Part shown: piece by piece, positions 1 to 57,524 of the stretch
Position numbering within the stretch: position 1 is the first letter of the stretch
Layout: each line of letters opens with the position of its first letter
Virus record (IMG/VR): IMGVR_UViG_3300020382_000273
Coordinates: 1 to 57,524 of that record
Reading direction: 5' to 3' (one strand)
From: a virus
Taxonomy: Duplodnaviria > Caudoviricetes
DNA: 57,524 nucleotides
Program-made: the position numbers and the translations under genes
Notes under the pieces: generated by a model
Database searches by the model: none
What the model saw: the letters and a program-made list of their open reading frames with translations, nothing else
What the model was told of the DNA's origin: nothing

Positions 1-35
1 ACTTTAAATGTATGGAATAAACAAAGAGAAATATA

Positions 36-266
36 ATGGAAAATATAGCAACTATAGAAGTAGGGGATGTAAGTTTAATAGTGGAATACAATTATGAACA
101 AGGTGAAGAGATGGAGTTTGATTATCCTGGTTCACCTTCTGAAGTAACTATGGGAGGAATATATCTTATAGATAGTAAAATAAATATATATGAATTATTA
201 GAAAGATCTAGCTATAAATTTATTACAGAAATAGAAGATTTAATAATAGAAAATCACGAAGAATGA
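36..266 (+). CDS. Hypothetical acidic early protein
   Basis: 76-aa ORF; ATGA overlap with the next gene. Confidence 0.7.
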   Translation: MENIATIEVGDVSLIVEYNYEQGEEMEFDYPGSPSEVTMGGIYLIDSKINIYELLERSSYKFITEIEDLIIENHEE

Positions 267-592
267 AAGTAATAATATCACAAAGAGTAGTGTACCACAG
301 GTATTCAGAAGTAGAAATAGAAATAGACGAAGATGATTTTGAAGACTTTGAATTACAAAATACTTTTAATCAAGATGAATATTTTTGTGAAGCTTCTGAT
401 GGGACAAAAGGTCTTGATGACTACCTAATGGAAAACGCACACCTATATGACGAACAGTTAAACGAAGCACACGACAAAGCAGAATATAAGACAGGAACAG
501 GTCTGTATGATATTAAAGGAATGGATGATGCAGAATCAGATTGGGAAATACGATACGATTGTGTAGAATTGAAAACAGGTGGACATTTATAA
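263..592 (+). CDS. Hypothetical acidic early protein
   Basis: 109-aa D/E-rich ORF, translationally coupled to the upstream gene. Confidence 0.7.
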   Translation: MKVIISQRVVYHRYSEVEIEIDEDDFEDFELQNTFNQDEYFCEASDGTKGLDDYLMENAHLYDEQLNEAHDKAEYKTGTGLYDIKGMDDAESDWEIRYDCVELKTGGHL

Positions 593-593
593 T

Positions 594-737
594 ATGAAAG
601 AAAAAAAACCAAGACAATATCGCTCTAGACAAGGACGATCAGACAGAAAATATGCAGATAGTTTAATCGTGTTAACGATTGCATCTGTAGGCTTACTTAT
701 AACAATAATAATAATAATATTATGGCAGAATTTATGA
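594..737 (+). CDS. Small membrane protein (47 aa, not in ORF track)
   Basis: Manual translation MKEKKPRQYRSRQGRSDRKYADSLIVLTIASVGLLITIIIIILWQNL: basic N-terminus plus one TM helix; fills the gap between neighbouring genes. Confidence 0.7.
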   Translation: MKEKKPRQYRSRQGRSDRKYADSLIVLTIASVGLLITIIIIILWQNL

Positions 738-1054
738 AAGGCAATAAAATAATAGCAGAATTTATGGAGTTAGAAACGGAAATATTTAGCGACAATAATA
801 CAACTCGAGGCGAATACAGTAAACAGGAACTTAACTATTATTACCACGGAACTTTAGATAGAATAATTGACCAGGGTTGGTTTGAAGCACACGAGTTATC
901 TTACAACTTGTCTTGGGATTGGCTGATGCCTGTGGTTAGCAAGTGTGCTATACTAAACAACGAAGAAGGCTTTGAGCCTTTTAAAGATATATGTGAGCTG
1001 AATATAGATGACACATATAAAGCAGTAGTAGAATTTATAATTGCTACGAGATGA
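722..1054 (+). CDS. Hypothetical phage protein (SWDWLMPVV motif)
   Basis: 110-aa ORF; ATGA overlap with the next gene. Confidence 0.7.
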   Translation: MAEFMKGNKIIAEFMELETEIFSDNNTTRGEYSKQELNYYYHGTLDRIIDQGWFEAHELSYNLSWDWLMPVVSKCAILNNEEGFEPFKDICELNIDDTYKAVVEFIIATR

Positions 1055-1290
1055 AAGTAAAAATAGAATATTGGCAACCTAAAAATGAATCAGTAGTTAC
1101 TAAAGAGGGATTTAGATATCGTGATACTAAATCAGTTGTTAATAAAAATCTTATTTGGGAAGATTCAAAATTAGAAATCTTCAGAAAGTTTGATAAAGAG
1201 AACAATAGATTAACATATTGTAATGGTAGTTATTATAAGTTTGAAGACAAAGAATTATACAAGGAATATATTAATTGGAACAAGGAATAA
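1051..1290 (+). CDS. Hypothetical protein
   Basis: 79-aa ORF within the operon. Confidence 0.65.
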   Translation: MKVKIEYWQPKNESVVTKEGFRYRDTKSVVNKNLIWEDSKLEIFRKFDKENNRLTYCNGSYYKFEDKELYKEYINWNKE

Positions 1291-1303
1291 ACACATCAAA
1301 AAA

Positions 1304-1411
1304 ATGAAAACAAAAATCGTATTAGTATTAATAATAATTTTAACAATATTCAATAGCTGTGGTAGTGTAGGATGCACAACAAGAGCTGGGAATTATAACA
1401 CAATAAGATAA
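1304..1411 (+). CDS. Small putative lipoprotein (35 aa)
   Basis: MKTKIVLVLIIILTIFNSCGSVG: signal peptide II-like with FNS-C; start moved from 1223 to the ATG at 1304. Confidence 0.6.
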   Translation: MKTKIVLVLIIILTIFNSCGSVGCTTRAGNYNTIR

Positions 1412-1491
1412 TGGAAGATATAGTAATGTTTACAAGTGGAGCTTTGTTTTTAATAGTATTAACTGTGTGTAATCTATACGATAAAGAATGA
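1411..1491 (+). CDS. Tiny hydrophobic peptide (26 aa)
   Basis: MEDIVMFTSGALFLIVLTVCNLYDKE; TAATG overlap upstream and ATGA overlap downstream. Confidence 0.55.
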   Translation: MEDIVMFTSGALFLIVLTVCNLYDKE

Positions 1492-1862
1492 AAGCAATAA
1501 TTTTAATTAGTATAATCTTACTATGGGGCAAGGAACAAGAAGATGTTTTAGTTACTGCTACGATATATCACGCAACACCAGAACAATGTAATGAAGATTA
1601 CTTAACAACTGCAAGTGGTAAAAAAATAAACGAATTCAATCCCCAGGAACATAGATGGATAGCAGTATCAAGAGATTTAGAACAGCTAGGATTTACCTTT
1701 GGTCAAAAAGTTTTAGTAGAAAATGCGGAAGAAATGAATGGGGTATGGACAGTACAAGATAGGATGAACAAGAGATGGGTTCAAAGAATAGATTTTTTAG
1801 TAAACAAAACCAAGAAAGGTGGAAAATGGAACAATGTAATTATAAATCTAATACAAAATTAG
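1488..1862 (+). CDS. 3D-domain (MltA-B-like) cell-wall protein with N-terminal signal/anchor
   Basis: VTATIY..TASG..WIAVSRDL..FG.KV..VQDRM..RIDF pattern typical of 3D domains. Confidence 0.8.
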   Translation: MKAIILISIILLWGKEQEDVLVTATIYHATPEQCNEDYLTTASGKKINEFNPQEHRWIAVSRDLEQLGFTFGQKVLVENAEEMNGVWTVQDRMNKRWVQRIDFLVNKTKKGGKWNNVIINLIQN

Positions 1863-1893
1863 TTGTATATTAATTATATATTACGTAAATTTA
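1863..1893 (+). promoter_or_regulatory. Bacteroidota-type promoter (TTG-N20-TAaaTTTA)
   Basis: TTG at 1863 and a -7 box variant at 1886-1893, upstream of the ATG at 1917. Confidence 0.45.
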
Positions 1894-1916
1894 CACTCAC
1901 AAATAAATTAAATACA

Positions 1917-2072
1917 ATGGGAAAATCAAGTCAAAAGTTTGTTGAAGAAAGAGAGAAAGAAGATCAGTCTACCCCACTAACAATAGTACCTTCAGCTCAT
2001 AGTTGGAAAGATTACTTTACAATGTTAGGTCAACAATATACTTACAATTATAAACCAACAAAAAAAATATAA
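1917..2072 (+). CDS. Hypothetical protein
   Basis: MGKSSQKFVEERE...; ATG at 1917 preferred over the TTG at 1863. Confidence 0.6.
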   Translation: MGKSSQKFVEEREKEDQSTPLTIVPSAHSWKDYFTMLGQQYTYNYKPTKKI

Positions 2073-2396
2073 ATGAAAAAAGGAATCTTTAACGCATACG
2101 TAAAATTAGTTTGCGAAGGAATGAATATTACTAATGAAGAATTGTTTTCTAAAACTAGAAACAGAGAGGTAGCAAATGCACGATTTATATTATACTATTT
2201 ATGTTATGAAAGACCAATGACAGTAAATCAGATTGTATCATTAATGTATGAAGAGGGTTACTATATTAGTTATGAAAGTGTAAGAAGAGGAACACAAGTT
2301 ATATCACAGAAATTAAACCTTAAAGAAGATGCCTACGATAAAGACTTTGCATCTTTTATAAACGATTGCTTAATTAAAACAGAAGGATGTTGTTAG
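2073..2396 (+). CDS. DnaA C-terminal (domain IV)-like DNA-binding protein
   Basis: EELFSKTRNREVANARFILYYLC resembles the DnaA domain IV 'L.SK.R...IA.ARQIAMYL' segment. Confidence 0.65.
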   Translation: MKKGIFNAYVKLVCEGMNITNEELFSKTRNREVANARFILYYLCYERPMTVNQIVSLMYEEGYYISYESVRRGTQVISQKLNLKEDAYDKDFASFINDCLIKTEGCC

Positions 2397-2794
2397 ATGA
2401 TCATTACAGTCTTTTGTATGAAGTATGGGAAGAAGCAGAGCAAGATAGGTTAGCTATAAAAATGTCTACACCAGATGAAGAAGCAATCTTATACAAGGGA
2501 ATTAAAATAATATATCACAGGTACGGAATAAGAATATACAATACGAAGAAGGGTTCGTTTACTTATCCAGAGATTGAATATGATGATTACTTATATTTTA
2601 TAGACAATGGATTTAGAAAAGGAGTTTACTACATATTAAAGAGAACGTATCAAGATCAGATAACAACGATCAATGCTAAGATACAGAGCGAAGTTAATCA
2701 AAGAAATAACAAAAAACATTATGACTCTTTAAAGTTAAAGAGAGATAATATTATAAATAAATACACACAAATTATAAAACACGTAAAGTTATGA
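2387..2794 (+). CDS. Hypothetical protein
   Basis: 135-aa ORF overlapping both neighbours. Confidence 0.7.
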   Translation: MLLDDHYSLLYEVWEEAEQDRLAIKMSTPDEEAILYKGIKIIYHRYGIRIYNTKKGSFTYPEIEYDDYLYFIDNGFRKGVYYILKRTYQDQITTINAKIQSEVNQRNNKKHYDSLKLKRDNIINKYTQIIKHVKL

Positions 2795-3378
2795 GTCAAA
2801 CTAAATCAACATTTAAAACATTAGCATCTATCAATGTAAAGGATAAGATAGAGAAAAAGGGAAGATTCGATTATCTATCTTGGGCATATGCCTGGGCAAT
2901 AGTAAAGGATAAGTATACTGATGCCAACAGAAAGGTATATGAATCTGAACACACAGGTTTAAATTACTTTACAGATGGCAATACTGCCTATGTAAAAGTT
3001 GGAGTAACATTGGGAGGGATAGAACATATTGATTACTTACCTATAATGAATCATCAAAACAAATCAGTTAAGATAGAATCGTTAACATCTTTTGATGTCA
3101 ATAAATCAATACAAAGATCAATGGTAAAAGCTATTGCTATGCACGGATTAGGTTTGTCATTGTGGGCAGGAGAAGACTTAGTAGATATATCAGAAGCTAG
3201 ACCACCAGTAAAGAAAGCTAGTAAGCCTACGTTAAAGAAGACTCACAAAGATTGGAACAATTGTGTTAGTTATGTTAAGGATAATAAAAACATTGGATTC
3301 TCTCAACTGATTCAGAACTTAGAAAGTAGGTATCTGATACCAACAGCAATCAAAAAAGAATTAGGACAATATGTTTAA
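2791..3378 (+). CDS. Sak-like ssDNA annealing protein (DUF1071-type)
   Basis: KKGRFDYLSWAYAW ... NKSIQRSMVKAIAMHGLGL motifs; lies next to an exonuclease and SSB. Confidence 0.8.
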   Translation: MSQTKSTFKTLASINVKDKIEKKGRFDYLSWAYAWAIVKDKYTDANRKVYESEHTGLNYFTDGNTAYVKVGVTLGGIEHIDYLPIMNHQNKSVKIESLTSFDVNKSIQRSMVKAIAMHGLGLSLWAGEDLVDISEARPPVKKASKPTLKKTHKDWNNCVSYVKDNKNIGFSQLIQNLESRYLIPTAIKKELGQYV

Positions 3379-4111
3379 CGAAGAAAAATTAAAAATTATA
3401 GAAAGATTAAAATCTGATAAGGATTATTATGGAGACTTTGGAAAGAAATATTTATCTAACTCAGATATATGGACTCTACTAAAACAGCCAGAAGAATTTC
3501 GTAAAGGAGACAAGGAGGAGACTGGTCCAATGGTGCAAGGTAGATACTTTCACGTATCTGTATTAGAGCCAGAGAAGAAACATCTATTCGAGATTGTTGA
3601 TTCATCTACAAGGAATACAAAACACTACAAAGAAGTATCTGATGGTAGGTTATTGTTGTTGAGAAAAGAAGCTGATCATTTAGATTGGTTAATAAACAAA
3701 ATGAAATCAAACTTTAGGTTTCATTCAGACATATTTAATCCGTTAAATATATATGAAGAGCCTGGAACGATTGAATTGTTTGGTCATCAATGGAAAGGTA
3801 AGGCGGATATTATAACTCCAGATGTTCTCATTGATATAAAAACCACAAGTAATATTGAAAAATTTAAGTGGAGTTCTCGTGATTATAATTATGATAGTCA
3901 AGCTTATATTTACGGACAGATTTTTAATAAGCCAGTAATTTTTTATGTAATAGATAAAACATCTGGAAGACTAGGTATATTTAAACCATCGGAAAACTTT
4001 ATACTAGGGGGTAGAGACAAAGTAATTAAGGCGGTAGAAATTTACGAGAAATTTTTCACACCAAATTCAGAGAATGAAATATCACAGTATATAACAGAGG
4101 TAGAATTATAA
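3371..4111 (+). CDS. PD-(D/E)XK exonuclease, RecE/ExoVIII-like
   Basis: LSNSDI, GRYFH..LEP, KGKADII..DIKTTS, YDSQAYIY motifs. Confidence 0.85.
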   Translation: MFNEEKLKIIERLKSDKDYYGDFGKKYLSNSDIWTLLKQPEEFRKGDKEETGPMVQGRYFHVSVLEPEKKHLFEIVDSSTRNTKHYKEVSDGRLLLLRKEADHLDWLINKMKSNFRFHSDIFNPLNIYEEPGTIELFGHQWKGKADIITPDVLIDIKTTSNIEKFKWSSRDYNYDSQAYIYGQIFNKPVIFYVIDKTSGRLGIFKPSENFILGGRDKVIKAVEIYEKFFTPNSENEISQYITEVEL

Positions 4112-4165
4112 TCAAGGAGTATTGTGCTTCTCCTTCTAAGCACTTTAATTTTAATAAATTTAATA

Positions 4166-4420
4166 ATGAGCGAATCAACTTACGAGATTAAACCAGGGAC
4201 ATTTTCTTTGTTCAAAAACGACAACAGAACTGAGGAGAACAAACAACCACATTACAATGGTAATGGAAAAGATTTAAGTGGAAACGACTTTCAAGTATCA
4301 GCTTGGTTAACAGAGAGTAAGGCTGGTAAAAAGTATTTCTCTTGTAAAATTCAAGAGCCATACAAAAAAGAACAGTCAGTAAAATCAGATGAAGATTCAT
4401 CTCCAGATCTTCCGTTTTAA
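4166..4420 (+). CDS. Single-stranded DNA-binding protein (small phage type)
   Basis: LFKND..QPHYNG..VSAW..GKKYFS core and acidic DLPF C-terminal tail; ATG at 4166. Confidence 0.7.
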   Translation: MSESTYEIKPGTFSLFKNDNRTEENKQPHYNGNGKDLSGNDFQVSAWLTESKAGKKYFSCKIQEPYKKEQSVKSDEDSSPDLPF

Positions 4421-4437
4421 TCTAACAAACAAAGTCG

Positions 4438-4464
4438 AGGGAAGTTTATCTTCCCTTTTCTTTT
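4438..4464 (+). terminator. Rho-independent terminator
   Basis: AGGGAAG-tttat-CTTCCCT followed by TTTCTTTT. Confidence 0.6.
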
Positions 4465-4472
4465 CTATAATC

Positions 4473-4580
4473 TATGTTGAAAATGTTAACTTTTTCCCTT
4501 AGATATGGTAAAAGAAAAAATAAATTATAACTATATTGTATATAGAGTATTAAACAACATAAACACAACATTGTAACATA
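4473..4580. repeat. ATGTT/AACAT iteron element A, upstream of the primase-helicase
   Basis: Two ATGTT copies, an AT-rich spacer, then three AACAT copies; inverted homologue of 55871-55985. Confidence 0.7.
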
Positions 4581-7007
4581 ATGGAAGAAAGTAGAATTAC
4601 AATATTTAGAAACATAAAAGATACCTCTACACCTTTTTATAGAGACATCCCATCGATATTAGTTAGGATCAAAGATGGTACATCAAAGGAGTTAATTAAG
4701 CAGATTAGATTAGAAAAAGATAAGAGTGTTAGGCAAGAATTAAAAAAGAATTTACCAGCGATTTGTTTTTCTGGAACATTTAAAAAGAGAGCAGATGATT
4801 CCATTATAGAACATAGTGGATTTCTTTGTTTGGATTTTGATGGGTACAACACTAAGAAAGATATGATATCTGAGAAAGAAAGATTGTCTAAAGATAGATA
4901 TGTATATTCAGTATTTGTTTCGCCAAGTGGAAATGGTTTAAAAGCTTTGATTAAGATACCTAAAGAACCTGAGAATCATAAGTCTTATTTTATTTCTTTA
5001 GAAAGATATTTTAATTCAGACTATTTAGATAAGACCTCAAAGAATATATCAAGGGTATGTTATGAATCATATGATCCTTTGTTATACTTAAACTATAACT
5101 CTAAGACCTGGAATAAGATAGAAGAACAGGAGTATACACCTGTTGATAAGTATACATCAAGACCAACGATACCAGTTACTGATGAGAATAAAATTGTAGA
5201 AATATTATTAAAGTGGTGGGATAAGAGATACGGATTAAAAAGTGGAGAGCGAAACAATAATGTATATGTTCTCGCCGCCGCCTTCAATGACTATGGGATT
5301 ACTAAGTCATTAGCTGAGTATATAATGTCCTCGTTTGAAAGCAAAGACTTTACTGCATCAGAGATAAAGAATACAATTAGTTCTGCATACTTACAGACTC
5401 AAAACTTTGGTTCAAAATACTATGAGGATGAGGATAAAGTAAACCAAGTTAGAATGAAATTAAAACGTGGTGTATCAAAAAAAGAAATACGCATTCAGCT
5501 TTCTGAATCTAATATTGAGGATGCGGTAATTGATTCTGTAATACACACAATTCAAGAGAAAGAAAGCGACAAGAGATTTTGGACTAAGAGTGATAAAGGA
5601 GTTATAAATATAATACACTATTTGTTTAGACAATTTTTAGAAGACAATGGATTCTATAAGTTTTCTCCAGAAGGTAGTAAGAGTTTTATATTTGTAAGAG
5701 TAACTAACAACTTAATAGATCATACTAACGAAGAAGAGATTAAAGATTTTGTACTTGGTTACTTAGAAGAGCTTGATGATATGTCAGTATATAATTATTT
5801 TGCAGACAAGACAAGATTCTTTAGAGAAGAATTCCTTTCAATGTTAGTTACTGTTGATGTATATTTTATTGAAGATGACAAAAACTCTGCATACTTATAT
5901 TATAGAAACTGTGCAGTAAAAGTTACTAAAGATAACAAAGAAGCAATAGACTATTTAGACCTTGGAGGTTATGTCTGGAAGGATCAAGTCATAGACAGAG
6001 ACTTTGATTTATGCGATTCATTCGATTGTGATTTCAGAACTTTCATACATAACATATCTGGAGAAGATAAGGTTACTGTTCGTTCAATGGAAAGTACAAT
6101 AGGTTATATGTTACACGCATATAAAAATTTATCTTACTGTCCAGCTATCATATTGAATGATGAAGTTATATCTGAGAATCCTGAAGGTGGAACAGGTAAA
6201 GGACTTTTTATCAATGCTATATCTCAGATGAAGAAGTTAGTAATGATTGATGGTAAAGCTTTTAACTTTGAGAAATCATTTGCATATCAATTAGTTTCAG
6301 CTGACACTCAAGTGTTATGCTTTGATGACGTAAAGAAAAACTTTGATTTTGAAAGATTGTTCTCTGTAGTAACAGAAGGTCTTACCTTAGAGAAGAAGAA
6401 TAAAGATTCAATATTCATTCCATTTCATAAGTCACCCAAGGTTGCAATCACTACCAATTATGCTATTAAAGGTAAGGGTAATTCATTTGCAAGAAGAAAG
6501 TGGGAGTTAGAGTTTAAACAATTCTACACTAAAGACTTTACTCCATTGGTAGAGTTTCGTAAATTATTGTTTGCTGAATGGAGTCAAGAAGAATGGTGTA
6601 TATTCGATAACTATATGGTAGAGAACTTAATGTTTTATTTACGAAATGGATTATTAAAATCAGAATTTAAGAATCAAAACATAAGAAAATTATCAGCTGA
6701 AACTTGCCACGAATTTATTGAATGGTGTGGTCTTACTGGAAGTGTATATAAAAATAGCTCTATTAAATTTGACTATCAGATATATAAGAATGATTTGTAT
6801 TTAGAATTTATACAAGACAATCCTGACTTTGCACCTAAAGCAAAACGAACTATATCAAGGATAGAATTTTATAGATGGTTAACAGATTTTGCAATATTCA
6901 AAACAGGAATTGAACCAACACAAGGTAGAGATTTAAATGGCTTATGGATTATAATGAACACGGATAAAACTAAAATAATAAAACCTAAAGATGAATTGGA
7001 TTTCTGA
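4581..7007 (+). CDS. Primase-helicase (VirE-N/BT4734-like N-terminus, PriCT, SF3 P-loop)
   Basis: LPAICFSGTF..HSG..CLDFD..FVSPSGNGLK; GERNN; Walker A EGGTGKG; Walker B FDDV; ITTNY. Confidence 0.88.
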   Translation: MEESRITIFRNIKDTSTPFYRDIPSILVRIKDGTSKELIKQIRLEKDKSVRQELKKNLPAICFSGTFKKRADDSIIEHSGFLCLDFDGYNTKKDMISEKERLSKDRYVYSVFVSPSGNGLKALIKIPKEPENHKSYFISLERYFNSDYLDKTSKNISRVCYESYDPLLYLNYNSKTWNKIEEQEYTPVDKYTSRPTIPVTDENKIVEILLKWWDKRYGLKSGERNNNVYVLAAAFNDYGITKSLAEYIMSSFESKDFTASEIKNTISSAYLQTQNFGSKYYEDEDKVNQVRMKLKRGVSKKEIRIQLSESNIEDAVIDSVIHTIQEKESDKRFWTKSDKGVINIIHYLFRQFLEDNGFYKFSPEGSKSFIFVRVTNNLIDHTNEEEIKDFVLGYLEELDDMSVYNYFADKTRFFREEFLSMLVTVDVYFIEDDKNSAYLYYRNCAVKVTKDNKEAIDYLDLGGYVWKDQVIDRDFDLCDSFDCDFRTFIHNISGEDKVTVRSMESTIGYMLHAYKNLSYCPAIILNDEVISENPEGGTGKGLFINAISQMKKLVMIDGKAFNFEKSFAYQLVSADTQVLCFDDVKKNFDFERLFSVVTEGLTLEKKNKDSIFIPFHKSPKVAITTNYAIKGKGNSFARRKWELEFKQFYTKDFTPLVEFRKLLFAEWSQEEWCIFDNYMVENLMFYLRNGLLKSEFKNQNIRKLSAETCHEFIEWCGLTGSVYKNSSIKFDYQIYKNDLYLEFIQDNPDFAPKAKRTISRIEFYRWLTDFAIFKTGIEPTQGRDLNGLWIIMNTDKTKIIKPKDELDF

Positions 7008-7251
7008 TTTTAAATGGTGTATAGAAAATGATTGGCAAGTATATATTAAACCAATTAATACTTTACAATGTAAGATAGCTATACGTAAAGGTGGTATAAC
7101 TGCTCAAGGTAAAGATATATATTACAATAAAATTACAGGTGAAGAATCATTTAGCAGAGAAGTGTTAGGAGAAATAGTATATGTGTCTCAGAAAAAAGCA
7201 ATGAATAAACTACCTGATGTCTATAAATATTTAAGAGAAACATATGAATGA
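6991..7251 (+). CDS. Hypothetical protein
   Basis: 86-aa ORF with overlapping coupling. Confidence 0.7.
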   Translation: MNWISDFKWCIENDWQVYIKPINTLQCKIAIRKGGITAQGKDIYYNKITGEESFSREVLGEIVYVSQKKAMNKLPDVYKYLRETYE

Positions 7252-7468
7252 TAATAGCTTACATCTAGCAATGCTAAACTCTTATGATATTGTTATTCAT
7301 AAAGTACCATTTAGTCAGTTACAAATTACTGACAAAGAATTCTTTATGCACGATGTAACTAAAAAAATTACAGTTAAAGTAATAGAAGATTTATTATTTT
7401 ACTTTGAAGATTTAGAAGATTATGAAAAGTGTTCTAGATTAATAACTGTAAAACCTAACTACGAATGA
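7244..7468 (+). CDS. Hypothetical protein with UVR-like C-terminal motif
   Basis: LLFYFEDLEDYEKCSRL. Confidence 0.6.
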   Translation: MNDNSLHLAMLNSYDIVIHKVPFSQLQITDKEFFMHDVTKKITVKVIEDLLFYFEDLEDYEKCSRLITVKPNYE

Positions 7469-7887
7469 TAGACCAAACACATACCCAAGAGATAACAATG
7501 ATTGAATATTTAAATGTATTCTATGATTGGGATTTAAAACATTCTGGTGTAGGTATGGAACATTATGATGCAATAGGTATGACACCAGGTAATATTAGAA
7601 AGCATTGTCTAATAGAAATGAAGTTTCGAAAACATCATTATGATACAATGATGTTAGAAAAGAAAAAATATGATTGGTTAATGAGAATGCCTAAGTCTAC
7701 ACTAAAGTTTTATTTAGTACACGATCCATTGGGTACTTATATATTTTGGTTAGACAATTTAAAATTAAACGATATAGTTATTATGAAATGTCCAAGCAAA
7801 ACATTTTGGGATGATCAAGGTATGACAAATAAAGAAGTTTATTTACTTGAGATAAATCAAGCATTCATAAAAATAATAAAGAAATAA
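7465..7887 (+). CDS. Putative PD-(D/E)XK-like nuclease
   Basis: HYDAIG...LIEMKFR motif. Confidence 0.5.
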   Translation: MIDQTHTQEITMIEYLNVFYDWDLKHSGVGMEHYDAIGMTPGNIRKHCLIEMKFRKHHYDTMMLEKKKYDWLMRMPKSTLKFYLVHDPLGTYIFWLDNLKLNDIVIMKCPSKTFWDDQGMTNKEVYLLEINQAFIKIIKK

Positions 7888-9140
7888 TGGAAGTAGACTA
7901 TAGAGATTATCAGAAAAATATAATACAAGAAGGGAAGGTTATTCTTGATAGGGATAAGTTTTTGTATTTAGCAATGCAAGTTAGAACAGGGAAAACACTT
8001 ACTAGTTTAGGAATTGCTTCAGAGTTAAACTGTGAGCAGGTTTTATTTATCACAAAGAAAAAAGCCATATCATCAATTGAAGATGATTATAGTTTATTTT
8101 ATAGACTACTAGGATTTAAGTTAGTGGTAATAAATTATGAGAGTCTACACAAAGTAATACCAACTCCCTGGGATATGATTATCTGTGATGAGGCACACAC
8201 GATGGGTGCATTTCCTAAACCTAGTAAGAGAGCTAAGCAAGTTAAAGATCTTATAAACTCTTGTTCACACTCATCACCGTACGTGATACTGCTCTCAGGC
8301 ACGCCTTCGCCAGAGTCCTATAGCCAACTGTACCATCAAGTGTATGGTATTCCTGGTAATCCTTTCAGAAGTTTTAAAAACTTTTTTAAATTTGCTAAAG
8401 ACTTTGTAGATGTTAAACCATACCCATTTAAAATACAAGGCTACGTAGTGCAAAACTATGGGGAAGGATTAATAAAAATAATAGATGCATTAAAACCATA
8501 TACAATATCTTACACTCAGAAGGAAGCTGGATTTAAAGTTGAGTTAACAGAACACATTGAGTATGTAGAAATGAAACCTATAATATATCAGTTAGTTAAA
8601 AAATTAAAAAAGGATTTAGTAATAGAAGGAAAGGATGAAGTTGTATTAGCAGATATGCCTATAAAATTAATGATGAAGCTTCATCAAATGTATTCTGGAA
8701 CAGTAAAGTTTGAGTCTGGAAATTCAAAGATTCTTGACAAATCAAAAGGAGAATACATATACAATAAATTTAAGAATAAAAAAATAGGAATATTTTATAA
8801 ATTCAAAGAAGAGTTAAATATTTTAAAACAAGTGTACGGAGATAAATTATGTACAGAGTTAACTGAATTTAATAATACAGATAAAACTATAGCCTTACAA
8901 ATAGTTAGTGGTCGTGAAGGGATTTCATTACGAAATGCATCAGCGTTAGTTTATTTAAATATAGACTTTAGTGCTACAAGTTATTGGCAATCAAGAGATC
9001 GTATGACTACAAAAGATACAGTACATAGTGATGTCTATTGGATATTTTCTAAAAACGGAATAGAAGATAAAATATATAAAGCAGTTACAAAGAAAAAAGA
9101 TTATACATTAAGACATTTTAAGAAAGATTTGCAATGCTAG
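7887..9140 (+). CDS. SF2 (SNF2-like) helicase
   Basis: VRTGKT, INYESL, CDEAH, LSGTP, SGREGISL, QSRDR motifs. Confidence 0.9.
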   Translation: MEVDYRDYQKNIIQEGKVILDRDKFLYLAMQVRTGKTLTSLGIASELNCEQVLFITKKKAISSIEDDYSLFYRLLGFKLVVINYESLHKVIPTPWDMIICDEAHTMGAFPKPSKRAKQVKDLINSCSHSSPYVILLSGTPSPESYSQLYHQVYGIPGNPFRSFKNFFKFAKDFVDVKPYPFKIQGYVVQNYGEGLIKIIDALKPYTISYTQKEAGFKVELTEHIEYVEMKPIIYQLVKKLKKDLVIEGKDEVVLADMPIKLMMKLHQMYSGTVKFESGNSKILDKSKGEYIYNKFKNKKIGIFYKFKEELNILKQVYGDKLCTELTEFNNTDKTIALQIVSGREGISLRNASALVYLNIDFSATSYWQSRDRMTTKDTVHSDVYWIFSKNGIEDKIYKAVTKKKDYTLRHFKKDLQC

Positions 9141-9181
9141 AAAAAGATACGACAACGTACCCAAAAAGATACGTATCTTTA
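9141..9181. promoter_or_regulatory. Direct repeat AAAAAGATACG x2, perfect 16-bp palindrome AAAGATACGTATCTTT, and TAtcTTTA -7 box variant
   Basis: Read directly; palindrome at 9165-9180 overlaps the -7 box at 9174-9181. Confidence 0.55.
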
Positions 9182-9185
9182 TCTA

Positions 9186-9425
9186 ATGACAGAGCAACAG
9201 ATACAAGCGAAAAGAATTAAAGAGTTTCAAGAACTAGGTTACTACGTAATTAAATTAATTAAGACCAACACTAATGGTATACCAGATGTATTAGCTATAC
9301 CTCCAGATTCTGGAGTAATATTTTCAGAAATAAAAACTGAGAAAGGAGTTGTATCTCCATTGCAAAAATATAGAATGAAAGAATTAAACGACAATGGAAT
9401 TGAAACAGAAATATACAGAGGATGA
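9186..9425 (+). CDS. VRR-NUC family nuclease
   Basis: MTEQQIQ..GIPDVL..FSEIK..G..SPLQ..R..EL. Confidence 0.85.
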   Translation: MTEQQIQAKRIKEFQELGYYVIKLIKTNTNGIPDVLAIPPDSGVIFSEIKTEKGVVSPLQKYRMKELNDNGIETEIYRG

Positions 9426-9732
9426 ATTTGAATTAGATGATTACTTTATTTATCAGATGAAAGAATTACGTTCTTCTACAGCTGTAAAAATAGCAAAAGT
9501 TATAGATGGAATTAGAGATATACGTGAAACTCACGGAGACATAGATAATATTTCTGGATATGTAAATGATAATGATGACAATCCATTTTTTTTTATGATA
9601 GATTATTTCACAGAAGAAGATCATCCAATAGTACTAATAGATATATATGAAATAGATATAGATTTATATTTAGATCAAATAAGTTTAGATAAACATATAA
9701 AAAACAATAATGAACTTAGTAAAAATAGTTGA
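9394..9732 (+). CDS. Hypothetical acidic protein
   Basis: 112-aa ORF within the operon. Confidence 0.65.
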   Translation: MELKQKYTEDEFELDDYFIYQMKELRSSTAVKIAKVIDGIRDIRETHGDIDNISGYVNDNDDNPFFFMIDYFTEEDHPIVLIDIYEIDIDLYLDQISLDKHIKNNNELSKNS

Positions 9733-10063
9733 AGTAATAGAGGAGGAAACAAAGCTTAATGATATTTTAAACAAATCACGTAAAAGAAGATATGTAGATG
9801 CTAGAAGAATATTATTTTTTATTTTAAGAAATGCACACCGATTATCTTATCAAGAAATAGGTAACTTATGTGGAGGAAAAAACCACGCAACAGTTCTTCA
9901 TAGTCTGAGACATTATGAATTTATTTTAAAGACAGAACCTAATTTTAAAAACTTACACGATAGAATAATAACACGTGTTGGTGGCAAAAAAACTGAAGTA
10001 GAATTATTATGGGAAAAAATTACTATATTAGAGTCAGAGTTATTAACAATTAAAAAAACTTAA
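9710..10063 (+). CDS. DnaA C-terminal (domain IV) HTH protein
   Basis: SRKRRYVDARRI..SYQEIG..GGKNHATVLHS closely matches DnaA 'SL.EIG..FGGRDHTTVLHA'. Confidence 0.85.
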   Translation: MNLVKIVEVIEEETKLNDILNKSRKRRYVDARRILFFILRNAHRLSYQEIGNLCGGKNHATVLHSLRHYEFILKTEPNFKNLHDRIITRVGGKKTEVELLWEKITILESELLTIKKT

Positions 10064-10064
10064 A

Positions 10065-10304
10065 ATGGAATATAAATATGCTGATATAGAAAAAATTACA
10101 GAATTCAAATCTTGGTCAGTTAGCAAAAAAATAGACGAATTGTTTAGGATTGATGCTCATATGTATACCGAATTAGGTCTTGACTCATCAAAAAAAGACA
10201 AAAAAGACACAAGAAGTAAGTCTAAATCAATTTATAGAGCAATACAAAAAATAGATCCTAAGTTGGGAAAAGATCTAATTTACTACATTGACAGAGAAGA
10301 TTAG
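10065..10304 (+). CDS. Hypothetical protein
   Basis: 79-aa ORF. Confidence 0.7.
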   Translation: MEYKYADIEKITEFKSWSVSKKIDELFRIDAHMYTELGLDSSKKDKKDTRSKSKSIYRAIQKIDPKLGKDLIYYIDRED

Positions 10305-10362
10305 TTAATAAGTTTTTTATAACTGATAAAAAATATTTTGTAGATTATAGTGATCTAAAAAA

Positions 10363-10551
10363 ATGTCAGTTAAAAAAAACAGTCATAACACTATTAATTA
10401 TATAAATTTATTGATGTCAAATATTAATTTATTGACAGATGATATTTATGAATCTTTAATGGATGAAGACAATACTACTCTAAACAATAATATCAGAGAA
10501 CTAATATCTGTTTTGCGTGATACGCAGAAATTAACAGAGGATGAGTTCTAA
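10363..10551 (+). CDS. Hypothetical protein
   Basis: 62-aa ORF with an A-rich start context. Confidence 0.6.
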   Translation: MSVKKNSHNTINYINLLMSNINLLTDDIYESLMDEDNTTLNNNIRELISVLRDTQKLTEDEF

Positions 10552-10939
10552 ACCTAAACAAAAAGTTTGTAAATCCTGTAATTCTCTTAAAAAAATAAGT
10601 GAGTATCACAAAGATGGAATTAAATACATTAGAACTGATTGTAAAGTATGTTTCCAAAAGAAAAAAGTTGATAGAAGAAACAAATTAAAAAAATGGTTAA
10701 CAGACTATAAAGAATTATTGTCTTGTTCTGTGTGTAACTATTCAAAAGAAACACACAAAACTTTTTCAATTCGAGCTATAGAATTTCATCATCACAACAA
10801 AGACAAATTATTTAATGTTAGTGAAGGTCCAACTCAAGGATTCTCTAAAGAATCTATATTAAAAGAAATACAAAAGTGTTTAGTATTATGTGCCAGATGT
10901 CACGCTGAGTTACATCATAGATTAAAACAATCCACCTGA
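10541..10939 (+). CDS. HNH-type endonuclease with Zn fingers
   Basis: CKSC, CKVC, CSVC, EFHH, KCLVLCARCHAELH. Confidence 0.85.
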   Translation: MSSKPKQKVCKSCNSLKKISEYHKDGIKYIRTDCKVCFQKKKVDRRNKLKKWLTDYKELLSCSVCNYSKETHKTFSIRAIEFHHHNKDKLFNVSEGPTQGFSKESILKEIQKCLVLCARCHAELHHRLKQST

Positions 10940-13900
10940 CTTATTTTTTTTAAATATAGGACCAGAATCTTTTATTTTTCTCTTTTTCTTTTTCTTTTTC
11001 TTTGTAGGCACATCTATTACCATTGGTTTTGTTACACCCCTACGTTTGTAACTTTTTATGTTATTGTTTACAACTGTACCTGTTTCTGATGGTAACAAAC
11101 CTAATACATACATCATATAAATAACTGATTGCATTTTAACCGAATCTTTATACATAGGATCTATTTCTTTCTTACCACCATAATTGTCTGTGTATTTACC
11201 AGTTACACCTAAAACAAACAGATCGATAATTTGTTCTCCAGCTTTTAGTCCAATCCCTAAAACACCTAATCTATCTAAAACCCCTTGTCTATTTCCCTCA
11301 AAAAATTGATACGGTTTTTCTTCGTCACTAAAAGTTTCAATCATAGCATTAATTCCTTTTAGAACAACTGGATTTGCTGCTGGTATTGGAGATACAATAT
11401 CAGTAATTATATTTCCTGCTCTACCTTTTTTTCTATTTTCAAAATCTTTTGTTTGTTTTTCTTCATCATCATCACCAAGAGCTGTTAGATTTGCCAACGT
11501 TTGAGTTATCAATAATCCTAATGCATTAAAGGCTACTGATTCACCAATTAACCCAGCTAAAGATCTTGTTGCCGCTATCTTATCTTGAGTTGTTGGTCCA
11601 GTTTTTTGTGACAACACACTTATATCTGCAAGCATTCTACTCTTTTGATTAATTAAAAAGTTAGCAAATGGGAAAAAAACTTTTCTTAATATTTGTGGAC
11701 CAACCTTTTTACTGGAAAAAAGTTTACCTTGTAAGTCAGCATCAGAAGTATTCTGTTGTCTACCTAGTTGTTGCTGAGCATATTCAGCTGCCCTTGTATT
11801 CTCTTTATGAGTTTTCCAATCAATACCGCTAGTTTCAATACCTTGTTTTTTTAAATCATTAACATAATAAGCCATAAAAGAAGCTCTTGCTGCAAATAAA
11901 TCAGGCTTAACTAAGAACTTTTGAAGCCAAAATTTTTGTGCTACATCAACTCCACTCATAAATCTATTAAATTTATTACGTGATGAGTTATCTAATTTTG
12001 TATTACTTCCTTCTAAGTTTGTTGTCGCTTGTAAACCACGATTCGAAACATCTACACCTAAATTTTCTATCCATTTCATAGCATCTTTATTTGTAGTTGC
12101 TAATCGAATTCCTTGAATTGAAGAAGCGATACCCTTAGCAGTAAATAAATTTATAAGCGTATTAACTAGAGGTGTTAATTGTTTTAAATACTGAGTAGGA
12201 CCACCAAGTACTCTGGACACTCCCAGTCCAGCTAACCTATTTAATCCAGCTAAGTATTTCTTGGTTTCTTTATCTGATTTTACATCAGTACTTACACCTC
12301 TTTTAGCATTAACATATTCATTGAACCTTTTCTTTATTGCTTCTCTGTTATCAAGATCAGGAATAATATTTTTAAATTCTGGATTTTCTATAAATGCTTT
12401 TAACTGTGCAATACCTTCTGCAGTTTCTATATCTGTTAGTGCAGCTTTTAATTTTCTAATATTCTGACTATCAAAAGCAAAACTTACAACTCTATTTGTT
12501 AATTCCGTTGGTTTTTTTGCCTCTATTAAAACGCCAGTTTTTTTATCATAAATACTTTCAGAATGAGCTTGAAAAACTGGTTCACCAAGTTTAGGTATAT
12601 CGTCTTCTAATTTTATTCTATTAATGGAATCAGGTATATAATTTATATCTTTTCCTAATACTTTATTATAAACATTTAATGAAACATTTTCTAATGCTAC
12701 TCGTTTTTGTGCCCATTGATCTTGCATAAACTCAACAGCAGCTATGTTTACAGGATCTACACCCTTACTAAGATCATTAATATCTTTAGAATCTTTAACA
12801 AATTTATTAAAAACTTCTCTAGCTACTTTAGCTAACTCAGTTTGACCATCTGCCTCTAATGCTCTAATAGATTCTTCTACTAACTTTTTTCTTCTATTAA
12901 ATTCTGTCTGTTGTTCTGATTTTGTACCTATAACAGTTCTTCTCATAAAAGCAAACATACCTCGTTCTTGATCATTACTTATATCAGTAAATGGTTTACC
13001 GTTAGGATTAGTTCTTTCTTTATCCAGAAATCTTTCTTTACCAGCTTTAAAAACATTACCTACATTTGTTATAAAAGTCTCAGCATATAAATCGCTTATG
13101 TTATTAGTAATTTTTTCAGCTTTAGCAGCACCTCTTCTTATTTTCATAAAACCACTTAACTTTTCAAAAGACAAAGCTCCAGATTGTCCTTTGAACATAC
13201 TCTCAAGTTGAAGAGGTAATTGTGCTAACCAGGTATTCCAAGCTGAACCAACTCTTGTAGACATATATGTTTTTAATTGTCTTGCTATTAAACCTTTTTT
13301 CTTAGTTGTAATTATATTTTTATTTGCAGTATCTACTGCAACAATAAGTGCCATTCCACCAGTAGTTTGGTTAGTAGCAAAATTAATCATTGAATCTAAT
13401 GCTTGTAGTTTTTGTGATTGACTCATTAAATCTAAATCAATATTCATAAACTTACGTACAATTTCTTGTTTAGCAGCATCTACTTTAATTTTCTCACCAG
13501 TAAATGGATCAACTTGATCATTTATAAGACTATCAACAATAGACTTATATGTGTTAAAAGCTTTTTTAGTTGCCTTATTAATTAAATCAGCAGCTATACC
13601 TGGAGGAGTAGGAGGAGTATCTTTCTTATTCTCTGCTTCTTTTACTTTTTGATCGTGAATAATATTACGCATTTCAACTAATGTTAATTCATTAGAATTT
13701 AATCCTGTCAAATCACGGAAAGATTGAGCTTCAGCTTCTCTTAATATTTTCTCTTGTTTTTTTATTGCATCATTAGAAAATTTATCTAAAGATTTTATAT
13801 CAACACTTTCTGCTGTTATAAGCTTTCCATCTTTATTTCCTTTTGATTTTTTTAAACCATCAATAATAGTTTGTGCTTTGGCGTTGTATGCATCTATATC

Positions 13901-16900
13901 AGAAACTAAATCAATATCAATATCAAGAAACTGTTTTACTGCTACCTGCACATTAGCCTCAGCACCTTTTACTGATTTTTTTATACTACGTTGTTTAGCC
14001 TTTGCATCATTAATTTTCTTGATTGCATTTGCATCATTGTTAACTTTTTCTGCAAAATTTAAAACCTTTGCAACGTTGAGAGGGTTATTTAAATTAACAC
14101 CAGAAACTTTATTAATTAACTGAGTCATTTTACCAGTAGTAATTTTACCAGCTTTCTGTAAAGCCTTTAAAGCAGCTGCTAAAGACTTACGTCTTGTTGT
14201 TTGATCTTTCTTAGAATCATTAGCTGCTTTAACTTCAAGTCTAATTTGATCTTTTAATGCTGCAGATTCATCTACGTTATTAAGTTTCTTTTTATTTTTC
14301 TTAGCATCAATCTGTCGTTTAGTAGGAGAAGGTATTTCAACTCCAAGCTTTTTATTTATTTCCTGAATCATCGCTTCCTTTTCAGAATCATTTGATTCGT
14401 TAAAAAGTTTTGATTGTTCTAAATACTTAATAGCATTATCTGCTTCTGATTGCTTGTTGTCTCTGTTACCTCTTCGCTTATTACGATTTCTAGTTTTGAT
14501 AATAATATTATCAACTACTTTATCTACTCTAGTCTTGTTCACACTCATCACTTCGCCCTCAGTCGAAGTTGATGAGTCTGTATCTATCTCCTGTTCATTC
14601 TCGTTTGAGACATTACCCTGTTTGCCATTGTTGTTCTCGATGGAGGTTTTACGTGTGTCTCCTTTTCCCACTCCTGGCAATTCCACGTTGGCATCTTTCT
14701 CTGTTTCTTGGCTTGTGCCATCATCTGATAACACTTTTTTCTTTGTTGTTGATTCTTGAATGGCATCGGTTTCTTTTTTTACTAATTCATTTAACTTATT
14801 GGATATTTCATTTTCAGTTGGTACTCTACCATCTCCTTCTTCTTTTAAGGCTTCAATTGCATCCTCTCTTGTAATATTATCTAACGCAGCTTTTAAAGCA
14901 ATATCTGGATTTTCTTTAACAAATGTTGCCATTGCTTGTTCAGTATCCGCATCTTTTAAATTTTTAATCTGAATATCTATATCAACAATTTGTTTTTCTA
15001 TATCTGCTTTTAAAGGTCCTTCTAAACCTTCTTTTTTCCGTACTAATTTTCCTCTTTGAGTTAATAACGCACCAGCTGGTTCAATGTTTTCAGGCATTAT
15101 TATAGTACCCTGTGTTTGATTTACTGCAGTCTGCATAGCGTAAACCTCTTTATAAACAGCTGCTCCTTCAGCTTCAGTAATATTACCAGCTTTTACAGAT
15201 TCATTAATAGCAGCTTCTATATTAGAGCTTTCTGTAGCTGTTCTAAGTAAAGCTTTTCTAGAGTTACCTAGCATTAGTTTTTTACTACCTACACCAGTAG
15301 TAGCACCTAATGTTAAAACAACAGTTTCTACAACATCTCTATAACTAGTAGTTTCGTTTAATATTTCTTTACCTACTGAGTCATTTGCTAAAGAATTTAA
15401 AAAATTTCCAGAAATTAATACTGGCAATTCTTCTACTACAACTTCTTTAAAATTTTCGTTTGCTAAGTCTTTTACTTTTTGTTTAAAAACTTTACTACTA
15501 ACAACTGATTTTGGTTTCATTACTAAATCAGATAATATTTTTCTATAGTTTTTTGTGTTTGCCAACAACTTAACATTAGATCCTGCCAATCCAGAAAAAA
15601 TACCATCTAAACTAGCTCTACCATTTCCATATAAAATTGCTCTATCATAAGCTTCTTGTTCTGGAACTCCTCCAGCCATTAATTGTTCTTTAATTGAATT
15701 TACTTCAGTAGTTAATGAAGATGCATATGATGAAACTCCCATACCTACACCACCTTTTACTGTTCTTTTGCTACCAGCTTTTACCAAACCTTTTTGCATA
15801 GTTTTAGTTGCCCATTTACCACTATATATTAATCCAAGTAAATGAGTAACTGTACCAGCTGTTCCTTCTGTAAATGCAGCTCCAGTAGTTTTTAATCCAA
15901 ATTCAGGAACTTTTTTTGATTTTTCTAATATATCTTTAACCTCTTCGGTAGTAAACATACCAGACATATCCATCATTGTATTACTATCTAATATCTGTCC
16001 TCTTTTAGTTACAGATACTTGGTGTGGTTGACCATCAAAAGTAGTCATTACTTCTTTTGTGTTTTCAACTGTAGAACGTTTTAAAGGATCACCTAAATTA
16101 CCCACTAAACGCCCATCACTATTTAACATTACATCTATTGACTCATTAATTGCTCTTGTACCATTAGCCATAAAAGAATCTTCAAGTCCTACCATATTTA
16201 AACCAGTTTCAAGTACTGTCGGTATAAACCCAACGAACGCCCCTACGAAACTAATAGCCACATCGGATAGAGTATTAGCTCCTTGTGCTAAGCCTCCAGT
16301 AAAATCTCCATCTCTTTGGTTTATTACATATTGTTTTCTTCTAAGAGTTCGAAGATCTTGTTCTTTTTCAAGTTCAGGAAATAATTTAATAAAAGCATAC
16401 TGTCTTCCAGCATTTTTTAATTGATTAGCTTGTAATTGATTTCTTTTAGATATTAAATTTGCTCTAGTAGCAGGATCACTAATAAACTTTAATTTATTTT
16501 CAATTATATTTAAATCAGCAGTAATATCATCACTAACAGACGTACTATAAGATGCAAGTTTTCTTAGATTTCTTCTTTCTTCTGAATATTTTTTAGCCTC
16601 ATCACTTAAATAAAAATCTTTTATTTCTTGAACATACGCAGCATCTTCTTTTGTATTTTCGTCTTCCCAAGCTCTATAATCAGCTACATCAACTTCTACC
16701 TTATTTAAAATATCTACAGGTATAGTAGATTTTTCTTCCAGCTCTAAAACTTCCTCATCAGAATAAAATAACTTTTGAAGAAAATTTCTATCTGAAGGAT
16801 CATTAGCTGATACTGCAATCATTCCACCTGGAATTTTTCTTTTACCTCTAAATTTACCATCTACTACTGTACTACCCACATTTTTCATAACTAATGGGTT

Positions 16901-17587
16901 CATTGTTTCAGCATAACCAGTAAGTAATTTTAAATCTTCGACTCTTTGATAAAAATATCCATCAGGATTAGGAGTATCTCCAATACCATCATCAACATCT
17001 TTTTGTCTTCTTTTAATTTCTGCTACTTGATCTTCAGGAGATAATTCTGAAAAAGGAATATTATTTACTAAAATACTATTTACTTGAGTATTACTATTAT
17101 CGTCATAAACATCGGATAAATTATTTTTATTTACTACTACAGAAGAGTCCGAGAATAATTCTGTTTCCTTTGCAGGAGGTGTAATGCCATCCGTATCTAC
17201 CGTTCCTGAAGTAGAATTTTGTAGTTGATCTTTTTTTTTTAATTGATTATTAGCAACAAGTTTATTAAATTGATCTTGTCCATATTTATCAATTAAAGTA
17301 TTACCATCTGCTTCAGTACCATTTGGAGTAATATAAATATTATCATCAGTTAAACCGTTATCAAATATTTGAGTATCAGGTATAACTTCTTCTTCAACAA
17401 CTTCTTCAGTAACAACAGGAGCTTGCTCTTCTACAACTTCCTCAACAACTTCTTCTTTGACGACTTCCTCAGTAACTAAAGTAAACTTACCAGAAGCAAC
17501 AAGTTTATTAAATTGATCTTGTCCATATTTATTAATTAAATCAGACTCACTTACTATTCTACCATTAGGAGTTCTATATTTATTCAT
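10922..17587 (-). CDS. Giant internal virion / DNA-ejection protein (2221 aa)
   Basis: Last and largest gene of the morphogenesis block, mainly helical; position analogous to podoviral ejection proteins (inference). Confidence 0.7.
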   Translation of the reverse strand: MNKYRTPNGRIVSESDLINKYGQDQFNKLVASGKFTLVTEEVVKEEVVEEVVEEQAPVVTEEVVEEEVIPDTQIFDNGLTDDNIYITPNGTEADGNTLIDKYGQDQFNKLVANNQLKKKDQLQNSTSGTVDTDGITPPAKETELFSDSSVVVNKNNLSDVYDDNSNTQVNSILVNNIPFSELSPEDQVAEIKRRQKDVDDGIGDTPNPDGYFYQRVEDLKLLTGYAETMNPLVMKNVGSTVVDGKFRGKRKIPGGMIAVSANDPSDRNFLQKLFYSDEEVLELEEKSTIPVDILNKVEVDVADYRAWEDENTKEDAAYVQEIKDFYLSDEAKKYSEERRNLRKLASYSTSVSDDITADLNIIENKLKFISDPATRANLISKRNQLQANQLKNAGRQYAFIKLFPELEKEQDLRTLRRKQYVINQRDGDFTGGLAQGANTLSDVAISFVGAFVGFIPTVLETGLNMVGLEDSFMANGTRAINESIDVMLNSDGRLVGNLGDPLKRSTVENTKEVMTTFDGQPHQVSVTKRGQILDSNTMMDMSGMFTTEEVKDILEKSKKVPEFGLKTTGAAFTEGTAGTVTHLLGLIYSGKWATKTMQKGLVKAGSKRTVKGGVGMGVSSYASSLTTEVNSIKEQLMAGGVPEQEAYDRAILYGNGRASLDGIFSGLAGSNVKLLANTKNYRKILSDLVMKPKSVVSSKVFKQKVKDLANENFKEVVVEELPVLISGNFLNSLANDSVGKEILNETTSYRDVVETVVLTLGATTGVGSKKLMLGNSRKALLRTATESSNIEAAINESVKAGNITEAEGAAVYKEVYAMQTAVNQTQGTIIMPENIEPAGALLTQRGKLVRKKEGLEGPLKADIEKQIVDIDIQIKNLKDADTEQAMATFVKENPDIALKAALDNITREDAIEALKEEGDGRVPTENEISNKLNELVKKETDAIQESTTKKKVLSDDGTSQETEKDANVELPGVGKGDTRKTSIENNNGKQGNVSNENEQEIDTDSSTSTEGEVMSVNKTRVDKVVDNIIIKTRNRNKRRGNRDNKQSEADNAIKYLEQSKLFNESNDSEKEAMIQEINKKLGVEIPSPTKRQIDAKKNKKKLNNVDESAALKDQIRLEVKAANDSKKDQTTRRKSLAAALKALQKAGKITTGKMTQLINKVSGVNLNNPLNVAKVLNFAEKVNNDANAIKKINDAKAKQRSIKKSVKGAEANVQVAVKQFLDIDIDLVSDIDAYNAKAQTIIDGLKKSKGNKDGKLITAESVDIKSLDKFSNDAIKKQEKILREAEAQSFRDLTGLNSNELTLVEMRNIIHDQKVKEAENKKDTPPTPPGIAADLINKATKKAFNTYKSIVDSLINDQVDPFTGEKIKVDAAKQEIVRKFMNIDLDLMSQSQKLQALDSMINFATNQTTGGMALIVAVDTANKNIITTKKKGLIARQLKTYMSTRVGSAWNTWLAQLPLQLESMFKGQSGALSFEKLSGFMKIRRGAAKAEKITNNISDLYAETFITNVGNVFKAGKERFLDKERTNPNGKPFTDISNDQERGMFAFMRRTVIGTKSEQQTEFNRRKKLVEESIRALEADGQTELAKVAREVFNKFVKDSKDINDLSKGVDPVNIAAVEFMQDQWAQKRVALENVSLNVYNKVLGKDINYIPDSINRIKLEDDIPKLGEPVFQAHSESIYDKKTGVLIEAKKPTELTNRVVSFAFDSQNIRKLKAALTDIETAEGIAQLKAFIENPEFKNIIPDLDNREAIKKRFNEYVNAKRGVSTDVKSDKETKKYLAGLNRLAGLGVSRVLGGPTQYLKQLTPLVNTLINLFTAKGIASSIQGIRLATTNKDAMKWIENLGVDVSNRGLQATTNLEGSNTKLDNSSRNKFNRFMSGVDVAQKFWLQKFLVKPDLFAARASFMAYYVNDLKKQGIETSGIDWKTHKENTRAAEYAQQQLGRQQNTSDADLQGKLFSSKKVGPQILRKVFFPFANFLINQKSRMLADISVLSQKTGPTTQDKIAATRSLAGLIGESVAFNALGLLITQTLANLTALGDDDEEKQTKDFENRKKGRAGNIITDIVSPIPAANPVVLKGINAMIETFSDEEKPYQFFEGNRQGVLDRLGVLGIGLKAGEQIIDLFVLGVTGKYTDNYGGKKEIDPMYKDSVKMQSVIYMMYVLGLLPSETGTVVNNNIKSYKRRGVTKPMVIDVPTKKKKKKKRKIKDSGPIFKKNKSGGLF
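14584..14766 (-). CDS. Nested alternate-frame small basic protein (MPFK-type)
   Basis: MPFKNQQQRKKCYQMMAQAKKQRKMPTWNCQEWEKET; overlaps a low-complexity linker of the giant gene that shows atypical codon usage. Confidence 0.55.
   Translation of the reverse strand: MPFKNQQQRKKCYQMMAQAKKQRKMPTWNCQEWEKETHVKPPSRTTMANRVMSQTRMNRR
17252..17532. repeat. 38-bp perfect direct repeat (17252-17289 and 17495-17532)
   Basis: AGCAACAAGTTTATTAAATTGATCTTGTCCATATTTAT twice; encodes the duplicated KYGQDQFNKLVA. Confidence 0.9.
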
Positions 17588-17591
17588 TTTT

Positions 17592-20024
17592 TTAATCTTC
17601 TAAAATGTTACCAATTTTATCTTTATATAATCCCATATCATCTTGAGTATACACAACGTTTTTAACCGTTTTTGTTAGGAAATCAGTTGCTTCTTTAGAT
17701 TTATATCCTATTCCTACAGCTTCTCTAAATAACTCATTTACATTTTTTTCAAATATTTCATTATCTCCTTTTAAAGTTACTGTCTTTATTGTTTTTCTTT
17801 TCTTAGGATCAGCTGGATCAGTAATAGTAATAGAAATATTCATTCCATTTGGATCTGCTAAAAATTGAACATCTTCTCCTTGACCTTCGTCTTGTTTAAT
17901 ACCTAAAGCTCTGTATAATTTTCCTAACTCATTTGTCATTTTTACTGTTTGTTCTCCATCAACACCATTATCAGTCCAATTACTCATAATGTCTTTGTAT
18001 CCAGGTGATACAGTAAGCATTTGACTAGCACTTTGTCCATCCTTAGCTAAAATATCATCTACAGTAACACCTCTTATAGCATCTTCAAATACAGTCTTAG
18101 TAGTGGTAACATCTATATTTTTTCCTCCACTATCCACACCAGTTGGTTCAGCAAATTCTGAGTATTTATCTCCTAACCTAACCTTTAATCCTGTTCTAGC
18201 TGCAGTTGAAGAACCTTCACCATATACTGCATACAGATTATTTTCAAGTTGTTTTTTAGTCATTTTAAGAAATTGTGGTTGATATTTAGGATTTTTAACC
18301 TTTACATCTTTTCCATCTTCCTTCTTGATAATAAACTCTGGTTGCAATACATATGGACTTCCTGCAGTTCCATCCCCAGAAATTAATTGTTTATCTAAAT
18401 CAAATTTCTTGTTTGGCTCTCTTGTGGTAATATTCATATCTATTGATCCTAAACCTTCGTTTTTGTCAACACCCAGCGTAAACTTAGTCACAACCTCTGC
18501 ACCTGATCTATAATCAAGTTTTCTAACTTCAGTTACACCTTCAGAAAATTTATATTTTGATTGATTCTGTAATGCTTCTAATTCTGCTTTTCCTACCTCT
18601 TGACCACCAACAATTAAATTGCTTATTTTCTCCATTGTATCTATATTATACAATTGTTTGTCAGTAAGCTTATTCAACTTGTCTTTATCTAGTTGATTTT
18701 TGTATGGATCAAATTGTGCTCTAGCTTGTCCAGGTGTAAATTTTCTACCTACTTTACCACTAATAACACCTCTAAAAAAACCTGTAGCAGCTTTTCTTTG
18801 TTCATCATTAGTATCAACTACTAAGATTCCAGCAGGCTTAGTCATCCTCATTCCAATATATTTATTAACTTTTAAGTTTTCATATACAGGTTTTCCATTA
18901 GCATCCCAAGACGTTACAACGTTAACTGATATTTTTTCGTCTGGATTAAACTCTATCATCTTACCAGGGTTTGCTGGATCTGATATATAACCAGTACTGG
19001 TTTCTTGTGCAGTTAATTGTTTAAATCCTTGCGTTCCCATAATAAAATTATCAGTTAACGTACTAGATATATCTCTATTAGTTCGTGTTTTACTATTTAT
19101 AAAACTATTTGCGTAATTAAGAAATTCAGGATTTCTTCTTACATTATCTTCTCTAGATCCGCCTACGAAACCCTGCATACCAATTATAGTTTCATATGAA
19201 TCCAAAACAGTTGGATTAAATGCTGTATCCACATCAGTTTTAACATTTGTTGAATTCCATTCCTCTCCTCCGTTTTGCAATAAAGCTAAAACACTTACAC
19301 CACTTTTATCTTTATCAAGTATAGGCAGACCAGTTTTAATATCCAACACTCTTTTCTGTAAACCAGTAGTTGGATCGAATACTGTTTTATAAACCTCTAC
19401 TATACCATTTCCTTCATCATCAGGTGTAACATTTGTATTATTTAAATCTTGGATAAAAGCGAAACTACTCTGCATTGCAAGATTACCTTGACCAGAAGTT
19501 GGAGGGACAAACACTCCCTTATCATTAGTATAACCTTCATTCATTTCTTTATTTCGTACAGATTGTGCCTCTGCATTATCTACTCTTCCTTTTATTGCTT
19601 GCCAAGTTGCTTTTTGATTAGCTTTATATATACCGTAATCTCTAACAGCAAATTTTCCTCCTAATCCAGAAGTAACTACTTCTTGTCTTTTATAAGTTTG
19701 TGCAATAAAATTATCTATATTCTTTAATGTCCAATTTGATAGTGTAGTATTTGATGGCACATCGCCTAATTCAATACTTCCACCACTAGAAGACTTCTCA
19801 TTTGTAGCACCATCTTTTACAGCCTGATCTCTTAGTAATCTAAGATCTCTTATATCCTTCGAACCTGTTTCTTTAAACTGTTGACGAGTTTCTGCTTTAG
19901 CTTCCTGATCAAGAAGAACTCCTGTTCCAAATTTTGCCAATGAATCTGCAAAACTTGTATTGGCTTTGGATTTTATCGCACCTAGTTTTTCTAATTTAAA
20001 TAAATTCTCTGCCTTTATTGCCAT
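17592..20024 (-). CDS. Internal virion/ejection protein (810 aa)
   Basis: Position between the small and giant internal proteins; no enzyme motifs seen. Confidence 0.55.
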   Translation of the reverse strand: MAIKAENLFKLEKLGAIKSKANTSFADSLAKFGTGVLLDQEAKAETRQQFKETGSKDIRDLRLLRDQAVKDGATNEKSSSGGSIELGDVPSNTTLSNWTLKNIDNFIAQTYKRQEVVTSGLGGKFAVRDYGIYKANQKATWQAIKGRVDNAEAQSVRNKEMNEGYTNDKGVFVPPTSGQGNLAMQSSFAFIQDLNNTNVTPDDEGNGIVEVYKTVFDPTTGLQKRVLDIKTGLPILDKDKSGVSVLALLQNGGEEWNSTNVKTDVDTAFNPTVLDSYETIIGMQGFVGGSREDNVRRNPEFLNYANSFINSKTRTNRDISSTLTDNFIMGTQGFKQLTAQETSTGYISDPANPGKMIEFNPDEKISVNVVTSWDANGKPVYENLKVNKYIGMRMTKPAGILVVDTNDEQRKAATGFFRGVISGKVGRKFTPGQARAQFDPYKNQLDKDKLNKLTDKQLYNIDTMEKISNLIVGGQEVGKAELEALQNQSKYKFSEGVTEVRKLDYRSGAEVVTKFTLGVDKNEGLGSIDMNITTREPNKKFDLDKQLISGDGTAGSPYVLQPEFIIKKEDGKDVKVKNPKYQPQFLKMTKKQLENNLYAVYGEGSSTAARTGLKVRLGDKYSEFAEPTGVDSGGKNIDVTTTKTVFEDAIRGVTVDDILAKDGQSASQMLTVSPGYKDIMSNWTDNGVDGEQTVKMTNELGKLYRALGIKQDEGQGEDVQFLADPNGMNISITITDPADPKKRKTIKTVTLKGDNEIFEKNVNELFREAVGIGYKSKEATDFLTKTVKNVVYTQDDMGLYKDKIGNILED

Positions 20025-20033
20025 ATTATTTTA

Positions 20034-20909
20034 TTATAATTTACCTTTAAACATTGATGCCCAGTCAAAACCACCTAAAAAACCTGATACTTTATCTCCA
20101 ATACCTCCTAAAAAACCACCTACTTTAGATTCTCCAAAATCCTTTCCATCACCTATACCAAAAGCAGTACCAACTTTATTTACTGCATTTCCTATTTTGT
20201 CTATAGTACTTACTTCAGCTTCAGCTGATTCAGCTGCTGCATCTTCTGCATCAAACTTAGCAAACGCTTTTGCTTGTGCTAAAGCATCTGTATCAGAAAG
20301 AGTTTCTCCTTTTGCTTTTGCAGCTGCCTGTAGTGCTTCTGCAGCCTTTTTAAAATCTGAATTAAAGGCTGGTGTTAAGGCACTAACTGCTCCTAAAGCA
20401 GCTGATCCTAAAGCATCCATACCAGTAGAAGTAAGCGTATCAGCTTCTTGTTGTAACAACTTTGATTCAATTCCTGCAGATTCTCCTCTCGTATCTTTCA
20501 TAGTACTCACCAACTCACCTTTTCTATTTCCTTCTATTGCAGCTTTTGTGTCAATATCTAATTTTATCTTGGTCAATGCATCTCTATCTTGACTTCTAGC
20601 AAGATCTTGAGTTGCTTTAATTTTACCAGCTGTTGCAGAAACACCTCTTGTATCACCTTCTGCTGCAGATTCTAAAATTGTAGAACCATCAAGAGTTTTA
20701 AATTCATTAGCTCTATCAAATACTTCCATAGGAGCTTGAATAGAATCTAATCTATTTTGTTCTAAATCTGCTAACGCTTGTTCTTCTAAAGCTAGTTCTT
20801 TTTGTCTAAGTAAACCTGCTTCTCTATCAGCTTCTTTTCCTGCTTGAAGTCCAGCATAGCCTTTATAAGCCATTGATCCCAAAGATAAAATTGTTGATGT
20901 TACTTGCAT
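20034..20909 (-). CDS. Internal virion/ejection protein (Ala/Gly-rich)
   Basis: Hydrophobic G/A-rich N-terminus, coiled coil, GGFLGG repeats at the C-terminus; typical first ejection protein. Confidence 0.6.
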   Translation of the reverse strand: MQVTSTILSLGSMAYKGYAGLQAGKEADREAGLLRQKELALEEQALADLEQNRLDSIQAPMEVFDRANEFKTLDGSTILESAAEGDTRGVSATAGKIKATQDLARSQDRDALTKIKLDIDTKAAIEGNRKGELVSTMKDTRGESAGIESKLLQQEADTLTSTGMDALGSAALGAVSALTPAFNSDFKKAAEALQAAAKAKGETLSDTDALAQAKAFAKFDAEDAAAESAEAEVSTIDKIGNAVNKVGTAFGIGDGKDFGESKVGGFLGGIGDKVSGFLGGFDWASMFKGKL

Positions 20910-20910
20910 A

Positions 20911-21321
20911 TTATAATATTTTAATCATTTCTTTATTGTATTGACCTGCCTCCATATAACCTTGTTCTTTATATACATTTATTAAACTATCTGACTTTAT
21001 TAAAGCATAAGCATATTTACAATTGCTTTTTTTTAGTGTTTGAGTTAGAACATTTATAAGCTTTTCTAATGCTTCTTTTCTTTTTGATTTATCTTTATAA
21101 TGAAAATTAGAAATAATCCAATCACACCATCCTACTTTGGAGTTAGTTACATAAATAAATCCTGCACAAACAGGAATATCTTCATCGTAAACAATATATC
21201 CACCTTTACCATTTTCAGGTAAAAAATCTTTAGGAGGAGCTTTCCATCTCCAATCATTCCACCAATTTACTAAAATTTCCTCGTAGTCAGTATCTTTTAA
21301 TTTTTTTATAATAAATCCCAT
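20911..21321 (-). CDS. GNAT-fold acetyltransferase-like protein
   Basis: PVCAGFIY..VGWCDWIISN..LINVYKEQGY; position like T7 gp13; start taken at MGFII. Confidence 0.6.
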   Translation of the reverse strand: MGFIIKKLKDTDYEEILVNWWNDWRWKAPPKDFLPENGKGGYIVYDEDIPVCAGFIYVTNSKVGWCDWIISNFHYKDKSKRKEALEKLINVLTQTLKKSNCKYAYALIKSDSLINVYKEQGYMEAGQYNKEMIKIL

Positions 21322-21325
21322 AACC

Positions 21326-21333
21326 CAAAGATA
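21326..21333 (-). promoter_or_regulatory. Bacteroidota -7 promoter box TAtcTTTG
   Basis: Exact consensus in the intergenic gap. Confidence 0.65.
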
Positions 21334-21339
21334 CAAAAT

Positions 21340-22089
21340 CTATGGGAAACTTTTAAAGACTTGAGTGTTTACAGAAAATAACTCAACCGCACTTGTACTG
21401 GTATTTGTTAAAGTAAATTCTAAATAATAACCTAACATACCATAAGACTCAGCAACTGAATCTTTTAAGTAAACAACTTGATCACCACCAACTATATCTC
21501 CTACTGGAATTGCAATTGTAATTGCTGTTCTATTTTCAGATATTGCAGTAACTGGTCCTACTTCAGATAAAACTCCAGCGGATACTTTATATACTTTATC
21601 ACCAATACTTAAAATTGAATCCACAGAAAAACTAAAACTTATAACTACTGGTGGAGCTGCAACACTACCAGTTACAGTCAAACAAGTTCCAATACCTTGT
21701 GTAGAACGTAAATTTAAATTTTGAGAACCTGAATTATATCTAATAAAACTAAAGAATGATCCTTCTTTTAAAGAATAATAATCAGCAGCAATACTACCTG
21801 ATTGTAAATCAGTAATTAAAGTTGTTGCCCATCTACCATCAGATTCTAATTCAATTGTTTTAAATATTTTTGCTTGTAAAGGTTGATCGTTTAAAACTCC
21901 TGTTATAGTAGAATTATATTGAATACCATAATAGTTGTTTCTTAACACATTAGTATTGTGACGATATAAATTACCTTTATTAAAAGTATATAAATATTGA
22001 TTCATACCCATTATATAGTCTGGAAAAAAACTATAAAACGATGGAAATCCTTTAACTCCTTGACTATATGTTAATGTATAACTTGGCAT
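21340..22089 (-). CDS. Tail nozzle/stabilisation protein, C-terminal part
   Basis: TLTYS..FPSFYSF.P..LYRHN..NYYG..S..V.N..P..KIFKTIELES resembles the C-termini of P22 gp10/crAss muzzle-like proteins. Confidence 0.6.
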   Translation of the reverse strand: MPSYTLTYSQGVKGFPSFYSFFPDYIMGMNQYLYTFNKGNLYRHNTNVLRNNYYGIQYNSTITGVLNDQPLQAKIFKTIELESDGRWATTLITDLQSGSIAADYYSLKEGSFFSFIRYNSGSQNLNLRSTQGIGTCLTVTGSVAAPPVVISFSFSVDSILSIGDKVYKVSAGVLSEVGPVTAISENRTAITIAIPVGDIVGGDQVVYLKDSVAESYGMLGYYLEFTLTNTSTSAVELFSVNTQVFKSFP

Positions 22090-22109
22090 ATTTATTTATT
22101 TATTTATTA

Positions 22110-23033
22110 TTATGGACAAATCGCTATAAGTAAAACAGCTCCTGAAGCATTTACTGTTGCAGACTCAGTTGCACCACCTCCAACGTCAGATGGACCAATT
22201 CCTCTGTAGTTACTCCACGTAACAGTTGATGATCCAGGAGAAGATCCTGAATAAATAATATCACCGACTTGAGGTAAAGTTCCTGATCCATTATGATATA
22301 AAAGTTGACTAGTATTAATTCCACACATACCATCGGCTAAAGTAGAAGTTCCTGCTGTTACAAAGAAAGAGGTATTAGCTGCTCCACAAGATGGACAAAC
22401 ACTTAAAGATCCTAATGTAGAACCAGTAATTTGTCTATAACTTGTTGTACCAGGAGTTCTATAAAACCCTGCGGCTGCAACAGTACCTGATGTATCTGTA
22501 TATACATTACTAGTAGTAGATAATGAAGATCCATAATCAACAAAGTATGAAGAAGTTACTCTACTAACACAACATAAATCATTTGCAGAAGTTACATTAA
22601 ATTCTAAATTAACAGCACTATAACAAGCAGAGCAAGATGCTACCGCTGCTAAAACACTACCAGTCATTTGCCTATATTGGTTTCCAGCTGGTTCTCCATA
22701 GAATCCATCTGGTGCTATTGTAGTTAAATTAACATCAGTAAATATATTTGTAGTATTTAAAAAAGTTAAACCATTTGGATAATAATATTGTACAGATGTT
22801 TGCGTTAAACAACAAAGATCTTGAGATACCGTAGAAACATAATCTAAAGAATCAAATGTAAAACAATCAGCACATACATTAGAAGATAATAATAACCCAC
22901 TTAACTGTTGTCTATATTGTCCACCAAATTGATAAAAACCATCAGCGGATTTAATTGTTAAATTAACATCATCATAGACTGCGTTTGCAGTTAAAAAACT
23001 TACTGAATCTATAAACTTATTTACTACACTCAT
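22110..23033 (-). CDS. Cys-rich repeat structural protein
   Basis: About four repeats of 'Y.D..LT..A.DGFY...YRQ....L.....C..C ... DLCC'. Confidence 0.65.
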   Translation of the reverse strand: MSVVNKFIDSVSFLTANAVYDDVNLTIKSADGFYQFGGQYRQQLSGLLLSSNVCADCFTFDSLDYVSTVSQDLCCLTQTSVQYYYPNGLTFLNTTNIFTDVNLTTIAPDGFYGEPAGNQYRQMTGSVLAAVASCSACYSAVNLEFNVTSANDLCCVSRVTSSYFVDYGSSLSTTSNVYTDTSGTVAAAGFYRTPGTTSYRQITGSTLGSLSVCPSCGAANTSFFVTAGTSTLADGMCGINTSQLLYHNGSGTLPQVGDIIYSGSSPGSSTVTWSNYRGIGPSDVGGGATESATVNASGAVLLIAICP

Positions 23034-23064
23034 ATCATATAATTGTTATGTTCACACTCATCAT

Positions 23065-26000
23065 TTAAGGACAACACTCCGTGTAGTTAAATGATATATT
23101 AAAACTCTGACCTGTTGATCCAGAATAAACTAAATCAGTTACAACACAAGGACTTGTTAAATTATTACCTGTTGTTAAATAGTTTCTTAATCCTATAGAA
23201 CCAAAGTTACCATTATTATTTGATTGAGTATTCCTTAACTCTAAAGTATTAGCACCACCCACTACAAAATTAGGGTTGAATCTATATGTAACCATAAGGT
23301 TTAAAGGACAAACAAAATCACTAGTTACAATTGTAGAACTTGCATTATTAGATGCAATAAATACTGATCCAGCTTGTGTATTAGAATTTAAATCTAATGC
23401 TCCTATGTAGTTGTTATTTAAATATACATCAAAATTATCATCTTTAGCAGAGTTACTATTACACACTTGAAAAACTAAAGTTCTATCTGGACAAGTAGGT
23501 GCATCAGTTCCGCAATCACAACAAGATGAAGTAGAAGAGGAAGCATCATAACATAACTCAATTGCAGTAGATACTCTATAATCCCAAACTAAATATAAAT
23601 AATCATTGTTAGCTGCATTACTATATGTAAAAGGAGCTGAATAAGTATTTAAACCAGTTAACGTAATAGGGGTAGCAGTATTCAACAATGGTATTAATGT
23701 ATTAATATCAGCTTCGTTATAATTAACATTAGAAACTAAATATTTAAATTTATCCGATAAAGGATCAAAAATAAATGTATCTCCACTTGGTTGTAAGTTT
23801 TGCATTGTCACAGTTGATCCAGATGTTGGAATAGTACCAAACGATGCAGGACCAGTTTGAGAAGCAAATAAAGAAGTACCATCTTCTTCTAATATAATAT
23901 TGTCACTTTGAAAAGGACTGGTTGTAACACCATCTGACCATCTGTATCTTATAGAAGAAGTTAAAGAAGCATCGCCACTTTCATTAATAACAATACGTTT
24001 TACAGTTAGATTTTCCGTTGAAGGACATCCAATAGTAACAGAATAAGTTGCTGCGGTAGGTGTAATTGTTACCTGTGCACCAACTGGGAATGCTTGATTT
24101 TTATTCCACGTTAATGTTCCTGTTCCTGAAATTGTTTGATTAACTACATCTATACCATTATAATTAATTAATAGTACAGCCGAACCTGCAGTAAAATTAT
24201 AAACAACTGATACAATACCTATAGTTGAAGTACAATTAAGGTCAAAAACAACTGCTTTACTCGATAACGTTTGTCTTATATTATATCCACAATCTCTTTT
24301 AGTTGGTTCAACAGGTACAATACTAGAGTTACTGCTTAGTACATATTCATCCATATATGGATCATAACCTCCTAATTTTTGTGTATTAAAATCATCAGTA
24401 AATAAATCTCTAAACCAACTACGCATACCTTGATTAGATATTACTTCTAATTTGTCAGACTTAGCACTAATTCCACCTCTTAAATTTAATACAGAACTTC
24501 TTTTAGCATCTGTAAAAAATACATCATACCCATAATGAGCAAAACTTTCAGGGTTATTACTAATACCATATTCTTCTATACGAGCTAATTGAGTTCCTAA
24601 AACTTCTGGTATAGAAGCAATAGCTCCACCAGCGGCTGCATCAGATAAAAGATTCTTTTCTACTAATACATATGAGATTTTATCTTCTTGTAATGTTAAA
24701 ATATCTGTTTGTCTTGCGTGTAATTTTCTTATAGGACCAAATGATGATTCTAAAGATTTAAAATTAGCTAAAGCTAAATTAAATTCATTTAGTTTATTAA
24801 CGTTCGTTTCTAAATTAAAGTTTCCACTATAAGTTATGTCAGCAAATCGTAAATTTTCTTTATAATCCTCTTCAGAAACTGCAGTTACTTTTTCTCCCAA
24901 AGTAAAACTTTGAGTTGTTAAAGCATCTAAAACCCTATTAGACTCACAACCATTACCAAAAACAAATGCATTAGAAAATGTTAAATTAATAATAGCAGGT
25001 AATAAACTAGTTTGATTTTGATCTGTAGTATTTGAACCAGATTGATGATTACCAGAAGTTATATCAAAAACTTGTTCGTTTTCAAAATACAATTCTGTAT
25101 TAGCATCTTTTGCTTCAGTTTCAAATATCATTAATGTAGTTGCTCTTTGAACAATTAATTCTACTGTTGCATAAGAATTTCTTATATCTAAACCACGACA
25201 TTTTTGTGTCCCTGTTTGATGAACTAAATACATTTTTCCATTTGCAGCATCAGTTTGAAAAGTAACATATGACTGCGAATCAGTAGCTAATCTAGTAAAA
25301 AATGAATATAATGTACTAGGTTGATTTATATTGTTTGGACCACCATCATCAGTTGTACCATCAGTTGAACCATTTGTTAAATCAATATTTTGACCTTCTA
25401 CAAAAGCATACATACTTTCGTAGTCTTGACCAGCGGTAAATGTTTTATTATAATTATACTTTTTAGCACCACATCTGTTTCCTCTTCTAGATCTACTCTC
25501 GGTTAGTATTATAGTAACAATACTACCTGCTGGTATTGTGTAAGGAATAAATTCATCAGTTGCTCCAGTACTATCAGGATTTTTAATTGAAACACTATAT
25601 TTAACAGCACAAAAATCACCTGAACTACAAGTTTCTTGACCTGTATTTATCAAAGAATCTGGTGCAATTGCAGCTGCAAAATTTGAAGGTCTTAATTGCA
25701 TATATACTCCACCTGGTTGTGTACAATCTGGATCTACTTTAACGCCATTGCTATCTCTAGCACATAAAAAATCTTTAACTTGAGATCCGTAATCTAAAAC
25801 TTTAGTTTCAACACATCTTAATACTGCTCCTGTAGTATCAGCTTTTACTTTTAAATTTTCATCTAAAACTACTTTACTTTTATTGTCTCCTTCTAGTTTA
25901 AACCACACATTACCAGTTTCTTCTTCTGGAAAAAATATGTTTGAAAATACTGTACGATATTCATCTTTAGATGGTTTTAATACAAACTTGTATTTTTTTG

Positions 26001-27903
26001 CCCAAAATGGAGGATAACTACTTAATGTTATTTTTATTGTGTTTTTAGTAATAGAATTTTCACAAGGCATATAAATAGTGTTATTTATATCCACTAAAGC
26101 AGTACTAGCTCTACCATACTCATCTTCATAAACAACTGCTACTTCATAATCTCTATCACTATGTAATGTTTTTCTAGAAGAATCTAAACTATAAAGAAGT
26201 TCTGATTGTCTAATAGTAAGGTATTCAAAAGCAAAAACACCTAAAGCTGTAGGTGGTACAGTTGCTTGATTATATGCTTCAAATTTTAATGCTTGAGGAG
26301 TTAATGTAAAAACATTACTACCTGGAGTAGAAGTAATTACAATACCCTGATCAATTCCTGACAATCCAAAACCAACTTTTTCCCATCCACCTGCTGCATT
26401 AGTAACAATACCACAGTTAATTAAATCTGTAACAGAAGAACCGTTTGTACATCCTGAAGAACATTTGATAGGAAAACAATTAGATGAAGAAGGAGCTACA
26501 AATGTAGTTATACCATCTATAAAAGCTTGACTAGTAACCATATCGTGTGCATTGTCAAAATTTTGTTGAAGAGTAAATAAAAATGTTCCAACAAATTCAT
26601 TAAGAGGTTCATTACCATCTATATAAGTTGCTGATCCAGAAAATTGTCCGTGTCCAAAATTAAATGAAATACCTATTTGTGATCCTGTTATTAAAGCAAA
26701 ACCTGTAGTATCATAACTTGCAGTTGCATTTAATTGATTTACAGCTCCATTTATTGTATAAGTAAAAGCAGTATTAACAGAATCTTTTTCACCTGCACCT
26801 AATGATTCGCTTACTCTTTCTAATGTATAATCTAAATATACACTTTGACCAGCTGAATTTGTAATATTATATCCATCTATATAATTACCATACATTAATC
26901 TATTGCCCATTATTGTTTGAGCTTGAGCATATCTAGGTACATTATCATACAATCTTAGCATTTGTGCTGCAGGAAGTACTGTATAAATTTTTTGATTAGT
27001 AAATTGAAAAGTTTGATTAATATTATCTAACCAACCTTGATCAACTTTATTAAATTTTTCGATAACATTTACTGTTACCATTTCAGAATTTTTAAATAAT
27101 AAATCAATTCCTACAACATTTCTACCACCAGTATTAAACTCTACAATAACACTATTGAAAACATTTTCCATTGAAGCATTATTATAAGTAGCAAAATCTA
27201 ATGAAAATGGTCCTGGAGTAAATGATATTGGGGAAAATGGTGATATTGCTGAATACTCATTATCTTCATATTTGTATCTATAAGCAAAAGATATCATAAT
27301 ATCTTTCATAAAATTTTCTCCACCACCTTGTTGAATAGGCGTTAATGTAGGTGCAAATAAAGGCGGTGCTAAAATAACACCAATGTCTTGTTCAAATATT
27401 TGATCAACATCACTTATAGGATATGGATAGGTTCTATTTACATTTATTTTTCTTGGAGCATTTAAATTATCAGTAAAAAATAATAACCCATCTATTAAAT
27501 TAATACCAGTAACTAAATTTAAATTATTAAAATTTAAAAGACTAGTAGAAATAACGTGATAAAAAAGTAAATCTAAATTAGTATTATATGAAACTATCAT
27601 ATCTACTTTACCAGTACTTGAAGTTTCATTAGCTGGATCATTTACAAACCAATATAAAGTTTCTGTACCTCCATCTTCAAATGAACCAATACATTTAGAT
27701 TTATCACTTAAAGCTTGACCTTCATATGTTAAAATAGTTAACGTAGAATTTCCTAAAGAATTTTCTACAGCTCCAATTTCTGTATTTTCAGTAGAACCTA
27801 ATCTACAATTTAAAGCATCAATATATTCGCCTTGAGCAACTAATCGCTCATCAACGCTTTTATTCATTCTTCCTTTTATAAAATTTCTTGTAAACTGAGG
27901 CAT
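23065..27903 (-). CDS. Tail nozzle/stabilisation protein (1612 aa) with C-terminal extra domains
   Basis: FIKGRMNKSVDERL..GEYIDALN, LLFFTDNLNAPRKIN, GNRLMYGNY, EYGISNNPES, GGYDPY motifs. Confidence 0.8.
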   Translation of the reverse strand: MPQFTRNFIKGRMNKSVDERLVAQGEYIDALNCRLGSTENTEIGAVENSLGNSTLTILTYEGQALSDKSKCIGSFEDGGTETLYWFVNDPANETSSTGKVDMIVSYNTNLDLLFYHVISTSLLNFNNLNLVTGINLIDGLLFFTDNLNAPRKINVNRTYPYPISDVDQIFEQDIGVILAPPLFAPTLTPIQQGGGENFMKDIMISFAYRYKYEDNEYSAISPFSPISFTPGPFSLDFATYNNASMENVFNSVIVEFNTGGRNVVGIDLLFKNSEMVTVNVIEKFNKVDQGWLDNINQTFQFTNQKIYTVLPAAQMLRLYDNVPRYAQAQTIMGNRLMYGNYIDGYNITNSAGQSVYLDYTLERVSESLGAGEKDSVNTAFTYTINGAVNQLNATASYDTTGFALITGSQIGISFNFGHGQFSGSATYIDGNEPLNEFVGTFLFTLQQNFDNAHDMVTSQAFIDGITTFVAPSSSNCFPIKCSSGCTNGSSVTDLINCGIVTNAAGGWEKVGFGLSGIDQGIVITSTPGSNVFTLTPQALKFEAYNQATVPPTALGVFAFEYLTIRQSELLYSLDSSRKTLHSDRDYEVAVVYEDEYGRASTALVDINNTIYMPCENSITKNTIKITLSSYPPFWAKKYKFVLKPSKDEYRTVFSNIFFPEEETGNVWFKLEGDNKSKVVLDENLKVKADTTGAVLRCVETKVLDYGSQVKDFLCARDSNGVKVDPDCTQPGGVYMQLRPSNFAAAIAPDSLINTGQETCSSGDFCAVKYSVSIKNPDSTGATDEFIPYTIPAGSIVTIILTESRSRRGNRCGAKKYNYNKTFTAGQDYESMYAFVEGQNIDLTNGSTDGTTDDGGPNNINQPSTLYSFFTRLATDSQSYVTFQTDAANGKMYLVHQTGTQKCRGLDIRNSYATVELIVQRATTLMIFETEAKDANTELYFENEQVFDITSGNHQSGSNTTDQNQTSLLPAIINLTFSNAFVFGNGCESNRVLDALTTQSFTLGEKVTAVSEEDYKENLRFADITYSGNFNLETNVNKLNEFNLALANFKSLESSFGPIRKLHARQTDILTLQEDKISYVLVEKNLLSDAAAGGAIASIPEVLGTQLARIEEYGISNNPESFAHYGYDVFFTDAKRSSVLNLRGGISAKSDKLEVISNQGMRSWFRDLFTDDFNTQKLGGYDPYMDEYVLSSNSSIVPVEPTKRDCGYNIRQTLSSKAVVFDLNCTSTIGIVSVVYNFTAGSAVLLINYNGIDVVNQTISGTGTLTWNKNQAFPVGAQVTITPTAATYSVTIGCPSTENLTVKRIVINESGDASLTSSIRYRWSDGVTTSPFQSDNIILEEDGTSLFASQTGPASFGTIPTSGSTVTMQNLQPSGDTFIFDPLSDKFKYLVSNVNYNEADINTLIPLLNTATPITLTGLNTYSAPFTYSNAANNDYLYLVWDYRVSTAIELCYDASSSTSSCCDCGTDAPTCPDRTLVFQVCNSNSAKDDNFDVYLNNNYIGALDLNSNTQAGSVFIASNNASSTIVTSDFVCPLNLMVTYRFNPNFVVGGANTLELRNTQSNNNGNFGSIGLRNYLTTGNNLTSPCVVTDLVYSGSTGQSFNISFNYTECCP

Positions 27904-27904
27904 A

Positions 27905-28828
27905 TTATTTTAACCATTTAGATTGACCTCTTAGATTCATTAATAATCTACCAGGGTGTATGTTACTTAATCTTAATTTTGCGTTTCGTAATAAAGCAGC
28001 TTTGTCTTTTTTTGCTCTATTAATAATATATTCTTGTACTCCGTATTTACTGGTTAATATAGCATATTTTATATAGGCATAAATAAAATCTTCAAATAAT
28101 TTATTTAAATTTATTTGAGAATCTACACCATTTTTCATACCATCAGAAACATATTCAAGAATACAAAGTTCTCCTGACATTCCTGAGCTAAAATTAATTA
28201 CTCCTGAAGCTTTATCAATTACAAATGTAGGATTAGCGTTTGCTGTTTCTGTATTTAAACCAAACCTATTACCAATATTATAATCAAAATACCACATCCC
28301 ATCAATATTAAACCCTTCATTACCATTTTGTGGACTGTTTGCATTTAGATAAATAGATTTTTGCGTGTTTGCAATTCTATCCATATCTAAAGTAGAATTT
28401 TCAGGTTTTAAAATATTACCGTTTTCATCAAATAAAATTCTATAATTATTATCTTGTAGATATGCTCCACTCCAATTTGTTTGTATATTTTCAGTTAATG
28501 GCATTAATACACCATTTTTGTATAAAGATATTCTAACCCAATTTACATAATCTTGAGGCAAAATAAATCTTAATTGATCAGATACATTTAATTCTAATAT
28601 TTTAATTTCTTTCATAGCATCATAATTCAATTCTTGAATTCCTCTTTTTGCGTGAAATAAAATATTATATTTTTCTACGTTATTAATTAGTTTATCATTA
28701 CCAACATACATTAAAATAAAGTTAGTTACAATGTCATCTAATGTTACATATTGATAAGATCCCCAATTAGAATCTTCAGGTGCAGTTCCATTATTTTCGT
28801 AATACTGATAGTCAGTTATATAAGCCAT
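27905..28828 (-). CDS. Head-tail adaptor/ring protein
   Basis: FHAKRGIQEL, LPQDYVNWVRIS, LEYVSDG; lies between capsid and nozzle genes. Confidence 0.6.
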   Translation of the reverse strand: MAYITDYQYYENNGTAPEDSNWGSYQYVTLDDIVTNFILMYVGNDKLINNVEKYNILFHAKRGIQELNYDAMKEIKILELNVSDQLRFILPQDYVNWVRISLYKNGVLMPLTENIQTNWSGAYLQDNNYRILFDENGNILKPENSTLDMDRIANTQKSIYLNANSPQNGNEGFNIDGMWYFDYNIGNRFGLNTETANANPTFVIDKASGVINFSSGMSGELCILEYVSDGMKNGVDSQINLNKLFEDFIYAYIKYAILTSKYGVQEYIINRAKKDKAALLRNAKLRLSNIHPGRLLMNLRGQSKWLK

Positions 28829-28830
28829 AT

Positions 28831-29805
28831 TTAATTTTGTTGAGTATTATCTTCACTTTCTTGTAATTGTCCAAAAGCAACTATTTGTTCTTCTCTTATT
28901 GAAACACCTGCATATTGTAATATTTTGTTTACTATATTAGGTTCATCAGATTCTGGTAATTCAAAATCCTGATAATCAGCTTGACCTTCATCAAAAACTG
29001 GTTCTCCACCAGTTAAAGAACTGTAAGTCCAATTAGGATCTAATGGGTATCTTATATATTGAGATACAACTATACCACTACTAATAGTAATTGTTGTTGG
29101 GTATACTGTTAATGTATTTCCAAATGTACCTGCAGTAGCACCACCTAAAACATAAGCTGGATATGAAGTAGTTGGAGAAGTTAAATGAGATGAATTTAAA
29201 TAAAATATTTTATTTTGTGAAACTCTTTCTATTTCTCTAATACCTGCTGTTGTAGCAATAACATATCCATTTCCAATCGTTGCTGCTGTTCCAAATGGAT
29301 TAGCAGACAAAGTTAATTGTGTAGCTGAATCAACACTTATTACATATGCACTTACACCACTAGAAACGCTTGTTAAAGAAGAGTTATAAACTATCTGACC
29401 TGGTAGTACAGATCCGTTATTAAACGTTGCATTTGTATCTGTTAATGTGTTAAGAGCAGCTGCTGTTGTAGTAGAAGAAGTAATTATATTAGGATATAAA
29501 TTTATCTTATTAATTAAATAATAATCTTCTGGTAAATTAAATAAATTAATTCCAGTATTTGTTAATCCTCTTGTTTCTGAAAAACTATCGATTACTTCTA
29601 CTAATCCTCTTAAAATATCAGCATACCCACTTCCAGATACTCTTGCGTTTTGTTTTACAACCCAACTGTTATATTGATAAAAGTAATCTTCAAATATATC
29701 TAATTGAGCTTGTTTTGCATATAAATTAAAATCATTAGGAGTTATGTATCCGTAGTTGTTTTTATTAGCAATAGACATTACCGTGGCTCTGACTGTATTT
29801 ATCAT
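28831..29805 (-). CDS. Head-tail adaptor/ring protein with inserted beta domain
   Basis: ANKNNYGYITP.DFN.YAKQAQ, YIRYP.DP.W, DFELP..D..IV.KILQYAG. Confidence 0.6.
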   Translation of the reverse strand: MINTVRATVMSIANKNNYGYITPNDFNLYAKQAQLDIFEDYFYQYNSWVVKQNARVSGSGYADILRGLVEVIDSFSETRGLTNTGINLFNLPEDYYLINKINLYPNIITSSTTTAAALNTLTDTNATFNNGSVLPGQIVYNSSLTSVSSGVSAYVISVDSATQLTLSANPFGTAATIGNGYVIATTAGIREIERVSQNKIFYLNSSHLTSPTTSYPAYVLGGATAGTFGNTLTVYPTTITISSGIVVSQYIRYPLDPNWTYSSLTGGEPVFDEGQADYQDFELPESDEPNIVNKILQYAGVSIREEQIVAFGQLQESEDNTQQN

Positions 29806-29822
29806 TTTTAATCTTGTTTACA

Positions 29823-29830
29823 CAAAGATA
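29823..29830 (-). promoter_or_regulatory. -7 promoter box TAtcTTTG
   Basis: Exact consensus directly downstream of a terminator. Confidence 0.65.
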
Positions 29831-29831
29831 C

Positions 29832-29867
29832 AAAAAAAAAAAGAGGCTTCATTTTATTGAAACCTCT
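29832..29867 (-). terminator. Rho-independent terminator
   Basis: AGAGGTTTCA...TGAAGCCTCT followed by a long T run on the minus strand. Confidence 0.75.
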
Positions 29868-29894
29868 CTATAATCTTAATAAATTATTTAATTT

Positions 29895-31061
29895 TTATCC
29901 AACTGCTGATCCTGTAATTACAACATCCGATGGTGTTATTTGTACAAAAGATATAGCTGTTCCAGAAACATTTCCTTCTGCTGCTATTTGAGCATTTTGA
30001 ATACCTGTTAAAACAGTTTTGTCAACATCTGATGAAGTTGTTAAAGTTATTGTATAATCTGTAGAACAAAATAATTTTACTGAAGTTGTACTATCTATTG
30101 TTGCTACTGTAATATGATCTGCTGCAACTAATAATGGACTCGATAAAGAAGAGTCATAAATTTTAAAAGTATCATCAATTGTTACATTTTTAAATAATTT
30201 TACTCTATAAAATGTTCCAACCAAAGCTTCTACTTTACTTACAACACCAGAACTAAATACAATAAAATCTCCTACTTTTACATTAGAAGTCCATTGCTGA
30301 TCAAAATTATATAGTTCTTGAGCTTTAGCTGAAATAGTGAAATTAGCATTTGATCTTTGTGCAGTATTAAAAATATCAGCATCTAGTAATATTTCTGTGT
30401 TACTTAATACTTCTGCAACATTTGCAAAAAGATTATCTGAAATGTTTCTTACAATATCTCCAACTTGTACTTGATGTGTTGAAAAATCAGCAGTTGATGA
30501 TCTTACAACTAATGGTTTTTTAATAAAATAATTATTACCTCCTGGGAAAGTTCCATCTAAAGTTAGAAAAGTTGCTGCTACTGATACTATTATTCTAGTA
30601 GTATTAGTTGTTGTATCAAAACAAAAATCTCCTGCTGCAACTCCTAAAGCAACAAAGTCTTTACTAGAATCTGTCAATCTATTTACTACTGTTTGTACTG
30701 TTAATATTGCACCAACAGCATTAGTATCACCACCTGCAATACTAAATGTATCACCTACTAGATAATTAATACCACCTGTCACTACTACAACTGAATTTAC
30801 ATCTACTACTCCTGCTGTTTGCGTATAAGTAACTGTTAATCCTGTACCTGTACCTGATGTAGCAACCGTTGCTACACCTGCACCAGAGTCTGGATATCCC
30901 ACACCAGTTGCAGTATTTGAAGCTGTAAGAGTTGCACCAATAGAATCTGAAGAACCACTTGCGATAGCTTCGCTTTGTTTACCTTTTATTACTAACTCAG
31001 CATCAAGTGTAAATGAAGAATTAATTTCAGTTGATATTGGTATTGATATAAATTTTGACAT
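29895..31061 (-). CDS. Putative head decoration/fibre protein with repeated beta domains
   Basis: Start at MSKFISIP, since the upstream extension crosses a terminator; three 'F....V..GD' repeats. Confidence 0.55.
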   Translation of the reverse strand: MSKFISIPISTEINSSFTLDAELVIKGKQSEAIASGSSDSIGATLTASNTATGVGYPDSGAGVATVATSGTGTGLTVTYTQTAGVVDVNSVVVVTGGINYLVGDTFSIAGGDTNAVGAILTVQTVVNRLTDSSKDFVALGVAAGDFCFDTTTNTTRIIVSVAATFLTLDGTFPGGNNYFIKKPLVVRSSTADFSTHQVQVGDIVRNISDNLFANVAEVLSNTEILLDADIFNTAQRSNANFTISAKAQELYNFDQQWTSNVKVGDFIVFSSGVVSKVEALVGTFYRVKLFKNVTIDDTFKIYDSSLSSPLLVAADHITVATIDSTTSVKLFCSTDYTITLTTSSDVDKTVLTGIQNAQIAAEGNVSGTAISFVQITPSDVVITGSAVG

Positions 31062-31087
31062 TGTTTTAATTTTTTTATTATATTCTA

Positions 31088-31095
31088 CAAATATA
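31088..31095 (-). promoter_or_regulatory. -7 promoter box TAtaTTTG
   Basis: Exact consensus about 27 nt upstream of the ATG at 31061. Confidence 0.6.
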
Positions 31096-31097
31096 GT

Positions 31098-31127
31098 AAA
31101 AAAAAAACACTCTATTTCTAGAGTGTT
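31098..31127 (-). terminator. Rho-independent terminator
   Basis: AACACTCTA-gaaa-TAGAGTGTT followed by a T run. Confidence 0.8.
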
Positions 31128-31149
31128 CATTTCAAAGTTACATTAATTT

Positions 31150-31905
31150 TTATTTAACTTTATTAATTCTATTTTCTAATAAACGAAGAACTTCTACTCC
31201 TTCATCATTTTGGAAAAATGATGCTAGAATAAATAAAGGATCTTCTCCATATGGAATAGTTAAAAGTTTTTTCTTGTTTGTTTTTAAATTATAATAAATG
31301 TCTTTTCCATTTTTAATTATCAGTAAACTTTCTGATAAGAATTTAGAACATTTATTTTGTAATAATAATAATGGATCATTAAGCGATTCTAAAAAATCAG
31401 TTGGATATCTTTTTGCAAATATTCTTATATCTCTTTTAAGTTCAGCTGAACTCATTTTGCTTACATTTAAACCAATTACAACTGTCGCAATAGTTTCCAT
31501 TAATTCTAAGCTTAAATCTTTAGCAGCAATCATTGCTTCTAATTCATAATCTAAACTTTCTACATCTCCTGCAGCATCTTGTTCTTTGTTTACTTCTACA
31601 AATAATCTATTATTAGATGGATGGTAACTTAAAAATTCTTGTAAAACTGGATTAGTTTTAGGAACAAATAAAAACCCATCTTCAAATACGATTGGTTCTA
31701 AAATTGCATTTCCATCTTGTTCATCCTCAAAAGGACTTCTTTGATTTTTAGCATAACGCAAAGATCTATTTATATTTTTATCTTCATCAAAATACATTAA
31801 TGGAGATCTTCTACTATTTCTAGCAGGAATCATTAAACTTAAAGGAGCAATATCTCCTACTAATTTATAAGTCTTGTCTGTTAAAATACTTGTTTGTTTT
31901 TTCAT
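31150..31905 (-). CDS. Conserved capsid-module protein
   Basis: 251-aa ORF directly after the major capsid gene; LRYA.NQ.SPF.DEQ..I.FEDG.L.V. Confidence 0.6.
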   Translation of the reverse strand: MKKQTSILTDKTYKLVGDIAPLSLMIPARNSRRSPLMYFDEDKNINRSLRYAKNQRSPFEDEQDGNAILEPIVFEDGFLFVPKTNPVLQEFLSYHPSNNRLFVEVNKEQDAAGDVESLDYELEAMIAAKDLSLELMETIATVVIGLNVSKMSSAELKRDIRIFAKRYPTDFLESLNDPLLLLQNKCSKFLSESLLIIKNGKDIYYNLKTNKKKLLTIPYGEDPLFILASFFQNDEGVEVLRLLENRINKVK

Positions 31906-31929
31906 TTAATTAAATTTAAAGTTTATGTT

Positions 31930-31970
31930 AAAAAAAAAGGGAGGCTCATCAGAATTTTTATTGCCTCCCC
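31930..31970 (-). terminator. Rho-independent terminator after the capsid gene
   Basis: GGGAGGC...GCCTCCC followed by T9. Confidence 0.75.
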
Positions 31971-31986
31971 TTTAATTATTTATTTC

Positions 31987-33426
31987 TTATTGTTTGAATA
32001 AGAAAAAGTTATTAGCACCTAAAGTACATAAAGCTCTTTCTGATAAGAAGTTTACTTCCATTGCATCTAAGCTAGAAGTAGCTGCTCCACCTGCAGAACC
32101 TGTAATCCAAGTTTTATAACGTCTGTCTTCAGTTTCTGAAGCTCTATATCTTACGTGTAAGAATGGTCTTTTAGCGTTTTTACCAAGTACTTGGTCATAA
32201 ACTGTAGTTGAACCAGCTGGTACTAAAATACCGTTGATTTTTCCACCTACTAAACCACCTCTCATTGTAGGATCGTTTAAATATTTCCAGTCTGTTTTAT
32301 AAAAATCATAACCTCTTCTGAATCCTGAGAAACCTAAGTTTAAAGCCATTTCTTGATCATTATCAAATAAACCAAATGATGCTGAGTTAGATGATCCACC
32401 TGCAACATAACCGTTAAGACTAGCTAACATATCGTCAACGTCAAATCCAAACTCTCTGTTTAAGAAAAGTACATTCTCTTCAATAGATCCTTGTTTATCA
32501 AGTCTCTGAATAATAGAATCAAATTCTCCTAAAGTTGTTGGGTTTCCACCTGCCCATACGTTACCTCTAGCGTTAACCACATAGAATAAACCTTCTGAAC
32601 CTTTGTTACCTACACCTGATGCAACACCAGCTGCAATTGCAACTACACCACCACCTACTTCTGCAGGTACTGCTTCAACCATTGCTGTCTCTAAATAATC
32701 TTCAAAACGTAATCTTGTTTCGTGTTCTGATTTTAGATACCATAAGAAACCATTAGCTCCATTTTCAGTAGTCACTTCAATCCATCCAATTTGTGCCATA
32801 TCAGAACCTGATACTGCATATCTATCTTTGATGATTATTGGTGAGTTATCAAAAATGATGTCATCAGCTTCAAGTTGTCCTTGCATACCGTTAGATCCTT
32901 TTTGAAATTCTGAACCATAAATAAACATAGAAGTAACAACTCCTAATGCTGCTTGTTGTCCACCTGCTTCATAATACGCTACTGTAATTTGTGCATTAGG
33001 TAAATCTACTGCTGTAATTAAAGCTTTGTTTGTTAATACTGAATTAGCTGTGTTATCAGAGATCATAATTGTTTGACCAACTCTTAATGCAATTTGTCCA
33101 CCTGCTGGAATTAATGCATCGTTAATTGCTAATACTGCTACGTCTTGTCCTGCAGCTGCTGCTGAAGTTACATTTACATATTTAGTATGCAATCTTCCTT
33201 GTTCTGCCCATTTAATTAAATCTGAATTAGAAGGCATCTCTGCTCCAACCATTCTAAGAAATGATGCTACTGATCTGTTTCCATATCTTTCAAATTCTTT
33301 TTCATAAGTATCTGGTAAATATTGATTTAAGAAATCAAAATTTGTGATATAGTTTGTTTGTAATACTACTTGCTGTGCACTTGGTTGTAAATTAAAACCT
33401 GGTGCTGCATTTACTTGTCCTGCCAT
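31987..33426 (-). CDS. Major capsid protein
   Basis: 479 aa after the scaffold; QYLPDTYEKEFERYG, KWAEQGRLH, LNLGFSGFRRGYDFYK, EVNFLSERALC; followed by a terminator. Confidence 0.85.
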   Translation of the reverse strand: MAGQVNAAPGFNLQPSAQQVVLQTNYITNFDFLNQYLPDTYEKEFERYGNRSVASFLRMVGAEMPSNSDLIKWAEQGRLHTKYVNVTSAAAAGQDVAVLAINDALIPAGGQIALRVGQTIMISDNTANSVLTNKALITAVDLPNAQITVAYYEAGGQQAALGVVTSMFIYGSEFQKGSNGMQGQLEADDIIFDNSPIIIKDRYAVSGSDMAQIGWIEVTTENGANGFLWYLKSEHETRLRFEDYLETAMVEAVPAEVGGGVVAIAAGVASGVGNKGSEGLFYVVNARGNVWAGGNPTTLGEFDSIIQRLDKQGSIEENVLFLNREFGFDVDDMLASLNGYVAGGSSNSASFGLFDNDQEMALNLGFSGFRRGYDFYKTDWKYLNDPTMRGGLVGGKINGILVPAGSTTVYDQVLGKNAKRPFLHVRYRASETEDRRYKTWITGSAGGAATSSLDAMEVNFLSERALCTLGANNFFLFKQ

Positions 33427-33445
33427 TTTTTTAAATTTTTAATTA

Positions 33446-34582
33446 TTAATTATTTTTTCTACTACTTCTAATCCTCAAGCCTTTTCCTGATGTGTCATTA
33501 ATTGCTTTAGCTTTAAATCCTGCTTGTGGCGTTCCTTGAGGTGTTTGTCTCAAGTCCATATTAATGTTTTTACTTTTTTTCGAAACATCACCTATGGCAT
33601 CTGCCTTACCTTGATCATAAAAATATTGAGCAAGTTTGTCTGGATTCATTGCTGCATTTAATGCCTTGTGCCAACCTTTTGCATTTGATATTATACCTTC
33701 GCTATCAACATACTCATTAATAAAATTTTGTACATTAATTTGTTTAGATTTAATTTCATTTGCATCTCCAGATGAATAAATAATATTTTTTTCTCCTATA
33801 TTAAACTCAAAACCTTTGAATTCAGAATTAAAAACTTCATCTGTTTTTTTGCTAAAAAATTCAGCTCTTTTTTTATTAGCCTCCATCTCATCACGAGCCT
33901 CTTGGACCTTTTCCTTGTATTCACTATAATCTTTACGATCATCTTCGTTCAGCGAACCCCCACTTGACTCAAGAGGAATTTTATATGCTTCAGAAATTTC
34001 ACTTAAATATTTACGTGCTGTTGCAAGTTCTCTTTTTTTAGATATCTTCTTCTTTTTAATATCTCTTTCATCATCTATATCTTCATCATAACCATATTTA
34101 TCTTCCATTAGATATTCAATATCTTCTGTATCTAAATCTGTTTCTGTTAAAGAATAATATTCTTTTAATAATTTATCGTCACTTAATTCTGTATAATCTT
34201 TATTAGCATTTACAAAATCTTGAAACCCACGCCCTGTTTCTTTTTTAAATTTTAAATATTTAGAAACATCATCTGGTAATTCTTCATTACTTTCTGATTG
34301 AGCAAATAAATCATCTACAGAAGATATATCTTTATTATATCGTGATTTAATATATGAAAGAACATCTTCGTCTTTTAATTCAGGTAAGTCTTGAATTTCT
34401 TCTGACTTTTCCTCAATTGGTAATTCTTTAGTTTCTGGAACAACAATTTCTATTGTATCAGAATTTTCGTTAACTTCTTGAGCTTGTAAACCATCTTCGT
34501 GTTTAGTTAATAAGTCTTGCTCAATTTCTTGTGTTGATTTTGACTCAATAGAGTCAACTGATTTTACATCTGTGAATTTCAT
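33446..34582 (-). CDS. Capsid scaffolding protein
   Basis: Very acidic and helical; lies between portal and capsid genes. Confidence 0.75.
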   Translation of the reverse strand: MKFTDVKSVDSIESKSTQEIEQDLLTKHEDGLQAQEVNENSDTIEIVVPETKELPIEEKSEEIQDLPELKDEDVLSYIKSRYNKDISSVDDLFAQSESNEELPDDVSKYLKFKKETGRGFQDFVNANKDYTELSDDKLLKEYYSLTETDLDTEDIEYLMEDKYGYDEDIDDERDIKKKKISKKRELATARKYLSEISEAYKIPLESSGGSLNEDDRKDYSEYKEKVQEARDEMEANKKRAEFFSKKTDEVFNSEFKGFEFNIGEKNIIYSSGDANEIKSKQINVQNFINEYVDSEGIISNAKGWHKALNAAMNPDKLAQYFYDQGKADAIGDVSKKSKNINMDLRQTPQGTPQAGFKAKAINDTSGKGLRIRSSRKNN

Positions 34583-34597
34583 TTGATTTAATTTTTA

Positions 34598-34605
34598 CAA
34601 AGTTA
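34598..34605 (-). promoter_or_regulatory. -7 promoter box TAacTTTG
   Basis: Exact consensus upstream of the scaffold-capsid genes. Confidence 0.65.
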
Positions 34606-34633
34606 ATATTTAATTTTATATACTATTTAAGGA

Positions 34634-37069
34634 TCATCTAGGTTCAAATTCAGCAAGATCAAAACCATCTAAACTATCTTCTTTAGATTCAAAAGATACA
34701 GGAGCTAAATTATTTTTACGTTGTTCTATTAATTTTGATTGCTCAGTAGACTGCTGACTTATTCTGTCTGATTTAGCAGTTTCTCTTTGATCTTCTCTAG
34801 CTGACATTGCTTCAACCTCAACTCCTTTTAATTTCATATTTAAATCAAATTCCAATTTCATTAATTCAGATTTTATGTTTGCCTCACCTTGCATTCTTTG
34901 AAGTGAAAATTGCATTTCACTTTGCATTATTTTCAACTTAGCTTCATTTTCAGTTTGAATTTTTGCCATTGCAGCCTGTGCAGCCATCTGTTGAGATTGT
35001 TGTTGGATTTTTCCTTGTTGCTCTGCTGCTGCTGCAGATGCTTTTTGAGTTGCATCTGCTTTTCTTTTACGTTTTAATTTTAAAACTTGATTAGCAACTT
35101 TTAAATTTTTAATTTCTCTAATATCAATAGCATCTTCTAAGTTAATAGAATCACGTGATAAAGCCATATTAATATTTTGTTCTAGCATTTTTCGTTCTTC
35201 TTCGTCAGGAACAACTTCTATAAAAATACCAAAATCACTTAAATATAAATCTGTAATTTCATTAAGTACAGAAACATTGTATTTACCAATTTGATTTACA
35301 AATTCATCTTTAAATTCTGAATACTCTAAAACATCAGCAATTCGTGAAGATAATGCTGTAGCTAAGTTTTGAGTTATACTTAAACCAGCTTGTAATATAT
35401 GACGAGTAGCAGTATTACTACTTAATGCAGCCATTTTTTGTAATCCAACTAATGCATTTTCATTAGGTAAAGATCCGTCTCTTGCTTCGTTTAATCCAGT
35501 TACATCTCTTAACATACTTAAATAATGATTGTATGTACCAATTAAACTTTGAATTTTAGACTGACCTGAACTTGCTGTTAATTGTTGAATAGGAACTTTT
35601 GCTTGATTAAAATCTCCATCCTGAGTATAACTTCTACCAATAACACTACCTGTTTGAAAATACATTCTTAATGCATCTTCAGGATTATATGCAGCACCAT
35701 TACCTAAATCAACTTCTGCTAATCCATCTGCATCAATAAATACACCATCAGGAACAACTTTAGATAAAACTTGTTGTAATTTTAAATGTGTAATTTGAAT
35801 TAAATCTGCAAACGTAATCATTCGTCTTACTAAAGATTCTAAAACTCCTTTATACATTCTAGGAGCACAAGCTATAAATTCTGGATAAACATTCTGACTT
35901 GCCGATTGTGGTCTAGCCATATTCTCAGCCATTTGCCATTTAAGAATTATGCTAGTTCCCATAACCATAACTCCTTCATACCAAACATCAATAGTTTTAG
36001 ATACTTTTTCAAAGTTTCCTTCTTCCATCATTTCATCTGATGGATTAAATTCATCTGTTTTTTCTATAACTTTTTCAGCACCAACATTATTTTTTTTCTT
36101 TTTATATGTAAATGTATTAGTTGTTTTATAATTAAAAAACAAAATTGTAGCACTATCCCTGCTAAACAAACTGTTATTATAAAATTGTGCAGTATTATTA
36201 TAGTCATACCAACTTTGGCTATACTGAGATATTTCCTCCATATCTTCTTTAGTTAATGAAGGATCAATTTTTAATAATTCTATAATAGGTAAAGTTTTAA
36301 TTTCACCCCAATAAAAACAATCATTAAAATGAGGATCTTCAGTATAACTATAAACTAAGTTAGCTGGATCTACATAATTTATTTTAATTCCATCACCAGG
36401 CAAAAATGAATGTCTAGCTACAGAAATACCTAAAACAGTTTGATCGTAATCTAATTGTTTTTTTATTTCGTGATATTTATTTTCTTCAAAAACAGTATTA
36501 ATTGCTTCTTCTTCAGCAATTTCAATTGAAGGTTTATATTTCATTTGCATATGTAATGCAAGTTCTTCACTATCTGCAGGTAAGTCTTCAACATCAGATG
36601 CAAATGCATCTACGTCAAAATCTTTATTTACTTGAGTTATTAAATCTTTTGATGCCATATCTGCACCAAGCATACGTTGATAGTTGTTTCTTCTATCCAT
36701 TGACATTGCATCTTGTGCATATGCTTTTACTTGAAATACCCTGTCAGACATTCCATTAACAACTATGTCAACAAATTTTGGTATAATAGGAACTGGTGTC
36801 CAATCTAAATTCAAATAACTTAAATCGCCATCTATTGCTAATTCATTTTTATATTTAGCAACTGATTGTTCTCCTCTAGCATAAAGTCGTAATCTATGAA
36901 ATTCTCCCCATTGATTATAAAATCTATTTGTATTACCATCTTTTCTAAACCATTCGTATTGTATGGCTTGACCAATCTGTAATCCAAATTCATTTGATTT
37001 CTTAACAGAATCAGAAACAAATTGACTTGGAAACCCAGTTGGGTTAATGTCTATTTTTACATCTTGCAT
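34634..37069 (-). CDS. Portal protein
   Basis: 811 aa directly after the terminase; RLYARGEQ, PIIPKFVDIVVNG, VTGLNEARDG, Q-rich coiled-coil C-terminus. Confidence 0.85.
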   Translation of the reverse strand: MQDVKIDINPTGFPSQFVSDSVKKSNEFGLQIGQAIQYEWFRKDGNTNRFYNQWGEFHRLRLYARGEQSVAKYKNELAIDGDLSYLNLDWTPVPIIPKFVDIVVNGMSDRVFQVKAYAQDAMSMDRRNNYQRMLGADMASKDLITQVNKDFDVDAFASDVEDLPADSEELALHMQMKYKPSIEIAEEEAINTVFEENKYHEIKKQLDYDQTVLGISVARHSFLPGDGIKINYVDPANLVYSYTEDPHFNDCFYWGEIKTLPIIELLKIDPSLTKEDMEEISQYSQSWYDYNNTAQFYNNSLFSRDSATILFFNYKTTNTFTYKKKKNNVGAEKVIEKTDEFNPSDEMMEEGNFEKVSKTIDVWYEGVMVMGTSIILKWQMAENMARPQSASQNVYPEFIACAPRMYKGVLESLVRRMITFADLIQITHLKLQQVLSKVVPDGVFIDADGLAEVDLGNGAAYNPEDALRMYFQTGSVIGRSYTQDGDFNQAKVPIQQLTASSGQSKIQSLIGTYNHYLSMLRDVTGLNEARDGSLPNENALVGLQKMAALSSNTATRHILQAGLSITQNLATALSSRIADVLEYSEFKDEFVNQIGKYNVSVLNEITDLYLSDFGIFIEVVPDEEERKMLEQNINMALSRDSINLEDAIDIREIKNLKVANQVLKLKRKRKADATQKASAAAAEQQGKIQQQSQQMAAQAAMAKIQTENEAKLKIMQSEMQFSLQRMQGEANIKSELMKLEFDLNMKLKGVEVEAMSAREDQRETAKSDRISQQSTEQSKLIEQRKNNLAPVSFESKEDSLDGFDLAEFEPR

Positions 37070-39316
37070 TTACCTTATAATTTTGCTGTAACTTCCCTTA
37101 TTGTCATATCTTGCAAAGTTAAACTTTATTTTTGATTCTTTTTTAACTGTTTCATAAAGATGTTTTTGAATTGCCATTAACGCTAACCCTGAACTAATTG
37201 TTGCATCAAACTTAGTTCTATTGTTAATATCAAATCTTGCCCAATCTTCTAAAGTCCTACTAAAATACATACTGCCTATTGAATCTGGATCTCTATAATC
37301 TCCAGAAAAATCTAATCCTACATATTTTTCTATATATGATTCTATAGATGCTGCGTGTGTTTGTTTAACATCTTCACTTGAATTAGGAATACCACCTAAT
37401 TCTTTTTCAGTTTTTGATAATTTATTATAAGACTTGTCAGGTCTATTAATACTATACCCTCTATATCCTCTATTTTTAAAATGATACAATAATCTTGGTT
37501 TATTATTTTCTACTAATATAGGCATTCCATAAAAAACACAAGCCATTAATACTTCTTCAAAAAATATTTCTGCAGTTTGTGGTCTAGCAACATATTCTAA
37601 AAAAAATTCATTACTTGGGGCATCATCCATATTGAACCTTGTAACACCGTGTAACGCACCGTTTGATCCTCCACCCCCTACAGTACCAGATATGTCATAA
37701 CTATCGCAACCAAATGCTCCTATATGTTCATTACCAGGTTTCTTTTTTCCGTTTTGTACATAGCTTTTGTTTTGTAAGTCTTTTTTAGGTGTCCAAGAAA
37801 TAACAAACCTACCTCTAATATCAGGACTCCATAAAACTTCACTATCTTTTACACCATTCTTCCAACTAAAATTACCTTTAGTTAAAAATCTATCTTTTAT
37901 TAAAGAATCATTGTAATCAATTTGCTGATATATTTTTGTAAGATTAAAAAGAGATTGTTTGCTTTCATCTCTAAATGCGTGAGATTCAGTTCTAGGAAAC
38001 TGTCTGTAAAATTCATTTAACGCATCTGGATCATTTTTTAAAGAGTCTACTTCGTTTTGCCAATATTGAATTGCAGATGTAGTTATTTTTTCTCCATCAA
38101 TTCCAAATAATTCTTTTTTTACATCTTGAATAATAGGCATACCATAAACATCAATAAAACCTTCCATATTATATTCCATAGGAATAAAAAGATTATATAA
38201 ACCACTTTTAGTTTGACCGTTAGCGTTTCTTTGTTGTATAGAAGAATCATAAAATAACTTTTTAAAATTACTACCTCCTTTATCTAATGAATTAGATGTA
38301 GATCCCATCATACATTTTCCAATAACTTTACTACCTAATCGTAAACAAGTTTTTGTTACCCTCCAGTTATTTAAAATATTACTAGGTTTTTCCCATTTCC
38401 CACTTTCATCGTGAACTAATAATTTTAACTTTTCTCCATCATAAGAATTATCACCTGTATTTTTCCAGTCAATTGTAGTATCTAATCCTTCAACTTGTAC
38501 ATCATCTTCTTCATACATATTTCTTTTTGTAATCTTTGAAGCTGGAACTCTAAAAGCTAATTCAGTTTTAGGTTTATCCATACCATCTTGCACAGGTTTA
38601 AAAAAGAAAGGATAATTATTAGAAATAGGAACTACTTTATCTGTAAACATTTTTTTAGCATCTGCTCCAGTTTTAGATAAAATACCTATTCTTGAATCTT
38701 TAGAAATTGTTGCTATGTTAGCACATTCTTCACTTCCCATATAAGAAAATCCAGAACGTCTAATTTTTAAATAACAAATTCCAAAACTTCTTTTATCTGC
38801 TTTACAAGCTTCCCAGTATATATAAAAAATTCTATTAGCTTCTCTAAAATCTGGAAGACCAATATCAATTTTTGTCCATTGTAAATACATATAATGAGAT
38901 CCAGTAATATAAGTAGGAACTCCATTATTCATAAACCAAAAACCTTCTTCACGTCTGTCAAACTCTTGCTCAATGTAATCTACCCATTGATCTTTAAAGT
39001 TTATAGACGTTTGATGCCATTGAAATATAGTAGGTATTTTTTTTAATGCTGCAGGAATAGTAAAAGATTCCCAGTATTGTTCTTTTTTTTCTAAAGATTT
39101 TTTATGTATATTTTTGCTTTGTATAGGTAGAGCTATTTCTAATCCATTGATTGATATAACATCTCCAATTTGTCCTGATTTAGATATAACAATTACTTTA
39201 TATTTTTCATTAAAACCATACTCCCAACTTTTAGCTTTGTTCTTATTGACAAAATCGCTAGTCGGAATATAATTATTTAATTTCCTATATAAATTATTTT
39301 GATCTTCTTTCAGCAA
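37070..39316 (-). CDS. terL: Terminase large subunit
   Basis: LKIRRSGFS (Walker A variant), LLVHDESGKW (Walker B), MGST, GCDSYD nuclease motif, ENNK. Confidence 0.9.
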   Translation of the reverse strand: MLKEDQNNLYRKLNNYIPTSDFVNKNKAKSWEYGFNEKYKVIVISKSGQIGDVISINGLEIALPIQSKNIHKKSLEKKEQYWESFTIPAALKKIPTIFQWHQTSINFKDQWVDYIEQEFDRREEGFWFMNNGVPTYITGSHYMYLQWTKIDIGLPDFREANRIFYIYWEACKADKRSFGICYLKIRRSGFSYMGSEECANIATISKDSRIGILSKTGADAKKMFTDKVVPISNNYPFFFKPVQDGMDKPKTELAFRVPASKITKRNMYEEDDVQVEGLDTTIDWKNTGDNSYDGEKLKLLVHDESGKWEKPSNILNNWRVTKTCLRLGSKVIGKCMMGSTSNSLDKGGSNFKKLFYDSSIQQRNANGQTKSGLYNLFIPMEYNMEGFIDVYGMPIIQDVKKELFGIDGEKITTSAIQYWQNEVDSLKNDPDALNEFYRQFPRTESHAFRDESKQSLFNLTKIYQQIDYNDSLIKDRFLTKGNFSWKNGVKDSEVLWSPDIRGRFVISWTPKKDLQNKSYVQNGKKKPGNEHIGAFGCDSYDISGTVGGGGSNGALHGVTRFNMDDAPSNEFFLEYVARPQTAEIFFEEVLMACVFYGMPILVENNKPRLLYHFKNRGYRGYSINRPDKSYNKLSKTEKELGGIPNSSEDVKQTHAASIESYIEKYVGLDFSGDYRDPDSIGSMYFSRTLEDWARFDINNRTKFDATISSGLALMAIQKHLYETVKKESKIKFNFARYDNKGSYSKIIR

Positions 39317-39572
39317 ATCCTTGAGTAGTATTAGATTTAGTTATAACGTCACCATCATTTAACAATTTATTTTCATCTTCAATTCTTTTTAGAATTTCAA
39401 ATGCATCAAATATAGCTAACTTTTTTGTGGCAGCAGCATTCTTTAATTTATCAGCAGCCAATTCATCGTCTTCTCCGTATTTAATAATATGTTCTTCGGC
39501 AACTTTAATTAATTGCATAACAGCTTTTTCACCAGCTTTTATAATTTGTAATTTAATATTCTTAACATCCAT
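39294..39572 (-). CDS. Helical protein upstream of terL (small terminase candidate)
   Basis: Position and size only. Confidence 0.4.
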   Translation of the reverse strand: MDVKNIKLQIIKAGEKAVMQLIKVAEEHIIKYGEDDELAADKLKNAAATKKLAIFDAFEILKRIEDENKLLNDGDVITKSNTTQGFAERRSK

Positions 39573-40135
39573 TATAATAATAGTTTAATATTACTAGTAA
39601 ACATTCTATAAAGTTTTTCACCTTCTACCATAAAAGGATATTCACTTGATGGTTCATAAGAAATTTTATCACCTTCTTTTAATCCTTTACTCTTTAACTC
39701 GTCATTAATATATTTTATAACTCCTATTAATGGTTCTTCTACATTTGAAGTTTTAATATCAGATTCTATTTTTAAAGATGGTTTTATCATAACATATTTA
39801 GAATGACAATTCCATTTATCTTTATGCTTGTACATAAAAAATTGATCATAGTCTATAAAAAATAAATTGTCTTTAAAAAAACTTTTACCGCTTTTTTCAA
39901 CACCCTTCATATCATTATAAAACTTAAAAACATTGTGATGAACCAAAAGGATATCTCCTGGTATTATTTCTCCTTCGTAGTTAATTGGAGTACTTATTAC
40001 TTTTGCAAACCTATTGGAAACAGTATGATCTTCTTTGGAGGAGCTTATAATTAAATTAACATCTCCAATTTTTTTAATATTATCATACCTTCTTCCATTG
40101 TATGGTTCTACAATGAAACTGAAAGGTGATTTCAT
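39572..40135 (-). CDS. Tandem GroES-like domain protein
   Basis: Two halves, each with a 'V.P...G/A.V.......I/L..GD.L/I' GroES-like pattern, ending 'VEGEKLYRM...I'. Confidence 0.6.
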   Translation of the reverse strand: MKSPFSFIVEPYNGRRYDNIKKIGDVNLIISSSKEDHTVSNRFAKVISTPINYEGEIIPGDILLVHHNVFKFYNDMKGVEKSGKSFFKDNLFFIDYDQFFMYKHKDKWNCHSKYVMIKPSLKIESDIKTSNVEEPLIGVIKYINDELKSKGLKEGDKISYEPSSEYPFMVEGEKLYRMFTSNIKLLL

Positions 40136-40359
40136 TAGAAATTTATATTATATTCGATTGATACAGGAATATTAGAATTAAATTCTTTCCATAAAATTAT
40201 TTCATTATCTTTTTCAATCCATATTTTATATGAATCTAAGCTAATGTCTTTTTGTATTAAATGTATATTGTAATTACCTCCAAGAACTTCTTGTCCAGCT
40301 ATATAATGCATAGCACTAGACTTATAATCTGCTCCAATTGATATTTTTCTAATATCCAT
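40135..40359 (-). CDS. Conserved hypothetical phage protein
   Basis: 74 aa; IRKISIG.DYK..AMHY..GQ; TAATG coupling. Confidence 0.7.
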   Translation of the reverse strand: MDIRKISIGADYKSSAMHYIAGQEVLGGNYNIHLIQKDISLDSYKIWIEKDNEIILWKEFNSNIPVSIEYNINF

Positions 40360-40363
40360 TTAT

Positions 40364-40891
40364 TTAAAAAGTAGAATCTAATTTAAATTTATGATATGTA
40401 ATATTAATAATAAATGGACTATCTCCTGCTGTTGAATTTGCACCATTTAAAGATAAGGCTGTGTTTGTAGGTAATATTCCTGCAGAAATAATAGATGTAT
40501 AAACTGTATCTGCTGTTGCATTTAAAACTGAAAAAGGGAAAACTGCAGCAGAATAAGCTGCTCCTCCATTATCCATTTCAATGTTAGCTTGACTACTAAA
40601 ATTGTGAGCTGTTGTTTTGAAATCTAAAAATGCAGTTGCTTGAATAATCTTATACGTAAAACCAACTCCTGGAGCTGGTAATATTTGATAAGGAACACTA
40701 CCTATAACTTTTAAATTAGCAGCTGAAACTCTAACAGAAATATTAATTGTATTTAAAGCTAGATAATTAGATAAATTATCTATTGTACAATTTTTTGTTG
40801 TATTAGAATTATCAGCATCAGTTAATAAAAAATAATCACCTCCTGTTGGAACTATTATTGGATACGATGCTGTGTTGCTAATTTTTGCCAT
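40364..40891 (-). CDS. Putative tail-associated structural protein
   Basis: MAKIS..YP..P..GD..L.TD....TKN.T N-terminus resembles that of 48411-49139. Confidence 0.5.
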   Translation of the reverse strand: MAKISNTASYPIIVPTGGDYFLLTDADNSNTTKNCTIDNLSNYLALNTINISVRVSAANLKVIGSVPYQILPAPGVGFTYKIIQATAFLDFKTTAHNFSSQANIEMDNGGAAYSAAVFPFSVLNATADTVYTSIISAGILPTNTALSLNGANSTAGDSPFIINITYHKFKLDSTF

Positions 40892-40893
40892 TA

Positions 40894-41169
40894 TTACTCT
40901 GTTTCTGTATTAGTATCTTCTTCTGTTGATACTACATCTTCAGGATATTTAACATCTCCATTAGACAAATCGACTATAGCATCTTTACCGTATTTTTCTC
41001 CTAAAGCTTTTTCAACTACAGAAAAACGGTCTTTAATTTCATCTAACTCTTTAACAAGTGATTGTTGTTGATAAACAGTATCTGCGATGTTCATTTTTTT
41101 TGCAGTAAAACTTTGATTAAGTTCTTGTAAGTTTTTTAATTCTTCTGCTGATAATTTGTTAACTTCCAT
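40894..41169 (-). CDS. Coiled-coil protein (possible fibre assembly chaperone)
   Basis: KLS.EELK.LQ...L.EKYG...VDL..G. Confidence 0.5.
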   Translation of the reverse strand: MEVNKLSAEELKNLQELNQSFTAKKMNIADTVYQQQSLVKELDEIKDRFSVVEKALGEKYGKDAIVDLSNGDVKYPEDVVSTEEDTNTETE

Positions 41170-41198
41170 AATGTATTATTTTAGATTAAATTTAAAAT

Positions 41199-41206
41199 CA
41201 AAGATA
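41199..41206 (-). promoter_or_regulatory. -7 promoter box TAtcTTTG
   Basis: Exact consensus, intergenic. Confidence 0.65.
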
Positions 41207-41217
41207 GTAATATTATT

Positions 41218-41556
41218 TTAATTTTGCCAAGTGAAATACAAACTTTCATCTACTGGTTCAATTTCTAATTTTATAGCTGCTTCTATATTTGCTTGCATTG
41301 CAGGAACATCTAATGATCCTTCTAGCCATCCAATTACTACAGCTTCAAAAGCTTCAGTATTTTCGTAAGGTATAAAAGTAGTACCAGCTACGTAAGTATA
41401 GTTTTCTGATCCTATATGAATGCTTTGATATGTTTTGCCATTAACTTCTTCAGATCCAGTATAATTCCATTGTACCGTGTATATTACATTGTTTTGACCT
41501 TCAGATTCAACGTGAGCTGACATTTGATCTATGTACCATTTGTAAGTAATTGCCAT
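41218..41556 (-). CDS. Tail-fibre-associated small protein
   Basis: Y.W.I..M...NVIY.VQW..FIPY..VIGWL; directly follows the fibre gene. Confidence 0.55.
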   Translation of the reverse strand: MAITYKWYIDQMSAHVESEGQNNVIYTVQWNYTGSEEVNGKTYQSIHIGSENYTYVAGTTFIPYENTEAFEAVVIGWLEGSLDVPAMQANIEAAIKLEIEPVDESLYFTWQN

Positions 41557-41560
41557 AATT

Positions 41561-44500
41561 TTATTTATTTATTATTTTTTTTAATTCTTCAATTTCAGCT
41601 TTTAATTCTTTAATAGCTTCAAGAAGTATTGGAGTGATTCCTTGATGTCTCATTGACAACATACCATCAGCTTCTTCTCTTACAAGTTCTGGTAAAACTT
41701 TCTTAACATCCTGAGCTATAAATCCTATATCTTCTTTAATATTTGCTTCATCTTGTTCTTTCCAATTAAAAGTTACCCCTTGAAGTTTCATAGCTTTATC
41801 TAAAGCTGATTCAATAGGTTTAATATTTTCTTTTAATCTTTCATCAGAAGGAGAACCAAATGCAGTAATAGCTCCAGAAGCTATAAAAGATCCAGTACTC
41901 ATAGACATTCTAAATCTGTTGCTACTTCCTTGTCTCCAGAAAATATCACCACAATTCATATCGAAATAAGTGTCTATATTATTTACGTGAAATCTTATAA
42001 ATCTATTAAATCCATAATTACCTAAATAAAAATCTGCAACACCATTACTCTGTCTTCCTAATATAACACCTTGTACTTGAAGTTTAACTCCTGTACTTGG
42101 ATCTGTACCCATACCAATGCCACCATTGTTTTTAATCCTCATTCTAGTGTTTCCACCTGTATTAAAAAAGATATTACTGTTATCACTAACAATTTGAGCT
42201 TCTCCAGTAATTGCATCTAAATCTCCAATTGAAAAACTACCATCAAAAGGATTAATAGTAAGAGATTTATCACCATTGGTATCTGCAACTTCAAAAACAT
42301 TATTAACTTTTACTAAGCTATTACTTACTTGAAATCTTTGAGTACCTCCTGTTACAACTCTCCACGTATCAGCAGCATTAAATTGTAAATATGTATTGGT
42401 ATCTCCTAGTTTTATTATTTGATCATTTATGTAAACATCTGCCCCAGTAAGATTACCTACTGCTTGAATGTTTCCTGTAGAACTAACACTTCCAGATACA
42501 GTTAAAAGTCCAGATGTAGCATTAAGTCTTACATCAAAATCTGAAGTAGAAGTGTTACTTGTATGGAAATCAATATATCTACCTATTTCCATAAGTCCAT
42601 CACCACCAACTACAGGTGCACCTCCATTATGCCAATTACCACTAACTGGTGATCGTAAGCTAAGAGTTCCTGTACTTGTTATAGTTCCACCCAATATAGG
42701 TGCTGTTGTAGCTATAGATGTAACCCTTGTTCCTGCAGAGGTTATATATCCAGCTCCATTGGTAAGTTGATTGTTGTTAGTTATTGTACAATTTAATGTA
42801 ACTGATCCACTTGTTCCACCACCACTCATTCCTGTACCAGCAGTAACACCTGTAATATCTCCTACGTTTGTAGTATAACCAGAATTATTAACAAACTGAG
42901 AAATGTTGTTACTAGCTAATCCTATACTAACAGAACCACTTGTTCCACCACCTGTCATTTTGTTACCTGCGACTACTGCTGTTATATCACCTTGTGGAAT
43001 AGATGGAAAAGTTACTAAACCTCCTTCACCATTTACATATTCAGTACTTGATCCTTGCCAGTCAAAATTCACAGCTGGAGTTGATGTTGCATTTGCAACA
43101 CCTACACTTAAAGCTGATCCATCAATACTTGAGGATACTGATGTTACTGTTCCAGTAGTTGTACTATAACCTCTACCATTAGCTATCTGAGTATTGTTAG
43201 TAATACCATTAGTTATTGTAATAGTAGAACCTGAACGTGATGTTGAAATGTTAGTACCCCCAGCAATATCTACAGTTTCATTCTGAGATATGCTTTCACT
43301 ACCTCCTGAATCAGCTGTAATATTCCAGGTTGACATTGAACCTCCTGAAGAAGTTACATATCCTGCACCGTTAGTTAATTGATTATTGTTAGTAATATTG
43401 TTAGCATTAGTTGCTCCTGTATAACCAAGTGTAGCTAATGTAGTTGTACCAGATGTTAGACTTGTAACGTGACCATACGTGTCTAATGTTACATCTTGAA
43501 TATATGTATTACCTGAATTATTTACATTACCTTGACTTGATGTGTTTGCGTGTGATAAAGTTCCAGTTGAAGTTATTGTTCCACCTGTTAACCCACCACC
43601 AGTTGCTACTGAAGTTACACCTTGTCCATCACTTATAGCGTTAATAGTTATTGTGTCTCCAGATCTAACTGTAGTAATATTACTACCAGCTGCAATAGTT
43701 AATGTATCGTTATTGCTATTTGCAGTAGCTGTACCACCTGAGCTTGCTGAAAAATTCTTAAATATAGCTTGTGATGAACCTCTATCAGTATTTGTTAATG
43801 TAGCACTTGTATTACCTGATTGGTTTGCAGTCATTGATCCAGAACCTGATAAACCAGTATTTCCTGTTACACTAAATGTACCATTACCTACACTTGGCAA
43901 AGAAGCTGAAGTTATATATCCTGCTCCATTTGTTATAGCATTATTGTTAAGAGATATATTAGCAGTACCGTTAAATGATACACCAGCTATAGTTCTTGCG
44001 TTTTTAAACTGCTCTGCATATCTTGAAATATCTACTCTAACTCCGTATGTGCTTGATCCATTCCAACCCATTAATGTAGGGTAAGTTCCTGTCCAAGGAA
44101 CTCCTGGGTTAGTATTACTTACAGAACTTCCAGACGGAGATGTGCCATTAGAAGCATCAAATATAGTATGGTTATTTCCATAATGTTTCCACATCATCTG
44201 ACCAATAACAGAAGTATCTGTAACACCTTTGTAATTAGTTCTACCTGTTGAAAATTTAGTCGCTGTAGCTGCGTTACCACTTATACTTCCTGATGAAGTT
44301 ATATAACCTGAATTATTTACAAATTGAGATATGTTACTACCTGAAACTGCAAAATTTCTACCATTAGTTAATTGATTGTTATTAGTAATACTGTTATTAA
44401 GAGTAATTGTAGTATTGCCTGATTGATTTGCGGTAAATGTTCCTGAACCACTCATTCCAGTTCCTCCTGTAACAGTTAATGTTCCATTACCAACTGAAGG

Positions 44501-45970
44501 TAAAGATCCTGCAGTTATGTAACCAGCACCATTTGTTATCTGACTGTTGTTAATTGCAAATGAAACATTACTTAATCCTGATCTATTTAATGTTACTGTT
44601 CCACTTGTTACATTACCACCTGTTACGAAATTGTTTGAATTATCATCATTAGGATTAAATGTAATTGTATCTGTTGCAGAATTTGTAGTAATAGTCATAC
44701 CACCAGCGGCAACCAAAGTTAACGTGTCGTTATTGTTATCTGCTATTACAGTATTTTGTCCACTTACTGCAATATTCTTAAATATAGATTGTTGTGAACC
44801 TCTATCAGTATTTGTAAGAGTTCCTGTGCTTGTTATTGTACCACCACTTAATCCTGTGCTTGTTGCTATAGACGTTACACCTGATGACGTAACATATCTA
44901 CCATCTAAATCTACAGACAAAGTACTTAACCCTTGTCTAGTAGCACTTAAAACACCTGTGCCAGTTGCCCAAGATAATCCTGTTAGATAATTATTTGTAT
45001 TTGTATCTGTAGCGTTAATAGTTATTGTATCACCAGATCTTACAGTACTAACATTAGAACCACCAGCTATAGTTAACGTATCATTATTAATATTAGCTGT
45101 AGCTGTTCCGCCTGAACTTGCTGTAAAGTTTTTGAATATGTTTTGCTGTGATCCTCTATCAGTATTTGTTAAAGTTCCAGATGTTGTAATTGTACCACCA
45201 CTTAATCCTGTACTAGTTGCTATAGAAGTTACTGTACCTGTACTTGAACTTGTACCAGCTCCTATAAGTGATCTAATTTCAGCAGCACTAATTCCTGAAC
45301 CTAAACTTGGCGTTGATCCATTAGAAGTTATTGCAACCGAACCTATTCCAATAAAACCTCTTCCATTAGAAAGTTGATTATTATTAGTTATAGTGTTATT
45401 AAAAGTAACTGTTTCATTACCTGATTGATTAAGAGTAATTGCTCCTCCACCACTAAGACCTGTACCTGCTGCTAATGTAATAGTTGCATTACTTACAGTT
45501 GGTAAAGATGCTGACGTAATATAACCTGAATTATTAGTCCATTGACTTATATTACCGCTTTTGTTAGTAAACGTTTGTGTATTTGAGGCTGTTGTTGTAC
45601 CTGTATTAGTCGTATATCCTGCTCCGTTAGTAAGTTGATTATTGTTAGTAATACCATTATTTATAGTAACAACGAGACCTCCAGCTTGTGTTCCTGTTGA
45701 GGTTGTTATATTAGTTCCTCCTATAAAATCTACATTAGTATTGGATGTTACATTAAATATACTACCTGAATCTGCTTGTACTTTCCATTGTGAATAACTA
45801 TCTTTAGTAGCAACTTGCGTATCAACATATAATTTATTAGCAGCATCAGTATTAACTGAAACTGAATCTACACCTTGAATTCTTCCTGTTCCTCCTAAAG
45901 TAATACTACCACCAGAAACTGTTAAAGCTCCTCCTTCAATCTGGATTCCAACCTTGTATTTTATACTCAT
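41561..45970 (-). CDS. Long tail fibre with C-terminal intramolecular chaperone (peptidase S74)
   Basis: G/T/S/N-rich repeats; SDERLKENIKPI..GVTFNWK..GFIAQDV..LPELV..EAIKELK. Confidence 0.9.
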   Translation of the reverse strand: MSIKYKVGIQIEGGALTVSGGSITLGGTGRIQGVDSVSVNTDAANKLYVDTQVATKDSYSQWKVQADSGSIFNVTSNTNVDFIGGTNITTSTGTQAGGLVVTINNGITNNNQLTNGAGYTTNTGTTTASNTQTFTNKSGNISQWTNNSGYITSASLPTVSNATITLAAGTGLSGGGAITLNQSGNETVTFNNTITNNNQLSNGRGFIGIGSVAITSNGSTPSLGSGISAAEIRSLIGAGTSSSTGTVTSIATSTGLSGGTITTSGTLTNTDRGSQQNIFKNFTASSGGTATANINNDTLTIAGGSNVSTVRSGDTITINATDTNTNNYLTGLSWATGTGVLSATRQGLSTLSVDLDGRYVTSSGVTSIATSTGLSGGTITSTGTLTNTDRGSQQSIFKNIAVSGQNTVIADNNNDTLTLVAAGGMTITTNSATDTITFNPNDDNSNNFVTGGNVTSGTVTLNRSGLSNVSFAINNSQITNGAGYITAGSLPSVGNGTLTVTGGTGMSGSGTFTANQSGNTTITLNNSITNNNQLTNGRNFAVSGSNISQFVNNSGYITSSGSISGNAATATKFSTGRTNYKGVTDTSVIGQMMWKHYGNNHTIFDASNGTSPSGSSVSNTNPGVPWTGTYPTLMGWNGSSTYGVRVDISRYAEQFKNARTIAGVSFNGTANISLNNNAITNGAGYITSASLPSVGNGTFSVTGNTGLSGSGSMTANQSGNTSATLTNTDRGSSQAIFKNFSASSGGTATANSNNDTLTIAAGSNITTVRSGDTITINAISDGQGVTSVATGGGLTGGTITSTGTLSHANTSSQGNVNNSGNTYIQDVTLDTYGHVTSLTSGTTTLATLGYTGATNANNITNNNQLTNGAGYVTSSGGSMSTWNITADSGGSESISQNETVDIAGGTNISTSRSGSTITITNGITNNTQIANGRGYSTTTGTVTSVSSSIDGSALSVGVANATSTPAVNFDWQGSSTEYVNGEGGLVTFPSIPQGDITAVVAGNKMTGGGTSGSVSIGLASNNISQFVNNSGYTTNVGDITGVTAGTGMSGGGTSGSVTLNCTITNNNQLTNGAGYITSAGTRVTSIATTAPILGGTITSTGTLSLRSPVSGNWHNGGAPVVGGDGLMEIGRYIDFHTSNTSTSDFDVRLNATSGLLTVSGSVSSTGNIQAVGNLTGADVYINDQIIKLGDTNTYLQFNAADTWRVVTGGTQRFQVSNSLVKVNNVFEVADTNGDKSLTINPFDGSFSIGDLDAITGEAQIVSDNSNIFFNTGGNTRMRIKNNGGIGMGTDPSTGVKLQVQGVILGRQSNGVADFYLGNYGFNRFIRFHVNNIDTYFDMNCGDIFWRQGSSNRFRMSMSTGSFIASGAITAFGSPSDERLKENIKPIESALDKAMKLQGVTFNWKEQDEANIKEDIGFIAQDVKKVLPELVREEADGMLSMRHQGITPILLEAIKELKAEIEELKKIINK
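43779..45169. repeat. Intragenic fibre module repeats
   Basis: CCTCTATCAGTATTTGT at 43779, 44799 and 45153 (TNTDRGS); many ITNNNQLTNG.GY units. Confidence 0.8.
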
Positions 45971-45975
45971 AGATT

Positions 45976-45983
45976 CAAATTTA
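45976..45983 (-). promoter_or_regulatory. -7 promoter box TAaaTTTG
   Basis: Exact consensus 5 nt upstream of the fibre ATG. Confidence 0.6.
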
Positions 45984-46017
45984 CAAAAAGAATCGCTGGA
46001 TAAAACGATTCTTTTTG
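45984..46017. terminator. Bidirectional terminator-like hairpin
   Basis: CAAAAAGAATCG-N10-CGATTCTTTTTG perfect inverted repeat. Confidence 0.75.
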
Positions 46018-46037
46018 ATTATGTTTAAAGTTTAATA

Positions 46038-48395
46038 TTAGTTTATTCTTGAAATAAGAACTTTTACAGCATTTGTTGCTAAAGCAAGTGTTGTAGTTAC
46101 AGTAACTACTGATGCTGATGTTCTTACTACGTCTGCATATACAGTTTCAAATGTAGTATTATCATACATTTGAACAGTTACTTGCTGAGAAGCTAATCCG
46201 TGGCTAATTGCATAAGAAGTAGCAGAGCCATCTCCTATATCAGCTGAATAATTAACTCCTGATGCTACACACGCTTCAACTGCTGAACAAAAATTTGTTA
46301 CTTGTGAAGCTGGGATAGCAATAGCTTGTTCTGATGCAGTAGTAACAATACCATCTGAATTAATTCCTAATGTTACTGTTTCTGTTGCACTACCATAACC
46401 ACCTGATGTAGATCTATTTATTAATTCAACAAATCCATTTGTTGTTACTGTAAAGCTAGAATTATCAAATCCAGCAATACCTTTTGTAGTAGCACCATCT
46501 GTTGCTCCTGATCCAGCTATTCCAATATTATTTTGAACTACTGTCCATTGTGCTAATGATGCTGCATTATCAACTTCAGCAATAATTAAATCACCATCTT
46601 CAACAGTTTCTCCGTAAAAAGTACCTGCAGATGTAACTGCATAAGTCCATCCTTTTAATACTGCAATTGGTGTTCCTCTATTATCTAATACTGGAACGTT
46701 AGTTGAAGCATTATACCCTCCTTGGAAGATTAATGATCCAGATCCTGCTAATGAACTATCTACATAACTCTTAGAAGCTGCATCTGTTGTAGCTGATGGA
46801 GTTACTGGAATTGTTACTTGACCAGAAAAGACACCAGTTGCGGCACTAATCCTGTTTCCTACAGTTAAATTATTAGTTATTACTACATCATCTGGTAAAC
46901 CAAGTGTAATAGTTCCGTTGTTTCCTGCAGATTCTGTTACTCTTACTTCATCCAATGTTCCAGAAATAGTTACAGAAGACTTAACTCCTGTACTTGCTCC
47001 TGCTGCAGTTAAATTAAGAATAGCTGTATTAGCTGCTCCTGCTGCTACTGGTAATGTATATGTTTCTTGTGTATCACTACTGCTAATGCTTACTGTTTGT
47101 GTTGCTGCTGCAAATGAAACGGTTGTACCACCTGTACCTGCAAATCTAACACCTGTTGAATCTGTAGAGGTAAATTGTGTTGTACCTGAACTATTTTTTA
47201 CTGGTAAAGACGTATTGTTATTATCACCTGGTAATGTATATGTAGTTATCTTATTCCCACTAACGTGTCCTGTTCCATTAACAGTTAAACCTGTAAATGC
47301 TTCGAACGAAGAACCTGCTGCTAGAGTTGTAGATTGAGTTGTTGCTACATTGCCTTGTAAAGCGTGTCCAATAGCTATACTACCAGATGTTCCACCACCA
47401 GTAATAGGAGCTGTAACTGTTACAGCTGTAATATCACCTTGAGGAATTGCTGGAAAGGTAACTAAATCACCTGCTCCATCTATATATTGTGATGAACTAC
47501 CTGCCATTGTAATAGCAAGAGTTCCTGCGGATGTAATAGGTGAACCACCTACTGTAAATGCATTACCAGCGTGTGTTTGAGCTACACTTGTAACTGTACC
47601 ACCACCAATAGCCGCACTTAATTGAGATAAGTTAGCATATTTTACATTAGAATCTGTAGCATCAGATATTATTACTTTATCTGTAGTTGCTAAAGTTATT
47701 GCTGTACCATCAGCTGCTGCTAATATTACGTTATCTGCACCTAAATAATCTACTGCTAATGTTCCTGTTGATGTAATTGGTCCTCCTGTAAGACCTGCTC
47801 CTGAAGCAATATTTGTAACTCCACTACCTGAATCGGTAGGTAATGTTATGGTTTTTAAATTTAAACCTGTAACGTGACCAGTTGAATCTGATGTTACTGA
47901 GTCTACTGCAGTAAATGTACCACCATCTCCTGGACTTGCAGCTGAAGTTGTATTAGTTCTAACAGTTAAAGCGTGAGCTAAAGTTACTGATCCTGTACTA
48001 CCACCACCTGTTAATTTTAAACCAGCAATTACTTCTGTTATATCTCCTTGTGGGATACTTGGAAAAGCAACTAAGTTACCTTGACCAGAAATGTACTGTG
48101 CTGCTGTTCCATCAAATGTAGTAGCTATAGCAGGTGTTGAACTTGCATTACTTACTACAACTGACATTGCAGATCCAGCTATTGTTGCCGAAACTGAAGT
48201 AACAGATCCTCCTGAAGTACCAAATGTTACCCAAGTATTAGATCCTGTGTGATATTTCATCACATTTAAATCAGTACGATAGATAATTTGTCCTTCACCG
48301 CTTAATCCTGTTGGATCTGCAGTTAAATTTTGAATTTTCGTGTTTAGTAATTGATTATTTTTTAAATCAAGATTACTTAGATAACTTATAGCCAT
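46038..48395 (-). CDS. Second tail fibre protein
   Basis: G/T/S/A-rich; GDIT.V/VTSV modules; DAASKSYVD; HGL..Q.VTVQ.YD C-terminal domain. Confidence 0.75.
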   Translation of the reverse strand: MAISYLSNLDLKNNQLLNTKIQNLTADPTGLSGEGQIIYRTDLNVMKYHTGSNTWVTFGTSGGSVTSVSATIAGSAMSVVVSNASSTPAIATTFDGTAAQYISGQGNLVAFPSIPQGDITEVIAGLKLTGGGSTGSVTLAHALTVRTNTTSAASPGDGGTFTAVDSVTSDSTGHVTGLNLKTITLPTDSGSGVTNIASGAGLTGGPITSTGTLAVDYLGADNVILAAADGTAITLATTDKVIISDATDSNVKYANLSQLSAAIGGGTVTSVAQTHAGNAFTVGGSPITSAGTLAITMAGSSSQYIDGAGDLVTFPAIPQGDITAVTVTAPITGGGTSGSIAIGHALQGNVATTQSTTLAAGSSFEAFTGLTVNGTGHVSGNKITTYTLPGDNNNTSLPVKNSSGTTQFTSTDSTGVRFAGTGGTTVSFAAATQTVSISSSDTQETYTLPVAAGAANTAILNLTAAGASTGVKSSVTISGTLDEVRVTESAGNNGTITLGLPDDVVITNNLTVGNRISAATGVFSGQVTIPVTPSATTDAASKSYVDSSLAGSGSLIFQGGYNASTNVPVLDNRGTPIAVLKGWTYAVTSAGTFYGETVEDGDLIIAEVDNAASLAQWTVVQNNIGIAGSGATDGATTKGIAGFDNSSFTVTTNGFVELINRSTSGGYGSATETVTLGINSDGIVTTASEQAIAIPASQVTNFCSAVEACVASGVNYSADIGDGSATSYAISHGLASQQVTVQMYDNTTFETVYADVVRTSASVVTVTTTLALATNAVKVLISRIN

Positions 48396-48410
48396 ATTTA
48401 TTATTTATTT

Positions 48411-49139
48411 TTAATTAAAAAACGCTTTTCCATTTGCTCCTGGAGCTGGACTAAACGAAAGTGTACATTGTGTTAAACTATTATAAACTACTTCTCCTGT
48501 AATTACTGTATTTGCTGTATCTACTATAGTTACTGATGGAAATTTGTCTAAATTATGATCTACTACCCAAACTTCTGCATTAGTAGGTTGAGTAAAAACA
48601 AAATTTTTGTCTCCAGTACTAGTTCCATATCGTAACAAAGATATAAAATAATCTTGACCATTAGTTAAGCCTCCAGCACCTGCTTTATATGTAAGACCAA
48701 TATCATAAAAGTCAATATCCTTCGCATTTTCAACCGAAGAGTTCCAAGTATAAACTGCCCATTTGCTAGGATTAGCACATTCAGTAATTAAAACATCAGA
48801 TGTAATTAAAGGAGCAGTATAAAAATTAGATATATCTAAAGTTAAATTTATTAACTCTGATTTACTTAATATAAAACCTGTAAGAGTGCTAAATGCAACA
48901 TTATCGGCTTTAACTGGATCAAAAATTATAGTTCCTGGTTTAGAATTAACTGGACTACTTTGAGTGTTATCGTATTTAAATCTTAATGATTGTAATTGAT
49001 TGGTATTCTCATTTATGAACTTACCAACTGCATCAGCAGTAAAATTTTTTGTTGCAAAATTAGATTGCGAATCAGATCCTATCCATTTGTCAGCTCCAAC
49101 TACAGGACTTGCATTTGCATAACTTTTAATTCTTGCCAT
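48411..49139 (-). CDS. Tail-associated structural protein
   Basis: C-terminal DKNFVFTQ....W.V.HNL.KFPSVT.VD domain common in fibre-associated proteins. Confidence 0.55.
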   Translation of the reverse strand: MARIKSYANASPVVGADKWIGSDSQSNFATKNFTADAVGKFINENTNQLQSLRFKYDNTQSSPVNSKPGTIIFDPVKADNVAFSTLTGFILSKSELINLTLDISNFYTAPLITSDVLITECANPSKWAVYTWNSSVENAKDIDFYDIGLTYKAGAGGLTNGQDYFISLLRYGTSTGDKNFVFTQPTNAEVWVVDHNLDKFPSVTIVDTANTVITGEVVYNSLTQCTLSFSPAPGANGKAFFN

Positions 49140-49144
49140 TTATA

Positions 49145-49549
49145 TTATTTTTTTATAGATTCTCCTTTTTCATATGACCTTCCTCCAAAATATGCAGCTA
49201 TAATTGTAATAAGAACAATTTTTAGCAATTCTTTCCAAGTATCATCTACTGCAAAGGTAATAAATCCTGAGTCAACAAAAATAAGCAGAACTGTACTTAC
49301 AATAACAAATATTAAAGTTAAAGGTCGTACTGATTTTGACAATATATTATCACTAGCCATATCAGATTTCCATCTTTCAGTTACATTCTTTTGCATATCA
49401 GCCTCAGCATCAATAAACATTTGAGTCATTTCTTTTTTAAATTTAGCTTTCTCATCTTTAGTATGAACAAACTTATCAATAATTTCAGACATTTTATCTG
49501 CAATATTTCCTCCTAATTTTCCAAATATTTTATTTAATATATTATTCAT
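49145..49549 (-). CDS. Holin (3TM/GTA-type)
   Basis: RWKSDM.SD..LSK.VRP, two TM helices, AYFGGRSYEK; adjacent to the endolysin. Confidence 0.8.
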   Translation of the reverse strand: MNNILNKIFGKLGGNIADKMSEIIDKFVHTKDEKAKFKKEMTQMFIDAEADMQKNVTERWKSDMASDNILSKSVRPLTLIFVIVSTVLLIFVDSGFITFAVDDTWKELLKIVLITIIAAYFGGRSYEKGESIKK

Positions 49550-49551
49550 AG

Positions 49552-49965
49552 TTATAAATTTTTATATTCTTCTGTTGCATCAAAACTTGGACAAGCTTTT
49601 TTAGCAAAATCTCTATGACCGTGAATTTTAGCCTCTGGATGTAATTTTTTTAACATTTTTAATAATATTATAAGAGAAGATTTTTGTTTATCAGTTCTTG
49701 TGTCTTCATTATTTACCATTTCTCTATCCATACCACCTATGTAACATATACCAATACTATTACTGTTATGTCCTTTAGTATGTGCACCTGATATTTCAAT
49801 AGATCTTCCATATTCCATAGATCCATCTAATGCTATTATATAATGATAACCAATATCACTCCACCCATTTCCTTTAACGTGCCAATCTCTAATTACTTCT
49901 GCACTAAAATCTTTTCCTCTTGGTGTTGCTGAACAATGAATTATAATTTTACTTATTTTTCTCAT
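49552..49965 (-). CDS. Endolysin, N-acetylmuramoyl-L-alanine amidase (T7 lysozyme-like)
   Basis: IIIHCSAT, GWSDIGYHY, GAHTKGHN..SIGICYIGG, GHRD..KACPSF. Confidence 0.93.
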   Translation of the reverse strand: MRKISKIIIHCSATPRGKDFSAEVIRDWHVKGNGWSDIGYHYIIALDGSMEYGRSIEISGAHTKGHNSNSIGICYIGGMDREMVNNEDTRTDKQKSSLIILLKMLKKLHPEAKIHGHRDFAKKACPSFDATEEYKNL

Positions 49966-49983
49966 AATTGTTTAATTAAGTTC

Positions 49984-50021
49984 AAAAATAAAGACGCAGA
50001 TTTTTCTGCGTCTTTATTTTT
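49984..50021. terminator. Bidirectional terminator-like hairpin upstream of the lysis genes
   Basis: AAAAATAAAGACGCAGA-tttt-TCTGCGTCTTTATTTTT perfect inverted repeat. Confidence 0.8.
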
Positions 50022-50038
50022 ATAATTAATACAGAAAA

Positions 50039-50218
50039 TTATTTTTTTTTGTTGTCATTTCTTCTAGCTTTATCTAATAAGTACCATTTTTGAGCAGTAT
50101 ATCCCACAGTCAAAATTCCAAGTACTATCTTTAAAGCCATCTCTAAATGAGAAAATGAAACAACAAGATAAGTTGCGTTTAATAAATACATTTTTATATC
50201 TGACATAAACGTTTTCAT
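50039..50218 (-). CDS. Small membrane protein (holin-like)
   Basis: Two hydrophobic segments and a basic tail; TAATG coupling at 50218. Confidence 0.55.
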   Translation of the reverse strand: MKTFMSDIKMYLLNATYLVVSFSHLEMALKIVLGILTVGYTAQKWYLLDKARRNDNKKK

Positions 50219-51042
50219 TAAGACATTGCTATACATTGAACTCCTGCTGTAGTGTTTGTCGCAAACACTCTTTTACATTGTACAGGAAGATATTCTCCAA
50301 CTTTAAAATTCTTAAATATTATATCTTGATTATTTACGGTAAGTACTCTAATATCTACATATCTTGGATCAGCTACTCCAACACCAGGTGCTACTGGATC
50401 AGTAGGTTGAATATCTTGTGTTATTGCTGTACTACTTCCTACATAAATAAGGAATCCATCGTGAGAAGATGTGCCTAAGTCTGCAGCATCTTGACTGTAT
50501 ACTGTATAAACATTTGTGCTTACAGCAAATGCAGCAGGTACTTGTAATTGACAATCATCAATAATGTCATCAATTTCTGCTATAGAATTAGTAGTTTCAT
50601 TTACAATTATATCTCCAATTTTAACTTTATATCGTTGAACAAATCCTTGATTATAAATTGTATAAGCCTCACCAACTACAAAAATTGAAGCTTTTGTTTG
50701 TATTGTAGTTTCATCTACAACAGAATCAATACTTGTACTAGTGTTATCTGTTGTATTTAATATAAAATTCTTTGCAACTACTGGTGGATAATAACTTGGA
50801 GTTCCACCTGGACCTCCTGATAAAAATTTTGCTGATGAATCTACAGGTCGTTCTGCGGATACAATTGAATCAAATGTGCCATTTGCACCAACTGCTGCAA
50901 TACTGATATCTGTTAAAGTAGTTCCTGTAATGGTAGCAATTCCAGATGCCACCCTTGAAGATGTTAATGGAATATTTAATGTGTCACTATTAGCTACATT
51001 AACACCTGTTAGTGTATTAATGTTAATTTTTGGGTATGCCAT
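50218..51042 (-). CDS. Putative head spike-base protein (RcGTA Rcc01079-like C-terminus) with inserted domains
   Basis: IYVG...DI.V...DIIF.N...G.YLPVQ.KRVFATNTTA...IAM. Confidence 0.55.
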   Translation of the reverse strand: MAYPKININTLTGVNVANSDTLNIPLTSSRVASGIATITGTTLTDISIAAVGANGTFDSIVSAERPVDSSAKFLSGGPGGTPSYYPPVVAKNFILNTTDNTSTSIDSVVDETTIQTKASIFVVGEAYTIYNQGFVQRYKVKIGDIIVNETTNSIAEIDDIIDDCQLQVPAAFAVSTNVYTVYSQDAADLGTSSHDGFLIYVGSSTAITQDIQPTDPVAPGVGVADPRYVDIRVLTVNNQDIIFKNFKVGEYLPVQCKRVFATNTTAGVQCIAMS

Positions 51043-51078
51043 TTTTGTTTTTTAGAGGTTAAAAATCTCGTTTATTTT

Positions 51079-51237
51079 TTATTTACTATTTTTATAAGGA
51101 AACATTCTATTTAATGTATCCTGGCGTTTATTGCATCCACAACCACCTTTGGTTACTTTGTCAACTATTGCTTTTACTCCTGTTTTTTTAAATACTTTTG
51201 CTAAGTCATCACCTAGACCAACTGATTGAGTTTTCAT
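51079..51237 (-). CDS. Small basic Cys-containing protein
   Basis: GLGDD.AK..K.TG.K..V..CGC.KRQ..LN..FPY; ATG at 51237. Confidence 0.7.
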   Translation of the reverse strand: MKTQSVGLGDDLAKVFKKTGVKAIVDKVTKGGCGCNKRQDTLNRMFPYKNSK

Positions 51238-51241
51238 TTGA

Positions 51242-51382
51242 TTATTTTTTACAACTACATATTTGATTAGGACAATTTTCAACTTTAAAAATAAATTTTG
51301 CTACAAAAGAATTCCAATTACATTGAAATCTACACCAAAGTGCTTGTACCATATATCCTAATTTTACTAAAAATTTCCCCAT
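51242..51382 (-). CDS. Small Cys-rich protein (46 aa)
   Basis: Manual translation MGKFLVKLGYMVQALWCRFQCNWNSFVAKFIFKVENCPNQICSCKK. Confidence 0.65.
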   Translation of the reverse strand: MGKFLVKLGYMVQALWCRFQCNWNSFVAKFIFKVENCPNQICSCKK

Positions 51383-51383
51383 A

Positions 51384-51512
51384 TTATGAGTTATAAATGT
51401 TTTTTATTTTTTTATAAGGAATGTGTTGAGTAGTTTGTGGTTTACTAACTGTTCTCGTATCTTTAATTTCCTTTTCTTTGACTACATTTTTAATTACTTT
51501 CTTTTTAGCCAT
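51384..51512 (-). CDS. Small Lys-rich protein (42 aa)
   Basis: MAKKKVIKNVVKEKEIKDTRTVSKPQTTQHIPYKKIKNIYNS. Confidence 0.55.
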   Translation of the reverse strand: MAKKKVIKNVVKEKEIKDTRTVSKPQTTQHIPYKKIKNIYNS

Positions 51513-51537
51513 TGTAATTTGATTTGATTAATATTAC

Positions 51538-51666
51538 TTATTTTTTTTTCTTTTTTCTACCTGCTGCTGCCATAGCAGCAAATTTTGTTTTGCCGTATTT
51601 TTTTCTGCCTATATAAGCAGCTAATCCACCGCCTAACTTTGCAGCTAGTGTGCTAAACTTACTCAT
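51538..51666 (-). CDS. Small basic protein (42 aa)
   Basis: MSKFSTLAAKLGGGLAAYIGRKKYGKTKFAAMAAAGRKKKKK; TAATG coupling. Confidence 0.75.
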   Translation of the reverse strand: MSKFSTLAAKLGGGLAAYIGRKKYGKTKFAAMAAAGRKKKKK

Positions 51667-51887
51667 TATTTACTAATAACTGAAGAAAGGTGAGCTCCAA
51701 CATTTTTAACGTGATCAGGATGCTTGTGTCTGTAAGACATATCTGAATCTGCTCCATAAGCGTGACCATACATTTTTTTTGACATACCTTTTGACTCATC
51801 TCTACGTGATTTCATAGATTGAGATTTCTTTCCGTTTCTACTACCTAATGACTCATTAAGTCTTGAATTGTAACCTTGTTTTTTCAT
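51666..51887 (-). CDS. Small basic protein (73 aa)
   Basis: MKKQGYNSRLNESLG..SRRDESKGM. Confidence 0.75.
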   Translation of the reverse strand: MKKQGYNSRLNESLGSRNGKKSQSMKSRRDESKGMSKKMYGHAYGADSDMSYRHKHPDHVKNVGAHLSSVISK

Positions 51888-51907
51888 AATTATTATTTTT
51901 ATTTTTA

Positions 51908-52066
51908 TTAATACATTTTTTTACCCATAGCTTTTTCATCTCCGTAACCTGGATTGTTTTTTACTTTTCCTCCATTCATTTTAGCAAAGGAGTGAGCTTG
52001 AGCTTTCCCTACTGCATTATAAGGAAATTGTCTTTTTTTGCCGCCTGGCATCATTACTGTTGGCAT
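51908..52066 (-). CDS. Small basic protein (52 aa)
   Basis: MPTVMMPGGKKRQFPYNAVGKAQAHSFAKMNGGKVKNNPGYGDEKAMGKKMY. Confidence 0.7.
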   Translation of the reverse strand: MPTVMMPGGKKRQFPYNAVGKAQAHSFAKMNGGKVKNNPGYGDEKAMGKKMY

Positions 52067-52090
52067 AATTTTTATTTTTAATTAATAATA

Positions 52091-52098
52091 CAAATATA
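52091..52098 (-). promoter_or_regulatory. -7 promoter box TAtaTTTG
   Basis: Exact consensus inside the microprotein array. Confidence 0.6.
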
Positions 52099-52389
52099 CT
52101 AATATTTTCCTTGTCTATTTTTAGGGGAACTTTTAGTTGATCCTCCTTTACCAGACCACAGTTTTTTACAAGACCAATATCTAGCAGTTAATTTTGACTT
52201 AGCTGTTCCACATTTATGACGTGCCTTAAATGAACGTCTTGCAGCTGCTGAATAATTATGTCCATATCCTTTTGCTCCAAAGTGAATAAGTTTTTCTTGA
52301 CCACCTTGACAGGCTTTAACCATTTTCTTTTTACCTGCTCTATCAGATCGCATAACTTTATTACACGACATTGTTGATTTATTTGCCAT
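52099..52389 (-). CDS. Small basic protein (IHFG..ARH.C..YWS family)
   Basis: KLIHFGAKGY..RRSFKARHKC..TARYWSCKKLW; ATG at 52389. Confidence 0.75.
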   Translation of the reverse strand: MANKSTMSCNKVMRSDRAGKKKMVKACQGGQEKLIHFGAKGYGHNYSAAARRSFKARHKCGTAKSKLTARYWSCKKLWSGKGGSTKSSPKNRQGKY

Positions 52390-52393
52390 AAGA

Positions 52394-52507
52394 TCACTTT
52401 TTTGTTTTCTTTTTACGAACACAATTAGGAACTTTTTTTCCTCCTTTAGTTTTTAATCCATATGCTATAAACCCTTTCCAACAAGGATTTTTCATTTTTT
52501 TTGCCAT
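52394..52507 (-). CDS. Small basic protein with PCWKG..K..GK.VPNCV motif (37 aa)
   Basis: MAKKMKNPCWKGFIAYGLKTKGGKKVPNCVRKKKTKK. Confidence 0.75.
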   Translation of the reverse strand: MAKKMKNPCWKGFIAYGLKTKGGKKVPNCVRKKKTKK

Positions 52508-52624
52508 TTATTTCTTTTTATGAGAATAACCTTTTTTCTTTAAAGATAAATGGTCTTTCATTGTTTTAGCAACTTTCTTAATTCCAGTTTTGCTATACAT
52601 ATTATGTATTTTAAATTTTGCCAT
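52508..52624 (-). CDS. Small basic protein (38 aa)
   Basis: MAKFKIHNMYSKTGIKKVAKTMKDHLSLKKKGYSHKKK. Confidence 0.75.
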   Translation of the reverse strand: MAKFKIHNMYSKTGIKKVAKTMKDHLSLKKKGYSHKKK

Positions 52625-52633
52625 AGTTTAATT

Positions 52634-52738
52634 TTAAGTTGTTCTTCTTACTCGTATATATTGTCCTAAAGAAATAACTGGTTTTTTAACCAATGCTTGT
52701 TTTCTTTTTTCTAATCGTGTTTCAGTCTTAGTAATCAT
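52634..52738 (-). CDS. Small basic protein (34 aa)
   Basis: MITKTETRLEKRKQALVKKPVISLGQYIRVRRTT; TAATG coupling. Confidence 0.55.
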   Translation of the reverse strand: MITKTETRLEKRKQALVKKPVISLGQYIRVRRTT

Positions 52739-52986
52739 TATCCTGAAAATCTTGTTCTACCTCTTCCTTCTTGTCTTTTTGTTATTCTATTAATCTTTGT
52801 AGTTATTCTGTTTTGCTTTTTTAGACTTTTTATTTGACCTTTAGAACTAAATTCGTTTTTTGTCATATATTCTCTTTCTAAATCATCACTTTTAGCTTCT
52901 AACTCTTTTAAACGTCTTAAAGCACGATTCGAAAAGTTTTTTTCTTCGTCTGTTTTTTTACTACTTGGTTTTAAATTTAGATTCAT
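52738..52986 (-). CDS. Small basic protein (82 aa)
   Basis: K/R-rich ORF in the array. Confidence 0.6.
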   Translation of the reverse strand: MNLNLKPSSKKTDEEKNFSNRALRRLKELEAKSDDLEREYMTKNEFSSKGQIKSLKKQNRITTKINRITKRQEGRGRTRFSG

Positions 52987-53003
52987 TGTTATCGTTTTTA
53001 AAA

Positions 53004-53318
53004 TTAATTTCCTCCTGTATTACCTTTATTTTTTCTTCCTTTGCCTTTTTTACCTCTCGCTCTTCTATCACCAGCAGTATTTGTTTTACTACCCCTGTTC
53101 TTTTTAGCAGTTTCCAAAACATAACGACCTTTCCCTTTATGAGAAACATCCAAACCATCATAGTTACCATACGTTCCTTTTTCTCTATTAGCTCTATTAT
53201 CTGCAACTCTTTGCTTTATAGATTTTCTTTTTTTATTATACTCTCCTTGATACTTACGATGCTTTGCTCGTGCATCAGGATTATCTCTATAAAATTTTGC
53301 AGTTCTGCTTAACGCCAT
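53004..53318 (-). CDS. Basic protein with degenerate HNH-like motif
   Basis: MALSRTAK..DGLDVSH..G..VLE....NRG; ATG at 53318. Confidence 0.65.
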   Translation of the reverse strand: MALSRTAKFYRDNPDARAKHRKYQGEYNKKRKSIKQRVADNRANREKGTYGNYDGLDVSHKGKGRYVLETAKKNRGSKTNTAGDRRARGKKGKGRKNKGNTGGN

Positions 53319-53326
53319 CTTTATTG

Positions 53327-53343
53327 TATATTTGACAAAGATA
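53327..53343. promoter_or_regulatory. Face-to-face divergent -7 boxes
   Basis: TAtaTTTG (+, 53327-53334) and TAtcTTTG (-, 53336-53343). Confidence 0.65.
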
Positions 53344-53358
53344 ATTAATTTAAATCTA

Positions 53359-53841
53359 ATGCAGTTAAACAAAAAATTAAGAATAAATTACGATAGAACA
53401 GAACCTTCTAACGACTATTTAAAATATTGGAAGGTAATAAAACAATGGGCAAAAGCTAATTATAATATATCATCATCAGATATAGAAATGATGATGTTTC
53501 TTTATAGCGAAGGATTATTTACTCGTTTACAATTTGATGAATTTAACGAAATTATGAGTTGGGATAAAATGAGATTTCATAAACTACTTAATCAAAAGTG
53601 GATTATTATCTGGAGAGAGAAAATTGGTAATGAATCTAAATTGTATGAGTTAGGATTTAAAGGAAAAAGATTGGTTTCTTCTATATATAGAAAACTAAAT
53701 ATGCAAGAAACCATCTCTGAAAGTCCTTATCGTAATAATATATTTCGAAAAGATACTAAGTATAGTAATAAGATATATCGTAAAATTATTAAAGAAATGA
53801 ATTTAACTATTCGACAACAACAACGTCACGCTCCTGAATAA
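53359..53841 (+). CDS. Putative winged-helix regulator
   Basis: Only plus-strand gene in the late block; S.SDIEMM.FLY...L...KWI......LYEL.FKGK resembles a MarR-like wing. Confidence 0.55.
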   Translation: MQLNKKLRINYDRTEPSNDYLKYWKVIKQWAKANYNISSSDIEMMMFLYSEGLFTRLQFDEFNEIMSWDKMRFHKLLNQKWIIIWREKIGNESKLYELGFKGKRLVSSIYRKLNMQETISESPYRNNIFRKDTKYSNKIYRKIIKEMNLTIRQQQRHAPE

Positions 53842-54064
53842 TAGTATATATTCTTTCATCTAACATCATAGTGTGTCCAGCTGCTTTGTCATAATAAATA
53901 ATATCATATTTTTCTAATACAGAACATTCAGTACCTGGCATAATTACTCTGCCTTTTTTATATCTAAATTTATCTTTATCAGCAACAGTTAATATTAATC
54001 CTGAATCGTGTGTTACTTTTTCTTTAATAGTTTCTATTACTATTGTTTTTCCTATTGCTTTCAT
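53807..54064 (-). CDS. groES: Phage co-chaperonin GroES
   Basis: MKAIG..IVI..SGLIL..GRVI..G..D.IYY...I.ERDV. Confidence 0.85.
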   Translation of the reverse strand: MKAIGKTIVIETIKEKVTHDSGLILTVADKDKFRYKKGRVIMPGTECSVLEKYDIIYYDKAAGHTMMLDERIYTIIQERDVVVVE

Positions 54065-54067
54065 ATT

Positions 54068-54220
54068 TTAAATAGATTCATAAATTAATACATCAGTTAT
54101 TGGGCATTCTTCATTTGTACAAGTGTGGTTACTAACTATACCTTCACCTTCTAAATCATAATCTTCATAGCTATGATCTCCACCCCATAATAAATTTTTT
54201 AAACATTTAGGACAATCCAT
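54068..54220 (-). CDS. Small Zn-ribbon protein (50 aa, not in ORF track)
   Basis: MDCPKCLKNLLWGGDHSYEDYDLEGEGIVSNHTCTNEECPITDVLIYESI. Confidence 0.75.
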   Translation of the reverse strand: MDCPKCLKNLLWGGDHSYEDYDLEGEGIVSNHTCTNEECPITDVLIYESI

Positions 54221-54222
54221 AA

Positions 54223-55806
54223 TTAAGCTCTTTTCATAGTTATAATTGCGTTAGTACTCAATACTGTTGTAGCAACACTTACCGCATTAGTTAATGCATT
54301 CTTTGTTACTTTAGCAGGATCTATAATTCCCATCTTAAACATATCTCCATACTTTTTGTTCTTTACATCATAACCATAATCAGTTGGAACTTTAGCACAA
54401 GAGCAAATTTTATCTCGTACAACCTTAATATCTTCACCAGCATTAATTAAAATCTGTTCTAATGGTTGAGTCAATGATAAATATAATATGTCAGCCGCAT
54501 CACCATCACCTAAATTTTCTGCTTCTCTTAACAAAGCAAGTCCACCTCCTGGTAATATTCCTTCTTCTAATGCTGATCGCACAGCACAAACCGCATCATC
54601 AATGCGGTCAAATTTTTCCTTTTGTTCAATGTCCGAATTAGCTCCTACATAAATAACGCCAACAGATCCAGTCAAGTTAGCTATGCGTTCTAATACAAAA
54701 TCTTTTTCGTGTTTGTTTAAAGTATTATTTAAATGCTGTACTTTTAATTGTTCTATTCTTTCTGCTATCTCATCTGATTTCTTATCATCAGAGTTTACGA
54801 TAACCGTGCTGTCTTTTCCAACTATAATTTTCTTAGCAAATCCTAAAGAATCTAAAGTAAGTAAACTTAAATCATCTCCTTGTGACTCACTAAAATATTT
54901 TGCTCCTACCGATAACGCAATGTCACCTAGTAATTCATTTGTCTTATATCCAAAAGATGGTGGTATAATATTACAGAATGCTAAATTGTTCTGAACAACA
55001 TTAGCTCCTAATGTATTAATTACATTCGCTGTACAGTTTCCAATGATTAATAACTTACCCTTCTTTGCAATGATTGGTCTTAAAATACCCTCAATCTCTA
55101 AAAGACTTTGTATCTCTGTGTCCGTAATCAAAATACTTACGTCAGTTAAAATACATTCGTCATTTCTTTCGTTATTAGAAAACAACTGACTAGTATATCC
55201 CCTGTCTATCTTAATACCCTTAGTTACTTCATAGTATGTTTTCTCAGTAAATGAATTCTCTACAGTTAAAATCCCATCCTTTCCTAATACTTTGTATGCA
55301 TCAGAAATTAAATTTCCAAGTTCTACAGAATTATTAGCGGAAACAGTAGCTACATCCTTTAAAGTTTTGTTTGTTACTTTCTTAGACTTCTTTGTTAAGT
55401 TCTTTACAATCTGTTTTACCTTATCATTCAAGTCTTTGATCAATACCGTAGTATTAATGTTATCCTTTGTCTCTATAAGATTCATTCCATTGCGAATAAT
55501 AGCCTCTGTCAATACAATAGCAGTAGTAGTCCCATCTCCTGCAGAGGTAGCTGTGCGATCTGCTGCTTCCTTCATCATATTTACCGCTAAGTTTTCTACT
55601 GGATCTTCTAAATTGATTGACTTTGCTACAGTAACTCCATCCTTTGTCACAGTAATTCCGTGTGTATGTTCTGGAGACTCTATTAATACTGTTTTACCTA
55701 GTGGTCCTAATGTACTTTTGACCGCATTTGTAATTTGATTAATACCCTTTTTTAACTTATCTCTACCTTCTTTTTCGAAAATTAGATCTTTAGGACTGTA
55801 ACTCAT
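54223..55806 (-). CDS. groEL: Phage chaperonin GroEL
   Basis: TLGP.G, TKDGVTVAK, AGDGTTTA, EEGILPGGG, GIIDPAKV. Confidence 0.95.
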   Translation of the reverse strand: MSYSPKDLIFEKEGRDKLKKGINQITNAVKSTLGPLGKTVLIESPEHTHGITVTKDGVTVAKSINLEDPVENLAVNMMKEAADRTATSAGDGTTTAIVLTEAIIRNGMNLIETKDNINTTVLIKDLNDKVKQIVKNLTKKSKKVTNKTLKDVATVSANNSVELGNLISDAYKVLGKDGILTVENSFTEKTYYEVTKGIKIDRGYTSQLFSNNERNDECILTDVSILITDTEIQSLLEIEGILRPIIAKKGKLLIIGNCTANVINTLGANVVQNNLAFCNIIPPSFGYKTNELLGDIALSVGAKYFSESQGDDLSLLTLDSLGFAKKIIVGKDSTVIVNSDDKKSDEIAERIEQLKVQHLNNTLNKHEKDFVLERIANLTGSVGVIYVGANSDIEQKEKFDRIDDAVCAVRSALEEGILPGGGLALLREAENLGDGDAADILYLSLTQPLEQILINAGEDIKVVRDKICSCAKVPTDYGYDVKNKKYGDMFKMGIIDPAKVTKNALTNAVSVATTVLSTNAIITMKRA

Positions 55807-55833
55807 AATTTAAATTAGATTTGATTATTTATT

Positions 55834-55841
55834 CAAAAGTA
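55834..55841 (-). promoter_or_regulatory. -7 promoter box TActTTTG for groEL
   Basis: Exact consensus about 28 nt upstream of the ATG. Confidence 0.6.
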
Positions 55842-55870
55842 TACAATATATCTCTATAAAAAAAGAAGTA

Positions 55871-56066
55871 TTTTACAATGTTATGATGTTGACTTTTATT
55901 TCTCTATATACAACTACTAGTAATGTACTAATACTCTTTTTATTTTTTTTTTAAAAGTATAGTAAAAGTTAACATTCTTAACATAGAACTATAAATCAAT
56001 TACTTACAATAAAATTCATAACATAATCTTAACATAACTTAACATAAAATATCAAAGTCAACATAA
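55871..56066. repeat. ATGTT/AACAT iteron element B (candidate origin)
   Basis: Two ATGTT copies, an AT-rich spacer, then six AACAT copies at 55971, 55980, 56020, 56031, 56041 and 56060. Confidence 0.7.
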
Positions 56067-56074
56067 ATAAGCAC

Positions 56075-56104
56075 AAAAAAAAGGACTAATCAATGATTAA
56101 TCCT
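56075..56104 (-). terminator. Rho-independent terminator
   Basis: AGGATTAATC-att-GATTAGTCCT followed by a T run on the minus strand. Confidence 0.7.
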
Positions 56105-56134
56105 CTTTAACACAAATTAACTATGGGAAGAAAG

Positions 56135-56362
56135 TTATCTGTATATGTTAAAAAAATCTTTTCTCTGTTCTGCAAGTTCTATTCCTTCAGCAATCATACT
56201 GATCTTTTTAGCTCTATGCTTTGCAGCCTTAATCTCTGCCAGTTTTTTAATACCTGTAATATAGTAGTCTCCACCACCATTAAATTCATTCCTGTTTCTC
56301 TCTTGTAAATACTCTGCCATAATTGGTTTAGCACTTATCTTTTTTGCTCCTGTGATTTTCAT
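56135..56362 (-). CDS. Hypothetical protein, first gene of the minus-strand block
   Basis: 75 aa; TAtcTTTA box at 56383-56390 upstream and a terminator downstream. Confidence 0.65.
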   Translation of the reverse strand: MKITGAKKISAKPIMAEYLQERNRNEFNGGGDYYITGIKKLAEIKAAKHRAKKISMIAEGIELAEQRKDFFNIYR

Positions 56363-56528
56363 AATGATGTTCTTTTGTTGAGTAAAGATAATAAAAAAAT
56401 ATTACATATTCTGAGCAATTGGGTAATATAGGATATACAAAAACTTTTCGTAAAAAAAAAACAAAAAAAAATCAAACCCCCCCCTAATAAAATTAAAAAT
56501 TTGCTCAGAATTTTTTAGCTTTTTGATT

Positions 56529-56640
56529 CACAGCTGTCAAAATTTCCACAGCTGTCAACCGTACAGCTCTCAGCTCTCAGCTCTCAGCTCTCGCCTGTTT
56601 GCTGTCGCTCTCGTTTCCTGTCGCTGTCGCTGTCGCTGTC
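56529..56640. repeat. Short tandem repeat cluster in the major non-coding region
   Basis: CACAGCTGTCAA x2, CAGCTCT x4, CTGTCG about x4. Confidence 0.9.
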
Positions 56641-56913
56641 TAGCTCCGCTTTTGTTTACACGTACATAACAAAAGGGTTATATATTCCCCAATAAATCCA
56701 CATACTTAATAATATATATACTAATTGATTACTGTAATTATTTCCACAGCTGAGAACTAAGCCTATTATTTGCGTGTATAATCGCTATAATATTATAAAA
56801 TGTGTTTCCAGATAAACAATTTATAAAGTATTTGTAAATAAATAGTATATAATCTATAAATAAGTTGTATATTTACAATGTAAAACAATAACAAACTAAT
56901 TAAAATTTTTATT

Positions 56914-57054
56914 ATGAAATTAAAAAACCCATCATTAAAAGTATTTGTTAAACTTATTACATTATCATATGTTTTAATAATATTATTTTCTTTAACGTCT
57001 TGCGGATCATCTAGACAATGTAAAAAGCTACCAGCTTACGGGTGGTATAAATAA
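56914..57054 (+). CDS. Small lipoprotein (46 aa, not in ORF track)
   Basis: MKLKNPSLKVFVKLITLSYVLIILFSLTSCGSSRQC: LTS-C lipobox; TAtaTTTA box at 56868-56875. Confidence 0.65.
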   Translation: MKLKNPSLKVFVKLITLSYVLIILFSLTSCGSSRQCKKLPAYGWYK

Positions 57055-57091
57055 ATAAATATAAATTAATCTAACTTTAAAAAGCAATATT

Positions 57092-57400
57092 ATGACAGTA
57101 AACGAAGCATCAACACAGGAACAAACAAGATTTGAACAAGACTGGTTTCAGCCTATGAATATCAACGGTATGGAGTCTAACAAAGGTTATTATAATTTAA
57201 TCGTATCAATTAGAGATGTATCTCTATGGATCAAAGGATTAAAGCCTCATCGAAATTGGTATTTAACAGATGTAAAAAAGTATTTCGGTATCAAGGGAAA
57301 CGCACAAACAGTTTTAGATATATTAAACCATCACAAAGAATATATTCACGACACTATGGAAGCTGATTTAGAAAATGAAGAAGATTCTAGAAACAGCTAG
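57092..57400 (+). CDS. Hypothetical early protein
   Basis: 102-aa ORF with a good start context. Confidence 0.7.
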   Translation: MTVNEASTQEQTRFEQDWFQPMNINGMESNKGYYNLIVSIRDVSLWIKGLKPHRNWYLTDVKKYFGIKGNAQTVLDILNHHKEYIHDTMEADLENEEDSRNS

Positions 57401-57412
57401 AATATAATCCCA

Positions 57413-57447
57413 TCAAACAACTTGCTTAGAAATAAGCGAGTTTTTGA
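57413..57447 (+). terminator. GAAA-tetraloop hairpin/terminator
   Basis: AACTTGCTTA-GAAA-TAAGCGAGTT followed by TTT. Confidence 0.6.
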
Positions 57448-57524
57448 AGGTGAAAGTCAGTATTAATTAAATAAACATTATGAATAAAAAAGATAAAAAT
57501 TTTATGATCCGAACTTTGTTAATA

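Follow-up and report, generated by a model that had tools for sequence, protein, structure and literature searches.

Results

A small basic gene inside a giant virion-protein gene

In a marine Flavobacteriia phage, a 60-codon ORF for a small, very basic protein lies inside a 2221-codon virion-protein gene. We conclude that this ORF (14584..14766, minus strand), which lies in the +1 frame of the giant gene, is very probably a genuine nested gene that codes for a protein. Judged from the relatives compared here, both frames have stayed open throughout a large phage family of deep divergence. All positions refer to the window, the whole stretch of 57,524 nucleotides.

The nested gene consists of 60 codons followed by a TAG stop, and its start ATG lies at 14766..14764 (minus). 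The minus-strand host codons GAT GCC ATT CAA GAA (D941-A-I-Q-E of the giant protein) contain ATG CCA TTC AAG one base downstream, which confirms the report in the first-pass annotation that shifted codons within DAIQE open a 60-aa ORF. The product (MPFKNQQQRKKCYQMMAQAKKQRKMPTWNCQEWEKETHVKPPSRTTMANRVMSQTRMNRR) has a net charge of +12. Its conserved core, residues 1–42 (14641..14766, minus), was defined from an alignment of 57 members and is marked by the MPFK start, Q8, C12, Y13, W28, C30, W33 and EKET. M1, P2 and Q8 are invariant in this alignment, F3 and W33 are conserved in at least 90% of the members, and the window's protein has all five. An AF2 model of the nested protein has two helices, residues 6–21 and 30–36, with pLDDT values of 80–88 over residues 1–30.

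The host gene (10922..17587, minus) is the last gene of the structural module, which includes terminase and portal, and its 2221-aa product is probably a virion-borne, polyvalent-type protein. It has 125 homologues, and the homologue in a cultured phage, gp18, is annotated 'structural protein'. Like the polyvalent proteins of phages, the family comprises giant proteins built of many modules. Some of its members carry Pfam domains known from polyvalent proteins; ART-PolyVal (PF18760), LPD23 (PF18838), LPD38 (PF18857) and DUF3293 (PF11697) occur among the homologues. For the giant protein of the window itself, searches of Pfam, PHROG and NCBIfam gave no match. Read in the host frame, the nested DNA (14585..14767, minus) encodes residues 941–1001, an acidic low-complexity linker (DAIQESTTKKKVLSDDGTSQETEKDANVELPGVGKGD...). 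The motif DA[IV]Q, which the first-pass annotation described as recurrent in linkers of giant phage virion proteins, does recur, in 76 of 122 proteins (120 of the giant homologues and two further proteins, P0001 and P0002).

Host codons are GC-richer across the ORF, as had been noticed earlier: local GC is 37–47% versus 31% for the whole gene. Third-position C occurs in 14 of 61 codons over the nested region versus 99 of 2222 in the giant gene, where GCC accounts for 5 of 164 alanine codons. The A-rich tract previously seen before the ATG is equally real. This leader (14767..14786, minus) has A at 12 of 20 bases and no Shine-Dalgarno motif, and its composition agrees with that of the phage's other gene starts; the mean upstream A content at the window's 38 gene starts is 0.55, and a GGAG-like motif is present at only 3 of the 38. 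Compared with 104 internal out-of-frame ATGs, the nested leader ranks in the top 6.7%. A Bacteroidota-type internal promoter was not seen upstream of the ATG on inspection by eye. We infer that ribosomes initiate independently at the nested gene's own ATG on the late structural mRNA; the start would be of the Bacteroidota style, with an A-rich leader in place of a Shine-Dalgarno sequence, like those of the phage's other genes.

Conservation in related loci

The stop-to-stop run that holds the nested ORF is 64 codons long. No other alternative-frame run on the same strand of the giant gene is as long, the next being 39, 32 and 31 codons. In 3000 synonymous-codon shuffles that left the giant protein unchanged, a +1 run of at least 64 codons arose 612 times, and the nested region itself was open over 60 codons in 345. 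By itself, in this genome, the nested ORF is not beyond chance, and its significance comes only from related sequences.

We compared 81 related loci (the window and 80 others), using a family HMM to find copies. A nested copy is present in 64 of them, always in the +1 frame and always starting with ATG, at host-protein identities down to 31%, so the shifted frame is indeed open and conserved in relatives. The HMM found 63 of these copies; the 64th (L062) is an MFKS variant. Six further loci carry a free-standing copy 3–10 nt past the stop of the giant gene and no nested one. Nested or free-standing, a copy is thus found in 70 of 81 loci, and the two forms never occur together. The cassette is mosaic on the tree, with at least three switches between nested and free-standing forms and with a pair of sister phages, L038 and L039, of which the first has a nested and the second a free-standing copy. 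No copy is present at four loci whose giant gene is whole; two of the records concerned (L041 and L045) are at least 90% complete. Some relatives can thus do without the gene or replace it.

In the window itself, the nested copy is the sole match of the family HMM (E = 1.1e-12). The first-pass annotation had grouped the nested ORF with the microproteins at 51–53 kb. The likeness holds in that all are small and basic, but it does not extend to a common family: the HMM finds only the nested copy, and the ORFs at 51–53 kb match other PHROGs.

Selection on the two frames

Minimum changes at nested codon positions 1/2/3 are 25/18/32, 19/16/39 and 25/17/52 in subgroups one to three, and 18/13/34 and 29/26/36 in the other two of the five subgroups. 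Amino-acid identity is higher in the nested than in the host frame in all five. NG86 dN/dS values, which are only indicative because the method is not designed for overlapping frames, are 0.10–0.23 for the nested frame (0.13 in the window's subgroup) and 1.1–2.1 for the host frame. Over the nested ORF, host third positions vary least (pos3/pos1 of 0.33–0.72); in a codon-aligned control taken from the C-terminal module of these genes, it is host position 3 that varies most (1.39–1.66). An ungapped control of 30 codons upstream of the ATG gave flat counts because of indels. The reduced synonymous variation over 14584–14766 that was anticipated for dual coding is therefore present, host synonymous sites being the most constrained positions.

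The start of the linker behaves in the same way. The host alanine is encoded by GCC at all 63 of 63 loci, and the host 5-mer occurs in 14 forms; its nested counterpart is MPFKS in 48 of 63 loci. I>V and E<>K changes in the host protein leave the nested peptide unaltered, and the earlier proposal that DAIQ is a footprint of MPFK holds up well. Only the host and nested frames are kept open: of 55 unique sequences, 2 are stop-free in the third sense frame, and 4, 18 and 5 in the three antisense frames. Median net charge over these 55 sequences is −9 for the host segment and +13 for the nested protein. Four sequencing runs are identical over the nested ORF and show one G>T outside it, at 15210. 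On the evidence of the substitution patterns among relatives, the nested frame is under purifying selection; over the nested ORF, the host frame evolves as an unconstrained acidic spacer that needs only to stay stop-free.

These data bear directly on the idea of a chance ORF, in which the linker is simply stop-free in the +1 frame and conservation stems from the host motif DAIQ...VGKGD. The 345 open shuffles and the conservation of DA[IV]Q in the host frame of many homologues are what such an ORF would lead one to expect. Nevertheless, we regard it as extremely improbable, and it is already contradicted by the dN/dS values of the two frames, by the low variability of host third positions and by the use of GCC at every locus in a gene where this codon is rare. 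In addition, non-homologous DAIQ sites coded GATGCT give +1 ORFs of only 6–21 codons, and free-standing homologues are known from searches (see below).

A family of free-standing small basic proteins

The first-pass annotation described stand-alone small basic phage proteins of the MPFKS type as recurrent. Such proteins exist: a phmmer search of 1.84 billion proteins with the 60-aa product gave 29 matches at E ≤ 1e-3 (best 1.8e-7), nearly all of them small proteins aligned from residue 1, mostly with query residues 1–47 against target residues 1–47. A profile search extended the family to 3698 clusters, all labelled 'hypothetical'. Its free-standing members are basic proteins of 40–70 aa. The window's nested protein matches the family significantly from residue 1, carries its conserved residues and ends in a basic tail. 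It shares with the free-standing proteins the MPFK[SN] start, Q8, an aromatic residue at position 13, W33, E-T, LP and the basic tail, and differs from them in being nested and of a two-cysteine subtype. Among its nearest free-standing relatives are fusions to domains characteristic of giant eukaryotic viruses (PBCV_basic_adap, DUF5771 and DUF5754). When free-standing peptides were searched against a phage collection by tblastn, one gave no match at E ≤ 1e-3 and another matched 81 records at E ≤ 1.

Searches of the nested protein against Pfam, PHROGs and NCBIfam returned no meaningful family; the free-standing forms weakly match phrog_1375, of unknown function (E = 6e-5). None of the family, fold and solved-structure searches gives a function for the nested protein. 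Profile matches in the PDB are to designed repeat proteins only, without a passing stretch, and we treat them as spurious. A BFVD fold search found only two uncharacterised giant-virus proteins, from Terrestrivirus and Harvfovirus (E of 6e-3 to 8e-3).

The product also resembles DUF3008 (PF11450), which comprises small basic proteins of bacteria and phages. In a language-model atlas, a DUF3008-labelled cluster, 37% of whose members carry the domain, is the nearest among named clusters (scores 0.85 and 0.82). DUF3008 is also similar in an N-terminal 'MP.KS.AQ' and in 'LPE'. Membership in DUF3008 was rejected, since its HMM matches neither the window's nested protein at E ≤ 1 nor nine other members at E ≤ 5. 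We found no literature on DUF3008. The MPFKS motif is not described in the literature titles and abstracts searched, a scope that a listing in a supplementary small-gene catalogue could have escaped.

The common start of these proteins is relevant to the way in which the nested frame is read. An in-frame TAA at 14779..14781 (minus) closes the frame only five codons upstream of the ATG, so a shift within four codons would join the two frames, and in the window seven consecutive A residues closely precede the ATG. Programmed +1 ribosomal frameshifting or transcriptional slippage at this place would yield a truncated giant isoform with a basic tail and no separate protein. We consider this very unlikely. 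The A7 run is not kept upstream in relatives, where no slippery site is conserved, whereas the ATG is kept in 64 of 64 nested copies; 115 of the 120 best profile matches, which are free-standing homologues, start exactly at MPFKS, and in six relatives the gene is a separate one.

A second host gene, cultured phages and environmental DNA

A second, independent sample comprises 74 copies. Nesting is seen in 36, in every case in the +1 frame of the host gene and never in the other frame. Six of the 36 sit in a scaffold-like gene of 287–437 aa, which is unrelated to the giant gene and orthologous to window 33446..34582. The host-like frame contains no stop in any nested copy and is interrupted by stops in 37 of 38 free-standing copies.

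Cultured phages also carry the nested gene. It is present and unannotated in gp18 of Flavobacterium phage elemoF and in all 68 cultured elemo records, which are at least 99% identical over the nested ORF, and the giant gene of MW202828.1 has a nested copy as well. In the elemo phage record NC_055853.1 the nested copy is at 52379..52507. Searches of a phage collection with the window's giant gene by blastn and tblastn gave no match; these two negatives are disregarded, since the collection contains the nested-copy giant genes of MW202828.1 and of elemo gp18. Between elemoF and MW202828.1, the nested ORF forms an island of nucleotide identity (78.8% over 131 nt) in giant genes that are otherwise diverged. 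This island and the mosaic distribution of the cassette on the tree would suit a conserved nucleic-acid signal, such as an RNA structure or a recombination or regulatory site, in place of a protein. We find that explanation scarcely credible, as changes concentrate at nested third positions, the peptide has thousands of homologues among called small proteins, which share its start, and free-standing copies keep the protein but lose the host-like frame.

Near-identical DNA of the window's phage was found in runs of 10 studies from 2014 to 2025. RNA-library contigs cover the nested ORF (X18, 14455–14793); they may be DNA carry-over and are uninformative on translation.

Discussion

Comparison with known systems

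A close precedent for the arrangement is found in the spanins, where lambda Rz1 is embedded in Rz in the +1 frame and other phages have overlapped or separated layouts. As in Rz/Rz1, a small gene lies wholly inside a larger gene on the same strand, in the +1 frame, and both frames are maintained. The embedding is kept in relatives, the embedded frame is under purifying selection, and relatives of the nested gene show either the embedded or the separate arrangement known from spanin genes. Unlike spanins, the nested product, which starts MPFKNQQQRKK, has no hydrophobic signal, lipobox or membrane segment and is thus not a spanin. The hosts also differ: here the host is a 2221-aa protein of the structural module and, in other phages, a scaffold-like protein. 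Furthermore, in contrast to Rz/Rz1, the nested family extends far beyond either host gene, and the host frame over it serves only as a spacer.

In Iyer et al. 2017 (PMC5512222), on polyvalent proteins of phages, the terms 'overlapping', 'frameshift' and 'linker' do not appear, and the passages with 'reading frame' or 'nested' deal with other matters. A nested small gene of this kind is described neither in those passages nor in the literature titles and abstracts searched.

Which frame came first

The first-pass annotation called the gene overprinted. Its nesting is as described, but the direction is probably the reverse, with the host linker laid over an older small gene. As the small proteins are much more widely distributed than the giant gene, the acidic linker in the host frame would be the younger reading. 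The small gene would be the older partner, and the giant gene, or elsewhere the scaffold-like gene, would read through it as a tolerated disordered linker; DAIQ and VGKGD in the host protein would then be only shadows of MPFK and WEKET.

A bolder version of this history, which we put forward with some reservation, is that the MPFKS gene is a 'stowaway' cassette: an old free-living gene shaped such that the frame one base upstream reads as a stop-free acidic spacer. If this is true, the disordered linkers of different virion genes, such as the giant polyvalent gene and the scaffold-like gene, could take the cassette in and exchange it without its being lost.

Possible functions of the nested protein

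The usual place of the gene is the morphogenesis module: behind the portal gene, nested in the scaffold-like gene, or either within or following the giant gene. We suggest, as a tentative guess, that its product might bind nucleic acid or the packaged genome and have a part in the virion or in virion assembly, perhaps as a small protein that is packaged or ejected. Such a product would have a two-helix head and a Lys/Arg-rich tail. The guess is weakened by the mixed neighbours of free-standing copies, which include portal, tail fibre, terminase and ligase- or helicase-like genes, and by the lack of a functional lead from the family, fold and structure searches.

It is also a real possibility, if short of a probable one, that the gene is genuine but its product regulatory or involved in host takeover (e.g., RNA-binding, ribosome-binding or anti-defence) and merely hitch-hiking in late genes. 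Strong positive charge fits RNA as well as DNA. Free-standing relatives occur among the small genes of the early region in Prochlorococcus phage P-RSP2, beside a ligase/helicase-like ORF, and next to the holin in Streptomyces phage FlowerPower. Against a regulatory product, this phage family never carries the gene outside the morphogenesis module, where it is found within the giant gene, behind that gene or within the portal-adjacent scaffold-like gene, and five free-standing copies come directly after a portal gene. With a cultured pair at hand, Flavobacterium sp. BAL314 and the elemo phages, and with a host-synonymous knock-out possible, the function of this family of about 3700 clusters is directly testable.

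Implications

The nested ORF adds a conserved gene, missed by standard annotation, to a widespread group of marine Flavobacteriia phages. It explains the 'conserved motif' DAIQ...VGKGD of giant virion proteins as the shadow of another gene, and it calls for caution in motif hunting in low-complexity linkers. It would also reverse the usual story of overprinting, the nested gene being old and widely distributed and the host frame a passive newcomer, and the same small gene occupies two unrelated host genes. If the stowaway reading is true, giant phage proteins grow partly by reading through small neighbouring genes, and giant phage genes may quite generally conceal a layer of +1-frame genes, systematically overlooked in automated annotation.

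Nested reading frame in the giant gene

The record is nearly complete (57.5 kb, about 95%), with a GC content of 30.6%. According to PHROGs placement, its structural module includes the terminase (37070..39316), the portal (34634..37069) and several 'virion structural proteins', and the giant gene (10922..17587, minus strand; 2221-aa protein) is its terminal gene. Pfam, PHROG and NCBIfam yielded no match to the giant protein. It has 125 homologues of 1.2–3.9 thousand residues, some with polyvalent-protein domains, and gp18, the homologue in the cultured elemo phages, is annotated as 'structural protein'. Among cultured Flavobacteriia phages, the window portal matches 68 Flavobacterium elemo records (44.5%), Maribacter phage Panino (49.8%) and phages of Cellulophaga and Tenacibaculum. 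At the N-terminus of the giant protein, KYGQDQFNKLVA occurs twice (residues about 20–32 and 100–112; 17200..17530, minus strand), with EEVV repeats between the two copies.

Residues 941–945 of the giant protein, DAIQE, are encoded by GAT GCC ATT CAA GAA. One base downstream, as described in the first-pass annotation, ATG CCA TTC AAG opens a 60-codon ORF in the +1 frame (14584..14766, minus strand), which ends at TAG. The codons are indeed GC-richer here, with a local GC content of 37–47% versus 31% for the whole gene; C occupies the third position of 14 of 61 codons, compared with 99 of 2222 in the giant gene, where GCC accounts for 5 of 164 Ala codons.

The 64-codon open run at this ORF is the longest alternative-frame run on the same strand of the giant gene. 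When synonymous codons were permuted with the giant protein kept (3000 shuffles), a +1 run of at least 64 codons arose in 612 shuffles, and the nested region itself was still open in 345. The host residues E, K, T, Q, G and D seldom generate +1 stops. Judged from this genome alone, the ORF does not exceed what chance would give, and the case therefore depends on comparison.

Conservation among related loci

With an alignment of 26 giant proteins as the starting point, we collected 80 related viral loci (81 with the window). The host motif at the homologous site is coded GATGCC[A/G]TTCAA[A/G]A[A/G] in the relatives, and the +1 frame from its ATG is open for 37–68 codons. The resulting peptides are alike (MPFKS.xQ...Y....P..A..W.KE.P...LP.K), even where giant-protein identity to the window is only 31–35%. 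Non-homologous DAIQ sites coded GATGCT, which serve as an internal control, give +1 ORFs of only 6–21 codons.

A hidden Markov model (HMM) of the +1 peptides, run against six frames of all 81 loci, found 63 nested copies, all offset by +1 and all starting with ATG; a further locus, L062, carries a nested MFKS variant from which the Pro codon is gone. The shifted frame is thus open and conserved, as the first-pass annotation had asked of relatives. Six loci (L039, L043, L049, L052, L055 and L058) have a free-standing copy starting 3–10 nt past the giant-gene stop, and no locus of the 81 has both forms. Eleven loci gave no match: in two the contig stops where the giant gene ends (L004 and L010), in five the giant gene is truncated at its 5' end (L021, L040, L046, L060 and L069), and in four there is no copy despite a whole giant gene (L041, L045, L076 and L078). 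Whole-record searches of the L041 and L045 records, both at least 90% complete, found no copy anywhere, so the gene can be missing from a phage.

The giant ORF of locus L027 (protein P0021) has two DA[IV]Q sites, at residues 930 and 1101. The first opens just a 14-codon +1 ORF (MPFNLNQILKLMFL) and the second, 171 residues on, opens an intact nested gene; it looks as if a domain was inserted right after the nested start and the start motif was duplicated.

Constraint on the two frames

Minimum changes at nested codon positions 1/2/3 were 25/18/32, 19/16/39, 25/17/52, 18/13/34 and 29/26/36 in five subgroups. Host position 1 is nested position 3, and host position 3 is nested position 2, which has the fewest changes; the 'silent' positions of the host are therefore the most constrained. 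Over the nested ORF the host position 3/position 1 ratio is 0.33–0.72, compared with 1.39–1.66 when the C-terminal module of these genes is aligned by codon; this is the reduction in synonymous variation that had been proposed as a check. Amino-acid identity is higher in the nested frame than in the host frame in all five subgroups. NG86 dN/dS values of 0.10–0.23 (nested) and 1.1–2.1 (host) are indicative only, as the method ignores overlap.

The host changes I to V (ATT to GTT) and E to or from K (GAG/AAG) leave the nested protein unchanged. The suggestion that DAIQ is a footprint of MPFK holds, since the motif arises mechanically from ATG CCA TTC AA and all 63 of 63 loci encode the host Ala with GCC; another host motif, VGKGD, arises in the same way from TGG GAA AAG GAG AC (W-E-K-E-T). 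There are 14 forms of the host 5-mer, whereas the nested 5-mer is MPFKS in 48 of 63.

Every nested copy is free of stops in the host frame, though the host sequence is unconstrained, whereas 37 of 38 free-standing copies contain stops in the equivalent frame. The giant ORF is therefore truly read through and both frames are used. Of 55 unique nested sequences, 2 are open in the third sense frame and 4, 18 and 5 in the antisense frames, respectively; the antisense ORFs listed in the window (14454..14759 and 14569..14874, plus strand) are thus by-products. In these 55 sequences, median net charge is −9 for the acidic host segment and +13 for the basic nested protein. From sequence comparison, we consider 14584..14766 very probably a real nested gene.

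Expression

Shine–Dalgarno motifs precede only 3 of 38 gene starts in the window, and the 38 A-rich leaders average an A fraction of 0.55, peaking at −14 to −10 and at −3, as is expected of Bacteroidota phages. The A-rich tract noted earlier upstream of the nested ATG (A fraction 0.60) ranks in the top 6.7% when set against 104 internal out-of-frame ATGs, and no alternative start lies between the upstream TAA and this ATG. Translation would probably initiate at the nested ATG, with a leader like those of other genes of the phage. The frame could instead be reached by frameshift, but this is unlikely: the A-run of the window is not conserved in relatives, the ATG is present in every nested copy and free-standing members begin at the same Met. 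RNA-library contigs cover the nested ORF in two runs of one study, which is not certain proof of transcription and no proof of translation.

Free-standing family and second host gene

The stand-alone MPFK proteins named in the first-pass annotation exist: a phmmer search of 1.84 billion representatives with the 60-aa product (E ≤ 1e-3) gave 29 matches (best E 1.8e-7). Nearly all are 44–110 aa long, align from residue 1 and share the two Cys and two Trp. Some occur as fusions with domains characteristic of giant eukaryotic viruses, and the top BFVD fold matches are Terrestrivirus and Harvfovirus proteins. In a 57-member alignment M1, P2 and Q8 are invariant and F3 and W33 are at least 90% conserved; its profile retrieved 3698 clusters at E ≤ 1e-3 out of 4788 candidates. 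The best 120 of these have median values of 58 aa in length and +11 in net charge; 115 begin MPFKS, and the sole descriptive source name among them is 'hypothetical protein'. No curated family in Pfam, PHROG or NCBIfam covers these proteins; phrog_1375 (unknown function) weakly matches free-standing forms, and DUF3008 is a language-model lead only. A weaker relative in Streptomyces phage FlowerPower adjoins a holin. In Prochlorococcus phage P-RSP2 (HQ332139.1), a weak tblastn match (4001–4117; E 2e-3) sits among small early-region genes, in an annotation gap on a strand with no annotated CDS, and may be another unannotated small gene.

A second sample was seeded from free-standing members (the best 80 of at least 524 confirmed viral stretches), and a pattern placed an MPFKS gene in 74 of the 80. 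Nested copies number 36, all in the +1 frame of the host and none in another frame. For 30 of them the host ORF encodes 1261–2805 aa; for the other six (L125:3248-3373, and also L127, L129, L133, L151 and L155) it is a scaffold-like gene of 287–437 aa between the portal and a capsid-like gene. These six, which have the same portal and capsid-like families, carry the copy in the N-terminal acidic part of this gene and not in a giant gene. The short host gene is unrelated to the giant protein and has an orthologue in the window, 33446..34582 (40% identity), so one small gene lies in the +1 frame of two unrelated host genes. The remaining 38 copies have no same-strand spanning ORF of at least 250 aa. 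Neighbours were scanned for 20: five copies lie directly 3' of a portal gene, and other copies come after tail-fibre-like, terminase, ligase-like, helicase-like or RNA-polymerase-like ORFs.

Mosaicism and cultured phages

A FastTree phylogeny built on the last 1000 aa of 77 giant proteins requires at least three nested/free-standing switches and 22 nested-subtype changes. Sister loci L038 and L039 carry a nested and a free-standing copy, respectively, and near-identical C-terminal modules accompany no copy (L076), subtype D (L079) or subtype E (L077); the cassette region has therefore been swapped by recombination. The giant proteins of L043, L004 and L010 simply lack the segment.

Nested copies occur in gp18 of Flavobacterium phage vB_FspP_elemoF (42 aa, +1 frame) and in MW202828.1, and in all 68 elemo records the sole annotation over the copy is the giant 'structural protein'. 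With a 500-nt query, nucleotide similarity between elemoF and MW202828.1 is confined to the nested ORF (78.8% over 131 nt). Two public records name the giant gene that ends their structural module, the place that the giant gene also takes in the window, 'reticulocyte binding/rhoptry protein' (MW202828.1, 741..12320) and 'tRNA methyltransferase' (PP540027.1, 28228..33717), names that are probably spurious for the whole proteins.

Near-identical phage DNA (97–100% of sampled words, window 13800..15600) is present in seawater, marine and sponge metagenome runs from 10 studies (2014–2025). Four runs compared over this interval show one difference only (G>T at 15210); hence there is no population variation to use.

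Product and small ORFs at 51–53 kb

AlphaFold with the family alignment predicts helices at residues 6–21 and 30–36, followed by a disordered basic tail, with pLDDT of 80–88 across the first 30 residues. Because of its charge (+12), Arg/Lys tail and constant place in the morphogenesis module of this phage family, we tentatively guess that the product might be nucleic-acid- or virion-associated; T7 gp6.7 and gp7.3 are small packaged or ejected proteins for comparison. The protein could with about equal likelihood have a regulatory or host-directed role.

Some ten small basic ORFs lie in a row at 51079..53372 (minus strand). The first-pass annotation had put these in the same class as the nested gene; this does not stand, as none belongs to the MPFKS family and two match other PHROGs. 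One (52099..52422, minus strand, 107 aa) aligns with an internal segment of phrog_220, 'minor head protein and DNA pilot' (E 6.9e-15), and the other (52394..52507, minus strand, 37 aa), which has two Cys, aligns with internal segments of several larger PHROGs. Large virion proteins elsewhere seem to contain, as domains, the small modules that stand alone here. From their translations, 54223..55806 (527 aa) and 53807..54064 (85 aa), both on the minus strand, are a putative GroEL-like chaperonin and a putative GroES-like ORF; GroEL and GroES are annotated in the cultured relatives elemoF and Panino.

Relation to known overlapping genes

The embedded architecture is that of Rz1 in Rz, although the nested product is not a spanin. 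The literature searched, supplementary files aside, holds no description of the nested MPFKS arrangement. The gene pair itself is new, as are its breadth, which spans at least 100 viral contigs plus 68 cultured-phage records, and its presence in two unrelated host genes. Also new is the direction, in which the small gene would be old and widespread and the host frame over it young and spacer-like.
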